Positions 1 through 64,000 of a stretch of DNA of 64,000 bases are shown piece after piece; within the stretch, counting starts at the first letter, position 1; each line of letters opens with the position of its first letter. Below the pieces are notes generated by a model, which was given only the letters and a program-made list of their open reading frames with translations, was not told the origin of the DNA and did not search any database. The stretch comes from Candidatus Omnitrophota bacterium (GTDB taxonomy: Bacteria > Omnitrophota > Gorgyraeia > Gygaellales > Profunditerraquicolaceae). A program made the position numbers and the translations under genes. The stretch is from NCBI GenBank assembly GCA_028717245.1, contig JAQUOD010000009.1, positions 228 through 64,227 on the forward strand, read 5' to 3'.

Positions 1-225
1 GCTGTGGTAAACAATAACCGGAAAAAAGAAAGGGAGGTAGCTGCCGTGGATAACGAAAATCAGGGTTGTATAGTTGAACGCGGGGAATATAAAGGTAAAC
101 CGCTGCTTATTTTAAAGAGGAGCGAAGAGGATAAATATCCGTTTTCCTTTGGCATAAGTAAAGCCAAACTTATCCTGGATAATCTGGATGAAATAAGGAA
201 ATTTGTCCAGGAGAACGGCGGGTGA
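1..225 (+). CDS. hypothetical small protein (possibly 5'-truncated by window edge)
   Basis: ORF open from position 1; no recognisable motif. Confidence 0.3.
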   Translation, partial: AVVNNNRKKEREVAAVDNENQGCIVERGEYKGKPLLILKRSEEDKYPFSFGISKAKLILDNLDEIRKFVQENGG

Positions 226-232
226 TAGAGAT

Positions 233-889
233 ATGAATATCTTTGTAGGGAATCTGGCCTTTGAGGCAAAAGAGGCGGATGTGTATAAACTCTTTATGGG
301 TTTCGGAAGAGTGGCTTCTGTATCCATCGTAATGGATAAGAAGGGAAAAAATTCCCGCGGGTTTGCTTTTTTGGAGATGCCCGAGGAAGAAGAAGCGCAG
401 GCTGCCATAACTGCTTTAAATAAAAAAGTATTTATGGCCAGGCCCATTAATGTTGAACCAGCGCGTTCTAAAATAGAGGCAGGTAGGGATAGCAGAAATA
501 TAGATAGCGGGAGTAAAAACCAGGCAGCTTTGGGGTTTAATCCGGGTTTAAAAAGAACCGGCAGATATAAGCAAGGCAGGCGTACGCTTAGCTTTTTGAA
601 AAAGCGTGCTCAAGCCGGAATTGAAGGGCCGGTAGTGTCTCCTAAGAAACACCTTGATAATCCCATGCGTTGGCGTAAAAAACGAGAGCAACTAAAGGCT
701 TGGCAAAGAAAGCAGGAAGAATCTAAGCCTTGGCAAAAAAGCCAGGGAGGGCCTAAGCCTTGGAGAAAAACCGAGGGAGAGCCCAGGCATAAAAGCCAGG
801 GAGAGGCTAAGCCCTGGCGGAAAATCAAAAAAAATCAGGCGAGCACGGGATCAAAGAGGTTTAAGGGGCCTGCACATGAAAAGAAATAA
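233..889 (+). CDS. RRM-type RNA-binding protein with C-terminal K/R/W-rich 'KPW(Q/R)K' repeat tail
   Basis: RNP-1 motif RGFAFLEM and RNP-2 IFVGNL at N-terminus; start moved to ATG 233 (MNIFVGNL). Confidence 0.7.
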   Translation: MNIFVGNLAFEAKEADVYKLFMGFGRVASVSIVMDKKGKNSRGFAFLEMPEEEEAQAAITALNKKVFMARPINVEPARSKIEAGRDSRNIDSGSKNQAALGFNPGLKRTGRYKQGRRTLSFLKKRAQAGIEGPVVSPKKHLDNPMRWRKKREQLKAWQRKQEESKPWQKSQGGPKPWRKTEGEPRHKSQGEAKPWRKIKKNQASTGSKRFKGPAHEKK

Positions 890-1244
890 GAAGGTTGAAT
901 GCCGCGCCTGTAAGAACCAAGAGAAGTGTTGCCGGCTGGGGGCATGGGTAGATTTGGGAGAGGCAAAGAAGATACTGGCGCTGGGGATAAAGGGCGGAGA
1001 TTTTTTTCATCTGGAGAAAGATGATGATTATCCTTCCGGCTACAGGGTCGGCACGAGCGTAGAGGATGAACCGTGTTCTTTTATCACTCGCGACGGCCTC
1101 TGCGCTATCCATAAGATTGATTACAACCTCAAGCCCGCTCATTGCAGGGAGTTCCCCTACGAAAAAGGCAGGCTATCCAGCATTGCCAAGTATCTGTGCG
1201 TTGTGGTAAGGGCAAGGCGTAAAAAAAGTAAGGAGGGTAAATGA
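876..1244 (+). CDS. YkgJ/UPF0153-family putative zinc/iron-chelating cysteine-cluster protein
   Basis: CxxCxxxxxCC motif (CRACKNQEKCC) plus downstream Cys/His; family assignment from memory of motif. Confidence 0.4.
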   Translation: MKRNKKVECRACKNQEKCCRLGAWVDLGEAKKILALGIKGGDFFHLEKDDDYPSGYRVGTSVEDEPCSFITRDGLCAIHKIDYNLKPAHCREFPYEKGRLSSIAKYLCVVVRARRKKSKEGK

Positions 1245-1669
1245 AGAATAGAATAAAACCAGCTCTCTTAATTTATCTTATATTCCTTTCTATCATATTT
1301 ATTTTTACTCCCTATTCTTATAGCCGTATGCCTATGGGCAGGAATTCCGAATTTATTGCCGCAGTAACGCTGCTTTATCCTACTACTGATAATGTTGTTT
1401 TGACGGGAAAAGATTACCTGGAATTCAGGTGGGAGAGGATCAATACGGCGAACATAGACCATTACGATTTTCGCTTGTATAAAGGATACAATACTACCGC
1501 AGAGGGCCTGATTCTAAAACAAAAATTTCCCTCGAATACCTACCCGGTTAAAATCCCCGTTTCGCAATTTGAAGAGGGCCAGGCATACAGCTGGTCTTTG
1601 ATGCAGGTGCTTTACGGGGGAGCAAAGAGCGACCGCAGCTTCGCTTCTTTTAAAATAATAAAAAAATGA
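1241..1669 (+). CDS. hypothetical secreted/membrane-anchored protein
   Basis: N-terminal hydrophobic segment LLIYLIFLSIIFIF; 4-nt overlap with upstream ORF. Confidence 0.4.
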   Translation: MKNRIKPALLIYLIFLSIIFIFTPYSYSRMPMGRNSEFIAAVTLLYPTTDNVVLTGKDYLEFRWERINTANIDHYDFRLYKGYNTTAEGLILKQKFPSNTYPVKIPVSQFEEGQAYSWSLMQVLYGGAKSDRSFASFKIIKK

Positions 1670-1706
1670 CGGGCGCAGGAGCCATTATTATAAAAGAGGA
1701 TGGTAT

Positions 1707-2177
1707 ATGGACGAAGTATATCTGACCAGAAGCGGTTATGAAAAATTAATGGCAGAACTGGAATTTTTAAAAGGGGAAAAACGCAGGCAGCTCAGTAAAG
1801 CTATAGGAGAGGCCAGGGCGCACGGCGATATCAGCGAGAACGCCGAATACGACGCGGCAAAAGAAGCGCAGGGAATGAACGAAAAGCAGATCGCGGAGTT
1901 GGAATATAAATTGGCAAACGCCCGGATTATTGATGATGAGAATATGCCTAAAGATGAGGTTCTCATAGGAGCAAAAGTCACGCTTAAGGACATGGATTCG
2001 GAGAAAACCTTAGAATACACCCTGGTTTCAGAGGTGGAGGCAGATTACGCCGAGGGGAAAATCTCCGTTACCTCTCCCATAGGAGCAGCTTTATTAGGCC
2101 ATAGGAAAAAAGAGATAGTAAAGGTTGATGTCCCGGCGGGGGCTTTAAGATACGAAATATTAGAAATATCGCGATAG
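1707..2177 (+). CDS. greA: transcription elongation factor GreA
   Basis: N-terminal coiled-coil with conserved DISENAEY acidic tip, C-terminal FKBP-like domain, 156 aa. Confidence 0.9.
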   Translation: MDEVYLTRSGYEKLMAELEFLKGEKRRQLSKAIGEARAHGDISENAEYDAAKEAQGMNEKQIAELEYKLANARIIDDENMPKDEVLIGAKVTLKDMDSEKTLEYTLVSEVEADYAEGKISVTSPIGAALLGHRKKEIVKVDVPAGALRYEILEISR

Positions 2178-2197
2178 CCGCACCAGGAGATAAAGAG

Positions 2198-2554
2198 ATG
2201 AAAAGGTTCCTGTTGTATTTGTTCAGGTGGCAGTTGAGCACGCCGATATTATGGCTGGTGGTCAGGCGCTTAGGGGCAGGCCTGTGGTCCACGGTCTTAG
2301 CCAATCTTATCGGAGGAGCGATATTTTTCTGGGTGGACAGGTTTATCTTTACCTCAAAGGCCCTGGAGGTCTGGCATATAAAAGAAGGCAGGTGCGATAA
2401 ATGCGGGGCTACGTCGCATCTGTGGAGGCTGGTGAAGGCCGCAGGTTATGATAAAAGCGATGCCCGCCCGGTTTTTCTTTGTATGAAGTGTTCCAAGGAG
2501 AAGACCGATGAGTTAAGGGCCATGGGTATACCGGTAAGAGGCAGAAGCAAATAG
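2198..2554 (+). CDS. hypothetical membrane protein (GtrA-like TM segments) with C-terminal CxxC...CxxC zinc ribbon
   Basis: two TM helices then CDKCG...CMKC. Confidence 0.35.
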   Translation: MKRFLLYLFRWQLSTPILWLVVRRLGAGLWSTVLANLIGGAIFFWVDRFIFTSKALEVWHIKEGRCDKCGATSHLWRLVKAAGYDKSDARPVFLCMKCSKEKTDELRAMGIPVRGRSK

Positions 2555-2588
2555 GGGCGGGCTATTGAAGCACGCAAAAGGAGTGAAG

Positions 2589-3137
2589 ATGATAAAGAGG
2601 ATTTTAGGAATTATATTTTTTATCTTTTTTATGAACAATATTGCGCAAGGAGCCTCGGATATGGAGAATAAAATTATGGTACTGGAAACAAACCAGGGGA
2701 TAATCGAAATCAAGCTGATGCCGCAGGCAGCGCCAAAGGCCTGCGAAAATTTTACCAAGTTGGCGCAGGAAGGTTATTATGATGGCCTGATTTTTCACCG
2801 GGTCATAAAAAACTTTATGATTCAGGGGGGAGACCCCACGGGGACAGGCTCAGGCGGGGAATCCGTCTGGCGCGCCCCTTTTAAAGATGAAGTAAGCACA
2901 GATGTCAAATTTGACCGGCCCGGCATACTGGCCATGGCGAACGCCGGCCCGAATACCAACGGGAGCCAGTTTTTTATTACCACAGCGGCGACCCCCTGGT
3001 TAAATATGCATCATACGATTTTCGGCGAAGTCATCTCGGGTTTTGACGTGGTGCAGAAGATTGAAAACGCGCCCACCGGAGCCAACGACCGGCCGCAGTC
3101 AGAACAAAAAATCATCAAGGCGTATTTGAAAAAGTAA
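2589..3137 (+). CDS. cyclophilin-type peptidyl-prolyl cis-trans isomerase (secreted)
   Basis: HRVIKNFMIQGGDP and GILAMANAGPNTNGSQFFIT motifs; signal peptide; SD AAGGAG 6 nt before ATG 2589. Confidence 0.85.
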   Translation: MIKRILGIIFFIFFMNNIAQGASDMENKIMVLETNQGIIEIKLMPQAAPKACENFTKLAQEGYYDGLIFHRVIKNFMIQGGDPTGTGSGGESVWRAPFKDEVSTDVKFDRPGILAMANAGPNTNGSQFFITTAATPWLNMHHTIFGEVISGFDVVQKIENAPTGANDRPQSEQKIIKAYLKK

Positions 3138-3154
3138 TAGTATGATAAAGGATA

Positions 3155-3315
3155 TTAGCGGGTGGCTTGGGTGTTTTCGAACAGCATCTTGAAGATGCGA
3201 GCGGCCAGGGTTCACCCGCTAATACGAAGTTAGTGAGAGCGAGCAGAAACTTCAAGCGATCCGCCGTAGGCGGAGAGCGGTGCTGGGAGAAAATACCCAA
3301 GACAGGACCCGCTAA
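3155..3315 (+). repeat. palindromic repeated element, family A copy 1 (TTAGCGGGTGG...GACAGGACCCGCTAA)
   Basis: near-identical to the reverse-strand copy at 19455-19690 and shares termini with 19741-19910, 21680-21750 and 30283-30427. Confidence 0.8.
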
Positions 3316-3386
3316 TAGTTTAATCTATATCCCGAGTTGGTTTTACTTGGGATTTTTATTTTAAGGCAGTATAATTTTTTTAAAAT

Positions 3387-4355
3387 ATGTTAAAAATCGG
3401 CACCTTAAAACTCAATTCCAACCTTATCCTTGCGCCTATGGCGGGAATAAGCGATCTGCCTTTTCGCATGCTCAACCGTAAATTCGGCTGCGAGCTGGCT
3501 TTTGTAGAGATGATTAATTCCCGTTCGGTCAGCTACAAAAGCAAACGCACGCAAAAGATGCTCTCCTCAAATAAAGACGACCAGCCTCTGGGGGTGCAGC
3601 TTCTGGGTTGTGAAATAAAATTTGTGCAAAAGGCCATAGATGTGCTCAATAAATACAAATTTGACCTTTTAGATTTTAACGCTGCCTGTCCGGCAAAAAA
3701 GGTTATCCGCCGCGGCGAAGGTTCAGGCTTGCTGAAAAACCCCAAGAAATTAAGTGAGATTTTAAAGATCCTGGTGAAGAAAGCCAGGGTTCCTGTGACC
3801 GTAAAGATCCGTTCTGGCTGGGATAAGGATTGCGTAAATGCCAAAGAAGTCGCTTCCTATTGCCAGGATGCCGGGGTATCCGCGCTTTTTATCCACGGCA
3901 GGACCATGACACAGGGTTATAGCAGCGTAGTGGATTATTGCGCCATCGGGGAAGTCAAAAAGACATTAAAGATTCCTGTGATTGCCAGCGGCAATATCCT
4001 TAGCCCCCAGCTGGCCAGGAAGATGTTTGAGGAGACAGGTTGTGACGCTATCATTATTGCCAGGGGCGCTTTGGGTAATCCCTGGATATTTAAAGAGATA
4101 AACGAATTCCTGAAAAACGGAAAAATTATTGCCAGGCCTCCTGTAGAAAAGATTGTTCAGGTGATGCTTGAGCATCTGGTTGCGGTGATTGATTTTTACG
4201 GAGAGAGGAATGGCGTAGTTATTTTCCGTAAATTCTTCAGCTGGTATACCCGGGGATTCCGTAAGATCAGGCCTTTAAGAGAACTCATCAGCCGGACAAA
4301 GACGAGGCAAGAGATGCAGGAAGCTATCCAGAAATGCGTTGGCCTACAGCCATAA
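3387..4355 (+). CDS. dusB: tRNA-dihydrouridine synthase (DusB-like)
   Basis: APMAGISDLPFR N-terminus, TIM-barrel Dus motifs, 322 aa. Confidence 0.85.
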   Translation: MLKIGTLKLNSNLILAPMAGISDLPFRMLNRKFGCELAFVEMINSRSVSYKSKRTQKMLSSNKDDQPLGVQLLGCEIKFVQKAIDVLNKYKFDLLDFNAACPAKKVIRRGEGSGLLKNPKKLSEILKILVKKARVPVTVKIRSGWDKDCVNAKEVASYCQDAGVSALFIHGRTMTQGYSSVVDYCAIGEVKKTLKIPVIASGNILSPQLARKMFEETGCDAIIIARGALGNPWIFKEINEFLKNGKIIARPPVEKIVQVMLEHLVAVIDFYGERNGVVIFRKFFSWYTRGFRKIRPLRELISRTKTRQEMQEAIQKCVGLQP

Positions 4356-4364
4356 ACAAAAAAA

Positions 4365-4390
4365 CCCCCGAAATCCCGGGGGTAATTTTG
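4365..4390 (+). terminator. putative intrinsic terminator hairpin CCCCCG-loop-CGGGGG followed by T-rich run
   Basis: seen directly after dusB stop. Confidence 0.4.
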
Positions 4391-4543
4391 TAGGTGATAG
4401 GCCTATGTTAGCTTAGCGCTATCCTCGCCCACCTCCTGTTACAAGTAAAGAGTAAACGCTTATATTAAAATATGTAATATATTTTAGTAAAAATCAAGGC
4501 TAAATCAACACTTTTGAGAAAGCGTTTCCTCATAAATTCACCC

Positions 4544-4572
4544 TTGATTTATGGCTTCCCATGAGGTAAAAT
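4544..4572 (+). promoter_or_regulatory. candidate sigma70 promoter TTGATT-17-TAAAAT
   Basis: spacing 17 nt, in AT-rich 260-bp gap upstream of 4621 CDS. Confidence 0.35.
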
Positions 4573-4620
4573 AGCTTATATATGGCATGTTTTTTAAGTT
4601 ATGGCGAAAAGGAGGCAATA

Positions 4621-4959
4621 ATGCCTGAAAAAGATTTAGGTAAGACCTCAATCGGGATGAATGCGAACATTGCTGCGGTTTTAAGCTATCTATTAGGGTT
4701 TGCCAGCGGGATTATTTTTTATCTCCTGGAAAAAGAGAATAAGTTTGTGCGTTTCCATGCTATGCAATCTATAGTCACCTTTGGGTTCTTATGGGTGCTG
4801 AGCTTTGTGATTATGGTTGTGCCTTCCTTGGGCTGGGTCATTGCGCGGTTTATTTATCTGATAGAGGTCATCCTTTGGGTTATCCTTATGTTCAAGGCCT
4901 ATCAGGGCGAATATTTCAAGCTACCTGTTGCTGGAGATATAGCTGAAAAAAATTCTTAA
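4621..4959 (+). CDS. DUF4870-like small integral membrane protein
   Basis: FVRFHAMQS motif between TM helices; GGAGG SD before ATG 4621. Confidence 0.5.
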   Translation: MPEKDLGKTSIGMNANIAAVLSYLLGFASGIIFYLLEKENKFVRFHAMQSIVTFGFLWVLSFVIMVVPSLGWVIARFIYLIEVILWVILMFKAYQGEYFKLPVAGDIAEKNS

Positions 4960-4970
4960 AGGAGACTACT

Positions 4971-5291
4971 GTGGATTTTAAAGAGGCAAGAAAAGAAATC
5001 AATAGCATTAATTTTGATACGCTGCGTACGGATGATAAGGATTATCTCGAGGCCGTGCTGGTCAAGGAAGAGATAGATAAACTGAAAGAAAGGCTGAAGA
5101 AGATCTTTGGCGACCCCCAGGCTGAAATATCCCCTAAGATGGAGGATACCGTAAAAGGTTTCGGCGGAATCATGCGCGGCCAGACCCTGTATTTCTGGAA
5201 TGAGGGGCAGAGCGCATTATTTGCCATGCTCTGGCCCTGGCAGGACGGTTCTCACACCACGCTAAAGATGGGAAGAAAGAAAATAGCTTAA
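4971..5291 (+). CDS. hypothetical protein
   Basis: ORF only; GTG start. Confidence 0.3.
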   Translation: MDFKEARKEINSINFDTLRTDDKDYLEAVLVKEEIDKLKERLKKIFGDPQAEISPKMEDTVKGFGGIMRGQTLYFWNEGQSALFAMLWPWQDGSHTTLKMGRKKIA

Positions 5292-5317
5292 AGACCCCGC
5301 CCCTTCAAAATTAAAAG

Positions 5318-5794
5318 ATGAGGAAAATAGAATTTTTATCACTAATATTCATTCCCCTGTTTTTATTTACCGTAGCAAACCAGGTAGAGACTTTCTTCAG
5401 GGCAGAGGTAGATAAGACCAGCTTAACTACGGACGAAGCCCTTACCTATAAATTGGCGGTTACTTCTTCGGCCAAGATAATCCCGCAGCCTAAATTACCT
5501 GCTTTTGAAGGGTTCTCTGTTTTATCTAATGCCCAGACTTCCCAAGTCTCTATTTCACAGGGAATACAGAAAATAACAGCAAACTACGTGTTTGTTTTAG
5601 TGCCTGCCGATACAGGTAAATTCAAGATCGGGCCGAGCGAAATTGAAATAGAAGGCAAAAGATATTCCAGCGATGCCTTTGAAATAGAGGTAAAACAGGG
5701 TAAGGCCAGGACCAAGGGCGAGAAGCCCGGATTAAAATCACCCCTTCCTCAGAAATCCCAGCCAGAAACAGATAGCCCGCAGTTTACTATTTAA
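5318..5794 (+). CDS. hypothetical secreted protein (BatD-like N-terminal domain?)
   Basis: signal peptide; weak resemblance only. Confidence 0.3.
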   Translation: MRKIEFLSLIFIPLFLFTVANQVETFFRAEVDKTSLTTDEALTYKLAVTSSAKIIPQPKLPAFEGFSVLSNAQTSQVSISQGIQKITANYVFVLVPADTGKFKIGPSEIEIEGKRYSSDAFEIEVKQGKARTKGEKPGLKSPLPQKSQPETDSPQFTI

Positions 5795-5797
5795 TCC

Positions 5798-7888
5798 GTG
5801 ATGGAGAAAGCCCTCAATGCATCCATTCAATACCTAAAAGGCATAGGCCCCAAGAGGGCTAAGGTATTTAGTGGGGCCGGGATAAATACCATAGAGGACC
5901 TCCTGTATTATTTCCCCAGGCGTTATGAAGACCGCACCAACTTTATCAGTATTTCCAAGTTACAGGAAGGCTCTACCTACACCATAAAAGCCGAGGTCTT
6001 GGCCAAAGGAGAACGCCATTCTTATAGGCGCAGGGGATTTGGTATTACTGAAGTAGCTGTAGGGGATGCTACCGGAAAGATATTCTGCGTCTGGTTTAAC
6101 CGGCCATATCTGAATGAATATTTTAAGGTAGGCCAGACCCTGGTTTTATACGGTAAGATAGAAAAATATGACGCTAGGCTGCAGATGAATTCTCCGGAGT
6201 TTGAGATTGTCTCCGCAGGGCCTGACAAATCTTTGAACATAGGCAGGATTGTCCCTATTTATTCTTTACCGCAAAGACTGACCCAGCGCAGTTTGCGGCA
6301 GCTGATAAAATATGCGTTGGATGAATACCTGCCTAAGATTAATGATACCCTGCCTTATGATATCCGCTCCCGCAATAACCTGCTTAATTTAGCTAAGGCC
6401 CTGCTCAATATTCATTTTCCCGAAAGCCCAGAGATGCAGAAGGAGGCTTACAACCGGCTCTCTTTTGAGGAATTCTTTCTTTTCCAACTGCCCCTGGCCT
6501 TAAGAAAATTAAAAAAGAAAGAAAAACCCGGTATTGCCCATCAAGTAGACGGTGAACCGGCCCGGATTTTTATGGAAAATCTCCCCTTTAGTCTGACTTC
6601 CAGCCAGCAGAGGGTGGTTGCCGAGATTAAATACGATATGGCCCGGCCAACTGCTATGCAGCGGCTACTGCAAGGCGATGTGGGTTCAGGTAAAACCGTG
6701 GTAGCTACTATTGCGAGCTTGATGGCCATTCAGGGAGGATACCAGGTGGCCTTTATGGTGCCCACGGAAATTTTAGCCAGACAGCATTATGAAAAAATCA
6801 GGTGTCAGGTGTCAGGTGTCAGGTGTCAGGAAAAAGAAATAAGAATCGGGCTGCTTACCAGCAGCCTGGAGAATAAAGAAAAGGTTTATAAAGAGATAAA
6901 AGAAGGGGATATAGATTTAGTAATCGGCACGCATGCTTTGATAGAAGAGGCGGTAAAATTTAAAAAATTAGGCTTAATCGTGATTGATGAACAACATAAG
7001 TTTGGCGTGGGCCAAAGGGCATTATTACCGGCAAAAGGGCCTAATGCCGATATTTTGATTATGACTGCCACGCCTATTCCGCGCACCCTGGCAATTACTC
7101 TATATGGGGACCTGGATATTTCAGTCATTAACGAAATGCCTAGCGGCCGCGGCTCAATCAAGACGCTGCTTTTCACCCAAGAGGAACAAGCGCAAGCCTA
7201 TCATATTGCCCGGGAGCAGATAAAACAGGGTAACCAGGCCTACATTGTTTATCCGGTGATTGAGGAATCTTATTCTCTGGATATAGCCGGCGCCAAGAAG
7301 ATGTATGAAGAATTTAAGAAAAGCGAATTCAAGGATTTCAGGTTAGGGCTCATCCATGGCAGGTTAAAACAGGCAGAGCAGAACGCGGTAATGTCTAAGT
7401 TTAAGAATAAGGAGTTGGATATCCTGGTTTCTACTACGGTGTTGGAGGTGGGCATTGATATACCTGCGGCAACCTGCATGATTGTCCAGCATGCCCAGCG
7501 TTTTGGCCTGAGCCAGTTGCATCAGCTGCGCGGGCGCATAGGCCGGGGCCCCCGCGAATCATTTTGTATACTCATTTCTAACACGGATACGCCGCAGGCT
7601 AAGGCGCGGCTGGATGCCATGGTGAAATATAATGACGGATTCCGTATTGCTGAAGAAGATTTGAAGATCAGGGGCCCGGGTGAATTCTTCGGCAGGCGGC
7701 AGCACGGATTAAGCGAATTAAAGATCGCTAATCCTCTATCACAGATGCAATTACTGAAAAAGGCCAGAGAAGAGGCGATAAGACTGGTTTCTCTTGATCC
7801 CAAGTTAGGCCTGCGGCCGAATATTCCTTTACGGGAAAAACTCTTGCAAAGGTTCCCGGAATATGAGAAGTTGATGGTTGTAGGGTAG
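5798..7888 (+). CDS. recG: ATP-dependent DNA helicase RecG
   Basis: wedge domain, Walker A GDVGSGKT, DEQH box, helicase C motifs, 696 aa. Confidence 0.9.
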   Translation: MMEKALNASIQYLKGIGPKRAKVFSGAGINTIEDLLYYFPRRYEDRTNFISISKLQEGSTYTIKAEVLAKGERHSYRRRGFGITEVAVGDATGKIFCVWFNRPYLNEYFKVGQTLVLYGKIEKYDARLQMNSPEFEIVSAGPDKSLNIGRIVPIYSLPQRLTQRSLRQLIKYALDEYLPKINDTLPYDIRSRNNLLNLAKALLNIHFPESPEMQKEAYNRLSFEEFFLFQLPLALRKLKKKEKPGIAHQVDGEPARIFMENLPFSLTSSQQRVVAEIKYDMARPTAMQRLLQGDVGSGKTVVATIASLMAIQGGYQVAFMVPTEILARQHYEKIRCQVSGVRCQEKEIRIGLLTSSLENKEKVYKEIKEGDIDLVIGTHALIEEAVKFKKLGLIVIDEQHKFGVGQRALLPAKGPNADILIMTATPIPRTLAITLYGDLDISVINEMPSGRGSIKTLLFTQEEQAQAYHIAREQIKQGNQAYIVYPVIEESYSLDIAGAKKMYEEFKKSEFKDFRLGLIHGRLKQAEQNAVMSKFKNKELDILVSTTVLEVGIDIPAATCMIVQHAQRFGLSQLHQLRGRIGRGPRESFCILISNTDTPQAKARLDAMVKYNDGFRIAEEDLKIRGPGEFFGRRQHGLSELKIANPLSQMQLLKKAREEAIRLVSLDPKLGLRPNIPLREKLLQRFPEYEKLMVVG
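6789..6820 (+). repeat. in-frame heptamer tandem repeat (CAGGTGT)x4 inside recG
   Basis: encodes RCQVSGVRCQ between helicase motifs. Confidence 0.9.
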
Positions 7889-7893
7889 TTTGA

Positions 7894-8478
7894 ATGTTTG
7901 AAAGTTTGAATGTTAAAAAAAGGGTGGGGAGCTTGCGTATAACTACAGGACAATATAAAGGCAGGGTAATCCGGATGCCCAAAGGTATCCGGCCGACGCA
8001 GGATAAGGTGCGTAAGGCTATCTTTGATATTTTAGGCGATATAGAGGGCTTATCATTCTTGGAGTTGTTCGCTGGCTCAGGGGCAGTCGGTTTTGAGGCT
8101 GCATCGCGGGGCGTTAAAGATTTAATCCTGGTAGAATACAACCAGGATTGCCGTCTGGCCATCAATAAGAACATAGAGTCCCTGAAGCTAAGGGCCTGTA
8201 CCTTATACCCCAAAGAGGTAGAGGTTGCTATCAAGCAGTTCCACCGGGATGGCAGGAATTTCGATATTATCTTCCTCGATCCGCCCTATTATCAGGGCCT
8301 TTCAAAAAAAACCTTGCAAACCCTATCTCTTTATGATATATTAGCGCCCGTTGGTTTAATAGTAGTGCAGCATTTTAAAAAAGACATTCTCCCGGATACG
8401 CAGGGAGAATTAACTTTATTTAAGCAATCAACTTACGGCGACACGCTATTGTCGTTTTACAGAAAAAGGGAGAGTTAA
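7894..8478 (+). CDS. rsmD: 16S rRNA (guanine966-N2)-methyltransferase RsmD
   Basis: RITTGQYKGR...IRPT N-terminus and DPPY motif. Confidence 0.8.
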   Translation: MFESLNVKKRVGSLRITTGQYKGRVIRMPKGIRPTQDKVRKAIFDILGDIEGLSFLELFAGSGAVGFEAASRGVKDLILVEYNQDCRLAINKNIESLKLRACTLYPKEVEVAIKQFHRDGRNFDIIFLDPPYYQGLSKKTLQTLSLYDILAPVGLIVVQHFKKDILPDTQGELTLFKQSTYGDTLLSFYRKRES

Positions 8479-8479
8479 G

Positions 8480-8965
8480 GTGTGCCAGAAAGCGATTTAC
8501 CCGGGCAGTTTTGACCCGGTTACCTACGGCCATATTGACCTGATCAAGCGGGCGCAGGAGATATTCTCGGAAGTTATCGTAGCCGTGGCACACAACCCCC
8601 ATAAAAAGCCGCTCTTTAGCGTGAAAGAAAGAATAGATATGCTTAAAGAGGCAACTAAGGGCCTGAAAAATATCGTCATTGACGATTTTGACGGTTTAGT
8701 GGTGGATTATGCGGCCAAGCATAAAGCGCGCGTGTTAATCCGCGGGTTGCGTATGATTTCTGACTTTGAATACGAATTCCAGATGGCCTTGACCAACAGA
8801 AAGCTTAATCCTCATATAGAGACCATCTTTTTGATGCCCCATGAGTCCTACAGTTACCTTTCCTCAAAACTTTTAAAGGAGGCATCCTCTTTGGGCGCAG
8901 ACTTATCCTCTTTTGTCCCGGATTTCATAGAGAAGGCCCTGAAAGAGAAGCTGCGTAAGGTTTAG
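8480..8965 (+). CDS. coaD: phosphopantetheine adenylyltransferase
   Basis: AIYPGSFDPVTYGHIDLI (H/TxGH) motif, 161 aa. Confidence 0.9.
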   Translation: MCQKAIYPGSFDPVTYGHIDLIKRAQEIFSEVIVAVAHNPHKKPLFSVKERIDMLKEATKGLKNIVIDDFDGLVVDYAAKHKARVLIRGLRMISDFEYEFQMALTNRKLNPHIETIFLMPHESYSYLSSKLLKEASSLGADLSSFVPDFIEKALKEKLRKV

Positions 8966-9372
8966 TGAAGATAGATATAAATAAAATACCTCTAGAGGGA
9001 CTAATCATAGAGGAAGAAGTTAGCCCCGCGAAGTTAGATCTGGATACAGACAGCATCAAGTTTCAAAGGCCCATAAAGGTCAGGGCAGATATCTCCAAGA
9101 TTACTAACGCTGTTACTGCCCGGTTGAGTTTAGAGGGCACAATGCATTTAATCTGCGGCCGTTGCCTGAGCGAATTTGAAATTGAACTAAAGAAAGATTT
9201 CGAGTTAGGTTATCAGGCGGATAAGTTTAAGCCTCTGATTGACCTGGACCAGGATATAAAAGAGGAGATAATTTTAGATTACCCGCTAAAGCCTTTATGC
9301 AGGCCGGATTGCAAGGGGCTCTGTCCTAAATGCGGCAAGGATCTTAATGAAGGAGCATGCAATTGTCGATAG
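8965..9372 (+). CDS. yceD: YceD/DUF177 family protein (large ribosomal subunit accumulation)
   Basis: C-terminal CxxxC...CPKCGxxLN...C motif; conserved position directly upstream of rpmF-plsX. Confidence 0.7.
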   Translation: MKIDINKIPLEGLIIEEEVSPAKLDLDTDSIKFQRPIKVRADISKITNAVTARLSLEGTMHLICGRCLSEFEIELKKDFELGYQADKFKPLIDLDQDIKEEIILDYPLKPLCRPDCKGLCPKCGKDLNEGACNCR

Positions 9373-9407
9373 TTTAAATAATGTTTTGGTAACTAACGGA
9401 GGAAAAA

Positions 9408-9611
9408 GTGCCATTACCTAAGAAAAGACATTCTAAGGCGCGCGGTAGGAAGCGCCGTACGCACTGGAAAATAAGCCAGGCTGATCTTATGCTCTGCCCG
9501 CAATGTAAACAGCCAAAACTTTCGCATAGGGTTTGCGGCGTGTGCGGCTATTATGGCGGCAAGCAAGTCATTGAGATAAAGGTAAAAGAGAAGAAAAAGA
9601 AAAAACAATAA
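9408..9611 (+). CDS. rpmF: 50S ribosomal protein L32
   Basis: PKKRHSKARGRKRR N-terminus, CxxC...CxxC; GGAGG SD; GTG start. Confidence 0.9.
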   Translation: MPLPKKRHSKARGRKRRTHWKISQADLMLCPQCKQPKLSHRVCGVCGYYGGKQVIEIKVKEKKKKKQ

Positions 9612-9616
9612 AAAAT

Positions 9617-9696
9617 CGTTATAGCGTTATAGGGTTATAGCGTTATAGCGTTTGTCAACGCAAGTAACCCAATAACGCAAGTAACGCAATAACGAA
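9617..9696. repeat. inverted arrays of ~8-nt tandem repeats (CGTTATAG x4 / GCAAGTAAC-CAATAACG)
   Basis: intergenic between rpmF and plsX. Confidence 0.85.
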
Positions 9697-9699
9697 AAT

Positions 9700-10686
9700 A
9701 TGAAAATAGTAGTTGACGCCATGGGCGGAGATCATGCGCCCAGGGTGGTGATTGAGGGGGCGATAGCTGCGGTTAAGGAATACGGCGTGGAGATTATCCT
9801 GACCGGAAACGAGGCCCAAATAGCGCCCCTGCTTAAGAAAACAAGGTATAGAGGCAGCGCCATCACTATAGTACATACCGAGGAAGTGATCGGTATGTCT
9901 GAATCCGCGGCTACCAGCGTGCGCAGGAAGAGAAATTCTTCTATTGTCGTGGGTTTGGAATTAGTAAAAGAGGGCAAGGCAGAGGCTTTTTTCAGCGCCG
10001 GTAATACCGGGGCAGTAGTCTGTGCCGCAGCCTTAGGCTTAGGTTTATTGCCGGGCATTGAACGGCCGGGCATTGCCTTAGTTATCCCTACCTTAAAAGG
10101 CATATCCCTGGTGATAGATGTAGGCGCTAATATTGATTCTAAGCCTTCGCAATTATTACAGTACGGGATCATGTCCGACGTCTACTCGCGTTGTATATTA
10201 AATAAACCCAATCCCAGCGTAGGCCTATTAAATATCGGAGAAGAAGAAACTAAGGGAACGGAGTTTATGAAAGAGACGCACGAACTTTTTGAGAAGAGCA
10301 GGCTTAATTTCATCGGCAACGTGGAAGGCAAAGATTTATTTTCCGGTAAGAGCGATATTATTGTCTGCGACGGCTTTATAGGTAATATAGCCTTGAAGGT
10401 TTCAGAGAGCGCTGCCGAGGCCATGGGTGTTTTTTTGAAGCGCCACCTGATGAATAATCCTTTAGGGAAATTAGGTTTACTTTTATTAAGGGGCAGCCTC
10501 ATGCGTTTTAAGAAAGAAATGGATTATTCGGAATACGGCGGGGCGCCCTTATTGGGAGTCAACGGCGTAGTGATTATCGGCCATGGCCGCTCTAATACCA
10601 AGGCCATAAAGAACGCTGTTCGCGTAGCTAAGGAAGAGGTTGAGCGTCAGTTCAACGAAAAGGTCTTGGAAGCGATAAAGCCTTAA
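9700..10686 (+). CDS. plsX: phosphate acyltransferase PlsX
   Basis: MKIVVDAMGGDHAP N-terminus, 328 aa. Confidence 0.9.
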   Translation: MKIVVDAMGGDHAPRVVIEGAIAAVKEYGVEIILTGNEAQIAPLLKKTRYRGSAITIVHTEEVIGMSESAATSVRRKRNSSIVVGLELVKEGKAEAFFSAGNTGAVVCAAALGLGLLPGIERPGIALVIPTLKGISLVIDVGANIDSKPSQLLQYGIMSDVYSRCILNKPNPSVGLLNIGEEETKGTEFMKETHELFEKSRLNFIGNVEGKDLFSGKSDIIVCDGFIGNIALKVSESAAEAMGVFLKRHLMNNPLGKLGLLLLRGSLMRFKKEMDYSEYGGAPLLGVNGVVIIGHGRSNTKAIKNAVRVAKEEVERQFNEKVLEAIKP

Positions 10687-10744
10687 AAATGAACCTTTTG
10701 ACTACGCTCGGGGTTCATACTGAGCGAACGAAGTGAGTCGAAGT

Positions 10745-11722
10745 ATGAAAAAAGTAGGCATAATAGGTGTTGGGGAATATTTACCAAAGAAAGTCCTGAC
10801 CAATAAGGATTTAGAGAAGATGGTCGATACCTCTGATGAATGGATTACCACGCGCACGGGTATAAAACAGAGGCGCCTTGTTTCCAGCAGCGAAGCAGCT
10901 TCGGATTTGGCGATAAATGCGGCCAGGGGGGCGTTGAGGGATGCCAGGATAAAAGCGCAGGATTTGGATTTAATTATTATAGCCACCATTAGCCCGGATA
11001 TGCAGTTTCCTTCCACTGCTTGTTTGGTACAGGCTGCTCTAGGCGCAAAGAACGCCGCCTGTTTTGATATCTCTGCTGCCTGCGCAGGATTTATTTACGG
11101 TATCATTATCGCCCAGCAGTTTATTGCCCGCGGCAGCTATAAGAATGTTTTAGTAGTAGGCACAGAGGTTTTATCCTCCATAACCGACTGGCAGGACAGG
11201 AATACCTGTGTTTTATTCGGAGACGGCGCAGGTGCTGCTGTTCTTTCGGAAGTCAAGTCCGGCGGTATCATTTCTACTTATTTAGGCAGTGACGGCGCCT
11301 TGGCGGATTTATTAAAGCTCCCCGCAGGCGGTTCGCGTAATCCGGCTACCCATAAGACCATAGATAAAAGGCTGCACTATTTAAAAATGGAGGGCAATGA
11401 ACTCTTTAAGTTAGCAGTGAAGATTATGACCAATGCAGCACAGATCGCCTTAAAGAAAGCAGGATTAGAGTGCAAGGATATAGATTTAGTTATTCCGCAT
11501 CAGGCCAATATCCGGATTATCATGGCTATGGCCAGGAGACTGGGTCTGCCCGAAGATAGGATCTATCTGAATATAGAAAAATACGGCAATATGTCTTCTG
11601 CTTCTACTGCTACCGCGCTTTGTGAAGCGGTCAGGGGAGGCAGGATTAAAAAGGGCGATATCGTTCTTTTGGATGCTTTTGGCGCGGGTTTGGTCTGGGG
11701 CGCCTGCCTGATTAAATGGTGA
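10745..11722 (+). CDS. fabH: 3-oxoacyl-ACP synthase III
   Basis: active-site Cys in AACAGF, His and Asn in C-terminal half; start moved to MKKVGIIG. Confidence 0.9.
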   Translation: MKKVGIIGVGEYLPKKVLTNKDLEKMVDTSDEWITTRTGIKQRRLVSSSEAASDLAINAARGALRDARIKAQDLDLIIIATISPDMQFPSTACLVQAALGAKNAACFDISAACAGFIYGIIIAQQFIARGSYKNVLVVGTEVLSSITDWQDRNTCVLFGDGAGAAVLSEVKSGGIISTYLGSDGALADLLKLPAGGSRNPATHKTIDKRLHYLKMEGNELFKLAVKIMTNAAQIALKKAGLECKDIDLVIPHQANIRIIMAMARRLGLPEDRIYLNIEKYGNMSSASTATALCEAVRGGRIKKGDIVLLDAFGAGLVWGACLIKW

Positions 11723-12648
11723 TGGATAAGTCCGCTCTTTTATTTGCCGGACAGGGCGCTCAATATATCGGTATGGGAAAGGATTTATACGAATCTTTTC
11801 CTGAAAGTAAATCGGTCTTTGATAAGGCAGATGAGGTTTTGGGTTTTTCTCTTTCCCAACTCTGTTTTGAGGGGCCACAGGAAGAACTGATACGGACCCA
11901 GAATTGCCAACCCGCGATATTAACCGTGAGCGTGGCTGCATGGGAAGCCTTTAAAAATAGTGTCAAAGTGTCAGAGTGTCAAAGTGTCAGTTATGTGGCA
12001 GGTCTGAGCTTGGGCGAATATTCGGCGTTGGTAGCAGCAGAGGCAATAAGTTTTAGAGATGCCGCGTATCTGGTGAGAAAACGCGGGGAGTTTATGGAGC
12101 AAGAGGCCCAGTCCCGGGCGGGTAGTATGGCTTCTATTATAGGATTGGATATCACGGCAGTAAGAGATATCTGCCGTAAGACTAAGACAGAGTTAGCTAA
12201 TATCAATTGCCCTGGCCAAATCGTTATTTCCGGCGGTAAACCGGAAATTTCCGAAGCCCAGAGATTAGCCGAAGAAAGTGGCGCAAAAAAAGTAATCTTA
12301 TTGGAAGTAAGTGGGGCGTTCCATTCTTCTTTTATGCAGGGCGCCTCTTTAAAATTAGCCGGGGAATTGGAGAAAATTAAAATAGAGACGCCCCGGATAC
12401 CGCTGGTGAGTAATGTTACGGCTAGGCCCATGATTAATCCCGCGGAAATCAAGGATAGCTTGATTAAGCAGGTTACGGCCAGCGTCCTTTGGGAAGATTC
12501 AATGGAGTTCATTCTCTCTGAGGGTATAAATCAATTTTTTGAGTTCGGGCCAGGTAAAGTCTTAAAAGGCCTGATGCGCCGTATTGATGATAAGGCGCAG
12601 GTTGTTAATATAGAAAAGAAAGCAGATATTTTAAGTTTTAAGCCGTAA
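11719..12648 (+). CDS. fabD: malonyl CoA-ACP transacylase
   Basis: FAGQGAQ and GLSLGEYSA motifs; ATGA overlap with fabH stop. Confidence 0.9.
   Translation: MMDKSALLFAGQGAQYIGMGKDLYESFPESKSVFDKADEVLGFSLSQLCFEGPQEELIRTQNCQPAILTVSVAAWEAFKNSVKVSECQSVSYVAGLSLGEYSALVAAEAISFRDAAYLVRKRGEFMEQEAQSRAGSMASIIGLDITAVRDICRKTKTELANINCPGQIVISGGKPEISEAQRLAEESGAKKVILLEVSGAFHSSFMQGASLKLAGELEKIKIETPRIPLVSNVTARPMINPAEIKDSLIKQVTASVLWEDSMEFILSEGINQFFEFGPGKVLKGLMRRIDDKAQVVNIEKKADILSFKP
11959..11990 (+). repeat. in-frame octamer tandem repeat (AGTGTCAA/G)x4 inside fabD
   Basis: encodes SVKVSECQSVS just before GLSLGEY active site. Confidence 0.9.
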
Positions 12649-12730
12649 GTTATAAGCTTTAAGCTAAAAAATCAAAAGCACAGGGATTTTTTTAAAAAGC
12701 TTACAACTTAAAGCTTACAGCTTACAGCTG
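12641..12730. repeat. inverted arrays of TTACAGC-type heptamer repeats
   Basis: intergenic between fabD and fabG. Confidence 0.85.
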
Positions 12731-12740
12731 AGGAGAAACA

Positions 12741-13484
12741 ATGAGATTAAAAGACAGGGTAGCTTTTATCACCGGTGGCGCTCAGGGTATCGGCAGGGAG
12801 ATTGCCTTGAAGCTGGCTGATGAGGGGGCGGACATTGCGGTAGGAGACATAAATCTGGCCAAGGCAACCCAGACTCAAGCTGATATCCAAGCAAAAGGCA
12901 GACAGGCCATGGCTATAGAGCTGGATGTTACCGATTCCATGAAAGTCACCGAAGCGGTAAACAAAATTCTTGACAAATTCGGGAAGGTTGATATATTAGT
13001 TAACAACGCCGGCATCACAAAAGACGGCCTGATTCTCCGTATGGGAGATACCGAGTGGGATGCGGTCATCAGCGTCAACCTTAAAGGCACTTTTAACTGT
13101 ACTAAGGCCGTATCCAAGGTGATGATAAAACAGCGTTACGGCAGGATCATAAATATTGCTTCAATCATCGGCATAATAGGCAATATCGGCCAGGCAAATT
13201 ACTCTGCTTCCAAGGCAGGGATAATCGCTCTTACAAAAACCACGGCTCGTGAATTAGCCAGCCGTAATGTGAATGTTAATGCTATCGCTCCGGGTTTTAT
13301 CCAGACGGAGATGACCGCCAAGCTTCCCGAGGACCTTAAAGCAAAGATGCTGGGGGTAATACCGCTGGGGAGGTTCGGTAGCCCGGTAGATGTTGCAGCT
13401 GTCTGCGTATTTCTGGCATCCGAAGAAGCCAATTATATTACAGGCCAGACTATAATCGTAGACGGCGGCATGGTAATGGTATAA
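12741..13484 (+). CDS. fabG: 3-oxoacyl-ACP reductase
   Basis: TGGAQGIG Rossmann motif, YSASK catalytic motif, 247 aa. Confidence 0.9.
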   Translation: MRLKDRVAFITGGAQGIGREIALKLADEGADIAVGDINLAKATQTQADIQAKGRQAMAIELDVTDSMKVTEAVNKILDKFGKVDILVNNAGITKDGLILRMGDTEWDAVISVNLKGTFNCTKAVSKVMIKQRYGRIINIASIIGIIGNIGQANYSASKAGIIALTKTTARELASRNVNVNAIAPGFIQTEMTAKLPEDLKAKMLGVIPLGRFGSPVDVAAVCVFLASEEANYITGQTIIVDGGMVMV

Positions 13485-13487
13485 GTG

Positions 13488-13607
13488 AAGACATAAGTTA
13501 TGGAGCGTAAGCGACATAACTTATGAGTCTGAACTTATCCGCCTTCGGCGGATTTAATTCGCACCTATAACTTACTCGCACTCCGTGCTCGTAAGTTATG
13601 TGCTCAT
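13488..13607. repeat. inverted short-repeat arrays (CATAAGTTATG / CATAACTTATG) plus GC hairpin
   Basis: intergenic between fabG and acpP. Confidence 0.8.
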
Positions 13608-13624
13608 TTAAGGAGGAGAAAAGA

Positions 13625-13864
13625 ATGGCAGTACAAGATAAAGTCAAGGCTATAATAGCAGAGCAGCTGGGGGTAAAACCCGAAGAAGTAACTCCTGAGG
13701 CATCGTTTATTGATGACTTGGGCGCAGATTCCTTGGACACGGTAGAGTTGGTCATGGCGTTAGAAGAGGAGTTCGGCATTGAAATATCCGACGAAGACGC
13801 GGAAAAGATCGCTACCGTAGGCGACGCAGTCAAGTATATCGAGGAAAAAGCCGGAAATAAATAA
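13625..13864 (+). CDS. acpP: acyl carrier protein
   Basis: [20 protein letters not shown] phosphopantetheine site; GGAGG SD before ATG 13625. Confidence 0.9.
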
Positions 13865-13887
13865 TTTTTAATATAGATATGTACTTT

Positions 13888-13917
13888 ATGCCCCGCCCCT
13901 TGCTTTCGGCGGGGCAT
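13888..13917 (+). terminator. GC-rich hairpin ATGCCCCGCC...GGCGGGGCAT after acpP
   Basis: 10-bp stem; weak U-tract. Confidence 0.4.
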
Positions 13918-13920
13918 TTA

Positions 13921-14012
13921 TACGTTCGCGGCCAAAAAACCGCGCCATTCATGGCGCGGATGAACAATTGAGCCGCTTCAGTATTCCGCCCAATGAACCT
14001 CGGGCTTAAGAC
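13921..14012 (+). repeat. repeated element family C copy 1 (CGCGGCCAAAAAACCGCGCCATTCATGGCGCGG...)
   Basis: similar to 50610-50708 and the reverse-strand copy at 55280-55385. Confidence 0.7.
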
Positions 14013-14039
14013 CGGGTGGGCTCCATTATCGTTAAACTT

Positions 14040-15284
14040 ATGCCAGAAAATAGAGTAGTCATTACAGGTATGGGGATAATTTCTCCGGTGGGTAATAGTG
14101 TCCCGGATTTTTGGGGGGCCGTGAAGACCGGAAAGAGCGGTGTAGGTATGCTTACGTCTTTTGATGCTACCGGCTTTGATTCGCGTATCGCCGCTGAAGT
14201 CAAGGGTTTTGACTCGGCCTTATACGGTATATCTGCTAAAGACTCAAGGCGCATGGAGAAGTTTGTGCAATACGCTATTGCTTGCGGCCATCAAGCCCTG
14301 CATGATTCCGGTATGGACTTGAATAAAGAAGACCGGCATAGAATGGGCGTTTTAATCGGCTCAGGCATAGGCGGTTTATACACCATAGAAGAGCAGCATA
14401 AGATTTATATGAATAAGGGGCCTTCCCGTTTGTCTCCGTTTCTTATACCGATGTTAATTGTTAATGAGGCCGCAGGACAGGTGGCCATCAGTTTTGGGTT
14501 AAAGGGCCCGAATTCCTGCGTGGCTACTGCCTGCGCTTCGGGAGCGCATGCCATAGGTGATGCCTACCGGATTATTCAGCGCCAAGATGCGGACGTAATG
14601 GTTTGCGGTGGGTCAGAGAGTTGCATCGTGCCTACGGGCGTAGGCGGTTTTTGTGCCTTGAGGGCGCTTTCTACCAGGAATGATGAACCAGAGAGGGCCA
14701 GCCGTCCTTTTGACTTAGAGCGCGACGGTTTTGTTATGGCTGAAGGTTGCGGCCTGGTAGTCTTGGAAAATTTAGAACACGCCAGGAAGAGAAAAGCCCA
14801 TATATATGCAGAGTTCTGCGGTTATGGCATGTCTTGTGACGCGTACCATATTACCGCGCCTGACCCCGATGGAGAGGGCGCTGCCCAGGCAATAAATATG
14901 GCGTTAAAAGACGCCAAACTTTCTCCGCAGGAGGTAAATTACATTAATGCGCACGGGACATCTACCAAGCTTAATGATAAAATCGAGACGCTGGCAATAA
15001 AGAAGGCCTTAGGCAGTTATGCCAAAAAGGTCATGGTTTCTTCTACTAAATCCATGACCGGGCATTTATTGGGAGCATCCGGCGGAGTAGAATTTGTGGT
15101 TTGCGTTTTAGCGATAAAAGATGGCGTGATACCCCCCACCATAAATTATGAACATCCTGACCCCGAATGTGACCTGGATTACGTGCCTAATACTGCCCGC
15201 GAAATAAAGGTTGAAGCCTGCCTTTCTAATTCGCTGGGTTTTGGCGGGCACAATGCTACGCTTGTAGTAAAAAGATTTAGATAA
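14040..15284 (+). CDS. fabF: 3-oxoacyl-ACP synthase II
   Basis: RVVITGMGI N-terminus, active-site Cys in ATACASG, HGTST, GHLLGASG; start chosen downstream of element C. Confidence 0.9.
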   Translation: MPENRVVITGMGIISPVGNSVPDFWGAVKTGKSGVGMLTSFDATGFDSRIAAEVKGFDSALYGISAKDSRRMEKFVQYAIACGHQALHDSGMDLNKEDRHRMGVLIGSGIGGLYTIEEQHKIYMNKGPSRLSPFLIPMLIVNEAAGQVAISFGLKGPNSCVATACASGAHAIGDAYRIIQRQDADVMVCGGSESCIVPTGVGGFCALRALSTRNDEPERASRPFDLERDGFVMAEGCGLVVLENLEHARKRKAHIYAEFCGYGMSCDAYHITAPDPDGEGAAQAINMALKDAKLSPQEVNYINAHGTSTKLNDKIETLAIKKALGSYAKKVMVSSTKSMTGHLLGASGGVEFVVCVLAIKDGVIPPTINYEHPDPECDLDYVPNTAREIKVEACLSNSLGFGGHNATLVVKRFR

Positions 15285-15383
15285 TTAAAGTTCCATAATG
15301 TTCCATAAGGTTTCATAACGTTACATAAGGTTACCTCAAAAAAAAGCAACCTTATGGAACATTAGGTAACCTTAGGCAACCTT
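15285..15383. repeat. inverted arrays of 10-nt tandem repeats (GTTCCATAAT... / AACCTTATGG...)
   Basis: intergenic between fabF and leuC. Confidence 0.85.
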
Positions 15384-16676
15384 ATGGAATTTGATAATAA
15401 AATGCCTCATACTATCGCAGAAAAAATATTGATGGCTCATACCGGCAAAAAAGACATCCAGCCGGGAGAATTCGTCGAGGCCAGAGTAGACCTGGCCTTA
15501 GGCAATGATATCACCGCGCCCTTTGCTATAGAAGAATTCAGGAAATCGGGCGCAAAAAAAGTCTTTGACAATAAAAAGATAGCGCTTGTCCCTGATCATT
15601 TTGCCCCGGCCAAAGATTTAAAGAGCGCAAATCAATGCAGGATACTGGCAGATTTTGCCCGTGAACAAAAAATAAAAAATTATTTTGAAATAGGCTGTAT
15701 GGGAATTGAACATGCCCTGTTGCCGGAGATGGGTCTGGTTTCGCCCGGGGATTTAGTCATCGGCGCGGATTCCCACACCTGTACCTACGGCGCGTTAGGC
15801 GCTTTTGCCACGGGTGTCGGCTCCACGGATTTAGCCCGCGCCTTTATAGACGGTAAATGTTGGTTCAGGGCGCCGGCTACCATAAAATTCATATATAAAG
15901 GTAAGCCAAAGCCATGGGTGGCTGGTAAAGATTTAATCCTTTATACCATAGGCCAAATCGGCGTGGACGGCGCGTTAGAGAAGGTGATGGAATTTAGCGG
16001 GCCGTTGATGGGTAAATTAAGCATGGATGATAGATTTACTATGTCCAATATGGCTATTGAGGCAGGAGGAGTTACTGGTTTGATTGAACCAGATGGAATT
16101 ACGTTAAGATATATAAAAGAAGTTTCAAAGTTTAAAAGTTTAAAAGTTCCAAAGTTAAAATTTAAAAATTTGAAATCAGATAGAGATGTGCAGTATGAAA
16201 AAATATACGAATGGGACATTTCTAAATTAGAACCGCAGGTGGCCTGTCCGCATTTACCCGGTAACGTGAAAGCTGTTTCCGGCTTGGGAAAGATAAAACT
16301 TGATCAGGTGGTGATTGGCTCCTGCACTAACGGAAGGATCTCGGACTTACGGATTGCGGCTAGGCTATTAAAAGGCAAGAAAGTAAAGGCCGGATTAAGG
16401 CTGATTATTATTCCCGCAACCCAAAAGATTTATCTTCAGGCGGTAAAAGAAGGCCTGGCGGAAATATTTGTGGAAGCAGGCGGCGTCTTTTCTACCCCTA
16501 CCTGCGGCCCGTGCCTCGGCGGGCATATGGGGATACTTACAGAAGGGGAGACATGCCTGGCCACTACCAACAGGAATTTCATCGGCAGGATGGGCAGCCC
16601 CAAGTCATTCGTTTATCTGGCTAGCCCGGCAGTAGCCGCAGCTTCGGCAATAAAAGGGAGAATATCTCATCCTTAA
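15384..16676 (+). CDS. leuC: 3-isopropylmalate dehydratase large subunit (short, archaeal-type LeuC)
   Basis: aconitase-family Cys ligands (CTNGR, TCGPCLG), 430 aa. Confidence 0.85.
   Translation: MEFDNKMPHTIAEKILMAHTGKKDIQPGEFVEARVDLALGNDITAPFAIEEFRKSGAKKVFDNKKIALVPDHFAPAKDLKSANQCRILADFAREQKIKNYFEIGCMGIEHALLPEMGLVSPGDLVIGADSHTCTYGALGAFATGVGSTDLARAFIDGKCWFRAPATIKFIYKGKPKPWVAGKDLILYTIGQIGVDGALEKVMEFSGPLMGKLSMDDRFTMSNMAIEAGGVTGLIEPDGITLRYIKEVSKFKSLKVPKLKFKNLKSDRDVQYEKIYEWDISKLEPQVACPHLPGNVKAVSGLGKIKLDQVVIGSCTNGRISDLRIAARLLKGKKVKAGLRLIIIPATQKIYLQAVKEGLAEIFVEAGGVFSTPTCGPCLGGHMGILTEGETCLATTNRNFIGRMGSPKSFVYLASPAVAAASAIKGRISHP
16121..16176 (+). repeat. in-frame octamer tandem repeat (AGTTTMAA)x7 inside leuC
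   Basis: encodes VSKFKSLKVPKLKFKNLKS. Confidence 0.9.
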
Positions 16677-16685
16677 AGAAGCATT

Positions 16686-17240
16686 ATGATTATAAAAGGT
16701 AAAGTTCATAAATTCGGAAATGATGTAAATACCGACGACATCATCGCTGCCAAATACCTGGTTTCTACCGATGAAAAAGAGCTGGGCAGGCATTGTATGG
16801 AAAATATCGCGCCTGAATTTTGCAGTAAAGTAAATAAAGGCGATATCATCGTAGCCGGGAAAAACTTTGGTTGCGGTTCGTCGCGGGAACACGCCCCCCG
16901 GGCATTAAAAGGCTGCGGGATTGCCGCGGTGATTGCCCGTAGTTTTGCCGGAATATTTTTCAGGAATTCCATAAATGTAGGTTTGCCGTTTTTGCAATTA
17001 GATGAGACAGAAAAAATAAATGACGGCGATTCGCTTGAAATAGATTTGGCAGGTGGTATAATAAAAAATCTGAGCCAAAATCAAACTTATAAAACCACGC
17101 CCTTCCCCGGGTTTTTACAGGCGATTATTAAGCGGGGCGGTTTAATGAATTATATAAAAAACCACAGCCGTAGGGACTGTCCCCGTAGGTATCGAACCCG
17201 ATTAGAAATCAAGGGGACTGTCCCTACTAAACGAGATTAG
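16686..17240 (+). CDS. leuD: 3-isopropylmalate dehydratase small subunit; C-terminal ~25 codons read through repeated element D
   Basis: aconitase swivel domain GCGSSREHA motif; stop lies inside element D. Confidence 0.8.
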
Positions 17241-17265
17241 TCAGGATTGTAAGATGAGCCAAAAA
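17162..17265 (+). repeat. repeated element family D copy 1 (15-bp-stem hairpin GTAGGGACTGTCCCC...GGGGACTGTCCCTAC plus SD+ATGAGCCAAA)
   Basis: ~97-nt near-identical to 18319-18420. Confidence 0.85.
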
Positions 17266-18318
17266 ACGTACAGAATAGCAGTAATCCCCGGAGATGGGAC
17301 CGGCCCGGAGGTAGTAAACGAAGGCCTTAAGGTCTTAGGGGCAGTTAGTGGTAAGTGTAATTTTAAGTATGAGACCAAGGTCTTTGATTTTAGCGGCGAG
17401 CGTTACCTCAAAACCGGAAAGACCCCGGAAGATAAAGATATTGAGGAGCTGAAAAAATATTCTGCGATTTATCTGGGCGCAGTAGGGCACCCTGATGTTA
17501 AGCCCGGAATTCTGGAGACAGGGGTGCTGTTAAAATTGAGGTTTTCTCTGGACCAGTATATCAACTTACGGCCGGTAAAACTTTATAATGCTACATTCTG
17601 CCCCCTGAAGGACAAAAAGCCTGAAGATATTGATTTTGTCGTCGTGCGTGAAAATTCCGAGGGGCTTTATAAAGGCATGGGAGAATTCAAAGATAAAGGC
17701 ACTAAAGATGAGGTAGCGATTCAGATTTCTTACAATACACGTAAAGGGGTAGAACGCTGCCTGCGTTATGCCTTTGAATATTGCCGCAAACGCAATAGAA
17801 AAAAGAAGCTTACTCTTTGCGGGAAAACCAATGTCCTGACCTTTGCCTGGGATCTGTGGCAAAGAATGTTTAATGAAGTTGCTACAGAATACCCTGACAT
17901 TACCACGGATTATGCCCATGTGGATGCTACGACCATGTGGTTTGTGAAGAACCCGGAGTGGTTTGACGTGATTGTTACGGATAATATGTTCGGGGATATC
18001 ATTACAGATTTAGGCGCCATGATTCAAGGCGGTATGGGTATTGCTGCCGGAGGTAATATCAACCCGCAGGGCGTATCCATGTTTGAGCCTATCGGCGGAA
18101 GCGCGCCTAAATATACGGGTAAGAATGTAATTAATCCCCTGGCTGCGATTTGCGCGCTGGGGATGTTATTGGAGAACTTAGGCGAAGCCAAGGCCGGTAA
18201 GGCAGTTGAGGATGCCGTGATAAAGACAGCGAATAAAAAACTAAAATCCCTCGCTGCCGGGAAGATGGGTTATTCTACGACTGAAGTCGGAGATTTAGTT
18301 ATTAAATATCTAAAATAG
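17254..18318 (+). CDS. leuB: 3-isopropylmalate dehydrogenase
   Basis: [14 protein letters not shown]-terminus, NMFGDIITD motif. Confidence 0.9.
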
Positions 18319-18420
18319 CACAGCAGTAGGGACTGTCCCCGCAGATATCGAACCCAATTAGAAATCAAGGGGACTGTCCCTACTAAACGAGATTAGTCAG
18401 GATTGTAAGATGAGCCAAAG
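18319..18420 (+). repeat. repeated element family D copy 2
   Basis: carries the SD, ATG and first three codons (MSQ) of asd. Confidence 0.85.
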
Positions 18421-19432
18421 AAAATATAATGTCGCAGTAGTGGGTGTGGGTGCAGTAGGCATTGAGATGCTGCGTTGTTTAAGACGGCGTAATTTCGCTA
18501 TCGGAGAATTACGCGTGTTTGCGCGTTCCGGAAGGGCAATACAGGTTGACGGACAGAATTATTCCGTGCAGGCTATTTCACCGGAAGGTTTTCAGGGTAT
18601 AGATATAGCTTTATTCGCCGGCACCGAAGGCGAAAAAGGCGCAGCTGTTATTTATGCTGTTGAGGCGATCAAAAGAGGGGCGGTGGTAATTGATAATGGC
18701 GCGGATTTTCGTATGGACCCCAAAGTCCCTCTGGTAGTCCCTGAAATAAATGCCCAGGACATCAAGAAACATAAAGGGATTATTGCTAATCCGAATTGTT
18801 CGACTATCCAGATGGTGATGGCCCTCTGGCCGATTTATAAAAAAGCCGGTATAAAAAGAGTCGTGGTAACAACTTTGCAGGCGTCTTCGGGCGCGGGTAA
18901 GGGGGCGGTGGAGCAATTAAGAGAAGAAAATTCTTTGATCGCTTCGGGTGGATACCAGGATCTGCATGTCAAAGCGGGAAATAAAAGTATGCCGCAGCAA
19001 TTGGCCTATAATGTTTTTCCGCATATCGGCAGTTTCGCCGAAGAAGGCTATACCAACGAGGAATGGAAATTAGTCAAGGAGACCCATAAGATTATGCATG
19101 ACGCGAAAATAAAAATCTCTGCCACTACTGTTCGAGTTCCGGTCAGGGCCGGGCATTCAGAGGCAGTTTATATCGAAACCGCTAAACCTCTGGCGCCGGA
19201 AAAGGCAAGAGATATTCTTTCCCGCTCAGCGGGTATAATCGTGATAGATGATCCCAAAAACAACCTTTATCCCATGCCTAAAGATATAGAAGGTAAAGAT
19301 GAAGTCTTCGTCGGCCGCATCAGGCGCGACCCCTTCGTTAAGTGCGGCCTTTGGCTGTGGGTAGTCTCGGATAATCTCCTCAAAGGCGCTGCCTTAAACG
19401 CCGTCCAGATCGCCGAGTTATTAATAAAATAG
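18410..19432 (+). CDS. asd: aspartate-semialdehyde dehydrogenase
   Basis: VAVVGVGAVG N-terminus, active-site NPNCSTI. Confidence 0.9.
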   Translation: MSQRKYNVAVVGVGAVGIEMLRCLRRRNFAIGELRVFARSGRAIQVDGQNYSVQAISPEGFQGIDIALFAGTEGEKGAAVIYAVEAIKRGAVVIDNGADFRMDPKVPLVVPEINAQDIKKHKGIIANPNCSTIQMVMALWPIYKKAGIKRVVVTTLQASSGAGKGAVEQLREENSLIASGGYQDLHVKAGNKSMPQQLAYNVFPHIGSFAEEGYTNEEWKLVKETHKIMHDAKIKISATTVRVPVRAGHSEAVYIETAKPLAPEKARDILSRSAGIIVIDDPKNNLYPMPKDIEGKDEVFVGRIRRDPFVKCGLWLWVVSDNLLKGAALNAVQIAELLIK

Positions 19433-19454
19433 CCCTAAAATGAATCTGTTGCTT

Positions 19455-19690
19455 TTCTCGCTTGTAAGGTAGTGGGGCCTGTCAAGGCTATTTTCTCACA
19501 GCACCGCTCGATTTTCCCCACCGAGGAAAATCTCGTCCTTCGGCAAGCTCAGGACGAGCCCTGAGCGAAGTCGAATGGGCTCGCTTGAAGTTTCTGCTCG
19601 CTCTCACTGACTACGTATTAGCGGGTGAGCCCTGGCCGCTCGCATAAACTACATGCTGTTCGAAAACAGCCTTGCCACCCACTAAACCCT
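19455..19690 (-). repeat. family A element copy 2 (reverse orientation, full length)
   Basis: reverse complement aligns with 3155-3315 over its whole length. Confidence 0.8.
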
Positions 19691-19740
19691 TACGTTAGCT
19701 AGAAACCGCCAGAGTCATTTGTAAAGTAATAGATTCATTT

Positions 19741-19910
19741 TTAGCGGGTGACGAGGCATGTTTTGAGCAGCATCTTGAAAATTCGAGCGGGCACGGTTCG
19801 TTTCGTCATTTAGTTGTTTCCGAGAGCGAGAATTTTCACCGAAGTGCAGCGAGCCACGCTGGGGCGAGCAAACGGTGCAGCGAAAAATATGCCTCGGCAG
19901 GACCCGCTAA
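19741..19910 (+). repeat. family A element copy 3
   Basis: termini TTAGCGGGTGACGAGGCAT...ATGCCTCGGCAGGACCCGCTAA with compensatory stem changes. Confidence 0.8.
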
Positions 19911-19930
19911 AAGAGTTATCTATATAATAT

Positions 19931-20707
19931 ATGCGTAATATCAAATTAACTATAGAGTACGCCGGCACTAAATACGCCGGATGGCAGGTCCAGGGCAGAA
20001 GGCACAGGACTATCCAGGGAACGTTAGAAAAAGCCCTCCAGAAAATACTTCGGGAAAAAATACATTTAATCGGTTCAGGCAGGACTGATGCCGGGGTGCA
20101 TGCCTTTGGACAAGTAGCTAACTTTAAGACCGATTCCGGCGTGCCTGTTTGGAAAATACAAAAGGCCTTAAATGCGAACTTGCCAGGCGATATTGTAATA
20201 ACTAGCGTAGAGGACGTAAATTTTGATTTTCATAGCCGCTTTGACGCCAAATCAAAAGTATACCGTTACACTGTTTTAAACAGGGCTTATCCCCCGGCAA
20301 TATTGAAAGATAAAGTTTATTTTTATCCTTACCCTTTAGATGTGGAGTTAATGCGTAAAGAAACAAAGTCTCTTTTAGGCCGGCATGATTTTAAATCATT
20401 CTGTGCCAGCTCAAGCAGCGTTAAAGACACCATACGCACAATAAAAAATATAACTATTAAAAAATCGGCTTACAGCTTACAGCTTACAGTTTACAGTTTA
20501 AAAAAGCCCTCTTTGATTACCATTGAGATAGAGGCAGACGGCTTTCTCTACAATATGGTCAGGAATATTACAGGTACGCTGCTTGAGATAGGCAGGGGTA
20601 AACTTCCCGCAGGCAGCCTTAAGAGGATATTACTGGCAAAAAACAGAAGGCTCGCCGGCCCTACGGCCCCTGCCCAAGGATTATGCCTACTTGAGGTTAA
20701 GTATTGA
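19931..20707 (+). CDS. truA: tRNA pseudouridine(38-40) synthase TruA
   Basis: catalytic GSGRTDAGVHA motif. Confidence 0.85.
   Translation: MRNIKLTIEYAGTKYAGWQVQGRRHRTIQGTLEKALQKILREKIHLIGSGRTDAGVHAFGQVANFKTDSGVPVWKIQKALNANLPGDIVITSVEDVNFDFHSRFDAKSKVYRYTVLNRAYPPAILKDKVYFYPYPLDVELMRKETKSLLGRHDFKSFCASSSSVKDTIRTIKNITIKKSAYSLQLTVYSLKKPSLITIEIEADGFLYNMVRNITGTLLEIGRGKLPAGSLKRILLAKNRRLAGPTAPAQGLCLLEVKY
20469..20500 (+). repeat. in-frame heptamer tandem repeat (TTACAGC)x4-5 inside truA
   Basis: encodes AYSLQLTVYSL. Confidence 0.9.
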
Positions 20708-20757
20708 GGATAAAATTTATTTGACTTAACTGATAAATATGTTATACTTTATGTCTT

Positions 20758-21189
20758 ATGAATAAGACATACGTAGCCAAGAAAGAAGATATTAAAAGGC
20801 GCTGGTACCTGGTAGATGCCAAGGATAAGATATTAGGTAGGCTTGCCGCGAAAGTCGCTGTAATTTTAAGGGGCAAGCACAAGGCCATATTTACCCCGCA
20901 TCTGGACACCGGAGACGGCGTCATTGTCATAAATGCGGCCCAGATCAAGGTAACAGGCAGGAAGCCGCAACAGAAGGTTTATCGGCGCTTCTCGGGCTAT
21001 CCCGGCGGTTTAAAAGAAATACCCCTGGAGACTATGCTTAAAAATAAACCGGTAACCGTGATTAGGTTGGCAGTAAGCCGTATGTTACCCGGCGGGTCTT
21101 TAGGGAGTGACACTATAAAGAAATTGAAGATTTACGCAGACGATAAACATCCCCATAAGTCGCAGAATCCGGTTCCTTTGGAGGTTTAG
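20758..21189 (+). CDS. rplM: 50S ribosomal protein L13
   Basis: conserved L13 N-terminus WYLVDA...LGRLA. Confidence 0.9.
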   Translation: MNKTYVAKKEDIKRRWYLVDAKDKILGRLAAKVAVILRGKHKAIFTPHLDTGDGVIVINAAQIKVTGRKPQQKVYRRFSGYPGGLKEIPLETMLKNKPVTVIRLAVSRMLPGGSLGSDTIKKLKIYADDKHPHKSQNPVPLEV

Positions 21190-21195
21190 TTAGAT

Positions 21196-21591
21196 ATGGA
21201 TGAAGTTATCAAGCATACGGCGATAGGCAGACGTAAAGAAGCAACCGCCAGGATTTGGCTTTTACCCGGTAACGGGAATATTATAGTGAATGAGAAGCCG
21301 TACGATAAGTATTTTCTCCGGGAGACAGACCGGATTATCATAAAACAACCTTTGGAAATGACCAATACCTTAACTAAATACGATATCAAAGCTAATATCA
21401 CAGGCGGCGGTCTTACCGGACAGGCAGGCGCTTTCCGGCAGGGCCTTGCCCGCGTCTTAGTTCTGGCTGAACCGGAATTGAAGGATGCATTGCGTAAGCA
21501 GGGTTTTCTTACCCGCGACCCGCGCATGAAGGAACGCAAGAAGTATGGCCAGAAGGGCGCGCGTAAACGCTTCCAGTGGACAAAGAGGTAG
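21196..21591 (+). CDS. rpsI: 30S ribosomal protein S9
   Basis: conserved C-terminus ...[11 protein letters not shown]. Confidence 0.9.
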
Positions 21592-21637
21592 GTTATGAGT
21601 TAGAAAGTTAAAAAGTTCAAATGTTCAAATGTGAAAG

Positions 21638-21664
21638 TCCCGCTGGAAGAGCGGGATTTTTTAT
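21638..21664 (+). terminator. intrinsic terminator TCCCGCTGGAAGAGCGGGA + T6
   Basis: 7-bp GC stem with U-tract after rpsI. Confidence 0.7.
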
Positions 21665-21679
21665 TGATGGTCTTATCGT

Positions 21680-21750
21680 TTTTCTCGCTTACGAGGTAGC
21701 GGGTCCTGTCCCGCCATGAATCGTGGCGGGCCACCCGCTAAATTCTTACG
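21680..21750 (-). repeat. family A element copy 4 (short form, reverse orientation)
   Basis: termini AGCGGGTGG / GACAGGACCCGCT joined by a small hairpin. Confidence 0.7.
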
Positions 21751-21865
21751 TCAGCTCGAAAAACGCCAAGCCCATTTTGTTTAGTGATATCTCGACGAGA
21801 AAATGCTTGACTACGCTGAGTTTTTATCTTAATATGAGCGTATAAAAAAATAAGAGGAGAGGCGC

Positions 21866-22888
21866 ATGGTAAGGGTAGGGATTGTAGGGGCGACGGGTTA
21901 TGCGGGCGAGGAATTAATCGGTATACTTTTAAGGCACTCGCAGGTAAGAATAACGAGCGTATCTGCCAAAATCGATAAGCCCGAGGGTATAGAAAAGATA
22001 TTCCCTAAATTCAAAAATAAGATTTCCTTGGTTTGCAAAGAGCCGGATATAAAAGAGATCGTCGCTGAATGCGACCTGGTATTTTTGGCATTACCCCATA
22101 CCGTCTCCATGGAGATTGCGCCTAAATTATTGGGCGCCGGTAAAAAGGTAATTGATTTAAGCGCCGATTACAGGTTAAAGAATACCGCAACCTATACGCA
22201 GTTCTATAAGGCAAAACATAAGGATAAGGTAAGCCTCGTTAAGGCAGTATACGGCCTGCCGGAACTGTATAGGGCTAAAATCAAGAATGCCCAGCTTATT
22301 GCTAATCCCGGATGTTATCCGACGGCAGCGATATTATCCCTGGCGCCGCTGGTAGCTTTTAATCTGGCCGATTCAGGTTCTATAATTATCGATGCCAAGT
22401 CCGGGGTAACCGGCGCCGGTAAAAAGGTAGCAGAGAGTTTTCTCTTTTCAGAAATCAACGGGGATTTCAAGGCCTATAAGGTCAATGTGCATCAGCATAT
22501 GCCGGAGATTAATCAGGAGCTGTCAAAGCTGGCGGCTAAAGGGATAAAAGTAATCTTTGTGCCGCATTTGTTGCCTCTGAACAGGGGGATATTAGAGACG
22601 ATATATGTTAAAAAAGGGCAAAGGGCAAAGGGCAAAGGGCAAAAGTTAATAAGTTTATACAAAAAATTCTATAAGAAAGAGCCGTTTGTGAGAATAAAAG
22701 ACGAGGGCGATTTTCCAAGAATAAAAGACGTGGTGGGGACGAATTTCTGCGATATCGGGATTAAAGAAAGCGCAGATTCCATAATTATCATTTCTGCCAT
22801 AGATAATTTATTGAAAGGCGCTTCGGGCCAGGCAGTGCAGAATATGAATATTATGTATAAGTTTCCGGAATACAGCGCGTTAATATGA
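21866..22888 (+). CDS. argC: N-acetyl-gamma-glutamyl-phosphate reductase
   Basis: VGIVGATGYAG N-terminus, active-site Cys in NPGCYPT. Confidence 0.9.
   Translation: MVRVGIVGATGYAGEELIGILLRHSQVRITSVSAKIDKPEGIEKIFPKFKNKISLVCKEPDIKEIVAECDLVFLALPHTVSMEIAPKLLGAGKKVIDLSADYRLKNTATYTQFYKAKHKDKVSLVKAVYGLPELYRAKIKNAQLIANPGCYPTAAILSLAPLVAFNLADSGSIIIDAKSGVTGAGKKVAESFLFSEINGDFKAYKVNVHQHMPEINQELSKLAAKGIKVIFVPHLLPLNRGILETIYVKKGQRAKGKGQKLISLYKKFYKKEPFVRIKDEGDFPRIKDVVGTNFCDIGIKESADSIIIISAIDNLLKGASGQAVQNMNIMYKFPEYSALI
22611..22645 (+). repeat. in-frame heptamer tandem repeat (AAAGGGC)x4.5 inside argC
   Basis: encodes KGQRAKGKGQK. Confidence 0.9.
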
Positions 22889-24024
22889 AAGTATATAAAA
22901 AAGCAATTTTGCCTCTGGGTTTTAAAGCTAATGGCGTGGCCTCAGGCATAAAAGAATCCGGAAAGTTAGACCTGGCGCTGTTTTATTCTGATATCCCTGC
23001 CAAGGCCGCTTGCCTTTTTACTACTAATAGAATCCAGGCTGCGCCTATACAGGTAAATAAAATCCACCTTAAGAGGGGTAAGGGATATCGGGCAATAATC
23101 GTCAATAGCGGCAATGCGAATTGTTTTACCGGAGAATCCGGTTTAAGGGATGCCCAGGCAACAGCTAAAAGTTTAGCCGCCGCCTTAAAGATTAAAAAAG
23201 AGAATACCCTGGTTGCCTCTACCGGTATTATCGGCAGGAGATTGCCTTTGATAAAGATTGAAAAAGCCGTGCCCGCCTTAGTAAAAGGATTATCCGGGAC
23301 TGGCATAGATAAGGCAAAAAGAGCAATCATGACTACGGATACGTTCAGTAAAGAGGCTACTGTGAAACTGGCTATCGGTAAAAATATAGTTACGATTTGC
23401 GGTATTGCTAAGGGCGCTGGAATGATTGCGCCGGATATGGCGACCATGCTGGTATTTATTTTTACCGATGCCTTAATTTCACAAATGGCTTTAACCCGGG
23501 CCTTAGGGGCATCTACGGATAATTCTTTCCACTGCATTACCGTTGACGGGTGTATGAGCACAAACGATAGCGTTATGATGTTAGCCAACGGCCGGGCAAA
23601 GAATACCCTTATAGATAAAAATGGCAGGAATTTTACTGTTTTTGTCCAGGGTTTACAGGCGATCTGTATTGAGTTAGCTAAGATGATTGTCAGGGATGCC
23701 GAAGGCGCAAGTAAATTTATTCAAATACAGGTAACTGGGGCAAAAAATTTTAAACAGGCAAGGCAAGCAGCTTTAAGCATTGCTAATTCCAATCTCTTTA
23801 AGACTGCCGTTTACGGCCAGAATCCTAATTTCGGCAGGATTATCGCCGCTGTCGGCGCAAGCGGGATAGATGTCAGAGAGGAAGAGATCAGGATAAGGGT
23901 AAGCCCCTTGGATAGGAAAGAAATAAAAGTGGACGTGTCTCTTAACAGGGGTAGTGCCTGCGCTACGGTTTATACTTCGGACTTGACACCCGAATATATC
24001 AGGATAAACGCAGAGTATAACTAA
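22885..24024 (+). CDS. argJ: bifunctional ornithine acetyltransferase/N-acetylglutamate synthase
   Basis: autoproteolytic ATML site and downstream Thr nucleophile. Confidence 0.9.
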   Translation: MKVYKKAILPLGFKANGVASGIKESGKLDLALFYSDIPAKAACLFTTNRIQAAPIQVNKIHLKRGKGYRAIIVNSGNANCFTGESGLRDAQATAKSLAAALKIKKENTLVASTGIIGRRLPLIKIEKAVPALVKGLSGTGIDKAKRAIMTTDTFSKEATVKLAIGKNIVTICGIAKGAGMIAPDMATMLVFIFTDALISQMALTRALGASTDNSFHCITVDGCMSTNDSVMMLANGRAKNTLIDKNGRNFTVFVQGLQAICIELAKMIVRDAEGASKFIQIQVTGAKNFKQARQAALSIANSNLFKTAVYGQNPNFGRIIAAVGASGIDVREEEIRIRVSPLDRKEIKVDVSLNRGSACATVYTSDLTPEYIRINAEYN

Positions 24025-24035
24025 GGAAGAGGAAA

Positions 24036-24890
24036 ATGGAAGAAGCAATCAAGAAAGCGGATGTATTGATTGAGGCATTGCCTTATATCAAGAGGTTCCA
24101 TAAGAAGGCGATTGTCATTAAATACGGCGGGAGCATCCTGGGAGAAGAAAAAATCAGGAGAGGAGTCCTGGAGGATATTGTTTTTTTAAGTTTTATGGGT
24201 TTAAAGCCGGTATTGGTACATGGGGGAGGCCCGAATATAAGCGAGCGTATTCGTTCAGAAGGGAAGAAGGCGGAATTCGTAGACGGTATACGCGTCACCG
24301 ATGCAAAGACACTGACTGTTGTGGAAGAGGAGTTGCAGAAATTAAACGATATTATTGTCAATGAGATAACTGAATTAGGCGCAAACGCCGTGGGTTTGAA
24401 CGGCCAGGATAAAAAGATAATCCAGGTAAAGAAGAAGAAAGCAGAGGTAGACCTGGGGTTAGTCGGCCATATTACTGAAATAAATGCCGAACCGATACTG
24501 GAAGAATTTAAGTCTGATACAGTAGTCGTTGTGCTGCCGATGGGCAAAGGCCAGGATAAAAAGGCGTACAATGTCAATGCCGATGAGGCAGCCGCCAATA
24601 TTGCCGCTGCCCTTAAGGCGGAGAAATTAGTTTTGCTTACTAATGTAAAAGGCATTATGCGTAATCCTGATGACCCGAATTCTTTTTTATCTACTTTAAC
24701 GGTAGATGAGGCAAAGGGGTTAATTGAAAATAACATTGTCCAGCAGGGGATGATCCCCAAAGTGATGGCCTGCGTTGAGGCATTAGAGAAGGGCGTAAAA
24801 AAGACGCATATTATTGATGCGCGCACGCCGCACGGTTTGCTTTTAGAGATATTTACGGATATGGGAGTAGGGACGGAGATTGTAAGATAG
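24036..24890 (+). CDS. argB: acetylglutamate kinase
   Basis: VIKYGGS and VLVHGGGP motifs. Confidence 0.9.
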   Translation: MEEAIKKADVLIEALPYIKRFHKKAIVIKYGGSILGEEKIRRGVLEDIVFLSFMGLKPVLVHGGGPNISERIRSEGKKAEFVDGIRVTDAKTLTVVEEELQKLNDIIVNEITELGANAVGLNGQDKKIIQVKKKKAEVDLGLVGHITEINAEPILEEFKSDTVVVVLPMGKGQDKKAYNVNADEAAANIAAALKAEKLVLLTNVKGIMRNPDDPNSFLSTLTVDEAKGLIENNIVQQGMIPKVMACVEALEKGVKKTHIIDARTPHGLLLEIFTDMGVGTEIVR

Positions 24891-24925
24891 TTTAAATGTT
24901 AGAATGTTAAAATGTTTAAAAGTTT

Positions 24926-26170
24926 ATGAAAAAAGAAGAGATATTGCAGGCATATAAAGATTACATCATGCCGACCTATACCAAGGTTCCTTTGATTTTT
25001 GTCAAAGGCAAAGGCAGCCGGCTCTGGGATATCCATAATAAAGCTTATCTGGATTTTTTCCCGGGTTGGGGAGTAGGTAACCTGGGGCATTGCCATCCTA
25101 AGGTGGTAGCGGCAGTGCGGGACCAGATTTCCAAATTGATATTTATACCTAATAATTATTACCATATTGCCCAGGCAAAATTAGCCAAGGAGATAGTCTA
25201 TTGGACTCACCCCGCTAAGGTTTTTTTCTGCAATTCCGGGGCAGAGGCAAATGAGGCAGCCATAAAGTTTAGCCGGAAATTCGGCACTTCGACTCAGCCT
25301 TCGGCTTCGCTCAGTGCCGATGGTGAGCGTAGTCGAACCATCGGAAACGGCAGGTATGAAATTATTACTTTCGAAAACTCATTCCACGGCAGGACCCTGG
25401 CTGCTTTGGCTGCTACCGGACAGAAAAAATACCAGAACGGGTTTGCGCCTCTACCGGAAGGTTTTAAGACAGTAAAATTTAACGATATTGAGGAAGTCAA
25501 AAAGGCCATAACCGAAAAGACAGTAGGCATAATGCTGGAGTTGATCCAGGGGGAAGGCGGGATTAATGTCGCCAGCCGGGATTTTGTTTCGGCGTTAAGT
25601 AAGATTTGCGCTGAGAAGAACCTGCTTTTAATCGTAGATGAAGTGCAGACCGGTATCGGCAGGACCGGGAAATTATTCTGCTATCAGCATTACGGCATAA
25701 CCCCGGATATAGTGACGCTGGCCAAGTCCTTAGGCGGAGGCTTGCCTATCGGCGTGATGTTAGTCAAGAAAGAGATTGCCGATACCTTAGGGCCAGGGAT
25801 GCATGCCTCTACTTTTGGGGGAGGGCCGGTAATCTGCAAAGCAGCATTGGCAGTATTCAGGGCCATACAAAAGGAAAAGATGCTTACCAATGCCTCCAGG
25901 ATGGGAGAATATTTATTTACGCGACTGAATGATTTAAAAAATAAGTATCCGGCGATAAAGGAAACAAGGGGTTTGGGCCTGATGGCCGGCGTAGAATTAA
26001 ATATTGAGGGGAAAGCCATCGTGGAAAAATGCATAGAAAATGGGCTTTTGATTAACTGCACTCACGATAAAGTTTTGCGGCTTATGCCGGCATTAAATAT
26101 CAGCAAAAAAGAAATTGATAAAGCGATTAAAATACTGGATAGTGTGTTTGAAAGTTTTTCCGCTTTATAA
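24926..26170 (+). CDS. argD: acetylornithine aminotransferase
   Basis: class III aminotransferase with PLP-lysine in TLAKSLGGG. Confidence 0.85.
   Translation: MKKEEILQAYKDYIMPTYTKVPLIFVKGKGSRLWDIHNKAYLDFFPGWGVGNLGHCHPKVVAAVRDQISKLIFIPNNYYHIAQAKLAKEIVYWTHPAKVFFCNSGAEANEAAIKFSRKFGTSTQPSASLSADGERSRTIGNGRYEIITFENSFHGRTLAALAATGQKKYQNGFAPLPEGFKTVKFNDIEEVKKAITEKTVGIMLELIQGEGGINVASRDFVSALSKICAEKNLLLIVDEVQTGIGRTGKLFCYQHYGITPDIVTLAKSLGGGLPIGVMLVKKEIADTLGPGMHASTFGGGPVICKAALAVFRAIQKEKMLTNASRMGEYLFTRLNDLKNKYPAIKETRGLGLMAGVELNIEGKAIVEKCIENGLLINCTHDKVLRLMPALNISKKEIDKAIKILDSVFESFSAL
25283..25340 (+). repeat. palindromic mini-insertion inside argD (hairpins AGCCTTCGGCT and CCGATGGTGAGCGTAGTCGAACCATCGG)
   Basis: encodes ~20 extra residues TSTQPSASLSADGERSRTIGNG between ARKF and YEIITF. 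Confidence 0.7.
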
Positions 26171-26274
26171 TCTAATTGCGCTAGCGGGATCCCGCTTTAG
26201 TATAAGAAGGTCAAGCGGGAAAATGTTTGAATGTTGTAATGTTAGAATGTTTTAATGTTTAAAAGAAGGATGCT

Positions 26275-27189
26275 ATGAAAAAAGATTTTATTTGTATTAA
26301 AGACCTGGCCTCAGGAGATATTACGGATATCTTTACCCTTACTGATGGTTTAAAGCAGGATAAGAATAAATACAGCAGGGTATTGGCAGGCAAGGCCCTG
26401 GCCCTAATCTTTCAAAAACCTTCGAACCGCACGCGGGTTTCTTTTGAAGTAGGCATGTATCAGCTGGGAGGATATTCCATATATTTAGGGCCTGATGAAA
26501 TCAATCTGGGGGTAAGGGAATCTATTAAAGATGTAGCCAGGACTCTTTCCAGGTACGTAGACGGCATAGTATTAAGGACCTTTGAGCATAAAAATATTTT
26601 AGAGCTGGCTAAATTTTCCGCTCTGCCGGTAATAAACGGTTTGTCAGACTTGTTGCATCCTTGTCAGGCCCTGGCTGATATTTATACCGTCAGGGAAAAG
26701 TTGAAGAATATTAAAGGCGTAACCTTAGCCTATGTAGGAGACGGCAATAATGTCTGCAATTCTTTATTGTATGCCTGTGCCAGCGTAGGTATGAATATGC
26801 ATGTGGCTACACCTAAAGGATATGAACCGGATAAAGCGGTTTTAAGAGAAGCGCAGATAATCGCTAAAGAAAACGGTTCAACCATAAATCTATTTATCAA
26901 ACCCCAGGAGGCAGCCAGGGGTGCGGATGTCATTTATACTGATGTCTGGACGAGCATGGGCCAGGAAAAAGAAGCCCAAATTAGAAAGAAGGTATTTAAG
27001 GAATACCAGGTGAATAAGAGACTCATGCAGTCAGCCAAAAAGGGTGTTTTAATTATGCATTGCCTGCCGGCGCACAGGGGCGATGAGATCACGGATGAGG
27101 CCATTGACAGTGAGAATTCCGTGGTTTTTGATCAGGCAGAGAACAGGATGCATATACAGAAGGCGATCCTTATTAAGTTGCTAAAGTGA
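26275..27189 (+). CDS. argF: ornithine carbamoyltransferase
   Basis: STRTR and HCLP motifs. Confidence 0.85.
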   Translation: MKKDFICIKDLASGDITDIFTLTDGLKQDKNKYSRVLAGKALALIFQKPSNRTRVSFEVGMYQLGGYSIYLGPDEINLGVRESIKDVARTLSRYVDGIVLRTFEHKNILELAKFSALPVINGLSDLLHPCQALADIYTVREKLKNIKGVTLAYVGDGNNVCNSLLYACASVGMNMHVATPKGYEPDKAVLREAQIIAKENGSTINLFIKPQEAARGADVIYTDVWTSMGQEKEAQIRKKVFKEYQVNKRLMQSAKKGVLIMHCLPAHRGDEITDEAIDSENSVVFDQAENRMHIQKAILIKLLK

Positions 27190-27256
27190 TTTTATAAAAC
27201 GTTAAATAAGAATAGGCTAAGGATTTAAAGACGCGTTAATAAGAAAGGAAAAACAG

Positions 27257-27682
27257 ATGAAAAAAGGTTTTACTTTAATTGAGGTCATTGTTGTCGTTAT
27301 TATTATTGGCATCATCGCCTCCTTGTATCTTTCATCTTTCGGCACTACGAAGGAAGGCGTCTTAGATAAAGAGGCCATTTCAAATTTAAAATTACTCCAA
27401 GTTATGGAAAAGACATATGAGATGGATACGGATACTTATTATCCTGCCTCAGAAGGTTCAGTATCGGATATAGTCACTATCAACAATAACCTGCATCTTT
27501 CTTTGCCTGCAGGTTCCGGACGTAGTTGGGACTACGAAGTCTGGAGCACGGGTTGTGTCCAGGCCACGCGAAAGGGCGATGATGAAAGGTCTTGGTATTT
27601 TAAGATTGAAGATGACGGGTCTACGGCTAATTGCGCGACCGATGGAGAGCCGAATAAAGATGATTGTTATACCTGTCCATAA
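27257..27682 (+). CDS. type IV pilin-like protein (prepilin N-terminus MKKGF|TLIEV)
   Basis: G-1/E+5 prepilin signal and C-terminal Cys pair; embedded between argF and argG. Confidence 0.6.
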   Translation: MKKGFTLIEVIVVVIIIGIIASLYLSSFGTTKEGVLDKEAISNLKLLQVMEKTYEMDTDTYYPASEGSVSDIVTINNNLHLSLPAGSGRSWDYEVWSTGCVQATRKGDDERSWYFKIEDDGSTANCATDGEPNKDDCYTCP

Positions 27683-27699
27683 GAAATAGGAGTTTTTAA

Positions 27700-28890
27700 A
27701 TGACGGATAAGAAAAAGATAGTTCTTGCTTATTCCGGGGGGCTAGATACCTCCTGCGCAGTAAGGTGGCTTAAGGATCAAGGATACGAAGTAATCTGTTT
27801 TGCCGCGGATTTAGGCCAGGGTTTAGGAGGGGGTGAGGATTTTGCGGCAATAGAGGCACGGGCCTTAGCTGCCGGCGCTTCCAAAATATATATTAAAGAC
27901 CTTCAGGATGAATTTGTAGAGGATTTTGTTATCCCGGCTTTAAAGGCAGGCGCTATTTATGAAGGTAAATACCTGCTCGCTACAGCATTGGGCAGGCCTT
28001 TGATTGCCAAATATCTGGTAGAAATAGCGCATAAAGAAAAGGCCGAGGCCGTAGCCCATGGTTGTACCGGTAAAGGTAATGATCAAGTCAGGTTTGAGGT
28101 GACTACGGGAATATTAGACCCAAAATTAGAGATTGTCGCTCCGGTGAGGGCCTGGGATTTTAAGTCGCGGGAAGAAGAAATAGAATACGCGCATACGTAT
28201 AATATCCCTATAGATGTCAGCAAAAAGAAGCCTTACAGCATTGATAGGAATATCTGGGGTATTAGCATTGAAGCGGGCATCCTGGAAAATCTGGAGCAGG
28301 AACCGCCTGAGGACGCTTACCTGATTACCAAGAGCCCGACGGGTGCCTCTACATACCCTAAATATATAGAAATTTCTTTTGAAAAAGGCGTGCCTAAAAA
28401 AATAGACGGCAAGATTTATAAACCGAAGAATTTAATCAACCATCTGAATGAGATAGGCGGGCTTTACGGCGTCGGCAGGAGTGACCTGGTTGAAAATAGA
28501 TTAGTAGGCATTAAATCCAGGGAGATTTACGAAGCGCCTGCGGCGACCATATTGCATATTGCCCATAAAGAATTAGAGAGTATAGTTTTAGACAGGGAAC
28601 TAGCGCATTTTAAAGAGATAGTTTCGCTTAAATATGCGGAGCTGGTTTATTATGGGCTCTGGTATTCTCCTTTAAAAGAGGCGCTGGATGGCTTTGTGGA
28701 TTCTACGCAAAAGTATGCCAGCGGTTCGATAAAAATGAAATTATTCAAGGGTAACTGTGTGGCTGTGGGTAGAAAGTCACATCATTCGTTGTATAAAAAG
28801 GAATTGAGCACTTACGGCAAAGAAGACAAATTCGACCAGAAATTAGCCGAAGGGTTTATTAAGATATGGGGAATGCCTTATAGGAAATAA
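27700..28890 (+). CDS. argG: argininosuccinate synthase
   Basis: AYSGGLDTS P-loop. Confidence 0.9.
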   Translation: MTDKKKIVLAYSGGLDTSCAVRWLKDQGYEVICFAADLGQGLGGGEDFAAIEARALAAGASKIYIKDLQDEFVEDFVIPALKAGAIYEGKYLLATALGRPLIAKYLVEIAHKEKAEAVAHGCTGKGNDQVRFEVTTGILDPKLEIVAPVRAWDFKSREEEIEYAHTYNIPIDVSKKKPYSIDRNIWGISIEAGILENLEQEPPEDAYLITKSPTGASTYPKYIEISFEKGVPKKIDGKIYKPKNLINHLNEIGGLYGVGRSDLVENRLVGIKSREIYEAPAATILHIAHKELESIVLDRELAHFKEIVSLKYAELVYYGLWYSPLKEALDGFVDSTQKYASGSIKMKLFKGNCVAVGRKSHHSLYKKELSTYGKEDKFDQKLAEGFIKIWGMPYRK

Positions 28891-28933
28891 GCCGTAAGCT
28901 GTAAGCCGTAAGTTATAAGATCAAGGAGATGAA

Positions 28934-30277
28934 ATGGCGAAGAAATTATGGGGCGGAAGATTCAGCAAAAAAACAGACCCATTAGTAGAGGAGTTTACTA
29001 AGTCGATACAATTTGACTATAAGCTAGCTAACTGGGATTTAGTTGGTTCAAAATTACATGTAATTATATTAGAAAAAGCCGGATTGTTAACGTCAACTGA
29101 GGCATTAAAACTAAAAGAGGGATTGGGGGCTATTCATGCTCAGCTAAGAAATAAGGAGTTTAAAAAGACAGATAGAAACGAAGATATCCATACTTATATT
29201 CAGAATGCACTGCAAAATAGAATTGGAGATTTGGCTTTGAAACTACATACTGCAAGATCCAGGAATGATCAAGTTGTATTCGCAACTAAATTATACTGTA
29301 GAGAATGCATTCTTTGTTCTTGTAAACTCATCTTGGAGCTTACAAAAGAGATTATAAGTTTAGCAGAGAAAAATTCGGATATTGTTATTCCTGGGTTTAC
29401 ACATCTACAGCATGCTCAGCCGGTATTATTGCAGGATTACTTAGAAGCATATGAAGACATGCTTATCAGGGATACAGAGAGGTTAACATCTATTGCTAAG
29501 AATATGAAGGCTATTATGGGCGCAGGAGCGCTTGCAGGTACGCCTATTAGTTCCAATGAATATAAAATTAAGGCAGGAGAACAATTAAAAAAGATAGGCA
29601 TTGATTTTATAGAAGCGATTGAAAATTCACTTGATTCGGTCAGCGATAGGGATTTTGTTATTGAAACCATCAGTGCTCTATCGATCCTTGCAATGCACCT
29701 ATCTAGATTAGCTGAAGATTTAATTATCTGGTCAACAAAAGAATTTGATTTTGTGGAAATCAATGAATCTTTCTGCACCGGTAGTTCGCTGATGCCACAG
29801 AAGAAAAATCCTGACGTATTAGAACTAATTAGGGGCTATGCTGGCAGGTTGTATGGTAATTTAGTGAGCGTATTAACGATGATGAAAGGTCTGCCTCTGA
29901 CATACAATAGAGATATGCAGTTAGATAAAGAACCGCTATTTAATTCTTTTGAAATAGTCTCCAGCGAATTGAAAGTATTAAGCGGTTTAATTAAAACGTT
30001 GAAATTCAATAAGCCCAAGATAGAAGAGCACCTGAAAGATGAAGGCCTCTATGCAACTGACATTGTGTATTACCTTGTAGATAAGAAGATTCCTTTTAAG
30101 GAAGCGCATACTATTATAGGAAAACTAATAAAATATTCGCTTGGTAATGAGATCAAAATTAAAGATATGCCGGAGAATTTATTAAGGAAGTTTTCCAATA
30201 AATTTGTTAAGAAAGAAATAGTTAAGTTATTTGATCCTTTGGTTTCGGTAAAGTCTAAGAAGTCAATTAAGAGGTAA
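28934..30277 (+). CDS. argH: argininosuccinate lyase (markedly AT-rich relative to neighbours)
   Basis: fumarase/lyase signature GSSLMPQKKNPD; WGGRF N-terminus. Confidence 0.9.
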   Translation: MAKKLWGGRFSKKTDPLVEEFTKSIQFDYKLANWDLVGSKLHVIILEKAGLLTSTEALKLKEGLGAIHAQLRNKEFKKTDRNEDIHTYIQNALQNRIGDLALKLHTARSRNDQVVFATKLYCRECILCSCKLILELTKEIISLAEKNSDIVIPGFTHLQHAQPVLLQDYLEAYEDMLIRDTERLTSIAKNMKAIMGAGALAGTPISSNEYKIKAGEQLKKIGIDFIEAIENSLDSVSDRDFVIETISALSILAMHLSRLAEDLIIWSTKEFDFVEINESFCTGSSLMPQKKNPDVLELIRGYAGRLYGNLVSVLTMMKGLPLTYNRDMQLDKEPLFNSFEIVSSELKVLSGLIKTLKFNKPKIEEHLKDEGLYATDIVYYLVDKKIPFKEAHTIIGKLIKYSLGNEIKIKDMPENLLRKFSNKFVKKEIVKLFDPLVSVKSKKSIKR

Positions 30278-30282
30278 TATTT

Positions 30283-30427
30283 TTAGCGGGTGGCTTGGTT
30301 TGATTTCGAGCAGCTTGAAAGGGGACCCCGCGAGTGGGTGTGGGCGAGGAAAATTTGACGAGCACACACCCTAAAAGCAGGGGATAATTTGAATCCCTGC
30401 GAGAAAGCAAGGCAAGGTAGCCGCTAA
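30283..30427 (+). repeat. family A element copy 5
   Basis: starts TTAGCGGGTGGCTTGG, ends CCGCTAA. Confidence 0.7.
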
Positions 30428-30441
30428 TAAGGATAAACTAA

Positions 30442-31734
30442 ATGCACGAATTCAAATATAAAGGAAGCCATCTTTACTGTGAGAATGTTAGGGTTGAGGA
30501 TTTAGCCAGGCGTTTCGGCACGCCGCTTTATATCTACAGCTACCATACTCTCATCGGCCATTTTCTGAAGCTGAAAACTGCCTTCGCTCCTATACAACCG
30601 CTCATTTGTTATTCGGTGAAGGCGAATTCCAACTTAGCTATTTTAAAAGCTTTAGTAGATAAAGGCGCGGGATTAGATATCGTTTCCGGCGGAGAGCTCT
30701 TCCGCGCATCGCAAGCCGGTTGTCCGGCAGATAAAATTGTCTATGCCTCAGTGGGTAAAACAGGCCGGGAGATAGAGGACGCCATAAAAAAAAGAATCCT
30801 CTTTTTCAATGTGGAGTCTATCCCTGAATTAGAGAATATTAACCGCATATCTAAAAGGCTAAGCAGGGTTACTCGGGTGGCCATACGCATCAATCCTGAC
30901 GTGGAGCCCAAGACCCACAAATTCATTACTACGGGTAAAATTACCAATAAATTCGGCATAGATTTTAAAAATGCCTATAGAATACTGCTTGCGCGCGATA
31001 AATTCGCCAATTTAAATATCTGCGGTTTGCACATACATATCGGTTCGCAGATTACCGAGAGCGCGCCTTACCTCGCCGCCATAACCAAGATAGCGGATTT
31101 CATCTGGCAGTTAAGGCGAAAAGGCATAGAATTGGAATATCTGAATATAGGAGGAGGCCTGGGGATTATCTATAATAAAGAAACCCCTCAGACCGCTCAG
31201 ATATTTGCCAAAAGGATTACACCCTCATTAGAAAAAACAGGGCTAAAAATAATTCTGGAGCCCGGAAGGTTTATCGTAGGTAATGCCGGCATCCTGGTGG
31301 CTAAAGTTCTGTATATTAAAAATACGCCCAAAAAGAAATTTGTGATTATTGACGCAGGGATGAATGATTTAATCCGGCCCGCTTTATACGATGCTTATCA
31401 TCAAATTTTACCATTACGAGTTACGAGTTACCTGCCTGTCCGGCATGCAGGTGAGTTACGAGTTACGAGTAAAGTAGATGTAGTCGGCCCTATTTGCGAA
31501 AGCGCAGATTTCATCGCCAAGGATAGAAAATTGCCCCGCGTTAGAGAAGGGGATCACCTGGCGGTAATGGGCGCGGGTGCCTACGGCTTTAGCATGTCTT
31601 CTAACTATAACTCCCGGCTGAGGGCACAGGAAGTTTTGGTAGTTAAAGATAAAGTTTTTACAATCAGAAAAAGAGAATCTTACGCGGATTTGGTCCAGAA
31701 TGAGGTAATTCCGCCTTTTCTTTTTGGTTTGTAA
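30442..31734 (+). CDS. lysA: diaminopimelate decarboxylase
   Basis: PLP-lysine in YSVKAN, EPGR motif, 430 aa. Confidence 0.9.
   Translation: MHEFKYKGSHLYCENVRVEDLARRFGTPLYIYSYHTLIGHFLKLKTAFAPIQPLICYSVKANSNLAILKALVDKGAGLDIVSGGELFRASQAGCPADKIVYASVGKTGREIEDAIKKRILFFNVESIPELENINRISKRLSRVTRVAIRINPDVEPKTHKFITTGKITNKFGIDFKNAYRILLARDKFANLNICGLHIHIGSQITESAPYLAAITKIADFIWQLRRKGIELEYLNIGGGLGIIYNKETPQTAQIFAKRITPSLEKTGLKIILEPGRFIVGNAGILVAKVLYIKNTPKKKFVIIDAGMNDLIRPALYDAYHQILPLRVTSYLPVRHAGELRVTSKVDVVGPICESADFIAKDRKLPRVREGDHLAVMGAGAYGFSMSSNYNSRLRAQEVLVVKDKVFTIRKRESYADLVQNEVIPPFLFGL
31412..31473 (+). repeat. in-frame palindromic insertion in lysA: (TTACGAG)x2 - hairpin - (TTACGAG)x2
   Basis: encodes LPLRVTSYLPVRHAGELRVTSK. 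Confidence 0.9.
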
Positions 31735-31735
31735 T

Positions 31736-32536
31736 ATGCGAAAGATTGATTTTACCAAAATAGTGGCATCAGGAAACGACTTCGCGGTTATTGAGAACAG
31801 TCGTCAGTTGTCAGTTTTTAGCTTTCAGTCTTTAGCCAAAAAAATATGTGAACGGAAATACGGAGTAGGCGCTGACGGGTTACTTATTTTAGAAAAATCC
31901 AGGGTTGCCGATGTAAGAATGCGCATTTTTAATCCCGATGGTTCGGAGGCCCAAATGTGCGGCAATGGGGCCAGGGCAACCGCGCTCTATAAAAAATCCA
32001 GTAAAGTAAAAATCGAAACCAAAGCAGGGATAATCGAATCCGAGGTAAAGCGGGATAACGTAAAAATAAAACTCACTGAACCAAAAGAAATAAAGTTGGA
32101 TTTACCCGTTAGGCTCAGGAATAGAACTTTACGCGTAAATTTTATCAATACCGGTGTTCCGCATGCCGTAATCTTCGTCGCAGATTTAGACAAGATAGAT
32201 GTGACAGATTTGGGTAGGCAGGTACGTTACCATAAACAATTCGCTCCGCAAGGGACCAATGCCGATTTTATAGAGGTGTTGGATAAAAGGAATATAAAAC
32301 TTAGGACTTATGAAAGAGGCGTAGAAAATGAGACCCTAGCTTGCGGGACAGGGGCGGTCGCCTCAGCTTTAATTACAGCTTACAGCTTACAGCTTACAGC
32401 TTACAGCAGGATAAATATACATACCAAGAGTGGAGAAATATTAAAGGTCTATTTTGAAAAAACAGGCCGGAAATTCAGCGATGTCTGGTTAGAAGGTAAG
32501 GCCAGGATAGTTTACAAAGGAGCGTATTATGTTTAG
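31736..32536 (+). CDS. dapF: diaminopimelate epimerase
   Basis: GNDF N-terminus, catalytic Cys in MCGNGAR and ACGTGA. Confidence 0.85.
   Translation: MRKIDFTKIVASGNDFAVIENSRQLSVFSFQSLAKKICERKYGVGADGLLILEKSRVADVRMRIFNPDGSEAQMCGNGARATALYKKSSKVKIETKAGIIESEVKRDNVKIKLTEPKEIKLDLPVRLRNRTLRVNFINTGVPHAVIFVADLDKIDVTDLGRQVRYHKQFAPQGTNADFIEVLDKRNIKLRTYERGVENETLACGTGAVASALITAYSLQLTAYSRINIHTKSGEILKVYFEKTGRKFSDVWLEGKARIVYKGAYYV
31797..31836 (+). repeat. in-frame ~7-nt tandem repeat (CAGTYGT-like) inside dapF
   Basis: encodes SRQLSVFSFQSLAK. Confidence 0.8.
32383..32407 (+). repeat. in-frame heptamer tandem repeat (TTACAGC)x3.5 inside dapF
   Basis: encodes AYSLQLTAYS immediately after the catalytic ACGTGA motif. 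Confidence 0.9.
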
Positions 32537-33404
32537 GGGCTCAATTGTAGCAATAGTCACCCCATTTAACAATGGAAAAGTCGATGAAAAGAAGCTGAGG
32601 GGCCTGATAGAGTTCCAGATTAAAAACGGGACATCCGGCATCGTGCCCTGTGGGACAACAGGCGAGTCTGCGACTTTATCTTTTGAAGAACATGACCGTG
32701 TCATTGAAATTACCATAGAACAAGTAAAGAAAAGAGTCCTGGTTATTGCCGGCACAGGTTCAAATTCTACGGAAGAAGCAGTGATGTTAACTAAACATGC
32801 TGCCAAGGCCGGGGCAGACGCGTCTTTACAGGTTTCGCCTTATTATAATCGGCCTACGCAAAGAGGCCTTTATGCGCATTTTAAGGCCATTGCTGATTCT
32901 GTTGATATACCCATCATACTTTATAACATCGCTTCGCGCACCGGCGTAAACATAGAGCCGGAGACGATCGCCCGATTAAGCTGCGATTGCAAAAATATAG
33001 TAGGAGTCAAAGAGGCTTCGGGGAACCTTGACCAGATGTCATGCATAAAAGCATTATGCGGGCAAAATTTTGCCTTGATTTCAGGAGACGACAGCCTGAC
33101 GTTACCGGTATTAAGTATCGGCGGCACAGGTATTATCTCGGTAGTGGCTAATATTGCCCCTAAAGATGTAGCGGATATGGTCAGTGAATTCGAGAAAGGA
33201 AATATCCAGAAAGCCCGCGCATTACACTATAAATTATTACCTTTGATAAAGGCGGTCTTTCTGGAAACTAACCCCATACCGGTAAAAACAGCCATGGGAT
33301 TAATGAAACTCTGCGAGCCGGATTTAAGGTTGCCGATGTGCCCCATGTCCGAAGAGAATTTGGGAAAACTAAAAAAGGCATTAAAAGACTACGGTCTATT
33401 GTAG
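32529..33404 (+). CDS. dapA: 4-hydroxy-tetrahydrodipicolinate synthase
   Basis: GTTGE motif, Schiff-base lysine in VGVKEASG. Confidence 0.9.
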   Translation: MFRGSIVAIVTPFNNGKVDEKKLRGLIEFQIKNGTSGIVPCGTTGESATLSFEEHDRVIEITIEQVKKRVLVIAGTGSNSTEEAVMLTKHAAKAGADASLQVSPYYNRPTQRGLYAHFKAIADSVDIPIILYNIASRTGVNIEPETIARLSCDCKNIVGVKEASGNLDQMSCIKALCGQNFALISGDDSLTLPVLSIGGTGIISVVANIAPKDVADMVSEFEKGNIQKARALHYKLLPLIKAVFLETNPIPVKTAMGLMKLCEPDLRLPMCPMSEENLGKLKKALKDYGLL

Positions 33405-33500
33405 TTTTTCGCACCAGGTGCAAATCCAATCGGGCACCTGGTGCGGAATTGAGATTGTACCTGTCCCGTTATTAGCTTTACACCAGGTGCAAGATGGAGG
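33405..33500 (+). repeat. repeated element family E copy 1 (CGCACCAGGTGCAAATCCAATCGGGCACCTGGTGCG hairpin + GAGATTGTACCTGTCCC)
   Basis: matches 61867-61925. Confidence 0.8.
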
Positions 33501-33504
33501 GGAG

Positions 33505-34215
33505 ATGATTAAACTTGGTATTGCCGGTGTCTGCGGGAAAATGGGCCGGCGGATATTTAAATTAGCATCCGCGGATAAAGATTTTGAAGTTACCTTTGCG
33601 CTGGAAAAAAAAGGTACGCCCGCCATCGGTAAGGAATTGGGTAAATTAAAAATCTCATCTACTCAGGATGGCCTGTTTCTGGTGGACGTGTTCATTGATT
33701 TCACTACGCCGGAAGCTACTGAAATGAATTTGGATTATGTCGCCAGGCACAAAAAAGCCCTGGTATTAGGCACTACCGGATTAAGCGAGGCGCAGATTAA
33801 CAAAGTAGAAGAGGCCTCCAAAGTTGTCCCGGTAGTATTCTCTCCGAATATGTCGGTAGGCGTGAATGTGTTATTTTCCATACTTGCGGAAATAGCCAAA
33901 AAACTGGGGCCGGAGTATAGCATTGAGATAGTCGAGGCGCACCACAAGGCCAAGAAGGACGCGCCTTCGGGGACAGCCAAAAAATTTGCCCAGATTTTAG
34001 CGGATACCACTAGGAAAGAAATTCCTACGCACGCCATCAGGTTAGGTGATATTGTAGGCGACCATACAATTATCTTCTGCGGCAATTCCGAACGCATTGA
34101 GATAAAGCATCAGGCGCATTCCCGCGATTTATTTGCCTTAGGGGCATTGAAAGCTGCTAAATGGGTAATGGGTAAACCCGCAGGCCTGTATTCCATGCAG
34201 GATGTCCTGAAATAA
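33505..34215 (+). CDS. dapB: 4-hydroxy-tetrahydrodipicolinate reductase
   Basis: IKLGIAGVCGKMGRRI N-terminus, EAHHKAKKDAPSGTA motif; start placed after element E. Confidence 0.85.
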   Translation: MIKLGIAGVCGKMGRRIFKLASADKDFEVTFALEKKGTPAIGKELGKLKISSTQDGLFLVDVFIDFTTPEATEMNLDYVARHKKALVLGTTGLSEAQINKVEEASKVVPVVFSPNMSVGVNVLFSILAEIAKKLGPEYSIEIVEAHHKAKKDAPSGTAKKFAQILADTTRKEIPTHAIRLGDIVGDHTIIFCGNSERIEIKHQAHSRDLFALGALKAAKWVMGKPAGLYSMQDVLK

Positions 34216-34255
34216 CAGGCCCGGCACTGCGCTAAGGGAACTTTACGGATAGAAA

Positions 34256-35758
34256 ATGAATTATTTTAGAATAATAAATAATGAGAAATGGCTGTCTAAT
34301 TTTGCTTTGGTTTTAGTCTTGGCCTCTATTATTATTTATTCTATATTCATCCAGTTTCTGCTACCGACCTTCCACGAAGCGGATGAATATTACCATATAG
34401 CCGCTTCAAGCTTTTTAAAAGACCTCGGGCCGCGTTATGATTTCCATTGGGCTCAATTCTCCACATTTAAAAGGTTCTTTTCAGACAAAGAGTTTTTGTT
34501 CCATCTTCTGACCATCCCATTTTTGTCGCTTTCCCAAAATCTTGTTTTAGATGGTAAATACGCCATTATTTTCTTTGATATTCTGTTCATTCTTACCTAC
34601 GCCTTTATATTAAAAAGGTATCTTCCGACATTTTTGGCAGCCTGTTGTCTATTATTGCCTTTCGTAAATTTTACTTTTATTACCTATTTTGTGCGCCTTC
34701 GGCCCGTTATTTTAGCTAATATATTAACTATTCTGGGTATTTACTTTTTGATTAACAAGAAATGGATAAGGGTGTTTATCGTGTCTTTTCTTTATCCCCT
34801 TACCCATATCTCGTTCCTTACGCTCTTGATATTTGCTTTAGCCTGTGAATTGATAAGGTATATTCTCAATAAGGATTTTTTTATCAGGAATATTTACGCC
34901 ACAGTTATTGGGGTTCTCTTAGGTTGCGCACTTCATCCCAACAACCCCAATAATTGGCTTTCTATGCATTTAAACGCGATACTGGTGCCTTTTTATACCA
35001 CCGTCGGCGGCATAGGGGGGTTTGGCAGGGAATTATATTCTGCTTCTTCCAAGGCCGCGCTTGTTTTTAATTTCTCCATATTTTTGGCCTTTTACCTGGT
35101 TATATGGATGGCTTTTTTATCAAGAGTAAAATTAAGCCTGGCTACCCTTGTCTGGTGGTTTTGCAGTAGTTTCTACTTAGCCCTTTCGTTTCTCGGTTTT
35201 AGGTATTGGCATGTGGCAAATGTCTTATTTTTTATTTTTTTCGCCTCTTATATAAAGGACTGGCTGATAGATAAGCCAAAAGGGTTAGTCATATCGAGGG
35301 CGCGCATTTTTATTATCGCCTCTTCATTGATTCTCGGTATATTTTTCTTTCCTAATATACAAACGCAAGCAAACACTATGTTGGCTTCTACAATAAGAAA
35401 TACCGCTTATGAAAAGGTAGCAATATGGATGAATAAAAATATCCCCCCCGGAGAAACCGTCTACCATACGAGTTGGTCTGCTTCGCCTTATTTTATCTGT
35501 TTAAACCCCAAAGATAACTATTTGGTCGTCCTCGACCCTATATATATGTTTTATAAGTACCCCAAAATATACAAACTTTACCTTGATTTAAATACGGGGA
35601 ATATTAAGAGGCCTTATAAATTTTTAAAACATATCTTTAAAACGGCTTACGGGTATGCCGATAAAAACGGAGGATTATATCGCCAGATCAAGAAGCAGAA
35701 AAGTTATTTCAAAATTATTTATGAAAATGATTTTGGTATCGTATTTAAAGTTCTTTAG
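34256..35758 (+). CDS. polytopic membrane protein, possibly a GT-C glycosyltransferase (ArnT/PMT-like)
   Basis: ~11 predicted TM segments; acidic HEADEYYH motif in first loop. Confidence 0.35.
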   Translation: MNYFRIINNEKWLSNFALVLVLASIIIYSIFIQFLLPTFHEADEYYHIAASSFLKDLGPRYDFHWAQFSTFKRFFSDKEFLFHLLTIPFLSLSQNLVLDGKYAIIFFDILFILTYAFILKRYLPTFLAACCLLLPFVNFTFITYFVRLRPVILANILTILGIYFLINKKWIRVFIVSFLYPLTHISFLTLLIFALACELIRYILNKDFFIRNIYATVIGVLLGCALHPNNPNNWLSMHLNAILVPFYTTVGGIGGFGRELYSASSKAALVFNFSIFLAFYLVIWMAFLSRVKLSLATLVWWFCSSFYLALSFLGFRYWHVANVLFFIFFASYIKDWLIDKPKGLVISRARIFIIASSLILGIFFFPNIQTQANTMLASTIRNTAYEKVAIWMNKNIPPGETVYHTSWSASPYFICLNPKDNYLVVLDPIYMFYKYPKIYKLYLDLNTGNIKRPYKFLKHIFKTAYGYADKNGGLYRQIKKQKSYFKIIYENDFGIVFKVL

Positions 35759-35823
35759 GGTTTAAAATAACAACGGTTCATCAGGAAAATTCAGTAATTG
35801 TTTTTTAATTTTAAGGGGCAGAT

Positions 35824-36984
35824 ATGTTTAAACTCTCTAAAAAGTTAGAAAATTTACCGCCTTATTTGTTTCTTGAGATAGATAAGGCTAAAAGGATAGC
35901 TAAACAAAAAGGCAAAGATATCATTGACCTGGGTATAGGCGACCCTGACCTGCCGACACCCAACCACATCATTGACAGGTTGTATCAGGCTGCCTGCGAC
36001 CCCCTGACCCACCGTTATGCCTTAGACCAGGGCCTGTTAGGCCTACGCCAGTCTATCGCCAAATGGTATAAAAACCGTTTTCAGGTCAATCTCGAACCGG
36101 AAACCGAAATCCTGCCTTTGATCGGCTCCAAAGAGGGCATTGCCCATTTTCCTTTGGCATTTCTGGATGAGGGCGATTATGCGCTCATTCCTGATCCCTG
36201 CTATCCTCCTTATAAAGGAGGGACAATCTTTGCCGGAGGCAAACCTTATCTTATGCCGCTTTTAAAAGAGAATGAATTCTTGCCTGATTTAAAAAAGATA
36301 CCTTTAAATATACGCAAAAAAGCAAAATTAATTTATATTAATTATCCGAATAATCCCACTTCTGCCGTAGCGGATGAGGATTTTTATAAAGAGGCCGTTG
36401 AATTCGCCGGCAAAAATAAAATTATCCTTCTTTCGGATTTGGCCTATTCTGAATTGGCTTATGACGGATACAGGCCGCATAGCCTACTGGAGACCGAGGG
36501 TTCAAGGGGCGTGGCTATAGAATTCCACTCTTTATCCAAGACGTATAATATGACGGGTTGGCGTATAGGATGGGCCTGCGGTAACGCACAGTTAATTTCA
36601 GCATTGGCCAAAGTTAAATCCAACATTGATTCCGGTATATTTTCTGCGCTTCAGTTAGCAGGTGTGGCTGCCTTAGAAGGCCCCGAACAGCATATCCAAG
36701 AGATGTGCCAGATTTATCAACAGAGGCGGGATGCTTTAGTTAAAGGCTTGAATACTCTGGGTTGGCAGGTAACTCCACCCAAAGCCACTTTCTATGCCTG
36801 GTTGAAGATACCCAAAAAGACAGATTCCCTGAAGTTTTCTGCGTTATTATTGGAGAAGGCCGATATCGTAGTGACACCCGGCGTAGGTTTCGGTAAATAC
36901 GGCGAAGGATATATCAGGATGGCATTGACCGTATCCAAAGAAAGGATCCAGGAGGCAACCCAACGTCTAAGAAAAATCCTATAG
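35824..36984 (+). CDS. class I/II aminotransferase, probably LL-diaminopimelate aminotransferase (DapL-like)
   Basis: PLP-lysine context SLSKTYNMTGWRIG; dap gene neighbourhood. Confidence 0.65.
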   Translation: MFKLSKKLENLPPYLFLEIDKAKRIAKQKGKDIIDLGIGDPDLPTPNHIIDRLYQAACDPLTHRYALDQGLLGLRQSIAKWYKNRFQVNLEPETEILPLIGSKEGIAHFPLAFLDEGDYALIPDPCYPPYKGGTIFAGGKPYLMPLLKENEFLPDLKKIPLNIRKKAKLIYINYPNNPTSAVADEDFYKEAVEFAGKNKIILLSDLAYSELAYDGYRPHSLLETEGSRGVAIEFHSLSKTYNMTGWRIGWACGNAQLISALAKVKSNIDSGIFSALQLAGVAALEGPEQHIQEMCQIYQQRRDALVKGLNTLGWQVTPPKATFYAWLKIPKKTDSLKFSALLLEKADIVVTPGVGFGKYGEGYIRMALTVSKERIQEATQRLRKIL

Positions 36985-37074
36985 TTGGTTCTTTGAGTTA
37001 CTTGAGTTCATTGAGTTGTTTGAGTTAGAAACTCAATAACTCTATAAACTCAACAAACTCTATAAACTAAATAA
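36985..37074. repeat. inverted arrays of 9-nt tandem repeats (GAGTTNNTT x4 / AAACTCNAT x5)
   Basis: intergenic between the dapL-like gene and folK. Confidence 0.85.
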
Positions 37075-37473
37075 ATGGTAGTTTGTTTTCTGGGGGTAGG
37101 TTCTAATTTAGGAAACAGAAGGAAAAATATCGAGAAGGCATTGGATTATTTGGTAAAGACCAAGGGTATAAAAATAGAAAAAATCTCGCGGATTTATGAA
37201 ACCGAACCTGTGGGCGCAGTCCCTCAGGGAAAATTCTTGAACGCTGCCCTAAAAATCAGGACTTCGCTTGCACCTCTGCCGCTTCTTAAAACCCTTAAAA
37301 AAATAGAAAAGGCCTTAGGCCGCAAGAAGGGTATCCGTTTTGGCCCGCGCCCCATAGATTTAGATATCCTGCTTTACGCAGACAAGGCGATAAAGACAAA
37401 GGAACTTATGATCCCGCATCCTGAGATGTTCAGGAGGGAATTTGTCCTGAAACCCTTAAGAGACCTGTTATGA
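37075..37473 (+). CDS. folK: 2-amino-4-hydroxy-6-hydroxymethyldihydropteridine pyrophosphokinase
   Basis: LGSNLGNR, EPVG and DLDIL motifs. Confidence 0.8.
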   Translation: MVVCFLGVGSNLGNRRKNIEKALDYLVKTKGIKIEKISRIYETEPVGAVPQGKFLNAALKIRTSLAPLPLLKTLKKIEKALGRKKGIRFGPRPIDLDILLYADKAIKTKELMIPHPEMFRREFVLKPLRDLL

Positions 37474-38330
37474 AAGTTATCCGCAGCCTAAAACAAATGT
37501 CTGCTTTTTCCCGCAGCGTGCATCTTAAGAAGCAGACTATTGGTTTTGTGCCGACGATGGGCGCATTGCACGCCGGGCACCTTAGCCTTATCAGGGCAGC
37601 GCGCCGGGAAAACCATAAAGCCGTGGTAAGCGTATTCGTCAATCCCATTCAATTCGCACCCCAAGAAGACTACAAAAAATATCCCAGAGACTTTAAGCTC
37701 GATGCCCGCTTATGCAGTAAGGAAGGCGCGGATGTCATATTTTATCCTGATAGCCGCCGGATGTATCCTGATAATTACAAGACCTATGTAGTTGTTCGGG
37801 ATTTAAGTGATTGCCTATGCGGAAAATCCCGGCCGGGGCATTTTAAAGGCGTGGCTACGGTTGTGGCTAAGCTTTTGAATATAGTTAACCCCGATATCGC
37901 CTATTTCGGCCAAAAGGATGCCCAGCAAGCGTTCATTATAAAAAAGATGGCCCAGGATTTAAATATGCCGGTTAAAATTAAGATTATGCCTACGGTACGC
38001 GATAAGGACGGCTTGGCCTTAAGTTCGCGGAATATTTATCTTAGTAGAAGCGAAAGAAGAGATGCCGTAATTTTATCTCAAGCGCTGAATTTAGCTAAAG
38101 AAATGGTGAGGCAAGGCAAAAAAAAATCTACGCAGATTATCGGCAGGATGAGGCGGTTAATCAGCGCAAAAAAGAGTGTTTCTATCCAGTATATCTCTAT
38201 CGTAGATTTAGAAAATTTAAGGCCTTTAGATAAAATAAAGGATAAGGCATTGATTGCGCTGGCGGTATATATAGGAAAGACAAGGTTGATAGATAATATT
38301 ATCGTAAATCGTAATTTACAATTTAGATAA
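37470..38330 (+). CDS. panC: pantoate--beta-alanine ligase
   Basis: VPTMGALHAGHLSLI HIGH-type motif. Confidence 0.9.
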   Translation: MKVIRSLKQMSAFSRSVHLKKQTIGFVPTMGALHAGHLSLIRAARRENHKAVVSVFVNPIQFAPQEDYKKYPRDFKLDARLCSKEGADVIFYPDSRRMYPDNYKTYVVVRDLSDCLCGKSRPGHFKGVATVVAKLLNIVNPDIAYFGQKDAQQAFIIKKMAQDLNMPVKIKIMPTVRDKDGLALSSRNIYLSRSERRDAVILSQALNLAKEMVRQGKKKSTQIIGRMRRLISAKKSVSIQYISIVDLENLRPLDKIKDKALIALAVYIGKTRLIDNIIVNRNLQFR

Positions 38331-38375
38331 AAATTACGAGTTACCAATTACGAATTACCGATTACGGATTTTAGC

Positions 38376-39194
38376 ATGGCTAAATTATTGAAGATTGGGA
38401 TAGCAGGTTGTGGCGCCATCGGTTCTTCTTTGGCTGCATCCATATTATCTGATTTCTCCGACAGGGCAGAATTAGCGAGCTTATATGACGTTGATATAGA
38501 AAAGGCTTATAGTTTATCGAGTAAACTTGGCAAGAAATTAGCCGCCCTGAACTTGGAAGATTTAATAAATAGGGTAGATTTAGTTATTGAGGCTACCAAA
38601 GCGGACTCTAGTTTCGATATCGCCAGAAAGACAATTTCGGCAGGGCGCGATATCATGGTGATGAGCGTCGGCGGCATAATTAAACAGTATGAAGAGTTAA
38701 GGCTATTGGCCAAAGAAAAGAACGCGCGCATATTCATACCTTCCGGAGCGATATGCGGCATAGACGGCCTTAAGGCAGCAGCCTGCGGAAAAATAAATAA
38801 AGTTACCTTAACTACCAAAAAACCTCCTAAGGCATTTTTAGGCGTTCCTTATGTGGTTAAAAAACAGATACGCCTGGATAATATTGATAAAGATACGGTT
38901 ATCTTTGAAGGCAGCGCCTCCTCTGCTATAAAGAATTTTCCTCAGAACATAAACGTGGCGGCGACTCTAAGCCTGGCAGGCATAGGAGCAGATAATACCC
39001 TGGTGCGTATCGTAGCTTCTCCTCATCTTGAAAAGAATGTGCATGAAGTAGAAATAGAATCAGAGGCAGGCAGGATCACTACCCGTACGGAAAATCTGAT
39101 TCATCCTGATAATCCTAAGACAAGTTATCTGGCAGTGCTTTCAGCAGTAGCGACCTTAAAACAGATTTTAGAGCCGATTAAAATTGGAACTTAA
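38376..39194 (+). CDS. L-aspartate dehydrogenase-like (NadX family)
   Basis: GIAGCGAIG Rossmann N-terminus, ~270 aa. Confidence 0.55.
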   Translation: MAKLLKIGIAGCGAIGSSLAASILSDFSDRAELASLYDVDIEKAYSLSSKLGKKLAALNLEDLINRVDLVIEATKADSSFDIARKTISAGRDIMVMSVGGIIKQYEELRLLAKEKNARIFIPSGAICGIDGLKAAACGKINKVTLTTKKPPKAFLGVPYVVKKQIRLDNIDKDTVIFEGSASSAIKNFPQNINVAATLSLAGIGADNTLVRIVASPHLEKNVHEVEIESEAGRITTRTENLIHPDNPKTSYLAVLSAVATLKQILEPIKIGT

Positions 39195-39300
39195 TAGATA
39201 AGTTAGTGTCAAGGTGCCAAGTATCAATGTGTCAAAGGAAAAGCAATAAAAGATTTTATACTTTGATACTCTGACACTATGATACTTTGATACATAATCG
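39195..39300. repeat. inverted arrays of ~8-9-nt repeats (GTGTCAAAG... / CTTTGATAC...)
   Basis: intergenic after the nadX-like gene. Confidence 0.85.
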
Positions 39301-39323
39301 AAACGAAAGGGGGTGAACAAGGT

Positions 39324-39566
39324 ATGGCACAGAAATTAGTGAAAGTAGGAGTAAAGAGACAGAAGGGTTACCTCTATTATATTGACAAGCACGGCGATGT
39401 TTCCTGCGCTAAGATGGCTAGAGGTACGAAAAAGGGAGGCAGCCCCAAGAAAGTAGCAAAATGCGGCATCAAGAGGAAAGAGGGCTACCTTTATTTTGTT
39501 GATAAACAAGGCGATGTTTCTTGCGCCAAGATGAAAAGAGGCGGCAAGAAAAAGAAAAAAAGATAA
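39324..39566 (+). CDS. small lysine-rich protein made of two tandem ~33-aa repeats (KRxxGYLYxxDKxGDVSCAKMxRG)
   Basis: internal duplication visible in translation; very basic. Confidence 0.4.
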   Translation: MAQKLVKVGVKRQKGYLYYIDKHGDVSCAKMARGTKKGGSPKKVAKCGIKRKEGYLYFVDKQGDVSCAKMKRGGKKKKKR

Positions 39567-39582
39567 GTATCAAGGCAAAGAA

Positions 39583-39630
39583 GCCCCTGTAAAATGGTCT
39601 CATCTCTAATTTACAGGGGCTTTCTTTTTT
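39583..39630 (+). terminator. intrinsic terminator GCCCCTGTAAA-loop-TTTACAGGGGC + TTTCTTTTTT
   Basis: 11-bp stem then U-tract; a TATAAT box follows 10 nt before the uvrA ATG. Confidence 0.65.
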
Positions 39631-39647
39631 GGTATAATCTTACTTCT

Positions 39648-42491
39648 ATGGAAGACGCTATTATTATCAAAGGCGCTAAAGAGCACAACCTTAAAAATAT
39701 AAACCTAAGATTACCCCGGAATAAACTTATCGTTATTACGGGCCTCTCCGGTTCGGGTAAATCCAGCCTGGCCTTTGATACTATTTATGCCGAGGGCCAG
39801 AGGCGTTACGTAGAGAGCCTCTCCAGCTATGCCCGCCAGTTTTTAGAGCAACTGCAGAAACCCGACGTAGAATATATCGAAGGATTATCCCCTGCCATAG
39901 CTATTGAACAGAGGACTGCCGGAGGCAATCCCCGTTCTACCGTAGGGACCCAGACTGAAATCTACGACTATTTGAGGATCCTTTTTGCGCGTATCGGTAA
40001 GGTCTTGTGTTATCAGTGCGGACAACCCATAGAGAGGCAGAGCGCACAGGAGATAGTAGAGAGAGTTATGGCCTCATCACAGGGTTCTGATATCCAGATA
40101 TTGGCGCCGTTAGTCAGAGGCAGAAAAGGAGAATATAAAGACATATTTGCCCAGATTCAGAAAGCCGGTTTTGTCAGGGCGCGGGTAGACGGCGAAATTT
40201 ACGATTTACCTCAAAAGATTAAACTCAAGAAATACAATATCCATAATATCGAAGTAGTGGTAGACAGGCTTATCATCAAACCCGAAGTAAAAAACAGGCT
40301 CACCGATTCCATAGAAACAGCGCTTAAGGTAGGTAAAGGCATTGCGATAGTTAGTCAGTTAGCTAGTCCGCCGGTTGGCCGGTTGAACCGACAAACCGGC
40401 GAACCGACAAACCGGCAAACTGATATAGTTTTTAGCGAACAATATGCCTGTACCAAATGCGGCATCAGTTATCCTGAGGTTGAGCCGCGGATGTTTTCTT
40501 TTAATTCACCCTATGGCGCCTGCCCTGCCTGCCATGGCTTAGGCACTAAGTTAGAATTTGACCCGGATTTAATCATCCCTGATAGGAATAAATCCATAAA
40601 CGAAGGCGCCATCGAGGCCTGGAAGAGGGGCGGCAGGGGCTATATTCTTTATTACCGCTGGCTCATCCGAGAACTTTCATTTACAATGGGTTTTGATTTG
40701 GATACGCCGTTTAAGAAATTAGGCAAGCATGTGCAGAAGGCCATACTTTACGGGGCTGATATAAATGCCGGCGGAAAACCTTTTGAGGGGGTAATCCCTA
40801 ACCTGGAAAGATTATTCCATCAGACCGAAAGCGATTACCTGAAAGAAGAGATATCTAAGTTTATGTCTAGCCTCCCCTGTCCGGTTTGCCGGGGCGCAAG
40901 GTTAAAAAAAGAAAGCCTGGCCGTTACGATTAGCGGCAAGAATATCTGGGAAGTCACGGCGATGTCCATTAAAGAAGCGCGCCAATTTTTTGGAACGTTG
41001 GAATTGACACAAAGGCAGAAGATAATCGCGCATCAGGCTTTAAAAGAGATAATCCGGAAATTGCAATTCTGTATTGATGTGGGTTTAGAATATATCACTT
41101 TAGACAGAAAGAGCGCCACTCTCTCCGGCGGCGAAGCGCAGCGTATCCGTTTGGCTACGCAGGTAGGCTCGGCCTTAGTAGGTGTATTATATATATTGGA
41201 TGAGCCCAGTATCGGCCTGCACCAGAGGGATAACGCCAGATTAATTTCTACCCTGAAGACCTTAAGGGACCTGGGTAATACCCTGATTATCGTAGAACAC
41301 GATGAAGCTACGATACTGGCAGCTGACTATATTGTAGATTTAGGCCCGGGCGCAGGCAGGCACGGCGGAGAAATAGTTTTCTCAGGGGACAGGGAGGATT
41401 TATTAAAACGTTCAGATTCTCTTACTGCAAAATATCTTAGAGGTGAACTCAGGGCGTGTAAAATTATACAGAGGAGGCCCTGGCAGAAAAGGAAGTTCTT
41501 GGAGATTAAGGGTGCCAGGGAGCACAACCTGAAAAATATAGATGTAAAATTCCCCTTAGGTGTCTTTATCTGCGTTACGGGGGTATCCGGTTCGGGTAAG
41601 TCTACTCTCATCGATGAGATATTGTATCGCAGCCTCGCACAAAAATTATATAAATCCAGGGAAAAACCCGGGCTGCATCAGAAGATTACGGGCGTAGAAT
41701 ACGTTGACAAGGTTATTGTCGTTGATCAGTCTCCTATCGGCAGGACCCCGCGCTCAAATCCGGCCACCTATGCCGGAGTCTTTAGCCATATCCGGGATAT
41801 ATTCAGCAGGCTCCCCGAAGCGCGCATTAAGGGGTATAAACCGGGCAGGTTTTCTTTTAATGTTAAAGGCGGCCGTTGCGAGGCCTGCGCAGGAGACGGC
41901 ATAAAAAAGATTGAGATGCATTTTCTCCCCGATGTCTATGTAAAATGCGATGTCTGTAAAGGCAGGCGTTTTAATGAGGCGACCCTGGGGGTGAAATATA
42001 AGGGTAAATCTATTGCCGAAGTCTTGGATATGACCGTGGAGGAGGCGCTGGATTTATTCGCCAATATCCCAAAGATAAAGGGCATCTTGAGCTATCTTTT
42101 TGAAGTGGGCTTAGGTTATATACAACTTGGCCAGAGCGCAACCACTTTATCGGGCGGTGAAGCGCAGCGGGTTAAACTTGCCTCAGAACTTAGCAAGCGT
42201 TCGACAGGCAAAACCCTTTATCTTTTGGATGAGCCTACTACCGGATTACACTTTGCTGACGTAGAAAAACTTCTTTCTGTCCTGCAGAGATTAGTGGATA
42301 AAGGCAACACTATTTGCGTGATTGAGCATAATCTGGAGGTAATAAAGTGCGCTGATTACATCATTGACTTGGGCCCTGAAGGCGGAGAAAAAGGAGGCGA
42401 GGTCGTAGCCAGCGGCAGCCCCGAGGAATTGCTTAATAACCACAAGTCATACACGGCGCAATTTTTGAGAAAAGTATTGAAGAAAGAATAA
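39648..42491 (+). CDS. uvrA: excinuclease ABC subunit A
   Basis: two ABC ATPase modules ([18 protein letters not shown]), zinc-finger Cys clusters, LSGGE signatures. Confidence 0.9.
40370..40420 (+). repeat. in-frame octamer repeat/palindrome (CCGGTTGR x2 / ACCGRCRA x4) inside uvrA
   Basis: encodes [17 protein letters not shown]. Confidence 0.9.
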
Positions 42492-42512
42492 AGAAGTGAT
42501 ATAGTTTTAATC

Positions 42513-45011
42513 ATGAATAAACTCAAAAATCAATTTTTTAAATCTCTTAGAATTCTTTTACCTTTTCTTTTTATTTTCGCTTACAGCTTACAGCTTACAG
42601 CTTACAGCTTACATGCCCAGGATTCCTCCAAGGAAGAAGAGGCGCTCTTTGTCGCCGAGAAGGCCTTTGAAGACGGCTTCTATGACGTAGCCTTGGGGCT
42701 CTTTGAGCGTTTCTTAAAGAATTACCCTGCTTCTTCCAGGGCAGCAGAAGCGAACCTTTTAATCGGGCAGTGCTATTATCACCAGAATAGGTTCTTAGAT
42801 GCCCTAGCCAAGTTTGAAGGGCTCCTTACTTGGCCTCCCGCGCAGAATATCAAGGACGAAGTCCTCTATTGGATCGCCGAAGTGCATTTTAAAGGCAATA
42901 ATTTTACCAAGGCAGGCCAGTATTACAGGATGATAATTGAGGGTTACCCGAAATCTTCTTATTCCGTTTATGCCTATTATTCCTTAGGCTGGTGTTTGTT
43001 CCAGGAATCCGATTTTACCGAGGCCGTGAAATACTTTAAAATCACACAGGAGAAATTCCCCAAGGAGCCTCAGGCGCAGGATTCCGCGTTTAAAATAGCG
43101 GAGTGCCTCTATAATCTGAAGGATTACACCGGCACCAAAGACAGGCTGCAATCTTATATGAAGGCCTACCCTAAGGATAGCGCGCGCACCGCTTATATTT
43201 ATTTTTATCTGGCCGAAGCAGATTATTATTTGAACAATTTCAGTGAGGCCATTGATGAATATTCCAAGGCCATAGCCAATACTAATGACGAAAGAATACA
43301 GGCGCTCTCTAAGTTAGGCATAGGCTGGGCCTACCTGAAATCAAAAAAATATAAGGAAGCCCAGGATACGTTTTCAGGCATCGTACCCGATAAACTGGAG
43401 AAAAAGGGGCAGGATATCCTGTTATTAGGCAAAGCGCTTTTATCCGCAGAGACTAAGAGATTTACCCAGGCCAAAGATACGTATGATGAATTATTAAAGG
43501 TATCTTCTGACCCGCTTATTTTAATTCAGGGTTATCTGGGCAAGGCTGAAACGCTTTATAATATTTCCGAATATAAAGAGGCAATAGGCGTATACGAAGA
43601 GGCATTAGACAAGATATCGGCATCCATACCCCAGGAGAGCATTGACAAGCTGCATTACGGCCTGGCCTGGGCATTTTTAAAAGAGGGGGAATTCAAAGAA
43701 GCAATAGACGAATTCCAGAAGATTGCCAGGCACACTGAAGATAAGATGATTAAGGTAGCCGCGCTCTGCCAGATAGGCGATGCCTACCAGGACTCGGGAG
43801 AATACGTCAAGGCAATTGAGGCATACGATACCATATTAAAGGATTATCCGGATACGTTATATAACGATTACGTGCAATATCAGTTAGGCAACAGTTTACT
43901 GAAGACCTATAATTACGACGGAGCGATCATGGCTTTCCAGAGCCTGAAAAACAATTTCCCTAATTCGAAATTATCCGATGAGGCAGCTTATGCCTTGGGG
44001 ATAACTTATTTTCAAAAACAGGACTATAACTCCAGCAAGGAAATCTTCGAAAATTTTAAGGATGAATTTAAAGAGAGCGCCTTAAGGCCCCAAGGCATGT
44101 ATCTTTTAGGGAGCAGCCTCTATAATTTAGGTGAATTTGCGCAGGCTATCGAGGTCTTTAAAGATATCATCAGGAACTACAACCAGGATACGGAGTCAGT
44201 CCAGAAGGCCGAATACGAGATAGCCGATTGCTACTACCAGCTTGGGAATGAAAAAGAGGCCATGGACAGGTTTAAGGTATTGCGCTCCAAATATCCCGAT
44301 TCCCGGCTCACCCCGGAAGTGATGTGGTGGCTGGGGGAGTACTATTACAGGCATGATGACCTGGGCCTGGCGCGCCGGTATTTCTCCTCGCTAATACAGG
44401 ACTTTCCCAAGAGTAATTTAATCCCCGATGCCTACTATATTTTAGGTTCTACTTACGCAGAGGAAGGCAAGTATGAAGAAGCCATAGCAAATTTCAAGAA
44501 GGCAGCAGAATTAGGTAAATCCGACCTCACCGGCACATCCGGTATTGCCATAGCGGATATATATGCCAAACAAGGCAAAACCGATTTGGCCCTGAAGATG
44601 TATAAGGACGTAGCCAGGGAATACGCTAATCTCGCAACTTTGATTTATCCGAAGATCGCAGGCCTCTACCGTAAGTCAGGTAATTATAATGAAGCAATAA
44701 ATTTTTATAACCAGAGCCTGGATGTAGTCCCGGCGAGAGAAATGGCGGATATCCAATTTAAGATAGCAGAGACTAAAGAGGCGCAGGGTGAATACAGCGA
44801 GGCTATCGAAGAGTACTTGAAAGTTACCTACCTTTATGCGGAAAATAACAACTTAGCGGTAAAATCGCTTCTAAGGATAGCCGCGATTTATGAAGATAAA
44901 GAGAATTTTAAAGAAGCGGTTAATATTTACAAAAGAATCCGGGCCATGGATGTAGAAGAGGCAAAATACGCCCAAGAGAGGATGGACTGGATAAAGGCGC
45001 ACGCAAAATAA
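42513..45011 (+). CDS. secreted tetratricopeptide-repeat protein (832 aa)
   Basis: signal peptide followed by many TPR-like A/Y/L repeats. Confidence 0.7.
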   Translation: MNKLKNQFFKSLRILLPFLFIFAYSLQLTAYSLHAQDSSKEEEALFVAEKAFEDGFYDVALGLFERFLKNYPASSRAAEANLLIGQCYYHQNRFLDALAKFEGLLTWPPAQNIKDEVLYWIAEVHFKGNNFTKAGQYYRMIIEGYPKSSYSVYAYYSLGWCLFQESDFTEAVKYFKITQEKFPKEPQAQDSAFKIAECLYNLKDYTGTKDRLQSYMKAYPKDSARTAYIYFYLAEADYYLNNFSEAIDEYSKAIANTNDERIQALSKLGIGWAYLKSKKYKEAQDTFSGIVPDKLEKKGQDILLLGKALLSAETKRFTQAKDTYDELLKVSSDPLILIQGYLGKAETLYNISEYKEAIGVYEEALDKISASIPQESIDKLHYGLAWAFLKEGEFKEAIDEFQKIARHTEDKMIKVAALCQIGDAYQDSGEYVKAIEAYDTILKDYPDTLYNDYVQYQLGNSLLKTYNYDGAIMAFQSLKNNFPNSKLSDEAAYALGITYFQKQDYNSSKEIFENFKDEFKESALRPQGMYLLGSSLYNLGEFAQAIEVFKDIIRNYNQDTESVQKAEYEIADCYYQLGNEKEAMDRFKVLRSKYPDSRLTPEVMWWLGEYYYRHDDLGLARRYFSSLIQDFPKSNLIPDAYYILGSTYAEEGKYEEAIANFKKAAELGKSDLTGTSGIAIADIYAKQGKTDLALKMYKDVAREYANLATLIYPKIAGLYRKSGNYNEAINFYNQSLDVVPAREMADIQFKIAETKEAQGEYSEAIEEYLKVTYLYAENNNLAVKSLLRIAAIYEDKENFKEAVNIYKRIRAMDVEEAKYAQERMDWIKAHAK
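42580..42612 (+). repeat. in-frame heptamer repeat (TTACAGC)x4.5 in the signal peptide of the TPR protein
   Basis: encodes AYSLQLTAYSLHA. Confidence 0.9.
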
Positions 45012-45100
45012 TTGTGTCAAAGTGTCAGTGTATCAAAGTGTCAAAGAAGAAACTTTGATACTTGATACCTTGATACTTTGATACAACCATCGCTATATTA
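45012..45100. repeat. inverted arrays of 8-9-nt repeats (GTGTCAAAG / CTTTGATAC)
   Basis: same repeat unit as at 39195-39300. Confidence 0.85.
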
Positions 45101-45111
45101 AGGAGGTAGAT

Positions 45112-45744
45112 ATGGATTTGTACAAGATGGGTTTGTGGGAGGTGTTTTCAGCGGGAGGCCCGGTGATGTGGCCGATACTCTTATGTTCCATTTTTGCTTT
45201 AGCCATAATCCTGGAGAAGGCCTGGCACCTGCATAAAATAAAAATAGATACCCAGGAATTTTTAAGCAGTATTTTAGAAAAGATGAAACACCACCAGGTC
45301 AAGGAGGCCTTGGAGATATGCGATAATACCAAAAGCCCCATTGCGCATATACTAAAGGCGGGGATTTTAAAATATGACCGCTCCCGGCCTCAGATTAAAG
45401 AAGCTATAGAAGATGCGTCTTTGTACGAGATCCCCCGTTTGGAGAAGAATCTTTCTATGCTGGCTACTATAGCGCATATCTCCCCGCTTCTGGGCCTTTT
45501 AGGGACAGTCACGGGAATGGTGCGTTGTTTTCAGACCATTCAGGCCAAGGCTACGGCCTTTCATCCTGTTTCTCCCGGCGACTTAGCCGGCGGCATCTGG
45601 GAGGCGTTGCTTACTACCGTGGCGGGTTTAATCGTAGCCATACCGACGTTCATTGCCTATAATTATCTGGTTAACCGGATAAATAATTTTATCCTGGAGA
45701 TGGAGAAGGCATCTACGGAGCTGGTTAATTTTCTTACTGAATAA
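45112..45744 (+). CDS. MotA/TolQ/ExbB family proton-channel protein
   Basis: three TM helices with GLLGTVTGM motif. Confidence 0.8.
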   Translation: MDLYKMGLWEVFSAGGPVMWPILLCSIFALAIILEKAWHLHKIKIDTQEFLSSILEKMKHHQVKEALEICDNTKSPIAHILKAGILKYDRSRPQIKEAIEDASLYEIPRLEKNLSMLATIAHISPLLGLLGTVTGMVRCFQTIQAKATAFHPVSPGDLAGGIWEALLTTVAGLIVAIPTFIAYNYLVNRINNFILEMEKASTELVNFLTE

Positions 45745-45755
45745 GGAGATTAAAT

Positions 45756-46157
45756 ATGCATTTTAGACGCCATATGGAATTAGAGCACGGGCTCAAGCAG
45801 ATAGATATCGCTCCCTTAATAGATATAGTATTTCAGTTATTGATATTCTTTATGCTCACCTCCAGTTTTGTCATGCAGCCCGGCATAAAGGTAAACCTGC
45901 CTAAAGCAGTAACCAGCGAAGCAGTCAAGTACGAGAATACGGAAATAATCATATCCAGCGAAAATATCGTTTACTTAAACGGCAAGGTTGTAAACAGCGC
46001 CGAATTAAAGACGCTGCTTAAGCAAGTAGCAAAAGCAAAGCAGGGGATTATGATTAAGGCAGATAGAAGGGCATCTTTAGGCAGGATAGTTGAGATCTGG
46101 GATTTATGCCGGGATTTAGGCGTGGCCCAGGTTAATATTGCCACAAACCAGGAATGA
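45756..46157 (+). CDS. ExbD/TolR family biopolymer transport protein
   Basis: IDIAPLIDIVFQLLIFFM N-terminal TM with conserved Asp. Confidence 0.8.
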   Translation: MHFRRHMELEHGLKQIDIAPLIDIVFQLLIFFMLTSSFVMQPGIKVNLPKAVTSEAVKYENTEIIISSENIVYLNGKVVNSAELKTLLKQVAKAKQGIMIKADRRASLGRIVEIWDLCRDLGVAQVNIATNQE

Positions 46158-46789
46158 CGGAATATTTTTTAAAACAGGCCATACTTATCTCGTTTGCGGG
46201 GCACCTCACCTTATTCAGCCTGTTTAGTTTTTCCTTCGGGCCAAAGGTTCCCCAGGCGGATTTTACGAATATTTCTTTCAGGGGGGCCATCTTGCGCGTT
46301 CGTGATTTAACGGATAGCCCTAATCCTCTGATAAGCAACAGGAGGGCCATAGCAGCGGCCCAAAAAACCGAGATGCTGCTGTTAGATAAAATAAACCATG
46401 AATCGTTTCCAGAGGCCAGGGATTATGCAAAACCGCAGGTAACCTTAACTTCTTCTGAAGATAAGGCAGTATTTATAAAGGAATTGAAACCGCGCATAAC
46501 CTTAACCCCCAGGAAAGAACCCCCAATTATATTTTATCCAAAGCTGCCATATAATTTCGCCCTTTATTTTAAAGACAGGCAGGTAGCACACATTGAACTC
46601 ATGTTTGCGATAATCCCCGCCGCCGAAAGAAATTCGGTGTTGATTAAGAGAAAAATTTCCTCCGGGAACCTGGAAGTAGACCTTTTGACTATGCGTTATA
46701 TCGGGCATTACCTTTTTATACAAGAGGCGGCATTTGCCCCTGCTAACTGGCAGACGGCCAAAATAGACCTGTCTACGTTGAATGATTAA
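46154..46789 (+). CDS. hypothetical membrane-anchored protein (possible TonB/TolA-like partner)
   Basis: single N-terminal TM; position after exbB/exbD. Confidence 0.3.
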   Translation: MTEYFLKQAILISFAGHLTLFSLFSFSFGPKVPQADFTNISFRGAILRVRDLTDSPNPLISNRRAIAAAQKTEMLLLDKINHESFPEARDYAKPQVTLTSSEDKAVFIKELKPRITLTPRKEPPIIFYPKLPYNFALYFKDRQVAHIELMFAIIPAAERNSVLIKRKISSGNLEVDLLTMRYIGHYLFIQEAAFAPANWQTAKIDLSTLND

Positions 46790-47009
46790 CCTTGATTTTT
46801 CTTTAGCCGTATCATTATATATCTTTTTTGTCTTGAATATAACTTTGCTTATTTGGTTATTCAGCAGGAAGCAAAAGGACAAGGATTTATCTTTAGACCA
46901 TAAGTTTATCTGGTTTTGTTCGGTTTGCACCTATACCTACGTTAACACTAAAGAAGACCTGATTTCTCTTTGTCCCCGTTGCGGCAGTTATAATAAAAAA
47001 AGTAGTTGA
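46782..47009 (+). CDS. small membrane protein with C-terminal zinc ribbon (CSVC...CPRC)
   Basis: ORF features only. Confidence 0.3.
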   Translation: MINLDFSLAVSLYIFFVLNITLLIWLFSRKQKDKDLSLDHKFIWFCSVCTYTYVNTKEDLISLCPRCGSYNKKSS

Positions 47010-47053
47010 CACCGGCGTCATTTACCTTACAATAAATAGAGAGGACAAAACAT

Positions 47054-47260
47054 ATGATTACTGAAATAGGCATAGTCGCAGGCGATATCTGGCATTATTT
47101 AGACCAGCACGGAGAAGCGAAACTTTCGGACTTAGCCAGGGGTATTGATAAGCCCAGGGATAATATTTTGATGAGCTTAGGCTGGCTTGCCCGCGAAGGC
47201 CATGTGATCGTCCAGCAATTTGGGCACGATTACAAGGTAAGTCTAAAAAATAAGTTTTAA
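47054..47260 (+). CDS. small winged-helix-like protein
   Basis: 68 aa; weak. Confidence 0.3.
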   Translation: MITEIGIVAGDIWHYLDQHGEAKLSDLARGIDKPRDNILMSLGWLAREGHVIVQQFGHDYKVSLKNKF

Positions 47261-47267
47261 ACTTAGA

Positions 47268-47642
47268 ATGGGTAAAAAAAGAGGAGTAGTTTTATTCCTG
47301 GTTTTAGCTACTGTTTTAGTAGCGGTAATTTTAGCTAATATTATCCTGAGCTTTGTTTTAAGCCAATACAAGCTTACCCACCATCAGACCAGCCGGATAC
47401 GGGCTTACTATGCTGCTTTAGCAGGGATGAATCTGGCTAGGGAAAATATAAGATTGGGAACTTCGGGTTGGGTACCTGCCGCAGGCAGCGTTACTAAAAC
47501 CTTATGCAGTTCTGGTTGTGATGTAATTGATAATGATATACCCTATAAGGTCTCAATAACTATAGGAGCTCCGGGTACTTCCATTGACAGGATAGGCCGT
47601 AAAATCAGCATCAAGACTACTTACACCTACGCTGCCCCTTAA
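47268..47642 (+). CDS. PilX N-terminal-domain-like pilus assembly protein
   Basis: N-terminal TM then RAYYAALAGMNLA motif typical of PilX_N. Confidence 0.45.
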   Translation: MGKKRGVVLFLVLATVLVAVILANIILSFVLSQYKLTHHQTSRIRAYYAALAGMNLARENIRLGTSGWVPAAGSVTKTLCSSGCDVIDNDIPYKVSITIGAPGTSIDRIGRKISIKTTYTYAAP

Positions 47643-47777
47643 TTCCTTCCTAAAAATCTATTATAATCTAAGTAAATCTATTATAATCTAAGTAAATAAA
47701 TTATTATCTTATTAGGCCTTAATTTAAGACTAATTTTAAACATAAGTAAGTTTGAGTAAGTCTATATAAAAAAACAC

Positions 47778-47806
47778 TTGACAAAATAAGTATTTTATGT
47801 TTTAAT
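47778..47806 (+). promoter_or_regulatory. candidate sigma70 promoter TTGACA-17-TTTAAT upstream of the pilus operon
   Basis: in 200-bp AT-rich gap; a 23-nt direct repeat AAATCTATTATAATCTAAGTAAA x2 lies upstream. Confidence 0.35.
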
Positions 47807-47843
47807 TAAGTCGTTTATTATTTATGGAAGAATAAGGAAAAAG

Positions 47844-48041
47844 ATGATGACCAGGCTGATGGATATTGATGAATTAGCGGATTACCTGAAGCTAAAAAGG
47901 CAAACCCTTTATAACTGGTTGCACGAGGGGAAGTTTTCCGGGATTAAAGTGGGCGGGGTCTGGCGGTTTGACCGCCGCGAAATTGATTCCTGGTTAAAGA
48001 GCAGAAGGCGCGTATCTAAGTTATCAGGAGAGAACATATGA
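47844..48041 (+). CDS. excisionase/MerR-type helix-turn-helix DNA-binding protein
   Basis: IDELADYLKLKRQTLYNWLHEGKFSGIKVGGVWRF HTH_17-like. Confidence 0.5.
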   Translation: MMTRLMDIDELADYLKLKRQTLYNWLHEGKFSGIKVGGVWRFDRREIDSWLKSRRRVSKLSGENI

Positions 48042-49585
48042 GTACCTTAGGCGTATATTTTGGCCCTCAAGTAATTAGTCTGGTAGAAAGCGCGGGGAAA
48101 CGGCCGCTAAAGAATATCCAAATTTCTCAGTCGCTTGTTTCTGTAGCTAAAGGGTTAGAGGAGAAAGTCCCGGAAGAAGTAAAGTTAGTTGCCCTGCTTA
48201 AAGAGGGATTGGTTAAAAATGCGTTTGATTCAAGGGAAGCGGCGGTGAGCCTTTCCGGCAAAGATTTAATTGTACGCACTTTTGAAATGCCTATCCTGCC
48301 TGCCCATGAACTAAATAGTGCCATCCTTTTCGAAGTAAAAAAATACATTCCCTTTAAGACCGAAGACCTTATCTCGGATTTCCAGTGGCAATTGGATAAG
48401 ACTATCCAAAGGACGCGGGTCCTCTATGTGGGTATCAAAAAAGAAGCCCTGGATAAGTATATTTATATCCTTAAACAGGCCGGCCTGAAAATAAGTTCCA
48501 TAGATTATTCCGCTTTTAGTATATTAAGATTATTCAACTTAGCCAACATCAGGGAAAAAGGCATTATTTCGCTTATCGCCGTGGATGTAGCTAAAGATGA
48601 TGAAGCTAACTTCATAGTCATGGAGAAGGGGTTTCCTTTATTCAGCCGGGATATAACCTTTGCCGCAGGATACAAAGAGGCTGCTAAAGAAGAAAAAGAA
48701 GAGCCCGGCATAATCTTAGGCAGGTTGAAAAGAGAAATTCAGATATCCCTGGATTATTATGAACGTAAATTTCCGGGTAAAAATATCAGCAAAATATTCT
48801 TTGTTACCAGCCCGGATTATAAAAATGATTTGGAAGCCTTTATGAAAGAAGCGGGTTTTGGCATTCAATTTATTGATATAAATAAGATTACGGCCAGCCC
48901 GGATCATTTTTCCCTGGCTTTTGTCAAGGCCTACAGCGCTTCTTTATCCAAAGTGGCTACGGGAGTCAAGATTAATCTCTTATCGGCAAAAGAAAAGACA
49001 GAACAAAAAGCAATCCCGGAACAATTCACTTTCGCCTATCTGGAGCACCTATTCAGGATAAATACCAGGTTAATTATGGCCTCTATTTTTGTCTGTGCTG
49101 CTGTTTTCTTATTTAGCGTATCCCGCCGGATCCCCCTGCAAAAGGAATTAAAAAATATAATAAATACGCGGCCGCCTGTTTCTACCGTTTCGCCGGACTT
49201 AGGTTATGAGGAACTGGCAGCCGTAGATTTTGATTATAAACAGAGAATAACAAATATGGATAACTTCCTTAAACAACGGCCTTACCTGACGCCGCTATTG
49301 GACGTGATACCTTCTCTTGTGCCTGACGGTATATGGCTGGTTAATTTATCTTCTAAGGAGGGGACAGAAGGGATTGAACTGACCTTAGAGGGCATGGCTT
49401 ATCTGGGTGATAGCAAAAAAGAAAGGGAACTCGTGAATGCATTCGTTTCAGCTTTAAAGAAGGATCCCACCTTTGCCCAATATTTTAAGGAAGTATCCCT
49501 TGTTTCTGCGGTAAGCATGCAGAGCGGGAAAGCAAACGTCACTAATTTTACTATTTCCTGTCAGTATATAAAAAAAGCAGGCTAA
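48038..49585 (+). CDS. pilMN: type IV pilus assembly protein PilM fused to PilN
   Basis: actin-like PilM ~340 aa, TM helix LIMASIFVCAAVFLF, then periplasmic PilN-like domain. Confidence 0.7.
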   Translation: MSTLGVYFGPQVISLVESAGKRPLKNIQISQSLVSVAKGLEEKVPEEVKLVALLKEGLVKNAFDSREAAVSLSGKDLIVRTFEMPILPAHELNSAILFEVKKYIPFKTEDLISDFQWQLDKTIQRTRVLYVGIKKEALDKYIYILKQAGLKISSIDYSAFSILRLFNLANIREKGIISLIAVDVAKDDEANFIVMEKGFPLFSRDITFAAGYKEAAKEEKEEPGIILGRLKREIQISLDYYERKFPGKNISKIFFVTSPDYKNDLEAFMKEAGFGIQFIDINKITASPDHFSLAFVKAYSASLSKVATGVKINLLSAKEKTEQKAIPEQFTFAYLEHLFRINTRLIMASIFVCAAVFLFSVSRRIPLQKELKNIINTRPPVSTVSPDLGYEELAAVDFDYKQRITNMDNFLKQRPYLTPLLDVIPSLVPDGIWLVNLSSKEGTEGIELTLEGMAYLGDSKKERELVNAFVSALKKDPTFAQYFKEVSLVSAVSMQSGKANVTNFTISCQYIKKAG

Positions 49586-49589
49586 CGAA

Positions 49590-50168
49590 ATGAAAATAGA
49601 ATATCCTAAGGGAGAATTAATCAGTTTATTCAAACAATATAAGGGTAAGATCCCCGCTATTGTTATAATTATATTTACTTTGTTTGCCGCCGCGGGTATT
49701 TATAAAAGCCAGGCCAATATCCTTAGATCAATGAACCTGCGCAAGGATAGAGAACTAAACAAAAACAGGGTGTTAGGCGAGATTAGCCAATCAGAGAAAA
49801 AGATTGAGTCCTACCAGGGCATGCTTATGGAAAAAAATGCGCCTGCGATTATAGATAAGATAACTAAACTCGCCAAAGATTCTAATATAAAAATTATTTC
49901 TATTGAGCCGGGCCCGCAAGAGAAACATCCGTTATATACCAGATACCCTTTTATTTTGGCTATCAATGCGGGCAGTTATCATGCCGTAGGAAAATTTATC
50001 AGTAAAATAGAAAATTACTCTGACCTCTATTTTGTAAACGCAGCAACTATAAAACCGGCAGAGGGAAGCGGGGCATCTGGCCAGAAGTCAGATAAAGGTG
50101 GGCCGGCAACGGATAAACTAAGGGTTAATTTAACCTTAAGCATAATCGCGTTTACGGGCGAAAAATGA
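49590..50168 (+). CDS. PilO-like pilus assembly protein
   Basis: N-terminal TM plus coiled coil; operon position. Confidence 0.5.
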   Translation: MKIEYPKGELISLFKQYKGKIPAIVIIIFTLFAAAGIYKSQANILRSMNLRKDRELNKNRVLGEISQSEKKIESYQGMLMEKNAPAIIDKITKLAKDSNIKIISIEPGPQEKHPLYTRYPFILAINAGSYHAVGKFISKIENYSDLYFVNAATIKPAEGSGASGQKSDKGGPATDKLRVNLTLSIIAFTGEK

Positions 50169-50572
50169 TTTGCCTCAGAAAAAAAACAGCAATTTGCCTT
50201 TTCATCGGCGTATTTATTTTTCTCCTTAGCGAGGCAGGCTCGGTAGAGGAGAAAAAGGAGCCGGCTAAGAAAATAGAGTATAAAGCAGAAAAGTTAAAAG
50301 ACCCCTTTCAGGAGGAAAACATAGGAGCGGAAGGAGGAGCCGAAGCCGCGCAAAAACCCTTACCGGCTTTAGCTATCCAGGGAATGGTCTGGGGAGGTAC
50401 CTTTCCTCAGGCGATTATCAACGCTAAGGTAGTAAAAATAGGGGATACCATAGCAGGGGCCAGGATTATAGATATTTCTAAAAGCGGGGTAACGGTATTA
50501 TATGAGGATAAAAAATATAATTTAGGGGCGCCTTTGGCAACAGCCCAGGACAATTCTCAAAAGAAACAGTAA
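50165..50572 (+). CDS. PilP-like pilus assembly lipoprotein
   Basis: signal peptide, C-terminal beta domain; precedes the secretin. Confidence 0.4.
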   Translation: MICLRKKTAICLFIGVFIFLLSEAGSVEEKKEPAKKIEYKAEKLKDPFQEENIGAEGGAEAAQKPLPALAIQGMVWGGTFPQAIINAKVVKIGDTIAGARIIDISKSGVTVLYEDKKYNLGAPLATAQDNSQKKQ

Positions 50573-50585
50573 GGAGGGATAGCAT

Positions 50586-52235
50586 ATGAAAAAAAACAGA
50601 TTATTTTTATACATTCGCGGCAACAAAACCGCGCCATTTATGGCGTGGATGGAGTTTGGCCGCTCAGTATTTCGCTCCAGGAAATCGCGGGCTTTAGTTC
50701 GCGGAGCTTCATTTTTCCTTATTTTTTATTTATTGTCTATAGAATCAAGCGCTACCCAGGAAGTTGCCGATAAAGGAGGCATAGCTTCCGCTGCCGGCGT
50801 AACCATATCCATGGATTTTCAGGACGCCAGCCTCAAGGACATATTAAAAATACTTTCTATCCAGTCAGGCCTGAATTTCATTGCTTCCGAGGCAGTGCAA
50901 GACAGAAAAATAACCTTGTTTTTAGATAAAGTGCCGCTTGAGGGGGTAATGGATAAGTTATTTACGGCAAATAATCTTTCTTACGAGCTGGACAACAAAT
51001 CAAATATATTTTTGGTAAAAGACTGGGGCAAGCCCCAGACTGAAACCATTACTAAGGTGTTTTACCTTAAATATGCTACGGTTTCCTCCTCTTCCTTAAA
51101 AGCAGAGATGTCCGATCAGATAGGCAGCAGCAGTTCATCCGGAGGCACAAGTAGTAGCAGCGGCAGTAGTTCAAGCGGAGGGAGCAGTTCCAGTAGCGAT
51201 GGCAAATGGGCAGTAGAAGAGGATGTAGGTATTACTAAGGCGGTAAAAAAGAACCTTTCAGAGAGCGGTTATGTAGTAGAAGATTACCGTACAAATAGTC
51301 TTATTGTTACTGATCTGCCTAGCCGTATACCGGTTATTGATAAAGTCATTGCCTCTTTGGATGTGCCTATACCTCAGGTGATGCTTGAGGTAGAGATGCT
51401 GGATGTGAGTAAAGCTAGTACCGAGAAGTTAGGGCTTAAATTCGGCCAGACGCCTTTGACCTTTGTATTAACCGGCGCTAAGCGAAGCACGGATTTTCCC
51501 TTCAGCTCTACTGTCCTGCCATACGCGGCAGCAAAACAAATGACACCCGGCAGTATGAGTTTTGCTACCGCATATCAAGTGACCTTAGATTTTTTAAAAA
51601 CCCAGACTGATACAAAATTTTTAGCCCGGCCGCGCTTATTGACTTTAAATAATGAAACCGCAGAGATAAAGATTACCACCCAGGAGGCAGTAGGAGAAAT
51701 ACTAACTGTTTCCGGAGAGAGCGGTAATCTGAGCACTACTACTGAAGCAGAAAGATATGAGACCGGTGTTTCTCTGCGGGTTACCCCGCAGATTAATCTA
51801 GAAACCGGAGAGATAACTATGTTTATCGTACCGGCAGTAGCCGAGGCAACTGCCAGCGGTATTACCAGCAGTTCGGGCGTCAAATTTTATAATCCTGAAA
51901 CCAGGACTACCAAATCCATTGTCTGCGTCAAAGATAATGAAACAGTAGTGTTAGGAGGGTTAATACGCAATAAAAGAACCCAGACCATTACCAAATTACC
52001 CTTTTTGGGCGATCTGCCTTTCATCGGGAAATTATTTACCCATAAAGACGTAGACCCGGGCCAGGAACGCGAATTGCTGGTGTTTATTACTCCGCATATA
52101 GTAAAAGATACAAGCATAGAATTTGCCAGCGTAAAAAAAATAGAGCCTCTTAATCTTAAGCGGGAACAAAGCATTGGTTCCGCACTCAACCGTCAGATGA
52201 CCATAGATTCAAGCCTGAATAGCCTGGAAAAATAA
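50586..52235 (+). CDS. pilQ: type IV pilus secretin PilQ (with Ser/Gly-rich linker and element C inserted in the N-terminal coding region)
   Basis: C-terminal secretin motif VVLGGLIRNKRTQTITKLPFLGDLPFIGKLF; GGAGG SD at 50572; alternative in-frame ATG at 50640. Confidence 0.8.
   Translation: MKKNRLFLYIRGNKTAPFMAWMEFGRSVFRSRKSRALVRGASFFLIFYLLSIESSATQEVADKGGIASAAGVTISMDFQDASLKDILKILSIQSGLNFIASEAVQDRKITLFLDKVPLEGVMDKLFTANNLSYELDNKSNIFLVKDWGKPQTETITKVFYLKYATVSSSSLKAEMSDQIGSSSSSGGTSSSSGSSSSGGSSSSSDGKWAVEEDVGITKAVKKNLSESGYVVEDYRTNSLIVTDLPSRIPVIDKVIASLDVPIPQVMLEVEMLDVSKASTEKLGLKFGQTPLTFVLTGAKRSTDFPFSSTVLPYAAAKQMTPGSMSFATAYQVTLDFLKTQTDTKFLARPRLLTLNNETAEIKITTQEAVGEILTVSGESGNLSTTTEAERYETGVSLRVTPQINLETGEITMFIVPAVAEATASGITSSSGVKFYNPETRTTKSIVCVKDNETVVLGGLIRNKRTQTITKLPFLGDLPFIGKLFTHKDVDPGQERELLVFITPHIVKDTSIEFASVKKIEPLNLKREQSIGSALNRQMTIDSSLNSLEK
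50610..50708 (+). repeat. repeated element family C copy 2, in-frame inside the pilQ 5' coding region
   Basis: ~95% identical to the reverse complement of 55280-55385. Confidence 0.85.
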
Positions 52236-52247
52236 TAAGGTAAAATT

Positions 52248-53969
52248 ATGCCTGCCAGAGAAAAATATCTAAGATTAGGCGAGCTCCTCCTTAAAGAGGG
52301 CATTATCACCGAGGCGCAATTAGAAAAGGCCATCACTGTGCAGAGGCAGGAGGGCGGGCGCTTAGGCGAAATTTTAGTGAAGTTAGGCATACTCAAAGAA
52401 GACCAGACCGTCGCCATCTTAAGCAAGCAGCTGAATATCCCCTATTATGGTATGGGTAGCGACTTAAAACCGACCATGGGAGAGAATTTAGAGCAGCTTA
52501 TCCCTAAAGATTTTGCGCTAAGGAATATGGTGCTTCCTTTATCGCGCACCTTAAGGTCGCTGACCATAGCCATGGCTGACCCCTTGGACCTTATCCTTAT
52601 TGATAACTTAAGAAAACTTACGGATTGCGAAATTAATCCGGTAATTGCCACCAGAACTGATATTACCAAGGGTATTGAGGGTTTTTACGGCAAGTCTAAA
52701 ATGTTTGAGGAAGCAGTAGAGGCCTCTTATGGCGGGGCCAGGGAGATTTCGGAAACCGAAGCAGAAGAAGCTACGGACCAGGAGTTGAGCCTGGATAGGC
52801 TGATTGCCCGCGCAGAAGAAGCGCCGGTAGTCAAGCTCGTAGATTTGATTATCCGCCAGGCCATTGATGAGCGCGCTTCCGATATCCACATAGAACCCTT
52901 TAAGGAAAGGATCTCTTTACGTTACCGTATCGACGGAAAATTATATGAGATCCCGCCGCCGGCCAAGCAGCTGCACTTACCGATTATCTCGCGTATCAAG
53001 ATATTGAGTAAATTAGATATTGCCGAGAAGCGCCTTCCCCAGGACGGGGCATTCTTAGTGAAGTTAGAGGACCGGCCTATAGACATCAGGGTATCTACGG
53101 TCCCTACGATATACGGGGAAAAAATAGTAATGAGATTATTAGATAGAAGCGTTGTGGTTTTAAACCTGGACCAGATGGGTTTTGAGGCCAAGCAATTAGA
53201 ACTCATCCGCCGCGCCATAAATTTGCCTTATGGCCTGGTTTTGATCACCGGCCCCACCGGCAGCGGAAAGACCACCACCTTATACGCTATCTTAAGCGAG
53301 ATAAAAAGCCCGAGCAAGAATATTGTGACCGTTGAGGACCCGGTAGAATACAAATTAGACGGGATTAACCAGGTCCAGGTAAAGCCCGAGATAGGGCTTA
53401 CCTTTGCTAATGCCCTGCGCAGTTTCTTAAGGCAGGACCCGGATATAATGTTAGTGGGCGAGACCCGCGATTTGGAAACCGCCCAGATTTGCATCCGTTC
53501 GGCCTTAACCGGGCATATGGTATTTAGTACCCTGCATACTAATGACGCGCCTTCGGCAATAACCCGGCTTATTGATATCGGCATTGAGCCTTATATGGTC
53601 GCGCCATCGCTTTTAGCAGTATTCGCCCAACGTTTAGTCAGAAAATTATGCCCGGATTGTAAGGAGGCATATGAGCCTACTTTAGAAGCAACCGGAGGCG
53701 TAAAAATCAAGGCGGATTTAATCTATAAGCCCAGGGGTTGCAGTAAATGCGGCCAAATCGGCTATAAAGGCAGGACCTGCGTTTGCGAGGTAATGGTAAT
53801 CAATGAGCAGATCAGGAATTTGATTAGCCAGGCTGCTTCCTTTCAGAAGATCAGGGATGCGGCTAAGGAAGCAGGCATGTTCACCCTTTATGACTCAGCC
53901 ATAAAAAAAATTGAAGACGGAATTACTTCTTTAGAGGAAGGCCTCGCCGTGACCCTGGGGGCAGAATAA
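52248..53969 (+). CDS. pilB: type IV pilus assembly ATPase PilB (GspE family)
   Basis: GSPII_E N-domain, Walker A GPTGSGKTTT, Asp and His boxes, CxxC...CxxC. Confidence 0.9.
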   Translation: MPAREKYLRLGELLLKEGIITEAQLEKAITVQRQEGGRLGEILVKLGILKEDQTVAILSKQLNIPYYGMGSDLKPTMGENLEQLIPKDFALRNMVLPLSRTLRSLTIAMADPLDLILIDNLRKLTDCEINPVIATRTDITKGIEGFYGKSKMFEEAVEASYGGAREISETEAEEATDQELSLDRLIARAEEAPVVKLVDLIIRQAIDERASDIHIEPFKERISLRYRIDGKLYEIPPPAKQLHLPIISRIKILSKLDIAEKRLPQDGAFLVKLEDRPIDIRVSTVPTIYGEKIVMRLLDRSVVVLNLDQMGFEAKQLELIRRAINLPYGLVLITGPTGSGKTTTLYAILSEIKSPSKNIVTVEDPVEYKLDGINQVQVKPEIGLTFANALRSFLRQDPDIMLVGETRDLETAQICIRSALTGHMVFSTLHTNDAPSAITRLIDIGIEPYMVAPSLLAVFAQRLVRKLCPDCKEAYEPTLEATGGVKIKADLIYKPRGCSKCGQIGYKGRTCVCEVMVINEQIRNLISQAASFQKIRDAAKEAGMFTLYDSAIKKIEDGITSLEEGLAVTLGAE

Positions 53970-55207
53970 TGGCAAGGTTTACTTATACGGCCAGAGACAA
54001 TAAAGGTGAACGGCTTAGCGGTTCGGAAGAAGCGGTATCTTTAGATGAACTCACCAGCCGCCTTCAGGCAAAAGGTTTAACAGTAATAAATATAAATATC
54101 CTGCCCGAAGCCAAAGAAGAAAAATCTGCTCTTAAGCCGGAAGCAAAAGAAAAAAAACGCCGGTACCGCCATAGCCGCGTTAGCAGCGATGATTTGGTTA
54201 TTTTTTCCCGGCAATTAGCCGCTCTTTTAGGTTCAGGGGTAACGATTCTAAAGAGCATAGATATCATTTCTAAACAGGTATACAGCCGTAAATTATATAA
54301 TACGCTTAAAGAAATAGAAGGCAATTTAGAAGGAGGCTTAAGTTTTCACGAAGCCATAGCCAAACAATCGGACGTATTTGCCGATTTATGGGTTAATCTG
54401 GCAGAAAGCGGTGAAGCCAGCGGAAACTTAGCCGTAGTTTTAGGCCGTTTAGCTACTTATTTGGAGGTAAGGGCTGCCTTTAAGAAGAAGATTGTCTCTG
54501 CTTTGGTTTATCCGGTTATCCTGATGTTTGCCGGAATCGGCGCGTTGCTTTTTTTGACCTTAAAAATCATCCCTACCTTTGCCGAATTGTTCAAGTCCTT
54601 TAATGTCACCCTGCCCACGCTCACCAGGATAATTATCTCCTTTAGCAACTTTCTTCAGAAATATTTTCTGGTTATTATAGGTATCATTGTTGTGTTTTCT
54701 TTTATATTCAAAAGGTATATCAAGACCAAAGAAGGGAGAAGGAACTTTGAACGGTTCCAATTGAGTTTGCCGGTGTTTGGCGAGTTTTTCCGCGCCCTTA
54801 TCGTAGAGAGGTTTTCTTCGGAGATGTCCACCCTGATTGAAAGCGGGGTGCCCCTCTTGTATTCGCTGGAGATCACCGAACACAGCGTAAGCAGTTTAAC
54901 CATGGAAGAAATCGTGCGCCAGATAAAAGAGGATGTGCGTGAAGGCAAACCCTTAAACAGCAGTTTAGATAAGAGCGGTTTTTTTGAGCCGATGGTCATC
55001 CAGATGGTCGCTATCGGGGAGGAAATCGGGGAATTGCCCCAGATGTTCAAGCGTATTAATACCTTTTATATGGAATACACCGAGACCTTTTTGACCCGCT
55101 TTACCGCGATGTTTGAGCCGCTGATGTTGATATTTATGGGCGGGGTAATCGGGCTGATGGTCGCCGGGATATTTTTGCCCATATTCCAGCTCACCCAGAT
55201 GAGATAG
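53969..55207 (+). CDS. pilC: type IV pilus platform protein PilC (GspF family)
   Basis: duplicated T2SS_F domains, three TM regions. Confidence 0.85.
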   Translation: MARFTYTARDNKGERLSGSEEAVSLDELTSRLQAKGLTVININILPEAKEEKSALKPEAKEKKRRYRHSRVSSDDLVIFSRQLAALLGSGVTILKSIDIISKQVYSRKLYNTLKEIEGNLEGGLSFHEAIAKQSDVFADLWVNLAESGEASGNLAVVLGRLATYLEVRAAFKKKIVSALVYPVILMFAGIGALLFLTLKIIPTFAELFKSFNVTLPTLTRIIISFSNFLQKYFLVIIGIIVVFSFIFKRYIKTKEGRRNFERFQLSLPVFGEFFRALIVERFSSEMSTLIESGVPLLYSLEITEHSVSSLTMEEIVRQIKEDVREGKPLNSSLDKSGFFEPMVIQMVAIGEEIGELPQMFKRINTFYMEYTETFLTRFTAMFEPLMLIFMGGVIGLMVAGIFLPIFQLTQMR

Positions 55208-55218
55208 GAAAGAAATCA

Positions 55219-55247
55219 TTGACATCGGATTAAATTATTGATAAAAT
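55219..55247 (+). promoter_or_regulatory. candidate sigma70 promoter TTGACA-17-TAAAAT upstream of the pilin array
   Basis: consensus -35 and near-consensus -10 with 17-nt spacer. Confidence 0.4.
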
Positions 55248-55279
55248 TAAAAAACATAAAGGAGGTGGGATAAAAAAAT

Positions 55280-55385
55280 GAAGCTCCACGAGCTAAAGCC
55301 CGCGGTTTCCTGGAGCGAAATACTGAGCGGCCAAACTCCATCCGCGCCATAAATGGCGCGGTTTTGTGGCCGCGAATGTATAAAG
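55280..55385 (-). repeat. repeated element family C copy 3 (inverted relative to copy 2)
   Basis: with copy 2 it brackets pilQ-pilB-pilC. Confidence 0.85.
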
Positions 55386-55457
55386 ATAAGCAGGTAGCAG
55401 GCACCTAAAACAAAGAAATTAATATTTAGTTAAGTTTATTATACAAGGAGGCTCAAG

Positions 55458-55892
55458 ATGAAAAAAGGTTTTACGCTCTTAGAACTAATCGTAGTCATGA
55501 TCATCATCGGTATCCTGGCTACCTTAGGTATCCAGCAATACGCCCGGGCAACAGAGAGGGCAAGAGGCGCTGAGGCCAGGCAGGTTTTAGGCCAGATCCG
55601 CACTACTGCCGCAGGATTTCGCTTACAGAATGGAAATAGTTGTGCAGGGTTTGGGAATGACCAGGCTGGTATTGGCACTGAGACTGACCGGATTCCCATA
55701 GATTGCACCAGAGCGACACACTATTTCAGGTATGGGGTTACAGCCGCTACCGCAGATGCTATTATTCTTACTGCTACACGTTGCACAGGAACTAACGGCA
55801 AACAACCGGGCGCTTCAACAGCTTTTCAACTCACTCTAAATACTGACTTTGTATTGGGCACTGATACCTGGGCCGGAAACGGCGGGTATTAA
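55458..55892 (+). CDS. type IVa pilin paralog 1 (MKKGF|TLLELI)
   Basis: prepilin leader, E+5, Cys pair, C-terminal TWAGNGGY; GGAGG SD. Confidence 0.85.
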   Translation: MKKGFTLLELIVVMIIIGILATLGIQQYARATERARGAEARQVLGQIRTTAAGFRLQNGNSCAGFGNDQAGIGTETDRIPIDCTRATHYFRYGVTAATADAIILTATRCTGTNGKQPGASTAFQLTLNTDFVLGTDTWAGNGGY

Positions 55893-55904
55893 TTTAGGCT
55901 CAAG

Positions 55905-56339
55905 ATGAAAAAAGGTTTTACGCTCTTAGAGTTAATCGTGGTCATGATCATTATTGGTATCCTGGCTACTTTAGGTATCCAGCAATACGCCCGGGCAACA
56001 GAGAGGGCCAGAGGCGCTGAAGCCAGGCAGATTTTAGGCCAGATCCGCAGCACTGCCGCAGGGTATTATTTACAGAATGGAACTTGCGTAGGGTTTAATG
56101 ATACATTAGCGGGTATTGGCGGGAATCCTGACCAGATCCCTACCGGATGCAGGGCAACACACTATTTTAATTATTATATTAATATCGGATATCTGACTAC
56201 GGACGTTATGCGGGCTACTGCTACCCGTTGCATAGGAGGTAGGGGTAAACCGCCGAGCGCTTCAACAGCTTTTCAACTCACTCTGACTACTAATTTTGCT
56301 AATGGCAATGACACCTGGGGCGGAAACGGCGGGTATTAA
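55905..56339 (+). CDS. type IVa pilin paralog 2
   Basis: N-terminal 55 aa and last ~25 aa shared with paralogs 1, 3 and 4. Confidence 0.85.
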   Translation: MKKGFTLLELIVVMIIIGILATLGIQQYARATERARGAEARQILGQIRSTAAGYYLQNGTCVGFNDTLAGIGGNPDQIPTGCRATHYFNYYINIGYLTTDVMRATATRCIGGRGKPPSASTAFQLTLTTNFANGNDTWGGNGGY

Positions 56340-56351
56340 TTTAGGCTCAAG

Positions 56352-56786
56352 ATGAAAAAAGGTTTTACGCTCTTAGAGTTAATCGTGGTCATGATCATTA
56401 TTGGTATCCTGGCTACTTTAGGTATCCAGCAATACGCCCGGGCAACAGAGAGGGCCAGAGGCGCTGAAGCCAGGCAGATTTTAGGCCAGATCCGCAGCAC
56501 TGCCGCAGGGTATTATTTACAGAATAGAACTTGCGTAGGGTTTAATGATGCAGCAGCTGGTCTTGGCGGGAATCCTGACCAGATCCCCAGGGCATGCAGG
56601 GCAACCCACTATTTTTATTATTTCATTAATACTGTAAATGCGGACGGTATTTTTGTTGCTGCTGTGCGTTGCTCAGGAACTGATAACGGTAAACAGCCGG
56701 GTGCTGCTTCTGTTGATCGCGTCCTTACTCTAACTACTAACTTTGCTAATGGTGTTGATACCTGGTCCGGAAACGGCGGGTATTAA
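56352..56786 (+). CDS. type IVa pilin paralog 3
   Basis: as paralog 2. Confidence 0.85.
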   Translation: MKKGFTLLELIVVMIIIGILATLGIQQYARATERARGAEARQILGQIRSTAAGYYLQNRTCVGFNDAAAGLGGNPDQIPRACRATHYFYYFINTVNADGIFVAAVRCSGTDNGKQPGAASVDRVLTLTTNFANGVDTWSGNGGY

Positions 56787-56798
56787 TTTAGGCTCAAG

Positions 56799-57233
56799 AT
56801 GAAAAAAGGTTTTACGCTCTTAGAACTAATCGTAGTCATGATCATCATCGGTATCCTGGCTACCTTAGGTATCCAGCAATACGCCCGGGCAACAGAGAGG
56901 GCCAGAGGCGCTGAAGCTAGGCAGATTTTAGGCCAGATCCGCGCTACTGCCGCAGGGTATCGCTTACAGAATGGAACTTGCACAGGGTTTAATGATGCAG
57001 CAGCTGGTATTGGCAGGAACCCTGACCAGATTCCCAGGGTATGCGCGTCAACGCACTATTTTTATTATTGGCTTCATCCTGATACTGGGGGTGATACTTT
57101 TCGGGCTATTGCTACGCGTTGCACGGCAGCAGAAAGCGGTAAGTCACCAGGAGCTTCAGCAGCCCTTTTCCTCTCACTAACTACTAATTTTGCTAATGGC
57201 ACTGATACCTGGTCCGGAAACGGCGGGTATTAA
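56799..57233 (+). CDS. type IVa pilin paralog 4
   Basis: as paralog 2. Confidence 0.85.
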   Translation: MKKGFTLLELIVVMIIIGILATLGIQQYARATERARGAEARQILGQIRATAAGYRLQNGTCTGFNDAAAGIGRNPDQIPRVCASTHYFYYWLHPDTGGDTFRAIATRCTAAESGKSPGASAALFLSLTTNFANGTDTWSGNGGY

Positions 57234-57274
57234 TCTTTAGGGAGCATTGATACATTCGTAAAAGGAGGCTCAAG

Positions 57275-57676
57275 ATGAAGAAAGGTTTTACGCTCTTAGA
57301 GTTAATCGTAGTGATCATTATCATCGGTATTTTGGCTACTTTAGGCATTACCCAGTATGCTTCCACTGTTGAAAGAAGCCGCGTTGCCGAAGCCAAGGCT
57401 AATTTGGGGTCGTTACGTACCCTACAGCTTGCTTATTTTCAGGATAAAGATGAGTATGCTTCAGTAGCTAATTTGGAAGCAAATCTGCCTACTGATACTT
57501 GCACTAGCCAGTACTATTTTAAGTATAGTTGCGACGCTGGGGGGAATGGAACTGGAGAGTGTACTGCTACCAGATGTGGATCTGCCGAGAATGGCAAATC
57601 TCCAGGCTATACAGGGAACGCATATAATATCAGACTCGAGATAAATGGCGAATGGAACAGTGATGCGGGCTGGTAG
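57275..57676 (+). CDS. type IV pilin (divergent fifth pilin)
   Basis: MKKGF|TLLELIVV leader; GGAGG SD; four Cys. Confidence 0.8.
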   Translation: MKKGFTLLELIVVIIIIGILATLGITQYASTVERSRVAEAKANLGSLRTLQLAYFQDKDEYASVANLEANLPTDTCTSQYYFKYSCDAGGNGTGECTATRCGSAENGKSPGYTGNAYNIRLEINGEWNSDAGW

Positions 57677-58124
57677 TAAAATATACCGGAAATCTCGCCA
57701 GAAATACCCCGGGGTTACCTTATTAGAGCTCCTGCTGGTAACTCTGGTGGTAGCTATTTTAGCCGCCTTAGGCGTGATGCATTATGGCGCCAGCCCCGGA
57801 GAACGCACCAGAAGTAAAGAAGTAATTGCTAACCTTAAACTCATTGCCGCTGCCGAAAAAATCTACCGTATGGAAACAGAAAGTTATTATGCTTCAACAG
57901 GCGCGACCCCCCAGGAGCACATTCAAAATATTAATAAGTATTTGAAATTGTCTTTAAGTATAAGCAGTTCGCGGAATTGGGATTATTCCGTTACTGCTGA
58001 TGCAGACGATTTTACCGCCTACGGGGACAGGGTGGAATCGGCTCCGAGCCCATACAATACCTGTCAATATTCCATTGATGATAACCTGGATGAACCGAAG
58101 CCAGTTGGCGGTAACTGCCCTTAG
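57663..58124 (+). CDS. pilin-like protein with long (17-23 aa) leader ...RQKYPG|VTLLELL
   Basis: G-1 and E+5 present; start uncertain (57645 or 57663). Confidence 0.55.
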   Translation: MRAGSKIYRKSRQKYPGVTLLELLLVTLVVAILAALGVMHYGASPGERTRSKEVIANLKLIAAAEKIYRMETESYYASTGATPQEHIQNINKYLKLSLSISSSRNWDYSVTADADDFTAYGDRVESAPSPYNTCQYSIDDNLDEPKPVGGNCP

Positions 58125-58147
58125 GGAGATTTAATCAGTAAGATACT

Positions 58148-58525
58148 TTGATTTCCGGTATGCATAATAAAAGTTTAACCCTCCTGGAGATTCTGGTAGC
58201 TGTGCTTATCCTGGCCTTAGTCATGGCCGGTATCGCCAATGTTTTTATTGCCAGCAGAAGGCGTTTAGGGCAGAGCCGCTCGAAAATCCAGGCTGCGGAA
58301 TTGGGGAGATTGTTTTTAGCCCCTCTGCAGAATCAAGTAAGACAAGACCTGTGGGGAAAGAATTGTTTGAGCGGTAAAACCGAAGAATGCCCGGGCCCAG
58401 AAAAGCTTGGCTTTACCACCTACAAACCTGCCTATGAAATTACTCCGGTTGTAATTGCGGGAAATACTCTACCTTTGCAGAGAGTAAAGGTTACTATCAC
58501 CTGGGATGAGCCCCAATCAAAATAA
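58148..58525 (+). CDS. minor pilin-like protein (NKS|LTLLEIL; no Gly at -1)
   Basis: hydrophobic N-terminal helix with E+5. Confidence 0.5.
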   Translation: MISGMHNKSLTLLEILVAVLILALVMAGIANVFIASRRRLGQSRSKIQAAELGRLFLAPLQNQVRQDLWGKNCLSGKTEECPGPEKLGFTTYKPAYEITPVVIAGNTLPLQRVKVTITWDEPQSK

Positions 58526-59114
58526 GTCACTTACCCTCCTGGAGTTATTAATCTCTATCAGTATCTTAGGCCTTCTAGTTTTGGGATTTTCCAACCTGGA
58601 TACCTTTACCCGTTACCATGTGGCTACTTCAGACAGGCAGGCGAAACTCCAGAATGACGCTAGCTATGTCTTAGAGCATATGGCAAAAGAGATCAGTAAG
58701 GCAATTGGCAATGTTCAGGACGATAAACCCCCCATCACCATCACTGCTATTCGCGGCGATCCAGCCATAAAAGTATGGATAGATTCTAATGGTTCAGGCC
58801 AGCGCGATACCGGTGACAAGCAAATTGCTTATCGGTATCACATAACACAAGCTTCAGCTGGAAGATGCCAGGTTTGGTACTGCCCTTATTGTAGGGATGA
58901 ACAACTCTGTGAATCTTGTGACCCCTGGTGGAGTGTTTCTAATAATGTCTTGAGTAAAAAAATATCTGGTTTTGATGCCGTCTATGATGCTGACGGCAAT
59001 TGTATTGATATTGAAATCACTGCCTGTTGGGATCCCCTGGCCGCTTCTTCGCCGGATAACCCTTGCGTTACCCTGCGCAACTGCATCAACCTGCCTAGTG
59101 TTTCTAGCAATTAA
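58506..59114 (+). CDS. minor pilin-like protein, Cys-rich C-terminus (NKS|LTLLELL)
   Basis: same leader type; 20-nt overlap with upstream gene. Confidence 0.5.
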   Translation: MSPNQNKSLTLLELLISISILGLLVLGFSNLDTFTRYHVATSDRQAKLQNDASYVLEHMAKEISKAIGNVQDDKPPITITAIRGDPAIKVWIDSNGSGQRDTGDKQIAYRYHITQASAGRCQVWYCPYCRDEQLCESCDPWWSVSNNVLSKKISGFDAVYDADGNCIDIEITACWDPLAASSPDNPCVTLRNCINLPSVSSN

Positions 59115-59183
59115 AAAAGCAAGATACTTTTTGTTTGCTAAATCACCCAAGTTGTGCTAAATTTAAGCTTAAATTAATCTTAT

Positions 59184-59259
59184 GGGGCGATAGTTCAGTT
59201 GGGAGAACGCTACATTCGCATTGTAGAGGTCGCGGGTTCAAATCCCGCTCGCTCCACCA
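59184..59259 (+). tRNA. tRNA-Ala (anticodon CGC), CCA encoded
   Basis: cloverleaf folded by hand: 7-bp acceptor with G3:U70, D-stem GTTC/GAAC, anticodon loop TTCGCAT, T-loop TTCAAAT. Confidence 0.85.
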
Positions 59260-59264
59260 AATAT

Positions 59265-60377
59265 ATGAAAAGCCCGAATAAGTTATTCGCAGGTTTATTT
59301 TTCTTGTCTGTATTAATCATCGCTAGCCTTTATTTACCTTCTATCGTAGATATCCATTCCCAGGATAAATTAAAAGAGGCCCTTTTTTACGAAAAATTAG
59401 AGAATAAAACCGTGCAGTGCCAATTGTGCCCCAGAAGATGCACAATCCCCGACGGCAGGCGCGGTTTTTGCGGCGTCAGGGAGAACCAGGACGGCACGCT
59501 GTATACTTTAGTCTATGCAAAGCCCGTAGCCATACACATTGACCCTATTGAAAAAAAGCCTCTTTTTCATTTCCTGCCCGCAACAGGCGCGTTCTCTATT
59601 GCTACTGCCGGCTGTAATTTAAAGTGCAAGTTTTGCCAGAATTGGGAGATTTCCCAGCGAAAACCCGAAGAATTAGAGTATGTTTATCTTGAGCCGCAGG
59701 ATTTAATAAGGCAGGTTTTGGAATCAGGTTCGCCTACCATTGCCTATACTTATTCTGAACCCACTATATTCTATGAATATATGCTGGAGACCGCCAAGAT
59801 AGCCAGAGAACACGGCATAAAGAATATTATGCATTCCTGCGGTTATATAAATGAGGCCCCTTTACGGCAATTAGCCAAATACCTGGATGCCGCTAACATA
59901 GATTTAAAGGCCTTTAACGATGATTTTTACGCTAAGATGTCCGAGGCCGCTTTAGGGCCGGTATTAGAGAGCCTGAAGATATTAAGGCAGGAGGGCGTGC
60001 ATGTAGAGATAACCAGTTTAATCCTTTCCGGCTACAATGACGACGAGGGCTCTATTACAAAGATGTGCCTTTGGATAAAAGAAAATTTAGGCAGCGATAC
60101 GCCCTTACATTTTTCCCGCGCCTTCCCGATGTATAAGCTTTTAAGCCTTAACCCCACGCCGGTAGAAACCCTGGAAAAAGCCAGGCGCATTGCCTTAGAT
60201 TGCGGCTTAAAATATGTCTACATAGGCAACGTAGCCGGCCACCCGGCAGAAAATACCTATTGCCCCAGGTGCAAGAAGACAGTAATAAAGCGGGCTGGCT
60301 ACATCATAGCCGAGAATAACTTAAAAAATGGGAAATGTAAATTCTGTGGAGAAAAAATTGCGGGTGTCTGGCAGTAG
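59265..60377 (+). CDS. AmmeMemoRadiSam-system radical SAM enzyme (AmrS-like) with extra N-terminal TM segment
   Basis: CQLCPRRC...GFCG cluster upstream of the radical-SAM CNLKCKFC motif; start moved out of the tRNA. Confidence 0.75.
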   Translation: MKSPNKLFAGLFFLSVLIIASLYLPSIVDIHSQDKLKEALFYEKLENKTVQCQLCPRRCTIPDGRRGFCGVRENQDGTLYTLVYAKPVAIHIDPIEKKPLFHFLPATGAFSIATAGCNLKCKFCQNWEISQRKPEELEYVYLEPQDLIRQVLESGSPTIAYTYSEPTIFYEYMLETAKIAREHGIKNIMHSCGYINEAPLRQLAKYLDAANIDLKAFNDDFYAKMSEAALGPVLESLKILRQEGVHVEITSLILSGYNDDEGSITKMCLWIKENLGSDTPLHFSRAFPMYKLLSLNPTPVETLEKARRIALDCGLKYVYIGNVAGHPAENTYCPRCKKTVIKRAGYIIAENNLKNGKCKFCGEKIAGVWQ

Positions 60378-61866
60378 AGCCACAAGTTGCAAGGCAAGAT
60401 TCCTAAAAATCATCTTGTTTCTTCTTTTTACTTACAGCTTACAGCTTACAGCTTACAGCTTATATGCTGATGATATCCAGGAACCCAATGCCGCAGGCAC
60501 TTTCTACCCGGACGACCCGCAGCAGTTATCCCAAATGATTGACGAATTTTTGAATCAGGCAAACCCAGAGGCAGTGCAGGGCGATATATTCGCTTTGATT
60601 TCCCCGCATGCGGGTTATGGTTTTTCAGGGGGAGTAGCTGCCTTTGGCTATAAGCTGATCAAAGATAAGCCATATAAGACGGTGATTATTATCGGACCCA
60701 GCCACCAGTATGGTTTTCAAGGCGTATCCGTGTATCCAAAAGGAATATTCCGCAGCCCCTTAGGAGATTTAGAGATAGATACGGAATTTACCAAGAATTT
60801 GCTTTATCAGGAGAATAATATCTTTTTTGAGCCGGCAGCTTTTGAAAAAGAACACTCAATAGAAGTACAGCTGCCCTTTTTGCAAAAAGTTCTTTCTAAT
60901 TTCAAAATCGTGCCCATTGTGATGGGGGATTGCAGTTTTTCTACCTGCCAAAAATTAGCAGGTTTACTGAAAGAGGCGATAGGCAGTCGCAGGGATGTTT
61001 TGGTAGTTGCTTCCACGGATATGTATCACGGTTATGATTATGCAGAGGCAGGGGTAGTTGACAATTTGACCCTTAGTTATCTTGAGGATATGGATGCCCG
61101 GGGTTTATATGATGGATTAAGAGAAGGCAAACTACAGCTTTGCGGAGGGTTTGGGGTTGTCTCTACCTTAATTTTAGCCAAAGAATTAGGCCACAATAAA
61201 TTGAAAGTATTAAAATATACGGATTCCAGCATAGTAACAGGAAAGAAGGCCAAGGGGGCCTGGACCGTAGGTTATGCCAGTTGTGTTATCGATCAGGAAA
61301 AGGGGGAGTTAAATATGTTAAATAAAGAGCAGAGAAAAAAGCTATTGGGTATTGCGCGTAAATCCATAGAGGCGTATTTAAAAGGCGGAAAAAAACTGCA
61401 ACTTAATGAAACAGATCCCGTATTGTTAAAAGAGATAGGCGCCTTTGTGACCTTGCATGAACGCGCTCAATTACGCGGCTGTATCGGAAATATAATAGGG
61501 CGGGGCCCCCTGTATCTTACCATTAGGGATATGGCTGTTGAGGCAGCGACAGGAGATCCGCGTTTTCAGCCTATGAAACCTGATGAACTCAAGGATGTTG
61601 AAATAGAGATATCCGTGCTTTCTCCTTTAAAAAGAATAACCTCCATAGATGAAATTCAATTAGGTACCCATGGTGTTTTGATCAGGAGGGATTTTGCCAG
61701 CGGCATATTCCTGCCTCAGGTAGCCACGGAGACCGGCTGGCCCAAAGAAGAATTCCTCTCTAATCTCTGCAGCCATAAAGCAGGATTGGAGCCGGATGCC
61801 TGGAAGGATAAGGCCACGGAAATTTATATTTTTAGCGCCGAAGTATTTTCTGAAAAAGATTTTTAG
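60328..61866 (+). CDS. fused MEMO1-family (AmrB-like) and AMMECR1-family (AmrA-like) protein with N-terminal signal-peptide-like segment
   Basis: AAGTFYPDDP MEMO1 N-terminus; C-terminal AMMECR1 motifs GAFVTLHE...LRGCIG; overlaps the AmrS gene by 50 nt. Confidence 0.75.
   Translation: MGNVNSVEKKLRVSGSRATSCKARFLKIILFLLFTYSLQLTAYSLYADDIQEPNAAGTFYPDDPQQLSQMIDEFLNQANPEAVQGDIFALISPHAGYGFSGGVAAFGYKLIKDKPYKTVIIIGPSHQYGFQGVSVYPKGIFRSPLGDLEIDTEFTKNLLYQENNIFFEPAAFEKEHSIEVQLPFLQKVLSNFKIVPIVMGDCSFSTCQKLAGLLKEAIGSRRDVLVVASTDMYHGYDYAEAGVVDNLTLSYLEDMDARGLYDGLREGKLQLCGGFGVVSTLILAKELGHNKLKVLKYTDSSIVTGKKAKGAWTVGYASCVIDQEKGELNMLNKEQRKKLLGIARKSIEAYLKGGKKLQLNETDPVLLKEIGAFVTLHERAQLRGCIGNIIGRGPLYLTIRDMAVEAATGDPRFQPMKPDELKDVEIEISVLSPLKRITSIDEIQLGTHGVLIRRDFASGIFLPQVATETGWPKEEFLSNLCSHKAGLEPDAWKDKATEIYIFSAEVFSEKDF
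60431..60466 (+). repeat. in-frame heptamer repeat (TTACAGC)x5 in the N-terminal hydrophobic segment of the MEMO1-AMMECR1 fusion
   Basis: encodes TYSLQLTAYSLYA. Confidence 0.9.
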
Positions 61867-62040
61867 CACCAGGTGCGAATTCAATCGGGCACCAGGTGCG
61901 AATTTGAGATTGTACCTGTCCCTTTTAATTAAAGATAATCAGGGGACAGGTACAAGATTAGATTCAGAAACGGTACAAGATTAACTTTGCACCCGGTACA
62001 AGATTAGATTGGCACCCGGTGCGAAATAGGCATTACTAAA
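61867..62040 (+). repeat. family E element copy 2, extended into a ~170-nt palindrome (...GTACCTGTCCC / GGGACAGGTAC...)
   Basis: left arm matches 33405-33465. Confidence 0.8.
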
Positions 62041-62043
62041 ATT

Positions 62044-62697
62044 ATGTTTAAAATAATGCTTTCTTTATTCCTTACTGGCCTAATATTCGGCTCTGGCCCG
62101 TGCTTAGCCAGTTGCGGGCCATTTCTCATCAGCTATATTGCCGGAACAAAAAAGAATGTCCCCGGCAGTATGATAACTTATCTTCTATTTTCTTTCTCCA
62201 GGATATGCGCATACCTGGTTTTAAGCCTGATGATCTTCTTTTTGAGCAGGTTTATGATAGAAAGATTATTGGGCAGCCTTTCTAAATACCTCTTCATATC
62301 GGGGGGAGTAATTATGGCGGTAATGGGTGTATTTCTGGCTTTAGGCAAAAAAATAGAATTACCTTTTTGGCGGCCTTTATATAAGAATATGCTGGAACAC
62401 GATAAAAAGAATATCGTCATTCTGGGTTTAATCATCGGCCTGCTGCCTTGCGCTCCGCTTCTGGCCATATTCTCTTATATAGGCTTGATTTCGCACCTTT
62501 GGTCTTCAAACCTTCTTTATACCTTATCCTTTGGCGCGGGTACATTTCTTTCGCCCCTGATATTATTAGTTATCCTTGCCGGTTTGATCCCGCGTTTCCT
62601 GGCGAATATAAAGGCATCCTATTCTTCTATATTTAATTTTATCTGCGGCCTGGTTATTGTGTTTTTGGGCCTGAATTTAATTATCAGGGCACTTTAA
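62044..62697 (+). CDS. hypothetical polytopic membrane protein with paired Cys motif GSGPCLASCGP
   Basis: six predicted TM helices. Confidence 0.35.
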   Translation: MFKIMLSLFLTGLIFGSGPCLASCGPFLISYIAGTKKNVPGSMITYLLFSFSRICAYLVLSLMIFFLSRFMIERLLGSLSKYLFISGGVIMAVMGVFLALGKKIELPFWRPLYKNMLEHDKKNIVILGLIIGLLPCAPLLAIFSYIGLISHLWSSNLLYTLSFGAGTFLSPLILLVILAGLIPRFLANIKASYSSIFNFICGLVIVFLGLNLIIRAL

Positions 62698-63438
62698 ATG
62701 CATCGGCTATACTCTCCTGCGCAAAATATTTCATCTGTTCAAATAATAGTTGATAACAAAGAACAGGTCCATCATGCCAGGGATGTTTTAAGGCTTAAAA
62801 TCAAAGAAAAAGTAATTATCTTTGATGATAAGGGAATTGAATATTGCTGTATTTTAGAGAAAATATTGCCCCAGAGTTTAGTTTTCGCTATATGGGAGAA
62901 AACCGCGCCCGGTTTAAAAGAGATGGAGAAAATAAGAATTACAGTGGCCTGCGCCATACCTAAAGCATCCCATATGGATGGGGTCATCGATAAGCTGACC
63001 CAGCTGGGAGTGGAGAGGATTATCCCTATGGAGACCGAGCGCGTGATTATAAAACTGGATAAGCGTAAAAAAATATTGCGGCTCAAACGCTGGGAAAAGA
63101 TCGCCCTTAATGCTAGCCTGCAGAGCCATAGGAACGGTTTTCCTGTGATAGGACCGGTAAAAGGCATAAGGGAAGTTTTATCCGATGCGCAGGGTTTTGA
63201 CTTGAAATTGATACCCGCTCTTATAGGAGAACGGGAATCATTAAGAGAAACTATCATTAAATCTAACCCTAAAAATATATTGGTGCTCATCGGGCCTGAA
63301 GGAGATTTTACGCAAGAGGAGCTTGATTTTGCTAAAAGCAGAGGCTGTTTACCCGTGTCATTAGGGGATTTGGTATTACGCGTGGAGACTGCTGCGGTAG
63401 CGGCAGTAAGTTTTATCAGATTATATGCCGACAGTTAG
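62698..63438 (+). CDS. rsmE: 16S rRNA (uracil1498-N3)-methyltransferase RsmE
   Basis: PUA-like N-domain and SPOUT C-terminus (LIGPEGDFT). Confidence 0.75.
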   Translation: MHRLYSPAQNISSVQIIVDNKEQVHHARDVLRLKIKEKVIIFDDKGIEYCCILEKILPQSLVFAIWEKTAPGLKEMEKIRITVACAIPKASHMDGVIDKLTQLGVERIIPMETERVIIKLDKRKKILRLKRWEKIALNASLQSHRNGFPVIGPVKGIREVLSDAQGFDLKLIPALIGERESLRETIIKSNPKNILVLIGPEGDFTQEELDFAKSRGCLPVSLGDLVLRVETAAVAAVSFIRLYADS

Positions 63439-64000
63439 GTTCTTTACTTTAGGTTGTAAGGTAAATCAATATGATACCCAGAGCATCAGGGAGAGTTTCC
63501 GTAAATCCGGCTTTAAAGAAATAGAAGATGGCCGCAGGGCCGATATCTACGTAATCAATACCTGCACGGTAACCTCCCGCGCTGACCGTAAATCCCGCCA
63601 GCTTATTCATTATAGCCATCGCCTAAACCCCGCAGCCAGAATCATAGTTACCGGTTGTTATGCCGAATTAGATAGCTCAAAAATCAATAAGATTCCCGGC
63701 GTAACCCATATTGTTAAAAATAAAGACAAAGATAGGATTCCTGAATTATTAGGCGGGCATAACAAACCTCACGGGCCTAACGGCGCGGGCATTACTAGTT
63801 TTAAAAATCATACCCGTGCCTTCTTAAAGATTCAGGATGGCTGCGATAATTTCTGTTCCTACTGTAAGGTCCCTTTGGTAAGAGGTATTTTAAAGAGCAA
63901 GCCTTTGGATGAAATTGCCCGGGAGGCTAAGGGGCTTATTAAAAATGGCTTCAAAGAGATAGTCCTGTGCGGTATCTGCCTGGGCGCATTTGGCAGGGAT
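63425..64000 (+). CDS. MiaB-family radical SAM methylthiotransferase (MtaB/RimO-like), 3'-truncated by window end
   Basis: frame translation gives FFTLGCKVNQYD...INTCTVT...GCYAE...DGCDNFCSYC; ATG 63425 overlaps the rsmE stop. Confidence 0.75.
   Translation, partial: MPTVRFFTLGCKVNQYDTQSIRESFRKSGFKEIEDGRRADIYVINTCTVTSRADRKSRQLIHYSHRLNPAARIIVTGCYAELDSSKINKIPGVTHIVKNKDKDRIPELLGGHNKPHGPNGAGITSFKNHTRAFLKIQDGCDNFCSYCKVPLVRGILKSKPLDEIAREAKGLIKNGFKEIVLCGICLGAFGRD

Follow-up and report, generated by a model that had tools for sequence, protein, structure and literature searches.

A probable REPIN-like composite repeat at the leuD-leuB and leuB-asd junctions of an Omnitrophota bacterium

Repeated hairpins between the cistrons of one transcript are represented by REP stabilisers (malE-malF) and, in phage T7, by intercistronic RNase III sites. 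MITE-like repeats of ~100-150 nt are known from Neisseria (Correia/NEMIS) and from enterobacteria (ERIC/IRU), as reported by De Gregorio et al. and Buisine et al.; they are co-transcribed within operons, form long hairpins, exert an orientation-dependent effect on mRNA processing or stability and can supply expression signals. They are characterized by long terminal inverted repeats spanning the element and by defined target duplications (TA for Correia). Rickettsia palindromic elements (RPE), which Ogata and colleagues reportedly described in 2000, are said to be translated inside host proteins as in-frame internal insertions. Closest to the locus investigated here are the GTAG-tagged REPs, a superfamily with members in the PVC group, whose units span 20-40 bp with stems of 5-13 bp, a loop of usually 2-3 nt and a tag reading GTAG or GYAG/GTRG (PMC3733652). 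Their head-to-head dimers, 20-100 bp apart, may fold as one stem-loop, and single-unit remnants as well as clusters exist; intragenic dimers encode 20-30 aa, and Rickettsia palindromic elements are mentioned in the same work (PMC3733652). GTAG-tagged REPs are located between unidirectional or convergent ORFs and give TAG stops (Di Nocera, De Gregorio & Rocco 2013, PMC3733652). Head-to-head REP dimers are equivalent to REPINs (Bertels & Rainey 2011, PMC3116915; PMC3337134). Our literature search returned no relevant report on REP-type repeats in Omnitrophota.

The window, i.e., the whole stretch of 64 kb of Omnitrophota DNA that was analysed, contains two copies of a composite element on the + strand. 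Based on sequence reading and alignment, copy 1 (17162-17265) lies at the leuD-leuB junction, almost completely within the leuD ORF and reaching into the first leuB codons, and copy 2 (18318-18421) lies at the leuB-asd junction, its first base coinciding with the final G of the leuB stop TAG (18316-18318). Both were recovered by nhmmer with the family profile (E=1.6e-25 and 8.9e-25, respectively), which detected only these two copies in the window; further copies of the tail boxes were not found there either. A register-exact comparison at an offset of 1156 nt revealed 98/104 identical positions (94.2%), or 96/101 (95%) across 17164-17264, including 63 nt (17201-17263) without any difference, and the copy edges are sharp, with identity dropping to ~48% directly outside. 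The near-identical pair described in an earlier note on this DNA is thus real and the position of its copy 1 stands, while its ~97% identity exceeds the measured 94-95% and its copy 2 was off by one at both ends.

Each copy contains a GC-rich hairpin with a 15-bp stem and a single central T·T mismatch; the earlier note had described a 15-bp stem with one mismatch, and the loop is 28 rather than ~30 nt long. In copy 1 (hairpin 17170-17227), the arms GTAGGGACTGTCCCC (17170-17184) and GGGGACTGTCCCTAC (17213-17227) enclose the loop at 17185-17212, and the mismatch pairs 17178 with 17219; in copy 2 (18326-18383), the same arms (18326-18340, GTAGGGACTGTCCCC; 18369-18383, GGGGACTGTCCCTAC) enclose a loop (18341-18368) differing from that of copy 1 at three positions. 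RNA folding yielded -32.1 and -31.6 kcal/mol for the two copies (z = -3.4 and -3.5) and about -24 kcal/mol for the hairpin without flanks. Within the window the arm 15-mer has four matches compared with 0.67 expected from shuffles, and the 22-mer GATTAGTCAGGATTGTAAGATG has two with none expected. The hairpin is followed by a 3' tail, which in copy 1 (17228-17263) is composed of box 1 (TAAACGAGATTAG) hosting the leuD stop TAG (17238-17240), a Shine-Dalgarno (SD) sequence AGGA (17244-17247) and box 2 (TTGTAAGATGAGCCAAA) hosting the leuB ATG (17254-17256). The tail of copy 2 (18384-18419) repeats this arrangement with box 1, AGGA at 18400-18403 and box 2 with the asd ATG (18410-18412), so that in both copies the SD is followed by ATG-AGC-CAA-A.

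The consequences for the host genes were assessed on gene calls made by ORF translation and Pfam. For leuD (16686-17240, + strand, 184 aa), comparison with orthologues, which are 162-166 aa long and end in ...NYIK(K), indicates that the residues past ...GGLMNYIKN, i.e., the terminal ~22-24 codons, are element-derived together with the stop, in good agreement with the ~25 codons proposed before. The leuD frame misses the TAG of GTAG, crosses the hairpin and terminates only 3' of it at the TAG of box 1, 13 nt ahead of the leuB ATG. Since this tail begins past the conserved ...NYIK, it represents a read-through, and an in-frame insertion of the RPE type was rejected. The same element together with the LeuD read-through recurs in independent assemblies (L332, L121, L166), and all relatives share the gene order leuD-leuB-asd, whether they carry elements or not. 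Both observations speak against a local accident, i.e., direct repeats arising from a leuB insertion, a tandem duplication or an assembly artefact, which is extremely unlikely even though two direct repeats, spaced by 1156 nt, exactly bracket leuB.

On the 5' side of the downstream genes, ORFs, Pfam and homologues show that leuB (17254-18318, + strand, 354 aa) starts with MSQK from box 2, compared with orthologues of 349 aa mostly starting MYKIAV, whose canonical ATG-TAT reads ACG-TAC here. Likewise, asd (18410-19432, + strand, 340 aa) takes MSQ(R) from box 2, its product beginning MSQRKYNVAV where orthologues mostly begin MKKYNVAV. Ahead of the conserved N-terminal motifs there is no alternative in-frame start for either gene; as judged from the sequence, the element ATG is the sole usable start codon for LeuB and Asd, which bears out the proposal that the element provides their SD, ATG and first codons. 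The ATGAGCCAAAA start with the same tail recurs elsewhere: five other genomes have it at leuB, two (L140, L337) at asd and one (L140) at fabD. MSQK-type LeuB proteins are scattered over a weakly resolved NJ tree, on which limited evidence MSQK was rejected as the ancestral LeuB N-terminus; the same codons ahead of Asd and FabD likewise oppose a LeuB-specific ancestral start. Repeat-derived N-termini account for differences of 4-5 residues among LeuB orthologues. Besides the LeuD tail, MSQK(T)YR... and SQRKYNVAVVGVGAVGIEMLR are the peptides predicted to bear element-derived residues.

Extension of the search by a metagenome scan and profile searches led to 51 distinct composite elements on low-GC Omnitrophota-type contigs. 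Their common layout of ~115 nt comprises a 5' box, the GTAGGGACTGTCCCC hairpin and two purine-rich GAGATAAG boxes. The core consists of two GTAG-tagged mini-palindromes (GTAG-GGGAC-T-GTCCC-C), which are arranged head to head and fold as one hairpin; the SD-like boxes ..GAGATAAG.. and ..GAGATAAGCCAAAA make up the conserved 3' tail that follows. A hairpin arm accompanies the tail boxes in 51/54 matches, the remaining three having variant or single arms; the boxes are practically never found on their own and have no extra copies in the window, so the idea of an independent leader motif receiving hairpins was rejected. Elements were detected at the glgC-acetyltransferase, rpmF-plsX, plsX-fabH, fabH-fabD and fabD-fabG junctions and upstream of proC, serS and argH-like genes. 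The earlier note had suggested searching for further copies, and many do exist at unrelated co-directional junctions in related genomes and metagenomes; to its question whether they always abut start codons the answer is no. The element begins 0-17 nt past the upstream stop, which coincides with the TAG of GTAG (position -4) in 8/55 cases and mostly lies within 1-17 nt in the others, and it ends 10-80 nt ahead of the next start. Only in 11/51 members does the tail ATG open into a long ORF. A role as start-signal donor consequently applies to the sub-type of the window and not to most members, where the downstream gene has its own ATG outside the element.

Two sub-families can be distinguished. 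In sub-family a, which includes the window, GTAG is base-paired with CTAC; in sub-family b (..GTCCC-ACGACAAG) it is conserved despite being unpaired, and box 2 is placed to act as SD. The sub-type of the window has GATGAGCCAAAA as box 2 and an AGGA/AGGG SD in the spacer, found at both leuB and asd; a tail ATG as obligate start is predicted from the sequences for LeuB, Asd, FabD and ProC. The GTAG tag is present in 27/31 distinct arm pairs (variants GCAG, CAAG, ATAG). The arms are invariant, in the metagenome set partly by construction since these loci were retrieved by exact arms, while the loop varies in sequence and in length (3-57 nt). Compensatory arm variants were found as well (GCAG/CTGC, CAAG/CTTG, GGGTC..GACCC and GGGACTCATCCCC/GGGGATGAGTCCC), and the covariation score was 0.058 compared with 0.021 in shuffles.

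Considering these features, both window copies probably belong to an Omnitrophota-wide composite intergenic repeat, which resembles REP dimers or REPINs and, by analogy, may act as an RNA element at gene junctions. The leuCDB-asd operon is only one of its locations, and the earlier suggestion of a regulatory or processing hairpin specific to this transcript fails. Two copies in one operon, and several in the same leu/asd operon of L121, L124 and L140, would suit such a hairpin. It is nevertheless highly improbable in view of the glgC, rpmF-plsX, fab, proC, serS and argH-like junctions carrying the element, the leu/asd junctions of L127, L124, L333 and L337 carrying none or other hairpins, and the missing Rfam match: Rfam 15 gave no hit in the window region (gathering threshold, E<=10) nor in 12 related loci.

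Comparison of related genomes showed that the family is gained, lost, flipped, collapsed and nested. Presence of the element differs at the same three junctions among L121, L124, L127, L332, L333, L335, L337 and L140. The latter (contig Ga0315279_10001478), syntenic with the window, hosts nine copies within 14.75 kb, and L124 contains two identical-loop copies, which bracket leuD instead of leuB. Flipped hairpins were found in L173, L175 and L121 and single arms in L127 and L140, next to forms with 3-nt loops and nested elements. The identity of 94-95% between the two window junctions extends to loop and tail variants in which genomes differ from one another, which argues for recent copying between them: ectopic gene conversion or duplicative transposition would have copied one junction cassette over the other, with the A-run after GCCAAA as the probable 3' end of the copied tract. 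Of the recently spread mobile cassette proposed in the earlier note, the repeated, apparently mobile or homogenising nature and the recency of the two copies relative to the age of the family are retained, and its generality as a start-signal donor is not. In orthologues the junction sequence is related, repeated elsewhere and variably present, so the observation named in the earlier note as a refutation, ordinary conserved sequence without repetition, was not made.

This mobility also fits selfish or neutral palindromic DNA without any host function, with starts, stops and the LeuD tail being fixed accidental by-products. The variable presence at orthologous junctions, compact relatives (L333, L337) doing fine without any hairpin, and nested or rearranged copies typical of mobile DNA all point in this direction. 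The T-centred elements are oriented co-directionally with their flanking genes in 38 cases and oppositely in seven, a bias confounded by genes and probably replication running the same way (GC skew +0.11). With transcription and replication direction inseparable here, strand-specific transposition on the lagging-strand template, as in IS200/IS605 and REP systems, could produce this bias under the selfish reading as well. Moreover, the loop is devoid of extra structure (mean z -0.25), and folding is not strand-specific, as sense and antisense fold equally well without any G·U asymmetry; these results, together with RNAalifold recovering the invariant stem only, also count against an RNA-level role. 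On the other side, nearly every co-directional junction in these genomes bears some hairpin, and these belong to several unrelated families, which suggests selection for a structure there; the conserved SD-like tail, with box 2 in the SD position in sub-family b, likewise speaks against purely selfish DNA. A jackhmmer search seeded with E. coli RayT, run on all ORFs of the window and of 247 loci, found no RAYT/Y1 transposase in the window or in any Omnitrophota-type locus, the only matches being two Planctomycete loci (L001, L041) with other flanking sequence and no linked motif; this result weighs against the REPIN-like and the selfish reading alike. Taken together, purely selfish DNA is a possible but doubtful explanation, for the general behaviour of the family and for its orientation bias alike. 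A Y1 transposase flanked by GTAGGGACWGTCCCC together with tens to hundreds of copies would establish a REPIN-RAYT system, and many genome copies without a transposase would favour spread by gene conversion.

Under the favoured reading as a REP-like repeat with a role at gene junctions, the transcribed hairpin would be an intercistronic RNA structure, serving as a barrier to 3'-exonucleases or as an endonuclease site. It would uncouple stability and translation of the neighbouring cistrons, and the tail would restore ribosome loading. This function as mRNA stabiliser or processing site is inferred by analogy. As the copy 1 hairpin resides within a translated ORF, no stable structure is possible there. 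An intrinsic terminator was rejected, given that a U-tract is missing, ACTAAACGAG follows the hairpin, and neither copy has a terminator-like site on the + strand.

The palindromic nature of each arm raises a further option, namely a DNA-level site in which two palindromic operators GGGACNGTCCC bind a dimeric regulator or nucleoid protein and the hairpin is incidental; double-stranded GGGACTGTCCC would then be the candidate protein-bound site. In line with this option, the core 11-mer is little changed while loop and flanks vary, and the same core recurs in many phyla. The spacing of the cores (3-57 nt) is, however, incompatible with fixed helical phasing, for which reason phased operators were rejected. 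In addition, compensatory changes keep the arm pairing and break the arm symmetry (GGGTCTGTCCCC...GGGGACTGACCC; L335, L164, L140), and the sites are found within operons and not at promoters, rendering the operator explanation improbable.

Beyond Omnitrophota, the GGGACWGTCCC core occurs in many phyla and in Mu-like viral contigs. Paired cores, which were far more common than control palindromes of the same composition (comparison run on IMG/VR), were observed in Planctomycetota, Nitrospirota, Actinomycetota, Bacillota and Mu-like phage contigs. As gene calls by longest ORF break down at high GC, orientation statistics for the other phyla and viral contigs are unreliable. No neighbouring protein family is shared over all motif-bearing loci, many viral matches being Mu-like phages, and a literature search for the core 11-mer returned only unrelated primer sequences. 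Structurally, the core pair represents two direct copies of a palindrome, which would form a helix of two-fold symmetry centred on a U·U/T·T mismatch (duplex 5'-GGGACUGUCCC-3' x2). The element might also be a mobile cistron-junction cassette of stop, hairpin, SD and sometimes start, its core being the recognition site of a widespread factor, an idea that we regard as rather unlikely. Stops, RNA hairpins, SDs and some start codons would then be exchanged among Omnitrophota gene junctions, and a dimeric nuclease, an RNA-binding protein or an HUH enzyme would be candidates for the factor.

The findings show that REP/REPIN-type repeats, if the favoured assignment holds, exist and are dynamic in an uncultured phylum. 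They provide a clean case of a repeat sub-type from which essential biosynthetic genes (leuB and asd; elsewhere fabD and proC) take what is predicted to be their only start codon, in a family that routinely gives stop codons and C-terminal tails. For MAG annotation this means that a repeat is the origin of N-termini like MSQK and of tails like ...RRDCPRRYR.... Should the hairpin be a processing or stability signal, the family would mark operon sub-structure in organisms that are not growable.

In comparison to the known systems, the T7 RNase III sites and the malE-malF REPs serve as a model for the element, itself known here from sequence only, and classical RNase III substrates have longer stems than its 15 bp with one mismatch. 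Measured against the MITE criterion, the inverted repeats are internal rather than terminal and the 3' tail is asymmetric; unlike Correia and ERIC, only 15 bp are inverted, the remainder being asymmetric. A target duplication is merely suggested by direct repeats GATAAGCNNTG of 8-11 nt, which bracket the hairpin in some loci (L154 10/10, L244 11/11, L130) and are missing in others. With RPE the element shares a palindromic repeat translated within a host protein, although it codes for a read-through tail at the C-terminus and for a start with three codons at the N-terminus. The strongest resemblance is to GTAG-tagged REP dimers, with GTAG beside a short GC-rich palindrome, inverted units with tags outside, a less conserved spacer, a position between unidirectional genes near the upstream stop, the TAG of GTAG used as stop, joint folding of the pair, residues encoded within an ORF, and single units as well as clusters. 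It differs from them in that the unit is a palindrome of only 11-13 nt with a 5-6-bp stem and one central base, too short for stable folding alone so that only paired units fold; in that the central base is identical in the two units when read on one strand, leading to the T·T mismatch; in that GTAG pairs with CTAC in one sub-family; and in that the dimer carries along a conserved 3' tail of ~45 nt containing SD-like boxes. The density in the window (2 copies/64 kb) is far lower than that of classical REPs. The donation of TAG stops and REP-encoded residues has already been described for REPs; the present family departs from them in its 3' tail, in the obligate-start sub-type and in that no RAYT was detected in the window and loci searched.

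Exact-register alignment placed the two composite elements of the window, each a GTAG-tagged palindromic hairpin with a 3′ tail of two purine-rich boxes resembling Shine-Dalgarno (SD) sequences, at 17162-17265 (copy 1, leuD-leuB junction) and 18318-18421 (copy 2, leuB-asd junction) of the forward strand, the latter being a direct copy offset by 1156 nt. They share 98 of 104 bases (94.2%), with no difference in the 63 nt ahead of the A-run, and identity directly beyond either end is ~48%. Both carry the hairpin arms GTAGGGACTGTCCCC and GGGGACTGTCCCTAC (15 bp, central T·T mismatch, 28-nt loop). For the arm 15-mer, 4 occurrences compare with 0.67 expected, and a family profile search of the 64-kb window matched these two copies only. 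Each folds as RNA at about -32 kcal/mol (z about -3.5). Alignment, ORF listing and Pfam agree with the description given in the earlier note on the repeats, the starts and the leuD stop; its ~97% identity had to be corrected, and its copy 2 coordinates were one base off.

ORF listing and Pfam identified leuC, leuD (16686-17240), leuB (17254-18318) and asd (18410-19432), the latter three on the forward strand. The ATGs of leuB and asd both lie within the repeated GATTGTAAG-ATG-AGCCAAA, with AGGA ahead, and no alternative in-frame ATG, GTG or TTG precedes the conserved LeuB N-terminal and Asd KYNVAVVGVGAVG motifs in the window. The tail is the working translation-initiation region of both genes. 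A sigma-70-like match (TTGTAA-16-TATAAT) at 18403-18430 covers box 2 and the first codons of asd; it cannot serve asd because its -10 lies 3′ of the asd ATG, and taken as a whole the region shows no excess of promoter-like sites. The first stop of leuD is the TAG at 17238-17240, 3′ of the copy 1 hairpin. LeuD orthologues end in ...GGL(M/I)NYIK(K) at 162-166 aa versus 184 aa in the window, confirming the earlier claim that the C-terminus is element-encoded. Such tails of differing length also occur in L332 (185 aa, likewise reading through the entire hairpin), L121 (175 aa) and L166 (L numbers denote the genome, metagenome and viral loci compared), and in L124 and L164 the leuD stop is the TAG of GTAG. 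The tail is set solely by the frame entering the element; the chance of a 24-codon open stretch is roughly 0.3, i.e., not improbable.

The window LeuB matches a protein of a Candidatus Omnitrophica MAG with 100% identity. For the orthologous junctions, the contigs of eight LeuB homologues and the syntenic metagenome contig L140 were compared. All keep the gene order fabG-acpP-fabF-leuC-leuD-leuB-asd-truA, and the intergenic content of the fabG-truA locus varies between genomes. Related GGGACWGTCCC hairpins are present at leuC-leuD in L121, L124, L164, L197, and L140, at leuD-leuB in the window, L121, L124, L332, L335, L164, L166, and L140, and at leuB-asd in the window, L121, L335, L130, L163, and L169, a single arm being left at the last junction in L127 and L140. 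Unrelated hairpins fill the slot at leuC-leuD and leuD-leuB of L127 and at leuB-asd of L124; genes are tightly packed, with no hairpin, in L333, L337, and parts of L332. The window leuC-leuD gap of just 9 nt (16677-16685), where five relatives carry a family element, is an empty site useful for insertion boundaries.

Genomes vary widely in loops and tails, and so, often, do the junctions of a single genome: in L335 the window-type tail is at leuB and that of the other sub-family at asd, and in L140 it is the other way round. The two window junctions have the same loop (25/28) and a 63-nt tail without differences, for which the simplest reading is that one cassette was recently copied onto the other. 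The 3′ boundary is sharp and falls in the A-run (between GCCAAA and GAAAATAT, versus ancestral ATGAAAAAATAT), which suggests a recombination end point in A-run microhomology. In L124, leuD instead of leuB is bracketed by a pair of copies whose loops are identical.

Scanning metagenomes for the arm pattern yielded at least 120 loci. Low-GC contigs among the matches listed have one common architecture: a 5′ box (A)TAAGCAYTGCM, arm GTAGGGACTGTCCCC, a variable loop, arm GGGGACTGTCCC, box 1 (TACCAAGCGAGATAAG, or ACGACAAGATAAG in a second sub-family), a spacer of ~8-10 nt, box 2 (TGGGAGATAAGCCAAAA or ..GAGATATGCGAA), then SD and ATG of the next gene. The tail boxes accompany a hairpin arm in 51/54 cases and essentially never occur without one. 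The elements lie next to unrelated genes (glgC, an acetyltransferase, rpmF, plsX, fabH, fabD, fabG, proC, serS-like, argH-like). In 8/55 cases the TAG of GTAG serves as the upstream stop, which in most of the remainder lies 1-17 nt upstream. Profile searches added diverged members with 3-nt loops (GAA) or single arms, hairpins inverted with respect to the tail (L173, L175, L121) and, in L140, hairpins with another palindrome nested inside; this contig holds 9 family matches within 14.75 kb.

In most members, box 2 is GATAAGCC or GATATGCG and the gene's own ATG is kept downstream (e.g., ..GTTAAGCCAAAAGGAGAGCG-ATG-TAT-AAG in L166). The window sub-type has GATGAGCC with AGGA or AGGG in the spacer and lacks the former SD-ATG (..ATG-AGC-CAA-AAA-ACG-TAC). 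Box 2 contains an ATG in 24 of 51 distinct elements, and in 11 of these 24 it opens into the long downstream ORF; for seven, no further start lies within six codons, namely those at leuB (window, L121, L124, L332, L335), at asd (window) and at proC (L233). The ATGAGCCAAAA start also occurs at Asd of L140 and L337 and FabD of L140, and is retained at leuB and asd in compact relatives after hairpin loss (L333, L337). Among 120 close LeuB homologues (87-93% identity), most begin MYKIAV (349 aa) and a minority MSQK, MSEK, or MSQE, the MSQK type being scattered through a weakly resolved NJ tree. This recurrence at Asd and FabD, persistence without hairpin and scatter point to a movable junction allele rather than an ancestral N-terminus. 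In sub-family b, where GTAG is unpaired yet conserved, the box 2 ATG of several elements (L011, L156, L164:59-164, L200, L140 plsX-fabH) opens a 3-4-codon mini-ORF (MRQ, MCE, MCEK, MCEV), whose TGA recurrently overlaps the real gene's ATG (..AATGA..) and which may or may not be translated.

In elements retrieved by exact arms, arm invariance is uninformative; compensatory variants were drawn from independently retrieved or diverged members. These comprise GCAG...CTGC (L121, L332), CAAG...CTTG (L121, L140), GGGACTCATCCCC...GGGGATGAGTCCC (L218) and GGGTCTGTCCCC...GGGGACTGACCC (L335, L164, L140), the last keeping arm-to-arm pairing with each arm's own symmetry broken. Over 31 distinct arm pairs the covariation score was 0.058 versus 0.021 in shuffles, with very little variation at the inner 11 pairs. 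Hairpin and core sequence are thus both maintained. Since sense and antisense are equally stable, loops are no more structured than shuffled ones (mean z -0.25) and RNAalifold detected the core stem alone, the sequence fits RNA and single-stranded DNA alike. A terminator reading of the hairpin is out, there being no U-tract.

Ribosomes translating leuD have to pass through the copy 1 hairpin and terminate 13 nt ahead of the leuB ATG, which should couple the two genes. An untranslated hairpin, as in copy 2 and most members, may act as mRNA decay barrier or cleavage site and would separate translation of neighboring cistrons, by analogy with REP stabilizers, Correia and ERIC elements, and T7 RNase III sites. 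Indirectly, this mRNA role is suggested by hairpin position, by the presence of a hairpin of one family or another in almost all co-directional gaps of these genomes, and by a sense bias: by simple gene calls, 38 T-centered orientations are co-directional with neighboring genes and 7 opposite, two of the latter being flipped hairpins with tails still following the genes. The bias could equally stem from strand-specific transposition, as genes and GC skew (+0.11) run the same way.

Many other intergenic gaps of the window consist of 8-10-nt tandem repeats (GTGTCAAA, TTGAGTTN, GTTCCATAA, CGTTATAG, GCTTACAG, GTTTRAAT, ATTACGAR) at 45012-45111, 36985-37074, 39195-39323, 15285-15383, 9620-9699, 12700-12730, 24891-24925, 26220-26265, 21592-21630, 38331-38375, and 28891-28933, and in many cases their complement comes next, allowing the whole gap to fold as a long hairpin; leuC-leuD of L127 holds one of this kind. 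Gap 45012-45111 folds much better in sense via G·U pairs (-44.5 versus -31.7 kcal/mol), gap 15285-15383 better on the antisense strand. A second family of ~165-190 nt, bounded by TTAGCGGGT...ACCCGCTAA, lies at 3150-3335, 19733-19925, and 30278-30441 (short form 21697-21745; also L124 leuB-asd). It folds far better on the plus strand (+/-: -78/-65, -72/-54, -62/-46 kcal/mol), has no Rfam match and may represent a structured RNA or a further REP-like family. A third hairpin family (33405-33470, 61860-62030) has self-palindromic arms GCACCAGGTGC ... GCACCTGGTGC, followed at 61949-62027 by three 23-nt repeats GGTACAAGATTAGATT.... A small hairpin CGCGG..CCGCGCCATTCATGGCGCGG recurs at 13917-13962, 50606-50651, and about 55380 and is followed by a T-run on the minus strand, terminator-like at 13959-13940. 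Furthermore, 55458-57676 holds four tandem 144-aa genes (447-nt period) and a fifth of 133 aa, all starting MKKGFTLLELIVV..., which resembles a type IV pilin/pseudopilin signal; there is a sixth such start at 27257.

The bare pair GGGACWGTCCC-N20-50-GGGACWGTCCC occurs at no fewer than 120 loci in 185,579 species genomes; the matches listed are mostly Planctomycetota, with Nitrospirota, Actinomycetota, Bacillota, Proteobacteria, Saccharibacteria, and Omnitrophota. In IMG/VR the pair is found in 66 contigs versus 17 and 1 for two same-composition control palindromes (4-66 times commoner); many of the 66 are Mu-like phages, in which several copies sit directly ahead of genes. Throughout these genome and IMG/VR loci (L001-L120, L249-L314), the two cores nearly always share the central base, no common neighboring protein was found, and the GTAG tag is not general, being at about chance (14/724 flanks). 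Inner stems are lineage-specific: AGAATTACGG..CCGTAGATTC in Nitrospirota and phages, GATTTTCG..CGAAAAT in Planctomycetes.

GTAG-tagged REPs are short palindromes with 5-13-bp stems and minimal loops, often head-to-head dimers 20-100 bp apart that can fold as one stem-loop. Sited beside the upstream stop, between unidirectional or convergent ORFs, they sometimes donate a TAG stop; intragenic dimers code for 20-30 residues, and eight phyla, including Planctomycetes and Opitutus, carry them (Di Nocera et al. 2013, PMC3733652). Seen as a mobile unit replicated by RAYT transposases, such dimers are called REPINs (PMC3337134). A RayT-seeded jackhmmer search over all ORFs of the window and 247 loci matched in two Planctomycete loci only, the gene there being flanked by other sequence. 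RAYT/TIRYT-like Y1 transposase ORFs (L001:526-1270 and 3224-3900; L041:7619-8000) are flanked by GGAATTCCGGGGACAC-type sequence, which, as a lead only, fits the GGGGWSAS motif reported for TIRs of such genes (PMC3733652), as does GGGGACAG, the A-strand of the core. No Rfam family matches the Omnitrophota element. It shares tag, dimer arrangement, location, and stop donation with GTAG-tagged REPs, but differs in four ways: its unit is very short, both units have the same central base, a 3′ tail is attached, and no RAYT was detected. Consequently, we file it as a variant of GTAG-tagged REP dimers rather than as a proven REPIN-RAYT system.

Follow-up and report, generated by a model that had tools for sequence, protein, structure and literature searches.

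Family C, a repeat of 102-105 nt that holds no gene, is very likely a non-autonomous derivative of IS605-type elements (IS200/IS605 family), that is, a PATE, and one of its copies is read in frame inside the signal peptide of the secretin PilQ. We base this reading on its left end, whose homologues are the left ends of IS605-type elements encoding a Y1 transposase. Family C is therefore a known kind of selfish DNA, and not a demonstrated genetic switch.

A preliminary description of the window (the whole 64-kb stretch of DNA that was analysed) placed three copies in it, and all three are present, at 13917-14026 (+), 50606-50712 (+) and 55278-55384 (-) when a flanking TTTAT is included. The copies and their immediate flanks are as follows.

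13922-14026, plus strand: copy 1, element proper, of the subfamily ending in GGGCTCCAT; it follows a TTTAT at 13917-13921
50606-50610, plus strand: TTTAT to the left of copy 2, the host target pentanucleotide, in codons ..TTT TTA T
50611-50712, plus strand: copy 2, element proper, 102 nt or 34 codons, in frame inside the pilQ signal peptide
55278-55379, minus strand: copy 3, element proper, in the pilC-pilin spacer, antisense to the pil genes
55380-55384, minus strand: TTTAT target of copy 3
55216-55404, minus strand: 62-aa open reading frame, consisting only of the open frame of copy 3 and its flanks; not a gene, and without a Pfam match

Copies 2 and 3, described earlier as ~95% identical inverted repeats, differ at 5 of 107 positions (95.3% identity), and a repeat search of the window gave a 116-nt inverted pair at 95% with arms separated by 4557 nt. 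The third copy had been placed 5' of fabF; it stops 14 nt before the fabF ATG at 14041, and its TTTAT is the tail of the acpP terminator, so that copy 1 begins directly after that hairpin. A 32-nt degenerate core matched exactly these three sites (0.00 matches expected, from 100 shuffles), and a covariance model scan of the window found no sense copy beyond them. The minus-strand frame at 55216-55404 does yield, as had been noticed, a peptide nearly the same as the one that copy 2 inserts into PilQ.

The family extends well beyond this locus. The core pattern turned up at 30 genomic and 14 metagenomic loci, most of them in Omnitrophota MAGs, a single MAG having more than 20 copies, and covariance modelling of the fetched loci recovered ~40 distinct sense copies. 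Viral contigs scanned for the core gave no match. The ends of the element are sharp, ACAT(T/G)CGCGG.. on the left and ..GGAGCTTCAT on the right. A search for terminal inverted repeats found none, the ends sharing only the CGCGG of two separate hairpins. On the left, TTTAT flanks 34-36 of 36 copies (for the last four bases, 34 of 37 copies have TTAT, 2 have TCAT and 1 has CTAT), and the right end reads ..TCAT in 37 of 37. A flank logo of 36-37 copies showed no target-site duplication; the sequence to the right varies, and apart from the TTTAT on the left the flanks are unrelated to one another. Likewise, the net insert in pilQ is 102 nt, and no duplicated base is needed to account for it. We rejected TTTAT as part of the element, which would make it 107 nt, since 107 is not a multiple of 3 and the transposase-bearing relatives have TTTAT outside their left ends. 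Four copies that diverge after the 5' half (L021, L030, L002 and L001) were also rejected as full-length autonomous copies; they are truncated, or have insertions in the right hairpin, and lie beside ordinary genes. An uninterrupted version of the palindrome that hosts the copy at L006 was sought and not found.

The left end of family C is homologous to the left ends of three IS605-type elements (L018, L050 and L052), each of which is also preceded by TTTAT. In L018 the core (1693-1718) lies 12 nt from the stop codon of a decayed Y1_Tnp gene (Pfam 4e-11 and 2e-7) and abuts a truncated HD-GYP gene at TTTAT/CAT; by our estimate, chance would supply ~0.004 matches to the 24 fixed bases in 596 Gb. 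The tnpA gene is intact in both L050 and L052, and tnpB is complete in L052 and truncated by the end of the contig in L050. Both left ends begin TTTAT/CAC, with a hairpin 16-18 nt in. The right end of L052 consists of GAAT, a hairpin and ...TCAA/, to which the right end of family C bears a modest and partial likeness. The sources of these relatives were a MAG with the label Gammaproteobacteria and metagenome contigs that have no label. Searches by tblastn, using IS608 and IS200 TnpA sequences and then the TnpA and TnpB of L052, found neither tnpA nor tnpB, whether in the 64-kb window or across ~370 kb of loci from Omnitrophota.

Each element carries two similar hairpins with an 8-bp stem and a TTTA loop, one placed 18 nt in from the left end and the other 8 nt in from the right. 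In copy 2 these and the putative guides are placed as follows.

50625-50628, plus strand: left guide AAAA; the foot of the left hairpin is 18 nt from the left cleavage point
50629-50648, plus strand: left hairpin, CCGCGCCA-TTTA-TGGCGTGG
50681-50684, plus strand: right guide GAAA
50685-50704, plus strand: right hairpin
50709-50712, plus strand: right end AGCTTCAT with the predicted cleavage site TCAT

The alignment of the family supports this structure. Across the copies 96.8% of cells are paired, as against 28-49% when partners are slid, and 13 pairs change on both sides, a number reached by 0 of 500 shuffles. There are 24 G.U pairs versus 7 A.C pairs, which identifies one strand as the folded strand. 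Helices outside the two hairpins covary too, the extra helices enclosing the left hairpin, and some copies have further hairpins inserted in their loops.

In IS608 the spacing between hairpin foot and cleavage site is 19 nt on the left and 10 nt on the right, the left guide AAAG goes with the cleavage site TTAC and the right guide GAAT with TCAA, and A+16:T-3 and A+17:T-4 also pair (PMC3201880, PMC5934647). We tested the corresponding rule (G1:C2, G2:C1 and G4:C4) on family C, taking as guide the tetranucleotide 5' of each hairpin. The left guide AAAA occurs with TTAT in 34 of 37 copies and the right guide GAAA with TCAT in 24. Both combinations characterise the main subfamily, which includes copies 2 and 3 of the window, and they satisfy all guide/cleavage pairing positions under the IS608 rule. 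In the subfamily of copy 1 the right guide fits only in the aligned register (GGAA with CCAT); it becomes GAAC when the strictly paired hairpin foot is used, leaving the register ambiguous. Apparent covariation of right guide and cleavage site between the subfamilies was discounted as strong evidence, since it amounts to about one evolutionary event and depends on the register.

Copy 2 lies in the first of three pil genes bracketed by the inverted pair.

50586-52235, plus strand: pilQ, secretin (STN, Secretin_N and Secretin domains), 549 aa, intact, with the insert as residues 9-42
52248-53969, plus strand: pilB, in the bracketed segment
53969-55207, plus strand: pilC, in the bracketed segment

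The strong Shine-Dalgarno element ascribed to pilQ is there (GGAGG, 8 nt before the ATG at 50586), and copy 2 is indeed read through in frame; the length first given for the insert, ~33 residues, needs correcting to 34 (YIRGNKTAPFMAWMEFGRSVFRSRKSRALVRGAS). As had been proposed, these residues lie inside the signal peptide, the 34 codons falling exactly between the n- and h-regions. They lengthen the n-region and add a net charge of +7, and leave the h-region FFLIFYLLSI and the c-region ESSA intact. Deleting the insert in silico gave an open 515-aa pilQ starting MKKNRLFLFFLIFYLLSIESSATQE, with a 22-aa signal peptide restored (MKKNRLFLFFLIFYLLSIESSA). That the extra peptide comes from the element and not from pilQ ancestry agrees with the leaders of more than 40 orthologous PilQ proteins (at most 70% identity), which are short, of the type MKNNFKLFVFIF...LNA, and free of the insert. 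The converse case, an insert that is ancestral in the orthologues, was looked at as well; because they are without it, the insert is derived.

We propose that family C retains just a left and a right end, each with its subterminal hairpin, and that a Y1 (HUH) transposase supplied in trans would move it as single-stranded top-strand DNA, inserting it 3' of TTTAT and leaving the target unduplicated. Two of the three sense frames of the element proper are open and its length in pilQ is 102 nt, so insertion into a coding TTTAT can be read through. The landing site in pilQ would have been ..TTA TTT TTA T/TT TTC.., at the junction of the basic n-region and the hydrophobic h-region. The 34 mostly basic residues would thus have joined a segment that export presumably removes by cleavage, and for this reason the insertion would be tolerated. 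Copy 3 would be a sister copy, placed in the opposite orientation at the TTTAT of the pilC-pilin spacer.

PilQ is not alone in carrying the element in its leader. A word-indexed protein search with a 40-aa peptide gave no match, and the protein carriers were found by an exhaustive search of representative proteins. At least eight other secreted or membrane proteins have the element in a signal peptide or first transmembrane segment, where it sits between an M-K-rich n-region and the hydrophobic core (P0122, P0125, P0129, P0130, P0131, P0136, L005 and L002). Other in-frame copies lie in a giant ORF (L007), a queE-like gene (L049) and a GHMP kinase gene (P0127); with pilQ, an amidase lipoprotein, a PMT_2 glycosyltransferase and a TolC-like protein, these are unrelated genes that all read the repeat through. 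In-ORF copies number ~14, and 9 of them are at the n/h junction of a signal peptide or of a first transmembrane segment; only 15% of coding TTTAT sites fall within the first 40 codons (rough P ~4e-5 for the leader excess). This habit of sitting in signal peptides is unusual. A second repeat, unrelated to family C, sits likewise in related pilQ genes. At least two unrelated families thus occupy the n/h junction in Omnitrophota, in pilQ and in other exported proteins. It is conceivable, if rather unlikely, that this junction is a preferred home of small mobile repeats and that more than passive tolerance is involved: export might be tuned by the basic peptide, and leaders, that of PilQ among others, might vary reversibly in length if TnpA excises the element scar-free, as the chemistry of IS200/IS605 elements permits.

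Strong covariation, the preference for G.U pairs on one strand and the extra hairpins in the loops of some copies would also suit a family that acts mainly as structured RNA (a small RNA present in many copies, or a cis-regulatory leader) and is not mobile DNA. The position of several copies, ending 14-35 nt before a co-oriented start codon, points the same way. About one third of the copies, however, are antisense to neighbouring genes, and several lie within ORFs. Rfam gave no relevant match for the window at gathering level or for three copy-bearing loci at E<=1, and an account in terms of RNA leaves unexplained the invariant TTAT beside the element, its guide/cleavage fit and its homology to transposase-bearing elements, which makes this reading highly improbable. 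An RNA-level role in addition to mobility may nonetheless exist, since helices beyond the two hairpins covary and, by our tally, about two thirds of the copies are co-oriented with neighbouring genes. Mobile DNA of another sort, a REP/REPIN-type repeat whose spread depends on a domesticated RAYT (TnpA-REP) and not on an IS transposase, would accord with the lack of an IS partner in the Omnitrophota loci searched, and RAYTs too are Y1 HUH enzymes acting on hairpins with a guide-like tetranucleotide (PMC8266576). We give this very little credence: family C is a 102-nt unit and not an inverted pair of short REPs, its left and right ends are different, asymmetric and in direct order, the target beside it is fixed, and its left end aligns with that of tnpA-tnpB elements.

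An insert of 34 aa in a 22-aa signal peptide is drastic, and could have inactivated it, leaving pilQ as an incipient pseudogene or dependent on a restart; the in-frame ATGs at 50640 and 50649 would yield leaders of normal length, and rescue from the former had been suggested. The pilQ ORF and every secretin domain are, however, intact, and both ATGs are without a Shine-Dalgarno element and lie inside the 8-bp GC-rich hairpin. The other insert carriers, at least eight and among them two lipoproteins with intact lipoboxes, have Met/Lys upstream of the insert and no Met downstream of it, so that the upstream start must be used there. With its h- and c-regions intact and the same arrangement in these other leaders, PilQ neither needs nor, judging from sequence, gives any indication of rescue by an internal start, and inactivation is quite improbable. 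The further proposal that the inverted pair serves as a switch, flipping pilQBC to turn piliation off and on, draws on the geometry of the arms (107 nt, 95.3% identical, inverted). Copies 2 and 3 are in the same frame, and a simulated inversion therefore keeps a 549-aa pilQ ORF, which begins at GTG 55404, ~35 nt downstream of a minus-strand hexamer resembling TATAAT; moreover, segments enclosed by Correia elements are reviewed as inverting in Neisseria (PMC10969869). Against this, Pfam found no recombinase or transposase domain in any ORF of at least 100 aa in the 64-kb window, the segment comprises three complete core genes and not a promoter or alternative cassettes, and the inverted pilQ would be without a Shine-Dalgarno element and severed from pilMNOP. 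The present gene order is that of relatives and is the ancestral one (L031), and the PilQ protein cluster, with its one sequence from one contig, contains no alternative allele. The repeat belongs to a mobile family with copies genome-wide in both orientations, and an inverted pair a few kb apart is thus expected by chance. A programmed or used switch consequently seems a very remote prospect; RecA-mediated inversion over 107 bp would be a physically feasible but hypothetical event. Most likely the pair reflects two independent insertions, and the bracketing of pilQBC is incidental.

For the type IV pili of an uncultured phylum, phase variation was a tempting but unsupported story, and it is now removed. 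What replaces it can be tested: a miniature element of IS200/IS605 type whose target, guides and cleavage sites are defined. It offers a clean natural example of a mobile element living inside essential genes and bears on the length of n-region that the Sec machinery tolerates. It also matters for the annotation of Omnitrophota genomes, since long odd leaders and spurious small ORFs would otherwise mislead.

Among known systems, in the fim and hin/gin-type switches the repeats are short, a dedicated recombinase is encoded next to them, and what inverts is a promoter or a set of alternative gene ends. The pilQBC locus resembles them in that inverted repeats flank a segment affecting a surface appendage, but has none of these three attributes. 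Classical MITEs have terminal inverted repeats and target duplications, whereas family C has neither. The target duplication of Correia elements is TA. Correia elements (CREE, Neisseria) and MITEs share with family C their abundance and lack of autonomy; they affect neighbouring genes, and inversions can occur between their copies (PMC10969869). REP/REPIN-RAYT systems use short REP units (~20-40 nt) in inverted doublets, together with a single-copy RAYT, whereas the hairpins of family C are in direct order. Rickettsia palindromic elements (RPEs), of ~100-150 bp, lie in frame in unrelated genes and add a conserved peptide (PMC10969869). Family C is similarly a short palindromic repeat read in frame within several unrelated genes; it has no sequence relation to RPEs and occurs in another phylum, its mobilisation chemistry can be assigned, and most of its in-ORF copies are at the n/h junction, a habit that we did not find reported for RPEs. 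Unlike IS200/IS605 elements, family C is 102-105 nt long and geneless, has extra covarying helices, is often read through in frame, and has no partner transposase seen yet in Omnitrophota. TTTAT is itself a reported target, that of the IS605-related group A IStrons (PMC4227781). Family C is like IS200/IS605 elements (IS608, IS605, IS606) and PATEs in lacking terminal inverted repeats and target duplication, in having a subterminal hairpin at each end, in its strand asymmetry (PMC3201880, PMC5934647, PMC3119063) and in its place 3' of a fixed short T-rich sequence, and its guide rule is like that of IS608, with distances of 18 and 8 nt in place of 19 and 10.

Re-inspection of the sequence placed the three copies of family C, a dispersed repeat, where the preliminary description had put them (coordinates include TTTAT):

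13917-14026, + strand: copy 1, before fabF
50606-50712, + strand: copy 2, in pilQ (50586-52235)
55278-55384, - strand: copy 3, in the spacer between pilC and the pilin genes

Copies 2 and 3 had been described as an inverted pair of ~95% identity, and a repeat search recovered them as a 116-nt inverted repeat, 95% complementary, with arms 4557 nt apart; the two differ at five positions over the 107-nt unit. A 32-nt degenerate core had only these three sites in the window (chance expectation 0.00), and a covariance model built on 17 copies likewise found three copies only. In 370 kb of loci from beyond the window, the same model recovered ~40 sense copies that are distinct from one another. In the species-representative genome set, a 24-base core pattern matched 30 loci (>20 in one MAG, the remainder in Omnitrophica/Omnitrophota MAGs), and it also occurred in 14 metagenome contigs. 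Aligned copies start with TTTATAC, end in (T/C)TCAT or CTCCAT, and lie in unrelated flanking DNA; the usual length is 107 nt, counting TTTAT, although in some copies a loop has gained an additional hairpin. By our own counts, with ORFs called mechanically, ~28 copies are co-oriented with neighboring genes and ~13 are antisense, with several lying within ORFs. In locus L006 (409-590), a larger palindrome (CTTCGCACATA ... TATGTGCGAAG) has a family C copy in its loop, so that this copy is nested within some other hairpin element or within a terminator. Copy 1 stops 14 nt short of the fabF ATG (14041), which lacks a Shine-Dalgarno element (14016-14043); an original fabF leader may have been displaced when the copy inserted.

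Judged from its sequence, the mechanism class of family C is most likely that of a PATE, a transposase-less derivative within the IS200/IS605 family (PMC3119063). Unlike all other genome matches to the core, that in locus L018 follows a decayed Y1 transposase gene of IS200 type, whose two fragments both match Pfam Y1_Tnp and whose stop codon is 12 nt from the core hairpin. The core adjoins a truncated HD-GYP gene, and host-gene homology picks up exactly where TTTAT meets CAT. The IS605-type element interrupting this gene (L018 1680-2068) has a decayed tnpA, with profile positions 38-81 missing; the source is a MAG labelled Gammaproteobacteria, and the contig end falls inside the element. The nearest intact homologues of the L018 transposase lie within IS605-type units: L052 has a divergent tnpB and tnpA, whereas the L050 and L051 units are partial. 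Read on the strand antisense to tnpA, the left ends compare as follows:

L050 left end: TTTAT, then CACGCCCCGCGAAAAA and the hairpin
L052 left end: TTTAT, then CACTCTTTGCGCGTAAGA and the hairpin
Family C left end: TTTAT, then ACATTCGCGGCCACAAAA and the hairpin

TTTAT precedes the left end in all three and is therefore the target, lying outside the element; without it, copies 2 and 3 measure 102 nt. Right-end homology to the transposase-bearing elements is weak, and the Omnitrophota sequence searched (the window and related loci) yielded no partner transposase.

The ends also follow the guide rule of IS608, in which the left cleavage site TTAC lies 19 nt 5' of the hairpin foot, the right site TCAA lies 10 nt 3' of it, and the four bases 5' of each hairpin (AAAG left, GAAT right) pair with their site, with A+16:T-3 and A+17:T-4 (PMC3201880, PMC5934647). 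In family C, TTAT goes with AAAA on the left (18 nt, 34/37 copies) and TCAT with GAAA on the right (8 nt, 24 copies including copies 2 and 3), and these combinations satisfy all IS608 pairing positions. The right end of L052 reads GAAT, hairpin, AGGATGTCAA, as in IS608; relative to L052, the fourth base of the family C guide (T to A) and that of its cleavage site (A to T) have changed jointly. For copy 1 and the rest of the subfamily with the ending GGGCTCCAT, GGAA can be matched to CCAT in the aligned register only.

Across 25 distinct copies, 96.8% of cells were paired, versus 28-49% with partners slid 1-3 columns, and 13 pairs showed two-sided changes, a number matched in 0/500 shuffles; the alignment was fitted to the covariance model, which somewhat favors pairing. 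An independent MAFFT/RNAalifold run on 8 copies gave the same helices. The excess of G.U over A.C wobbles (24 versus 7) identifies the folded strand as the one reading TTTAT..TCAT. The left and right hairpins have the same loop and the same five outer base pairs, which would suit recognition of both by a single protein. Such a fold might instead mark an obligate cis-RNA, which is unlikely because the ~13 antisense copies and those inside ORFs speak against it.

At pilQ, the insertion is best understood as a leader extension. Orthologous PilQ proteins (55-70% identity) have ~505-530 aa and leaders such as MKNNFRLFVFIFFLCLFLPRLNA; the window PilQ has 34 residues more, and in-silico deletion of 50611-50712 leaves an open 515-aa pilQ beginning MKKNRLFLFFLIFYLLSIESSA followed by TQE. 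The insert (net charge +7) separates the n-region, MKKNRLFL, from an h-region, FFLIFYLLSI, whose mean Kyte-Doolittle value is 2.67. Rescue from an internal ATG, as once proposed, finds little favor: the internal ATGs lack a Shine-Dalgarno element, and the insert leaves that of the 50586 start unaltered, along with the initial 20 nt of the reading frame. We infer that 50586 is the start in use and that the insert would be removed along with the leader.

The other proposal was that the inverted pair switches pilQBC. The bracketed segment holds pilQ (STN, Secretin_N, Secretin), pilB and pilC, with PilMN, PilO and a PilP-like ORF upstream and four tandem pilins downstream. Homologous recombination across 107 bp could possibly invert it, but that such inversion is used is very unlikely; simulated exchange within the repeats leaves a 62-aa stub at the pilQ start and a 549-aa pilQ on the opposite strand (GTG 55404, no Shine-Dalgarno). 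Two inverted copies separated by 4.6 kb are nothing unusual where a genome has many repeats in both orientations, the order pilMN-O-P-Q-B-C is unchanged in the related locus L031, and a Pfam scan of every window ORF >=100 aa detected no recombinase or transposase, all matches being to housekeeping or pilus functions. Recurring repeat pairs around pil genes probably arise because intergenic spacers are full of repeats. A 73-nt inverted pair of yet another repeat (L031 3677-3749 and 9597-9669, 96% identical) brackets HTH-pilMN-pilO-pilP-pilQ.

Downstream of pilC lie a promoter-like site and a terminator-like copy 3 hairpin, from which the pilin 5' leader may hold an element-derived attenuator. 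These and other features of the window are:

55219-55247 (+): promoter-like TTGACA-17-TAAAAT, close to consensus (11/12), with TG, just past pilC and upstream of antisense copy 3
55342-55361 (+): copy 3 left hairpin plus TTTT, terminator-like score
55458-57233: four tandem 144-aa pilin paralogues, 447-nt period, 77-93% identical
57275-57676: fifth pilin-like gene, 133 aa
58148-59114: further ORFs with N-terminal methylation motif
~12700, 20470, 32373, 42580, 60431 (+); 28888 (inverted): octamer arrays
7873, 16107, 21576, 24867, 26210; 11945, 45007: further octamer arrays
3155-3330, 19578-19685 (inverted), 19741-19925: dispersed ~110-175-nt repeat, 74-88% identical, next to dusB-like and truA-like genes
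33405-33470, 61860-61925: 66-nt repeat, 89% identical, hairpin (GCACCAGGTGC..GCACCTGGTGC)
61943-62027: 23-nt tandem units after the second 66-nt copy

Many intergenic spacers contain the short octamer tandem arrays, of (GCTTACAG)n, AAGTTTRA/AATGTT-like units and (AGTGTCAA)n, immediately 5' of genes.

Another hairpin-rich repeat, unrelated to family C (~110-140 nt; L031 8015-8154 and 4036-4175, L034 3860-3990), lies in frame at the same pilQ codon position as the family C insert in the related genomes L031 and L034, after MNKNFK, with an empty site at L033 298-330. The other L031 copy likewise keeps the reading frame, within the leader of a pilin-like ORF of 164 aa (MFKIRFNK, 37 aa, KGVVLLIVLG).

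Searched exhaustively with the 39-aa family C peptide, a set of 1.84 billion representative proteins gave 13 carriers (64-86% identity); in 6/13 the peptide follows a short start rich in Met and Lys and precedes a hydrophobic core. Among fetched proteins (P) and loci (L):

P0122, P0125, P0131: signal peptides carrying the element peptide
P0130, P0136: lipobox proteins with the element peptide (P0130, Amidase_3 protein)
P0129: PMT_2 glycosyltransferase, element peptide before the first transmembrane helix
L005: TolC-like, element between start and hydrophobic core, other open frame used
L002: element placed as in L005
L007: giant ORF, internal in-frame copy
L049: queE-like, internal in-frame copy
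P0127: GHMP kinase, internal in-frame element peptide
L039: copy adds a C-terminal tail

Of the three sense frames, two are open. Among the copies translated, entry from xTT TAT leads to a TGA stop in the CAZAVF copies and, in copy 2 and L007, to a TAG close to the right hairpin; in the L039/L043/L046 variants this frame is open, and L039 uses it. Only 15% of sense TTTAT sites in window ORFs fall within the first 40 codons, versus 9 N-terminal cases among ~14 in-ORF copies by our tally (rough binomial P ~4e-5, from a small, heterogeneous sample).

A limited literature search found no paper on a mobile repeat concentrated in signal-peptide n-regions and no description of such elements in Omnitrophota, on which a 2026 preprint on complete genomes is silent. 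Family C is an element of a familiar type apart from one peculiarity, its use of signal-peptide n-regions, and its impact on genes is similar to that of the Rickettsia palindromic elements (PMC10969869).

Follow-up and report, generated by a model that had tools for sequence, protein, structure and literature searches.

The question raised by this locus is how four pilin genes with nearly identical ends and divergent globular parts came to lie side by side in one pilus gene cluster, and what such an arrangement does for the cell. The locus is situated in a 64,000-nucleotide stretch of DNA, referred to here as the window, from a Candidatus Omnitrophota metagenome-assembled genome (MAG), and its products belong to a pilin family with more than 700 homologues. 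The pilin array is real and consists of four intact prepilin genes arranged head to tail, as had been predicted from the letters of the sequence: four ORFs of 144 aa are present in tandem on the + strand between 55458 and 57233. Tandem Repeats Finder (TRF) returns one array at 55449–57234 with a period of 447, 4.0 copies, 81% matches and a score of 2053. The genes (g1 to g4) and the block that joins them are as follows.

55458–55892, + strand: pilin g1, 144 aa, 213 bits with the family HMM
55905–56339, + strand: pilin g2 (P0001, MDD5592873.1), 144 aa, 219 bits
56352–56786, + strand: pilin g3, 144 aa, 212 bits
56799–57233, + strand: pilin g4, 144 aa, 214 bits
55874–56078, + strand: homogenised junction block, 205 nt, exactly identical to 56321–56525

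All four copies score equally well with the family HMM (212–219 bits), are free of frameshifts and stops, and keep the prepilin leader, the two conserved Cys and the core motifs; the globular domain of g1 is the most divergent of the four. The identical 12-nt spacers of the original prediction are found at 3/3 junctions, each reading TAA-TTTAGGCTCAAG-ATG. Near-identity of the 5' end over about 165 nt is likewise borne out, as copies differ there at 0–16 positions (g2 and g3 identical, 7 mismatches between g1 and g4, 16 between g1 and g2 or g3). The last 24 nt differ at 0–2 positions, but the conserved 3' motif LTLTTNFANGxDTW holds in g2–g4 only, g1 having LTLNTDFVLGTDTW in its place. The junction block is made up of the gene 3' end, the 12-nt spacer and the first 174 nt of the gene that follows, and its counterpart for g1 and g4 is a 113-nt identity between 55449–55561 and 56790–56902. 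At the protein level, residues 1–57 of g1–g4 differ at no more than 2 positions. The description of the regions between the Cys as unrelated among copies was overstated, since overall identity is 70–77% and the copies are alignable throughout. Antisense ORFs do exist over the array, and their reading as artefacts is reasonable; they recur because the pilin 5' ends repeat.

The array is embedded in a cluster of the order PilMN-PilO-secretin-PilB-PilC-pilins-minor pilins and lies directly downstream of pilC. This PilB/PilC/PilMNO/secretin context is that of a type IVa major pilin.

48038–49585, + strand: PilM-PilN fusion (Pfam PilM_2, PilN), alignment subcomplex of the pilus machine
49590–50168, + strand: PilO (Pfam PilO), alignment subcomplex of the pilus machine
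50586–52235, + strand: secretin (Pfam Secretin, 3e-38)
52248–53969, + strand: PilB/GspE-type ATPase with an MshEN domain (Pfam T2SSE, 2e-137)
53969–55207, + strand: PilC/GspF platform protein (Pfam T2SSF, 2e-52)
57275–57676, + strand: fifth member of the family, an older paralog of 133 aa with 45% identity, four Cys and a GGAGG of its own
57645–59114, + strand: three minor-pilin-like genes of 159, 125 and 202 aa (Pfam N_methyl)

The fifth pilin represents a subtype with a short αβ-loop that is found in other Omnitrophota arrays as well. Neither PilT nor a prepilin peptidase is present among the Pfam-annotated ORFs of the 64-kb window.

All copies carry a class III signal peptide, MKKG followed by FTLLELIVV (Pfam N_methyl, E = 5e-7). 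Cleavage had been placed between MKKGF and T, whereas the sequence and the canonical prepilin rule put it between MKKG and FTLLE, with F at +1 and E at +5. A profile search against the PDB matches the N-termini of PAK PilA, Neisseria PilE and Geobacter PilA (E about 3e-9), and finds no match beyond the N-terminal helix. The AlphaFold model of g2 (pLDDT 94.5) predicts the classic type IV pilin fold, in which a long α-helix at the N-terminus packs against an antiparallel β-sheet of four strands. The filament-core helix, comprising the first 57 residues, is near-identical across copies; in the model, the differences concentrate on the β-sheet head, mainly on the β1–β2 hairpin and the β2–β3 loop.

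56166–56279, + strand: most variable segment of g2 by per-column variability mapped on the model, about residues 88–125 (β1, β1–β2 hairpin, β2, β2–β3 loop)
about 55719–55832 (g1), 56613–56726 (g3) and 57060–57173 (g4), + strand: equivalent variable segments

Each copy has three Cys (at 61/62, 82/83 and 107–109) and not two, although only C82 and C109 are conserved in the family (88/89 homologues), C61 being present in 16/89. This pair encloses 24–26 residues instead of about 40, including the conserved motifs THYFxY and A(T/V)RC, so that the truly variable core is about 12–15 residues plus the loop after it. The AlphaFold check proposed for the disulfide-bounded loop does not place it at a canonical D-region: the conserved Cys lie on either side of the β1–β2 hairpin, with C82 modelled at the end of the αβ-loop and C109 at the end of β2, and the C-terminal 35 residues are without Cys. 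Variability in the array tracks family-wide variability per position (rho 0.65).

As a side observation on composition, aromatic residues make up about 10% of g2–g4 and the fifth pilin and 7.9% of g1, near the thresholds used in PMC10066038. A reading as conductive 'e-pilins' is set aside, because it is a composition heuristic only and uninformative on the array.

The origin of the array is indicated by three syntenic relatives (loci L081, L083 and L085), each with a single family pilin directly after pilC and, by BLASTP, with positional orthologues of the minor-pilin-like genes. Sequence comparison has thus shown the ancestral state at the array position to be one gene, and the amplification is therefore specific to this lineage. 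The prediction of unit duplication followed by diversification agrees with the single pilin in the three relatives, the identical junctions and the diverged globular part (dS 0.33–1.0). Tandem arrays of the family are common in the phylum, at 11/80 genome loci and 18/65 metagenome loci, counted among loci with a strong family match. For the present array, an exact search of JGI metagenome contigs for the junction TAATTTAGGCTCAAGATGAARAARGG gave no match.

Synonymous divergence is not uniform along the genes. The dS between copies is 0–0.28 in codons 1–52 and 0.33–1.0 beyond, and the lower 5' value is significant (Fisher p about 6e-4 for g1–g4 and about 4e-4 for g2–g3). The site patterns also change from one part of the gene to another (p = 6e-5), and Sawyer-type runs are significant for g1–g2 (p = 1e-4) and g2–g3 (p = 0.003). 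Mosaic tracts were detected by permutation tests and therefore support gene conversion or unequal crossover within the array. Conversion between cassettes, as earlier proposed, is upheld as a historical process. As shown at the level of nucleotides, recombination between copies has homogenised the junction block of about 200 nt, and elsewhere it has produced mosaic tracts. Differences between neighbouring copies are even in 16 other recent family arrays, at 0.14–0.21 per site in every region including the helix. The idea that the hairpin is a hotspot in all arrays is therefore rejected; the hairpin-focused pattern is particular to the present array and is not a family rule.

Signals for expression were located upstream of g1 and at the junctions.

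55219–55247, + strand: candidate sigma70-like promoter, TTGACA-17-TAAAAT, 11/12 with a TG extension, by consensus scan
55274–55389, − strand: copy of a dispersed palindromic repeat (roughly 105–116 nt) between pilC and g1
55447–55451, + strand: Shine-Dalgarno (SD) GGAGG of g1, anti-SD duplex −11.4 kcal/mol

The candidate promoter is the only strong sigma70-like match upstream of the array, in a region where the number of such matches is not above that in shuffles. By eye, no convincing sigma54 or other promoter was seen between the repeat element and g1. The repeat copy is inverted relative to 50601–50716 (95% complementary), and a third copy lies at 13917–14007; it contains a terminator-like hairpin at 55342–55361 followed by TTTTGTGG. 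Both repeat and hairpin fall between the candidate promoter and g1. Genes 1 and 5 carry the full GGAGG that had been reported, 6 nt before the ATG in both, and the g1 site is the second or third strongest in the window. The SD of g2–g4 is indeed reduced to AGG, but at −2.8 kcal/mol it is close to the window median of −3.9 and therefore does not imply silence. Rfam gives no match in the array or the leader, its only hit being a tRNA-Ala at 59184, and RNA folding does not go beyond shuffles in the five translation-initiation regions (z −0.9 to +1.5) or in the 263-nt leader (z −1.8).

We consider it probable, at about 0.6, that tandem amplification in this lineage has raised the major type IVa pilin gene of the Omnitrophota pilus cluster to four copies. 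Since the 12-nt spacers hold neither promoter nor terminator, g1–g4 would be co-transcribed. Owing to its strong SD, g1 is expected to be translated most efficiently, and g2–g4 may be made at lower levels through weak-SD initiation or termination-reinitiation. Because the assembly helix is the same, all four products could be processed and polymerised by the same PilBC/PilMNO/secretin machine. Filaments would then be mixed, or of alternative kinds, and would expose different surfaces. For a lineage believed to rely on attaching to other cells, the likely gain would be adhesion of wider or changing specificity, or evasion of phages that bind the pilus. The antigenic or receptor variation and the differential expression suggested earlier stay at the level of hypothesis. 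At the same time, the long direct repeats, being identical, are expected to destabilise copy number and cassette composition.

It may be asked whether the divergence of the heads is adaptive at all. The copies could be redundant duplicates, amplified by unequal crossover, perhaps for dosage, whose heads drift under relaxed constraint. Purifying selection acts on the helix (dN 0.017) and on the C-terminal strand (dN/dS 0.2–0.4 in g2–g4), which counts in favour of the main reading. In the variable region, dN/dS is 0.5–1.4 and does not exceed 1 significantly, which leaves room for neutral drift after duplication. The coincidence of array-variable with family-variable positions and the abundance in the phylum of tandem duplicates of all ages point in the same direction. 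However, conserved structural residues and equal profile scores have been kept despite a head dS of up to 0.5–1.0, frameshifts and stops are missing, and dosage alone would favour identical copies. We regard simple redundancy as unlikely, though it deserves some weight.

A programmed variation of the Neisseria pilE/pilS type would make g1 the expression locus and g2–g4 mainly donors, acting through the conserved flanks. The full GGAGG found in the array only at g1, the conserved 5' and 3' blocks around a variable core and the statistically supported conversion-like tracts all agree with it. However, g2–g4 are complete, with ATG, leader and all conserved residues, and they lie in the same predicted transcription unit with SD sites near the window median. 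The window holds no 5'-truncated or promoterless fragments elsewhere, no G3+N1-7 x4 motif occurs on either strand at 55151–55470, and no recombinase is encoded nearby. In addition, most tracts do not have g1 as the recipient of variable-region sequence. Such a system is quite improbable here, and silent cassettes of the Neisseria kind are rejected, as the copies are full length, truncated copies are absent from the window and there is no G4.

A bolder proposal, for which the odds are likewise long, is a working intragenomic cassette system in which co-transcribed full-length paralogs continually swap heads through the junction blocks and change copy number. If true, a host-dependent nanobacterium would have a rapidly shifting pilus surface, and something like antigenic variation would be at work in an organism that is not an animal pathogen, with pilus phages or the specificity for prey or host as the driving force. 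There might also be a link to the flanking inverted repeats of 95% identity, whose inversion might turn off the secretin-pilB-pilC block.

We give very little weight to an assembly artefact, by which the variants that different strains carry of a locus with one or two copies were joined, or the MAG was given a wrong copy number or order. The exact repeats of 113 and 205 nt are longer than usual k-mers, the MAG derives from short reads, and g1–g4 are present as whole genes in NCBI MAG records only and not in other assemblies. An independent Logan assembly of SRR22315508 breaks exactly at the shared 3' repeat; from 57205 on it agrees with the window at 100% identity, which speaks for the locus. 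However, at least one tandem junction must be in the reads, and the junction flanks each of the four variable cores. Two GenBank MAG records (MDD4980850-55 and MDD5592871-76) have the same gene order with identical proteins, and comparable arrays of 2–8 copies are seen in many assemblies that are independent of one another and come from different assemblers. Finally, a target of a diversity-generating retroelement is rejected, since the template base is A at 15–37% of differing sites in every ordered pair, and no reverse transcriptase is found among the Pfam-annotated ORFs of the window.

The tandem amplification of the major pilin gene gains its meaning from the biology of the phylum. Omnitrophota are uncultured, mostly ultra-small and thought to be attached to other cells, and type IVa pili belong to the small number of candidate devices for attachment that have been reported throughout the phylum (PMC10066038). 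Their major pilin gene has been amplified in tandem repeatedly, and at least in the present genome one assembly helix is kept, and the exposed heads diverge and recombine. The pilus surface thus stands out as an interface that evolves fast. For tests of host or phage specificity, concrete targets are paralog-specific peptides and the β1–β2 hairpin.

Several known systems can be compared with this array. Neisseria has tandem pilin-derived repeats, with conserved segments around a Cys-bounded variable region and non-reciprocal recombination; its pilS copies are without the 5' coding region and promoter, and the system needs a G4 element near pilE. Segmental non-reciprocal transfer is seen in the Omnitrophota array as a historical signal only, in the mosaic tracts and the 5' synonymous homogenisation. 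In contrast to Neisseria, the copies are all complete and probably expressed, there is no G4, and variation falls in the β1–β2 hairpin instead of the C-terminal D-region. In Francisella tularensis, the sequence shared by the adjacent genes pilE1 (pilA), pilE2 and pilE3 reportedly acts as direct repeats for recombination and deletion (Forslund et al. 2006, cited in PMC4688374); what is known to result there is the loss of genes in attenuated strains and not documented diversification. The Omnitrophota pilins resemble this, in a comparison by description only, in being adjacent and in sharing sequence that forms direct repeats.

A very similar arrangement is known in Streptococcus sanguinis, with 2–3 adjacent full-length major pilins in its pil cluster, 65–94% identical within a strain, and the N-terminal α1 (residues 1–53) of pilA1-A3 or pilE1-E2 is identical or nearly so (PMC11121087). 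Copy number there depends on the strain, duplication is credited, and the paralogs differ in their effect on assembly and motility (PMC11121087). The Omnitrophota array shares the adjacent full-length major pilins with near-identical α1, in four copies that are 70–77% identical. However, S. sanguinis is Gram-positive, lacks a secretin and uses another pilin subfamily, whereas the present locus has four recent copies plus an older fifth, with documented recombination tracts and co-assembly that is only inferred. In Haloferax volcanii, the hydrophobic assembly domain (H-domain) of PilA1–PilA6 is almost completely conserved and the heads are divergent, and each pilin can act as major pilin with different adhesion behaviour (PMC4371748). 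The Omnitrophota pilins similarly pair a conserved assembly segment with divergent heads, but Haloferax is archaeal, its genes are dispersed and not tandem, and its pilins are unrelated in sequence.

According to Denise et al., contiguity is found for many of the duplicated genes, pilins often among them, in keeping with an origin by tandem duplication (bioRxiv 10.1101/576694), and tandem pilA in Stigmatella has been called unusual (PMC6060248). Neither account deals with arrays in Omnitrophota or with junction blocks that have been homogenised. Loci with several pilins are already established, as are tandem duplication and gene conversion of pilins, and the array does not reveal a new mechanism; it is a real but fairly ordinary case of a known pattern of type IV pilus loci.

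The tandem array of the four pilin paralogs g1-g4 is real and well formed, and arose by amplification of a major type IVa pilin gene. It is located in the following pilus gene cluster, and every pilin copy carries the Pfam N_methyl motif.

48038-49585, PilM-PilN fusion
49590-50168, PilO
50586-52235, secretin
52248-53969, PilB/GspE-type ATPase with MshEN domain
53969-55207, PilC/GspF
55458-57233, four-copy pilin array, comprising
55458-55892, + strand, pilin g1 (ORF listing, 144 aa)
55905-56339, + strand, pilin g2 (ORF listing, 144 aa)
56352-56786, + strand, pilin g3 (ORF listing, 144 aa)
56799-57233, + strand, pilin g4 (ORF listing, 144 aa)
57275-57676, fifth pilin (g5)
57645-59114, three minor-pilin-like genes
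59184-59259, tRNA-Ala(CGC)

Tandem Repeats Finder detects a single array at 55449-57234 (period 447, 4.0 copies, 81% matches, score 2053), which together with the ORF listing agrees with the four tandem 144-aa genes of the original prediction. As predicted, the copies share a nearly identical 5' stretch of about 165 nt (0 mismatches between g2 and g3, 7 between g1 and g4, 13-16 in the other pairs) and a conserved 3' end (0-2 mismatches in the terminal 24 nt), and all three internal junctions have the same 12-nt spacer, TAA-TTTAGGCTCAAG-ATG. However, calling the middle regions unrelated was an overstatement, as overall protein identity is 70-77% and the copies can be aligned over their whole length. 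Instead of two cysteines separated by about 40 residues, each protein contains three, and only C82 and C109 are conserved in the 89-sequence family alignment (88/89; C61 in 16/89). This pair encloses 24-26 residues, in which the motifs THYFxY and A(T/V)RC are conserved. The leader proposed earlier, MKKGF/T, is also incorrect, and prepilin cleavage must be MKKG/FTLLE (Phe+1, Glu+5).

An AlphaFold2 model of g2, made from the 89-sequence alignment, shows the classic pilin topology (mean pLDDT 94.5, pTM 0.81).

Regions of the g2 model, with the fraction of positions varying among g1-g4 where calculated
Residues 7-58, α1 helix; 0.07
Residues 59-87, αβ-loop; 0.55
Residues 88-92, β1
β1-β2 loop; 0.88
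Residues 101-108, β2; 0.75
β2-β3 loop; 0.67
Residues 124-130, β3
Residues 135-140, β4
Last 14 residues; 0.29

In the model, the αβ-loop ends with C82 and β2 with C109, so that the presumed disulfide would bracket the β1-β2 hairpin and not a C-terminal D-region. The variability profile within the array follows family-wide column entropy (Spearman 0.65). Structure searches named no nearest solved pilin.

All four ORFs are intact, free of frameshifts and stops; their family HMM scores of 212-219 bits are above every genome-collection locus scored alongside, and they keep every nearly invariant family residue. In the helix, dN is 0.017. The dN/dS ratio is 0.2-0.4 for the C-terminal strands (g2-g4) and 0.5-1.4 for the variable segment, the maximum of 1.43 (g2-g3) coming from small counts. 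These values show a scaffold under purifying selection and a head under relaxed or diversifying selection, which are indistinguishable with four sequences.

Several observations support past gene conversion and/or unequal crossing-over inside the array, and the predicted conversion between copies thus appears sound as history. By the Nei-Gojobori method, dS is 0-0.28 in codons 1-52 and 0.33-1.0 in the rest for most pairs; synonymous changes number 3/39 in the 5' part against 25/67 elsewhere for g1-g4 (p = 6e-4), and 0/38 against 16/65 for g2-g3 (p = 4e-4). Site constraint is not the cause of this deficit, since 9 synonymous differences separate g1 from g2 in that stretch. The partition (g1,g4 / g2,g3) has 16 informative sites, 14 of them within the first 254 alignment columns, whereas the 8 sites of the other two partitions all lie past column 288 (Fisher p = 6e-5). 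The two longest stretches repeated exactly measure 205 nt (55874-56078 = 56321-56525) and 113 nt (55449-55561 = 56790-56902), and a Sawyer-type permutation on polymorphic sites detects the following significant concordant runs.

Columns 383-410, g1-g2, segment ASTAFQLTL (p = 1e-4)
Columns 44-182, g2-g3 (p = 0.003)
Columns 415-435, g2-g4 (p = 0.008)
Columns 213-227, g3-g4 (p = 0.010)

In the syntenic relatives L081, L083 and L085, the order pilMN-pilO-secretin-pilB-pilC is followed by one family pilin (61-68% identical to g1 or g2) and then by minor-pilin genes orthologous to those encoding 159, 125 and 202 aa in the window. The presence of a single pilin there indicates that the four-copy array is a lineage-specific amplification, and the diverged heads of g1-g4 complete the predicted course of unit duplication and diversification. 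The fifth pilin, g5, is without a positional orthologue in these three loci; it is an older paralog of the short-loop subtype, which is found alongside the long subtype in other arrays, e.g. L007. The identical junctions interrupt a former SD (AAGGAGGCTCAAG 5' of g1 and TAATCTTTAGGGAGC 3' of g4, versus TAATTTAGGCTCAAG at the junctions), and would fit a single initial duplication at a short microhomology that contains AGG. Later expansion may have proceeded via unequal homologous exchange.

Between g1-g4 the spacers are 12 nt long and no promoter-like or convincing terminator-like sites were found, and it is therefore likely that the four genes are co-transcribed. GGAGG precedes g1 and g5, as predicted, and AGG alone precedes g2-g4. 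The SD of the latter is degraded in this sense, but its anti-SD duplex energy (-2.8 kcal/mol, compared with -11.4 for g1 and -11.6 for g5) is near the median of -3.9 over 44 window genes, many housekeeping genes being without any SD, which argues against silencing. Initiation at g2-g4 is probably weaker than at g1, and these copies are possibly translated by reinitiation after the preceding stop. Local RNA structure at the pilin genes is unremarkable. The only strong sigma70-like match (55219-55247) is located 5' of a dispersed palindromic repeat with a terminator-like hairpin, which makes the true array promoter uncertain. Copies of this repeat are as follows.

13917-14007, weaker copy
50601-50716, + strand, copy in the secretin ORF
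55274-55389, inverted copy in the pilC-g1 interval

The repeat is about 105-116 nt long, forms terminator-like hairpins in both orientations and has no match in Rfam. Its copy in the secretin lengthens the signal peptide by 35 in-frame codons, placed where the n-region meets the h-region (MKKNRLF[LYIRGNKTAPFMAWMEFGRSVFRSRKSRALVRGAS]FFLIFYLLSIESSA). Without the repeat and one ATTTTT, the signal peptide is again a normal one as in the relatives; the arrangement is reminiscent of the in-frame Rickettsia palindromic elements. The copies at 50601-50716 and 55274-55389 are 95% identical and mutually inverted, bracketing secretin-pilB-pilC with 4557 nt between the arms. Homologous inversion between these arms, if it occurs, would part the secretin from its start and SD.

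Copy number and order of g1-g4 are those given by the assemblies. The four proteins exactly match GenBank proteins of a Candidatus Omnitrophota MAG, encoded on a contig of 65,236 bp. Two GenBank MAG records, possibly not independent, agree in both protein sequences and gene order (pilC, g1, g2, g3, g4, g5), listed as MDD5592871-76 and, reversed, MDD4980855-50. A Logan assembly from SRR22315508 matches 57205-59229 with 100% identity and starts exactly at the 3' repeat common to g3 and g4, a break which is short-k assembler behaviour at a true repeat or at a strain mixture.

Outside the pilus cluster the window carries core chromosomal genes (greA, recG, fab genes, leuCD/leuB, asd, an arg operon, uvrA), and its annotated ORFs include no transposase, recombinase or reverse transcriptase. 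All Pfam-assigned ORFs of at least 150 aa (1-64000) lie on the + strand, an extreme bias across 64 kb; the few long minus-strand ORFs each overlap + strand ORFs. A 141-aa prepilin-like ORF (27257-27682; Pfam N_methyl, family HMM 42 bits) is present in the arginine-biosynthesis operon, between the ornithine carbamoyltransferase (26275-27189) and argininosuccinate synthase (27700-28890) genes. A 139-nt direct repeat, 88% identical (17145-17283 and 18301-18439), flanks an isopropylmalate/isocitrate dehydrogenase-like gene (17254-18318), so that the same 22 nt precede both this gene and the next one, the asd-like gene (18410), and their first codons are similar. Directly after the minor pilins, tRNA-Ala(CGC) overlaps the mechanically called radical-SAM start (TTG, 59199), and the true start must therefore be further downstream. 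MshEN, a c-di-GMP-binding module, is located at the N-terminus of the ATPase (Pfam E = 2e-17) and likewise in the orthologues of L081, L083 and L085; if it binds c-di-GMP here, the pilus may be under second-messenger control.

More than 700 homologues of the family were found at E<=1e-3, nearly all of about 140-145 aa, and those with a named source are mostly Omnitrophota. Tandem sets occur in 11 of the 80 loci returned by a scan of GTDB species genomes with subsequent HMM scoring (L007 has six adjacent copies and two nearby, L024 four, L003 and L006 three each). Among 65 loci with a strong family hit, from encoding-contig look-ups and a JGI metagenome scan, 18 have at least two copies, with neighbour identity of 33%-100%. 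Pilin amplification is thus recurrent in Omnitrophota. In 16 other arrays, differences between copies are even (0.14-0.21 per site in every region including the helix). Some arrays, L018 and L025, have diverged more at the N-terminus; the homogenised helix block with diverged heads is therefore particular to the window array and not a family rule. In the two-copy loci L018 (5986-6875) and L025 (6001-6831), the first 50 residues are 54-73% identical and the globular parts 85-86%, the reverse of the window. Eight paralogs lie within 6.6 kb of one contig in L007 (1832-8400; JAQTNM010000026.1, MAG STA_64); the same MAG holds L003, L006, L009, L013 and L019, with paralogs on at least five further contigs, and MAG STB_82 holds L012, L024 and L026-L031. 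Such paralog-rich MAGs mix subtypes with a short αβ-loop ending ...SDAGY and long types with extra C-terminal Cys. Type IVa pilus clusters are reported to be near-universal in Omnitrophota and are tied to a host-attached lifestyle (PMC10066038), and pilin arrays of this kind were not found described in the Omnitrophota literature examined. The array is of interest chiefly because it offers a way to study how these uncultured, host-dependent bacteria interact with other cells.

The array clearly bears the marks of concerted evolution at its junctions, while the exposed heads have diverged. Judged by analogy, its most likely role is to provide a single pilus machine with several subunits that can replace one another. 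It resembles Neisseria pilE/pilS in its conserved flanks, variable Cys-bounded segment and gene conversion, but two features that define the Neisseria system are missing here: the window contains no truncated silent copies, and no G4 motif was found upstream of g1. A system of that type is therefore unlikely. The spectrum of substitutions between copies rules out a DGR. For the preferred reading of interchangeable subunits, the closest functional analogue is Streptococcus sanguinis, in which a strain has two or three neighbouring major pilin genes that share 65-94% identity, with residues 1-53 identical; copy number differs by strain, and the paralogs affect pilus assembly and motility distinctly (PMC11121087). 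Haloferax PilA1-6 have a conserved assembly domain in common and differ in adhesion behaviour (PMC4371748), and a tendency of duplicated pilin genes to lie side by side has already been noted in surveys (10.1101/576694). Tandem pilin amplification is already a known pattern, to which the window array adds one more case.
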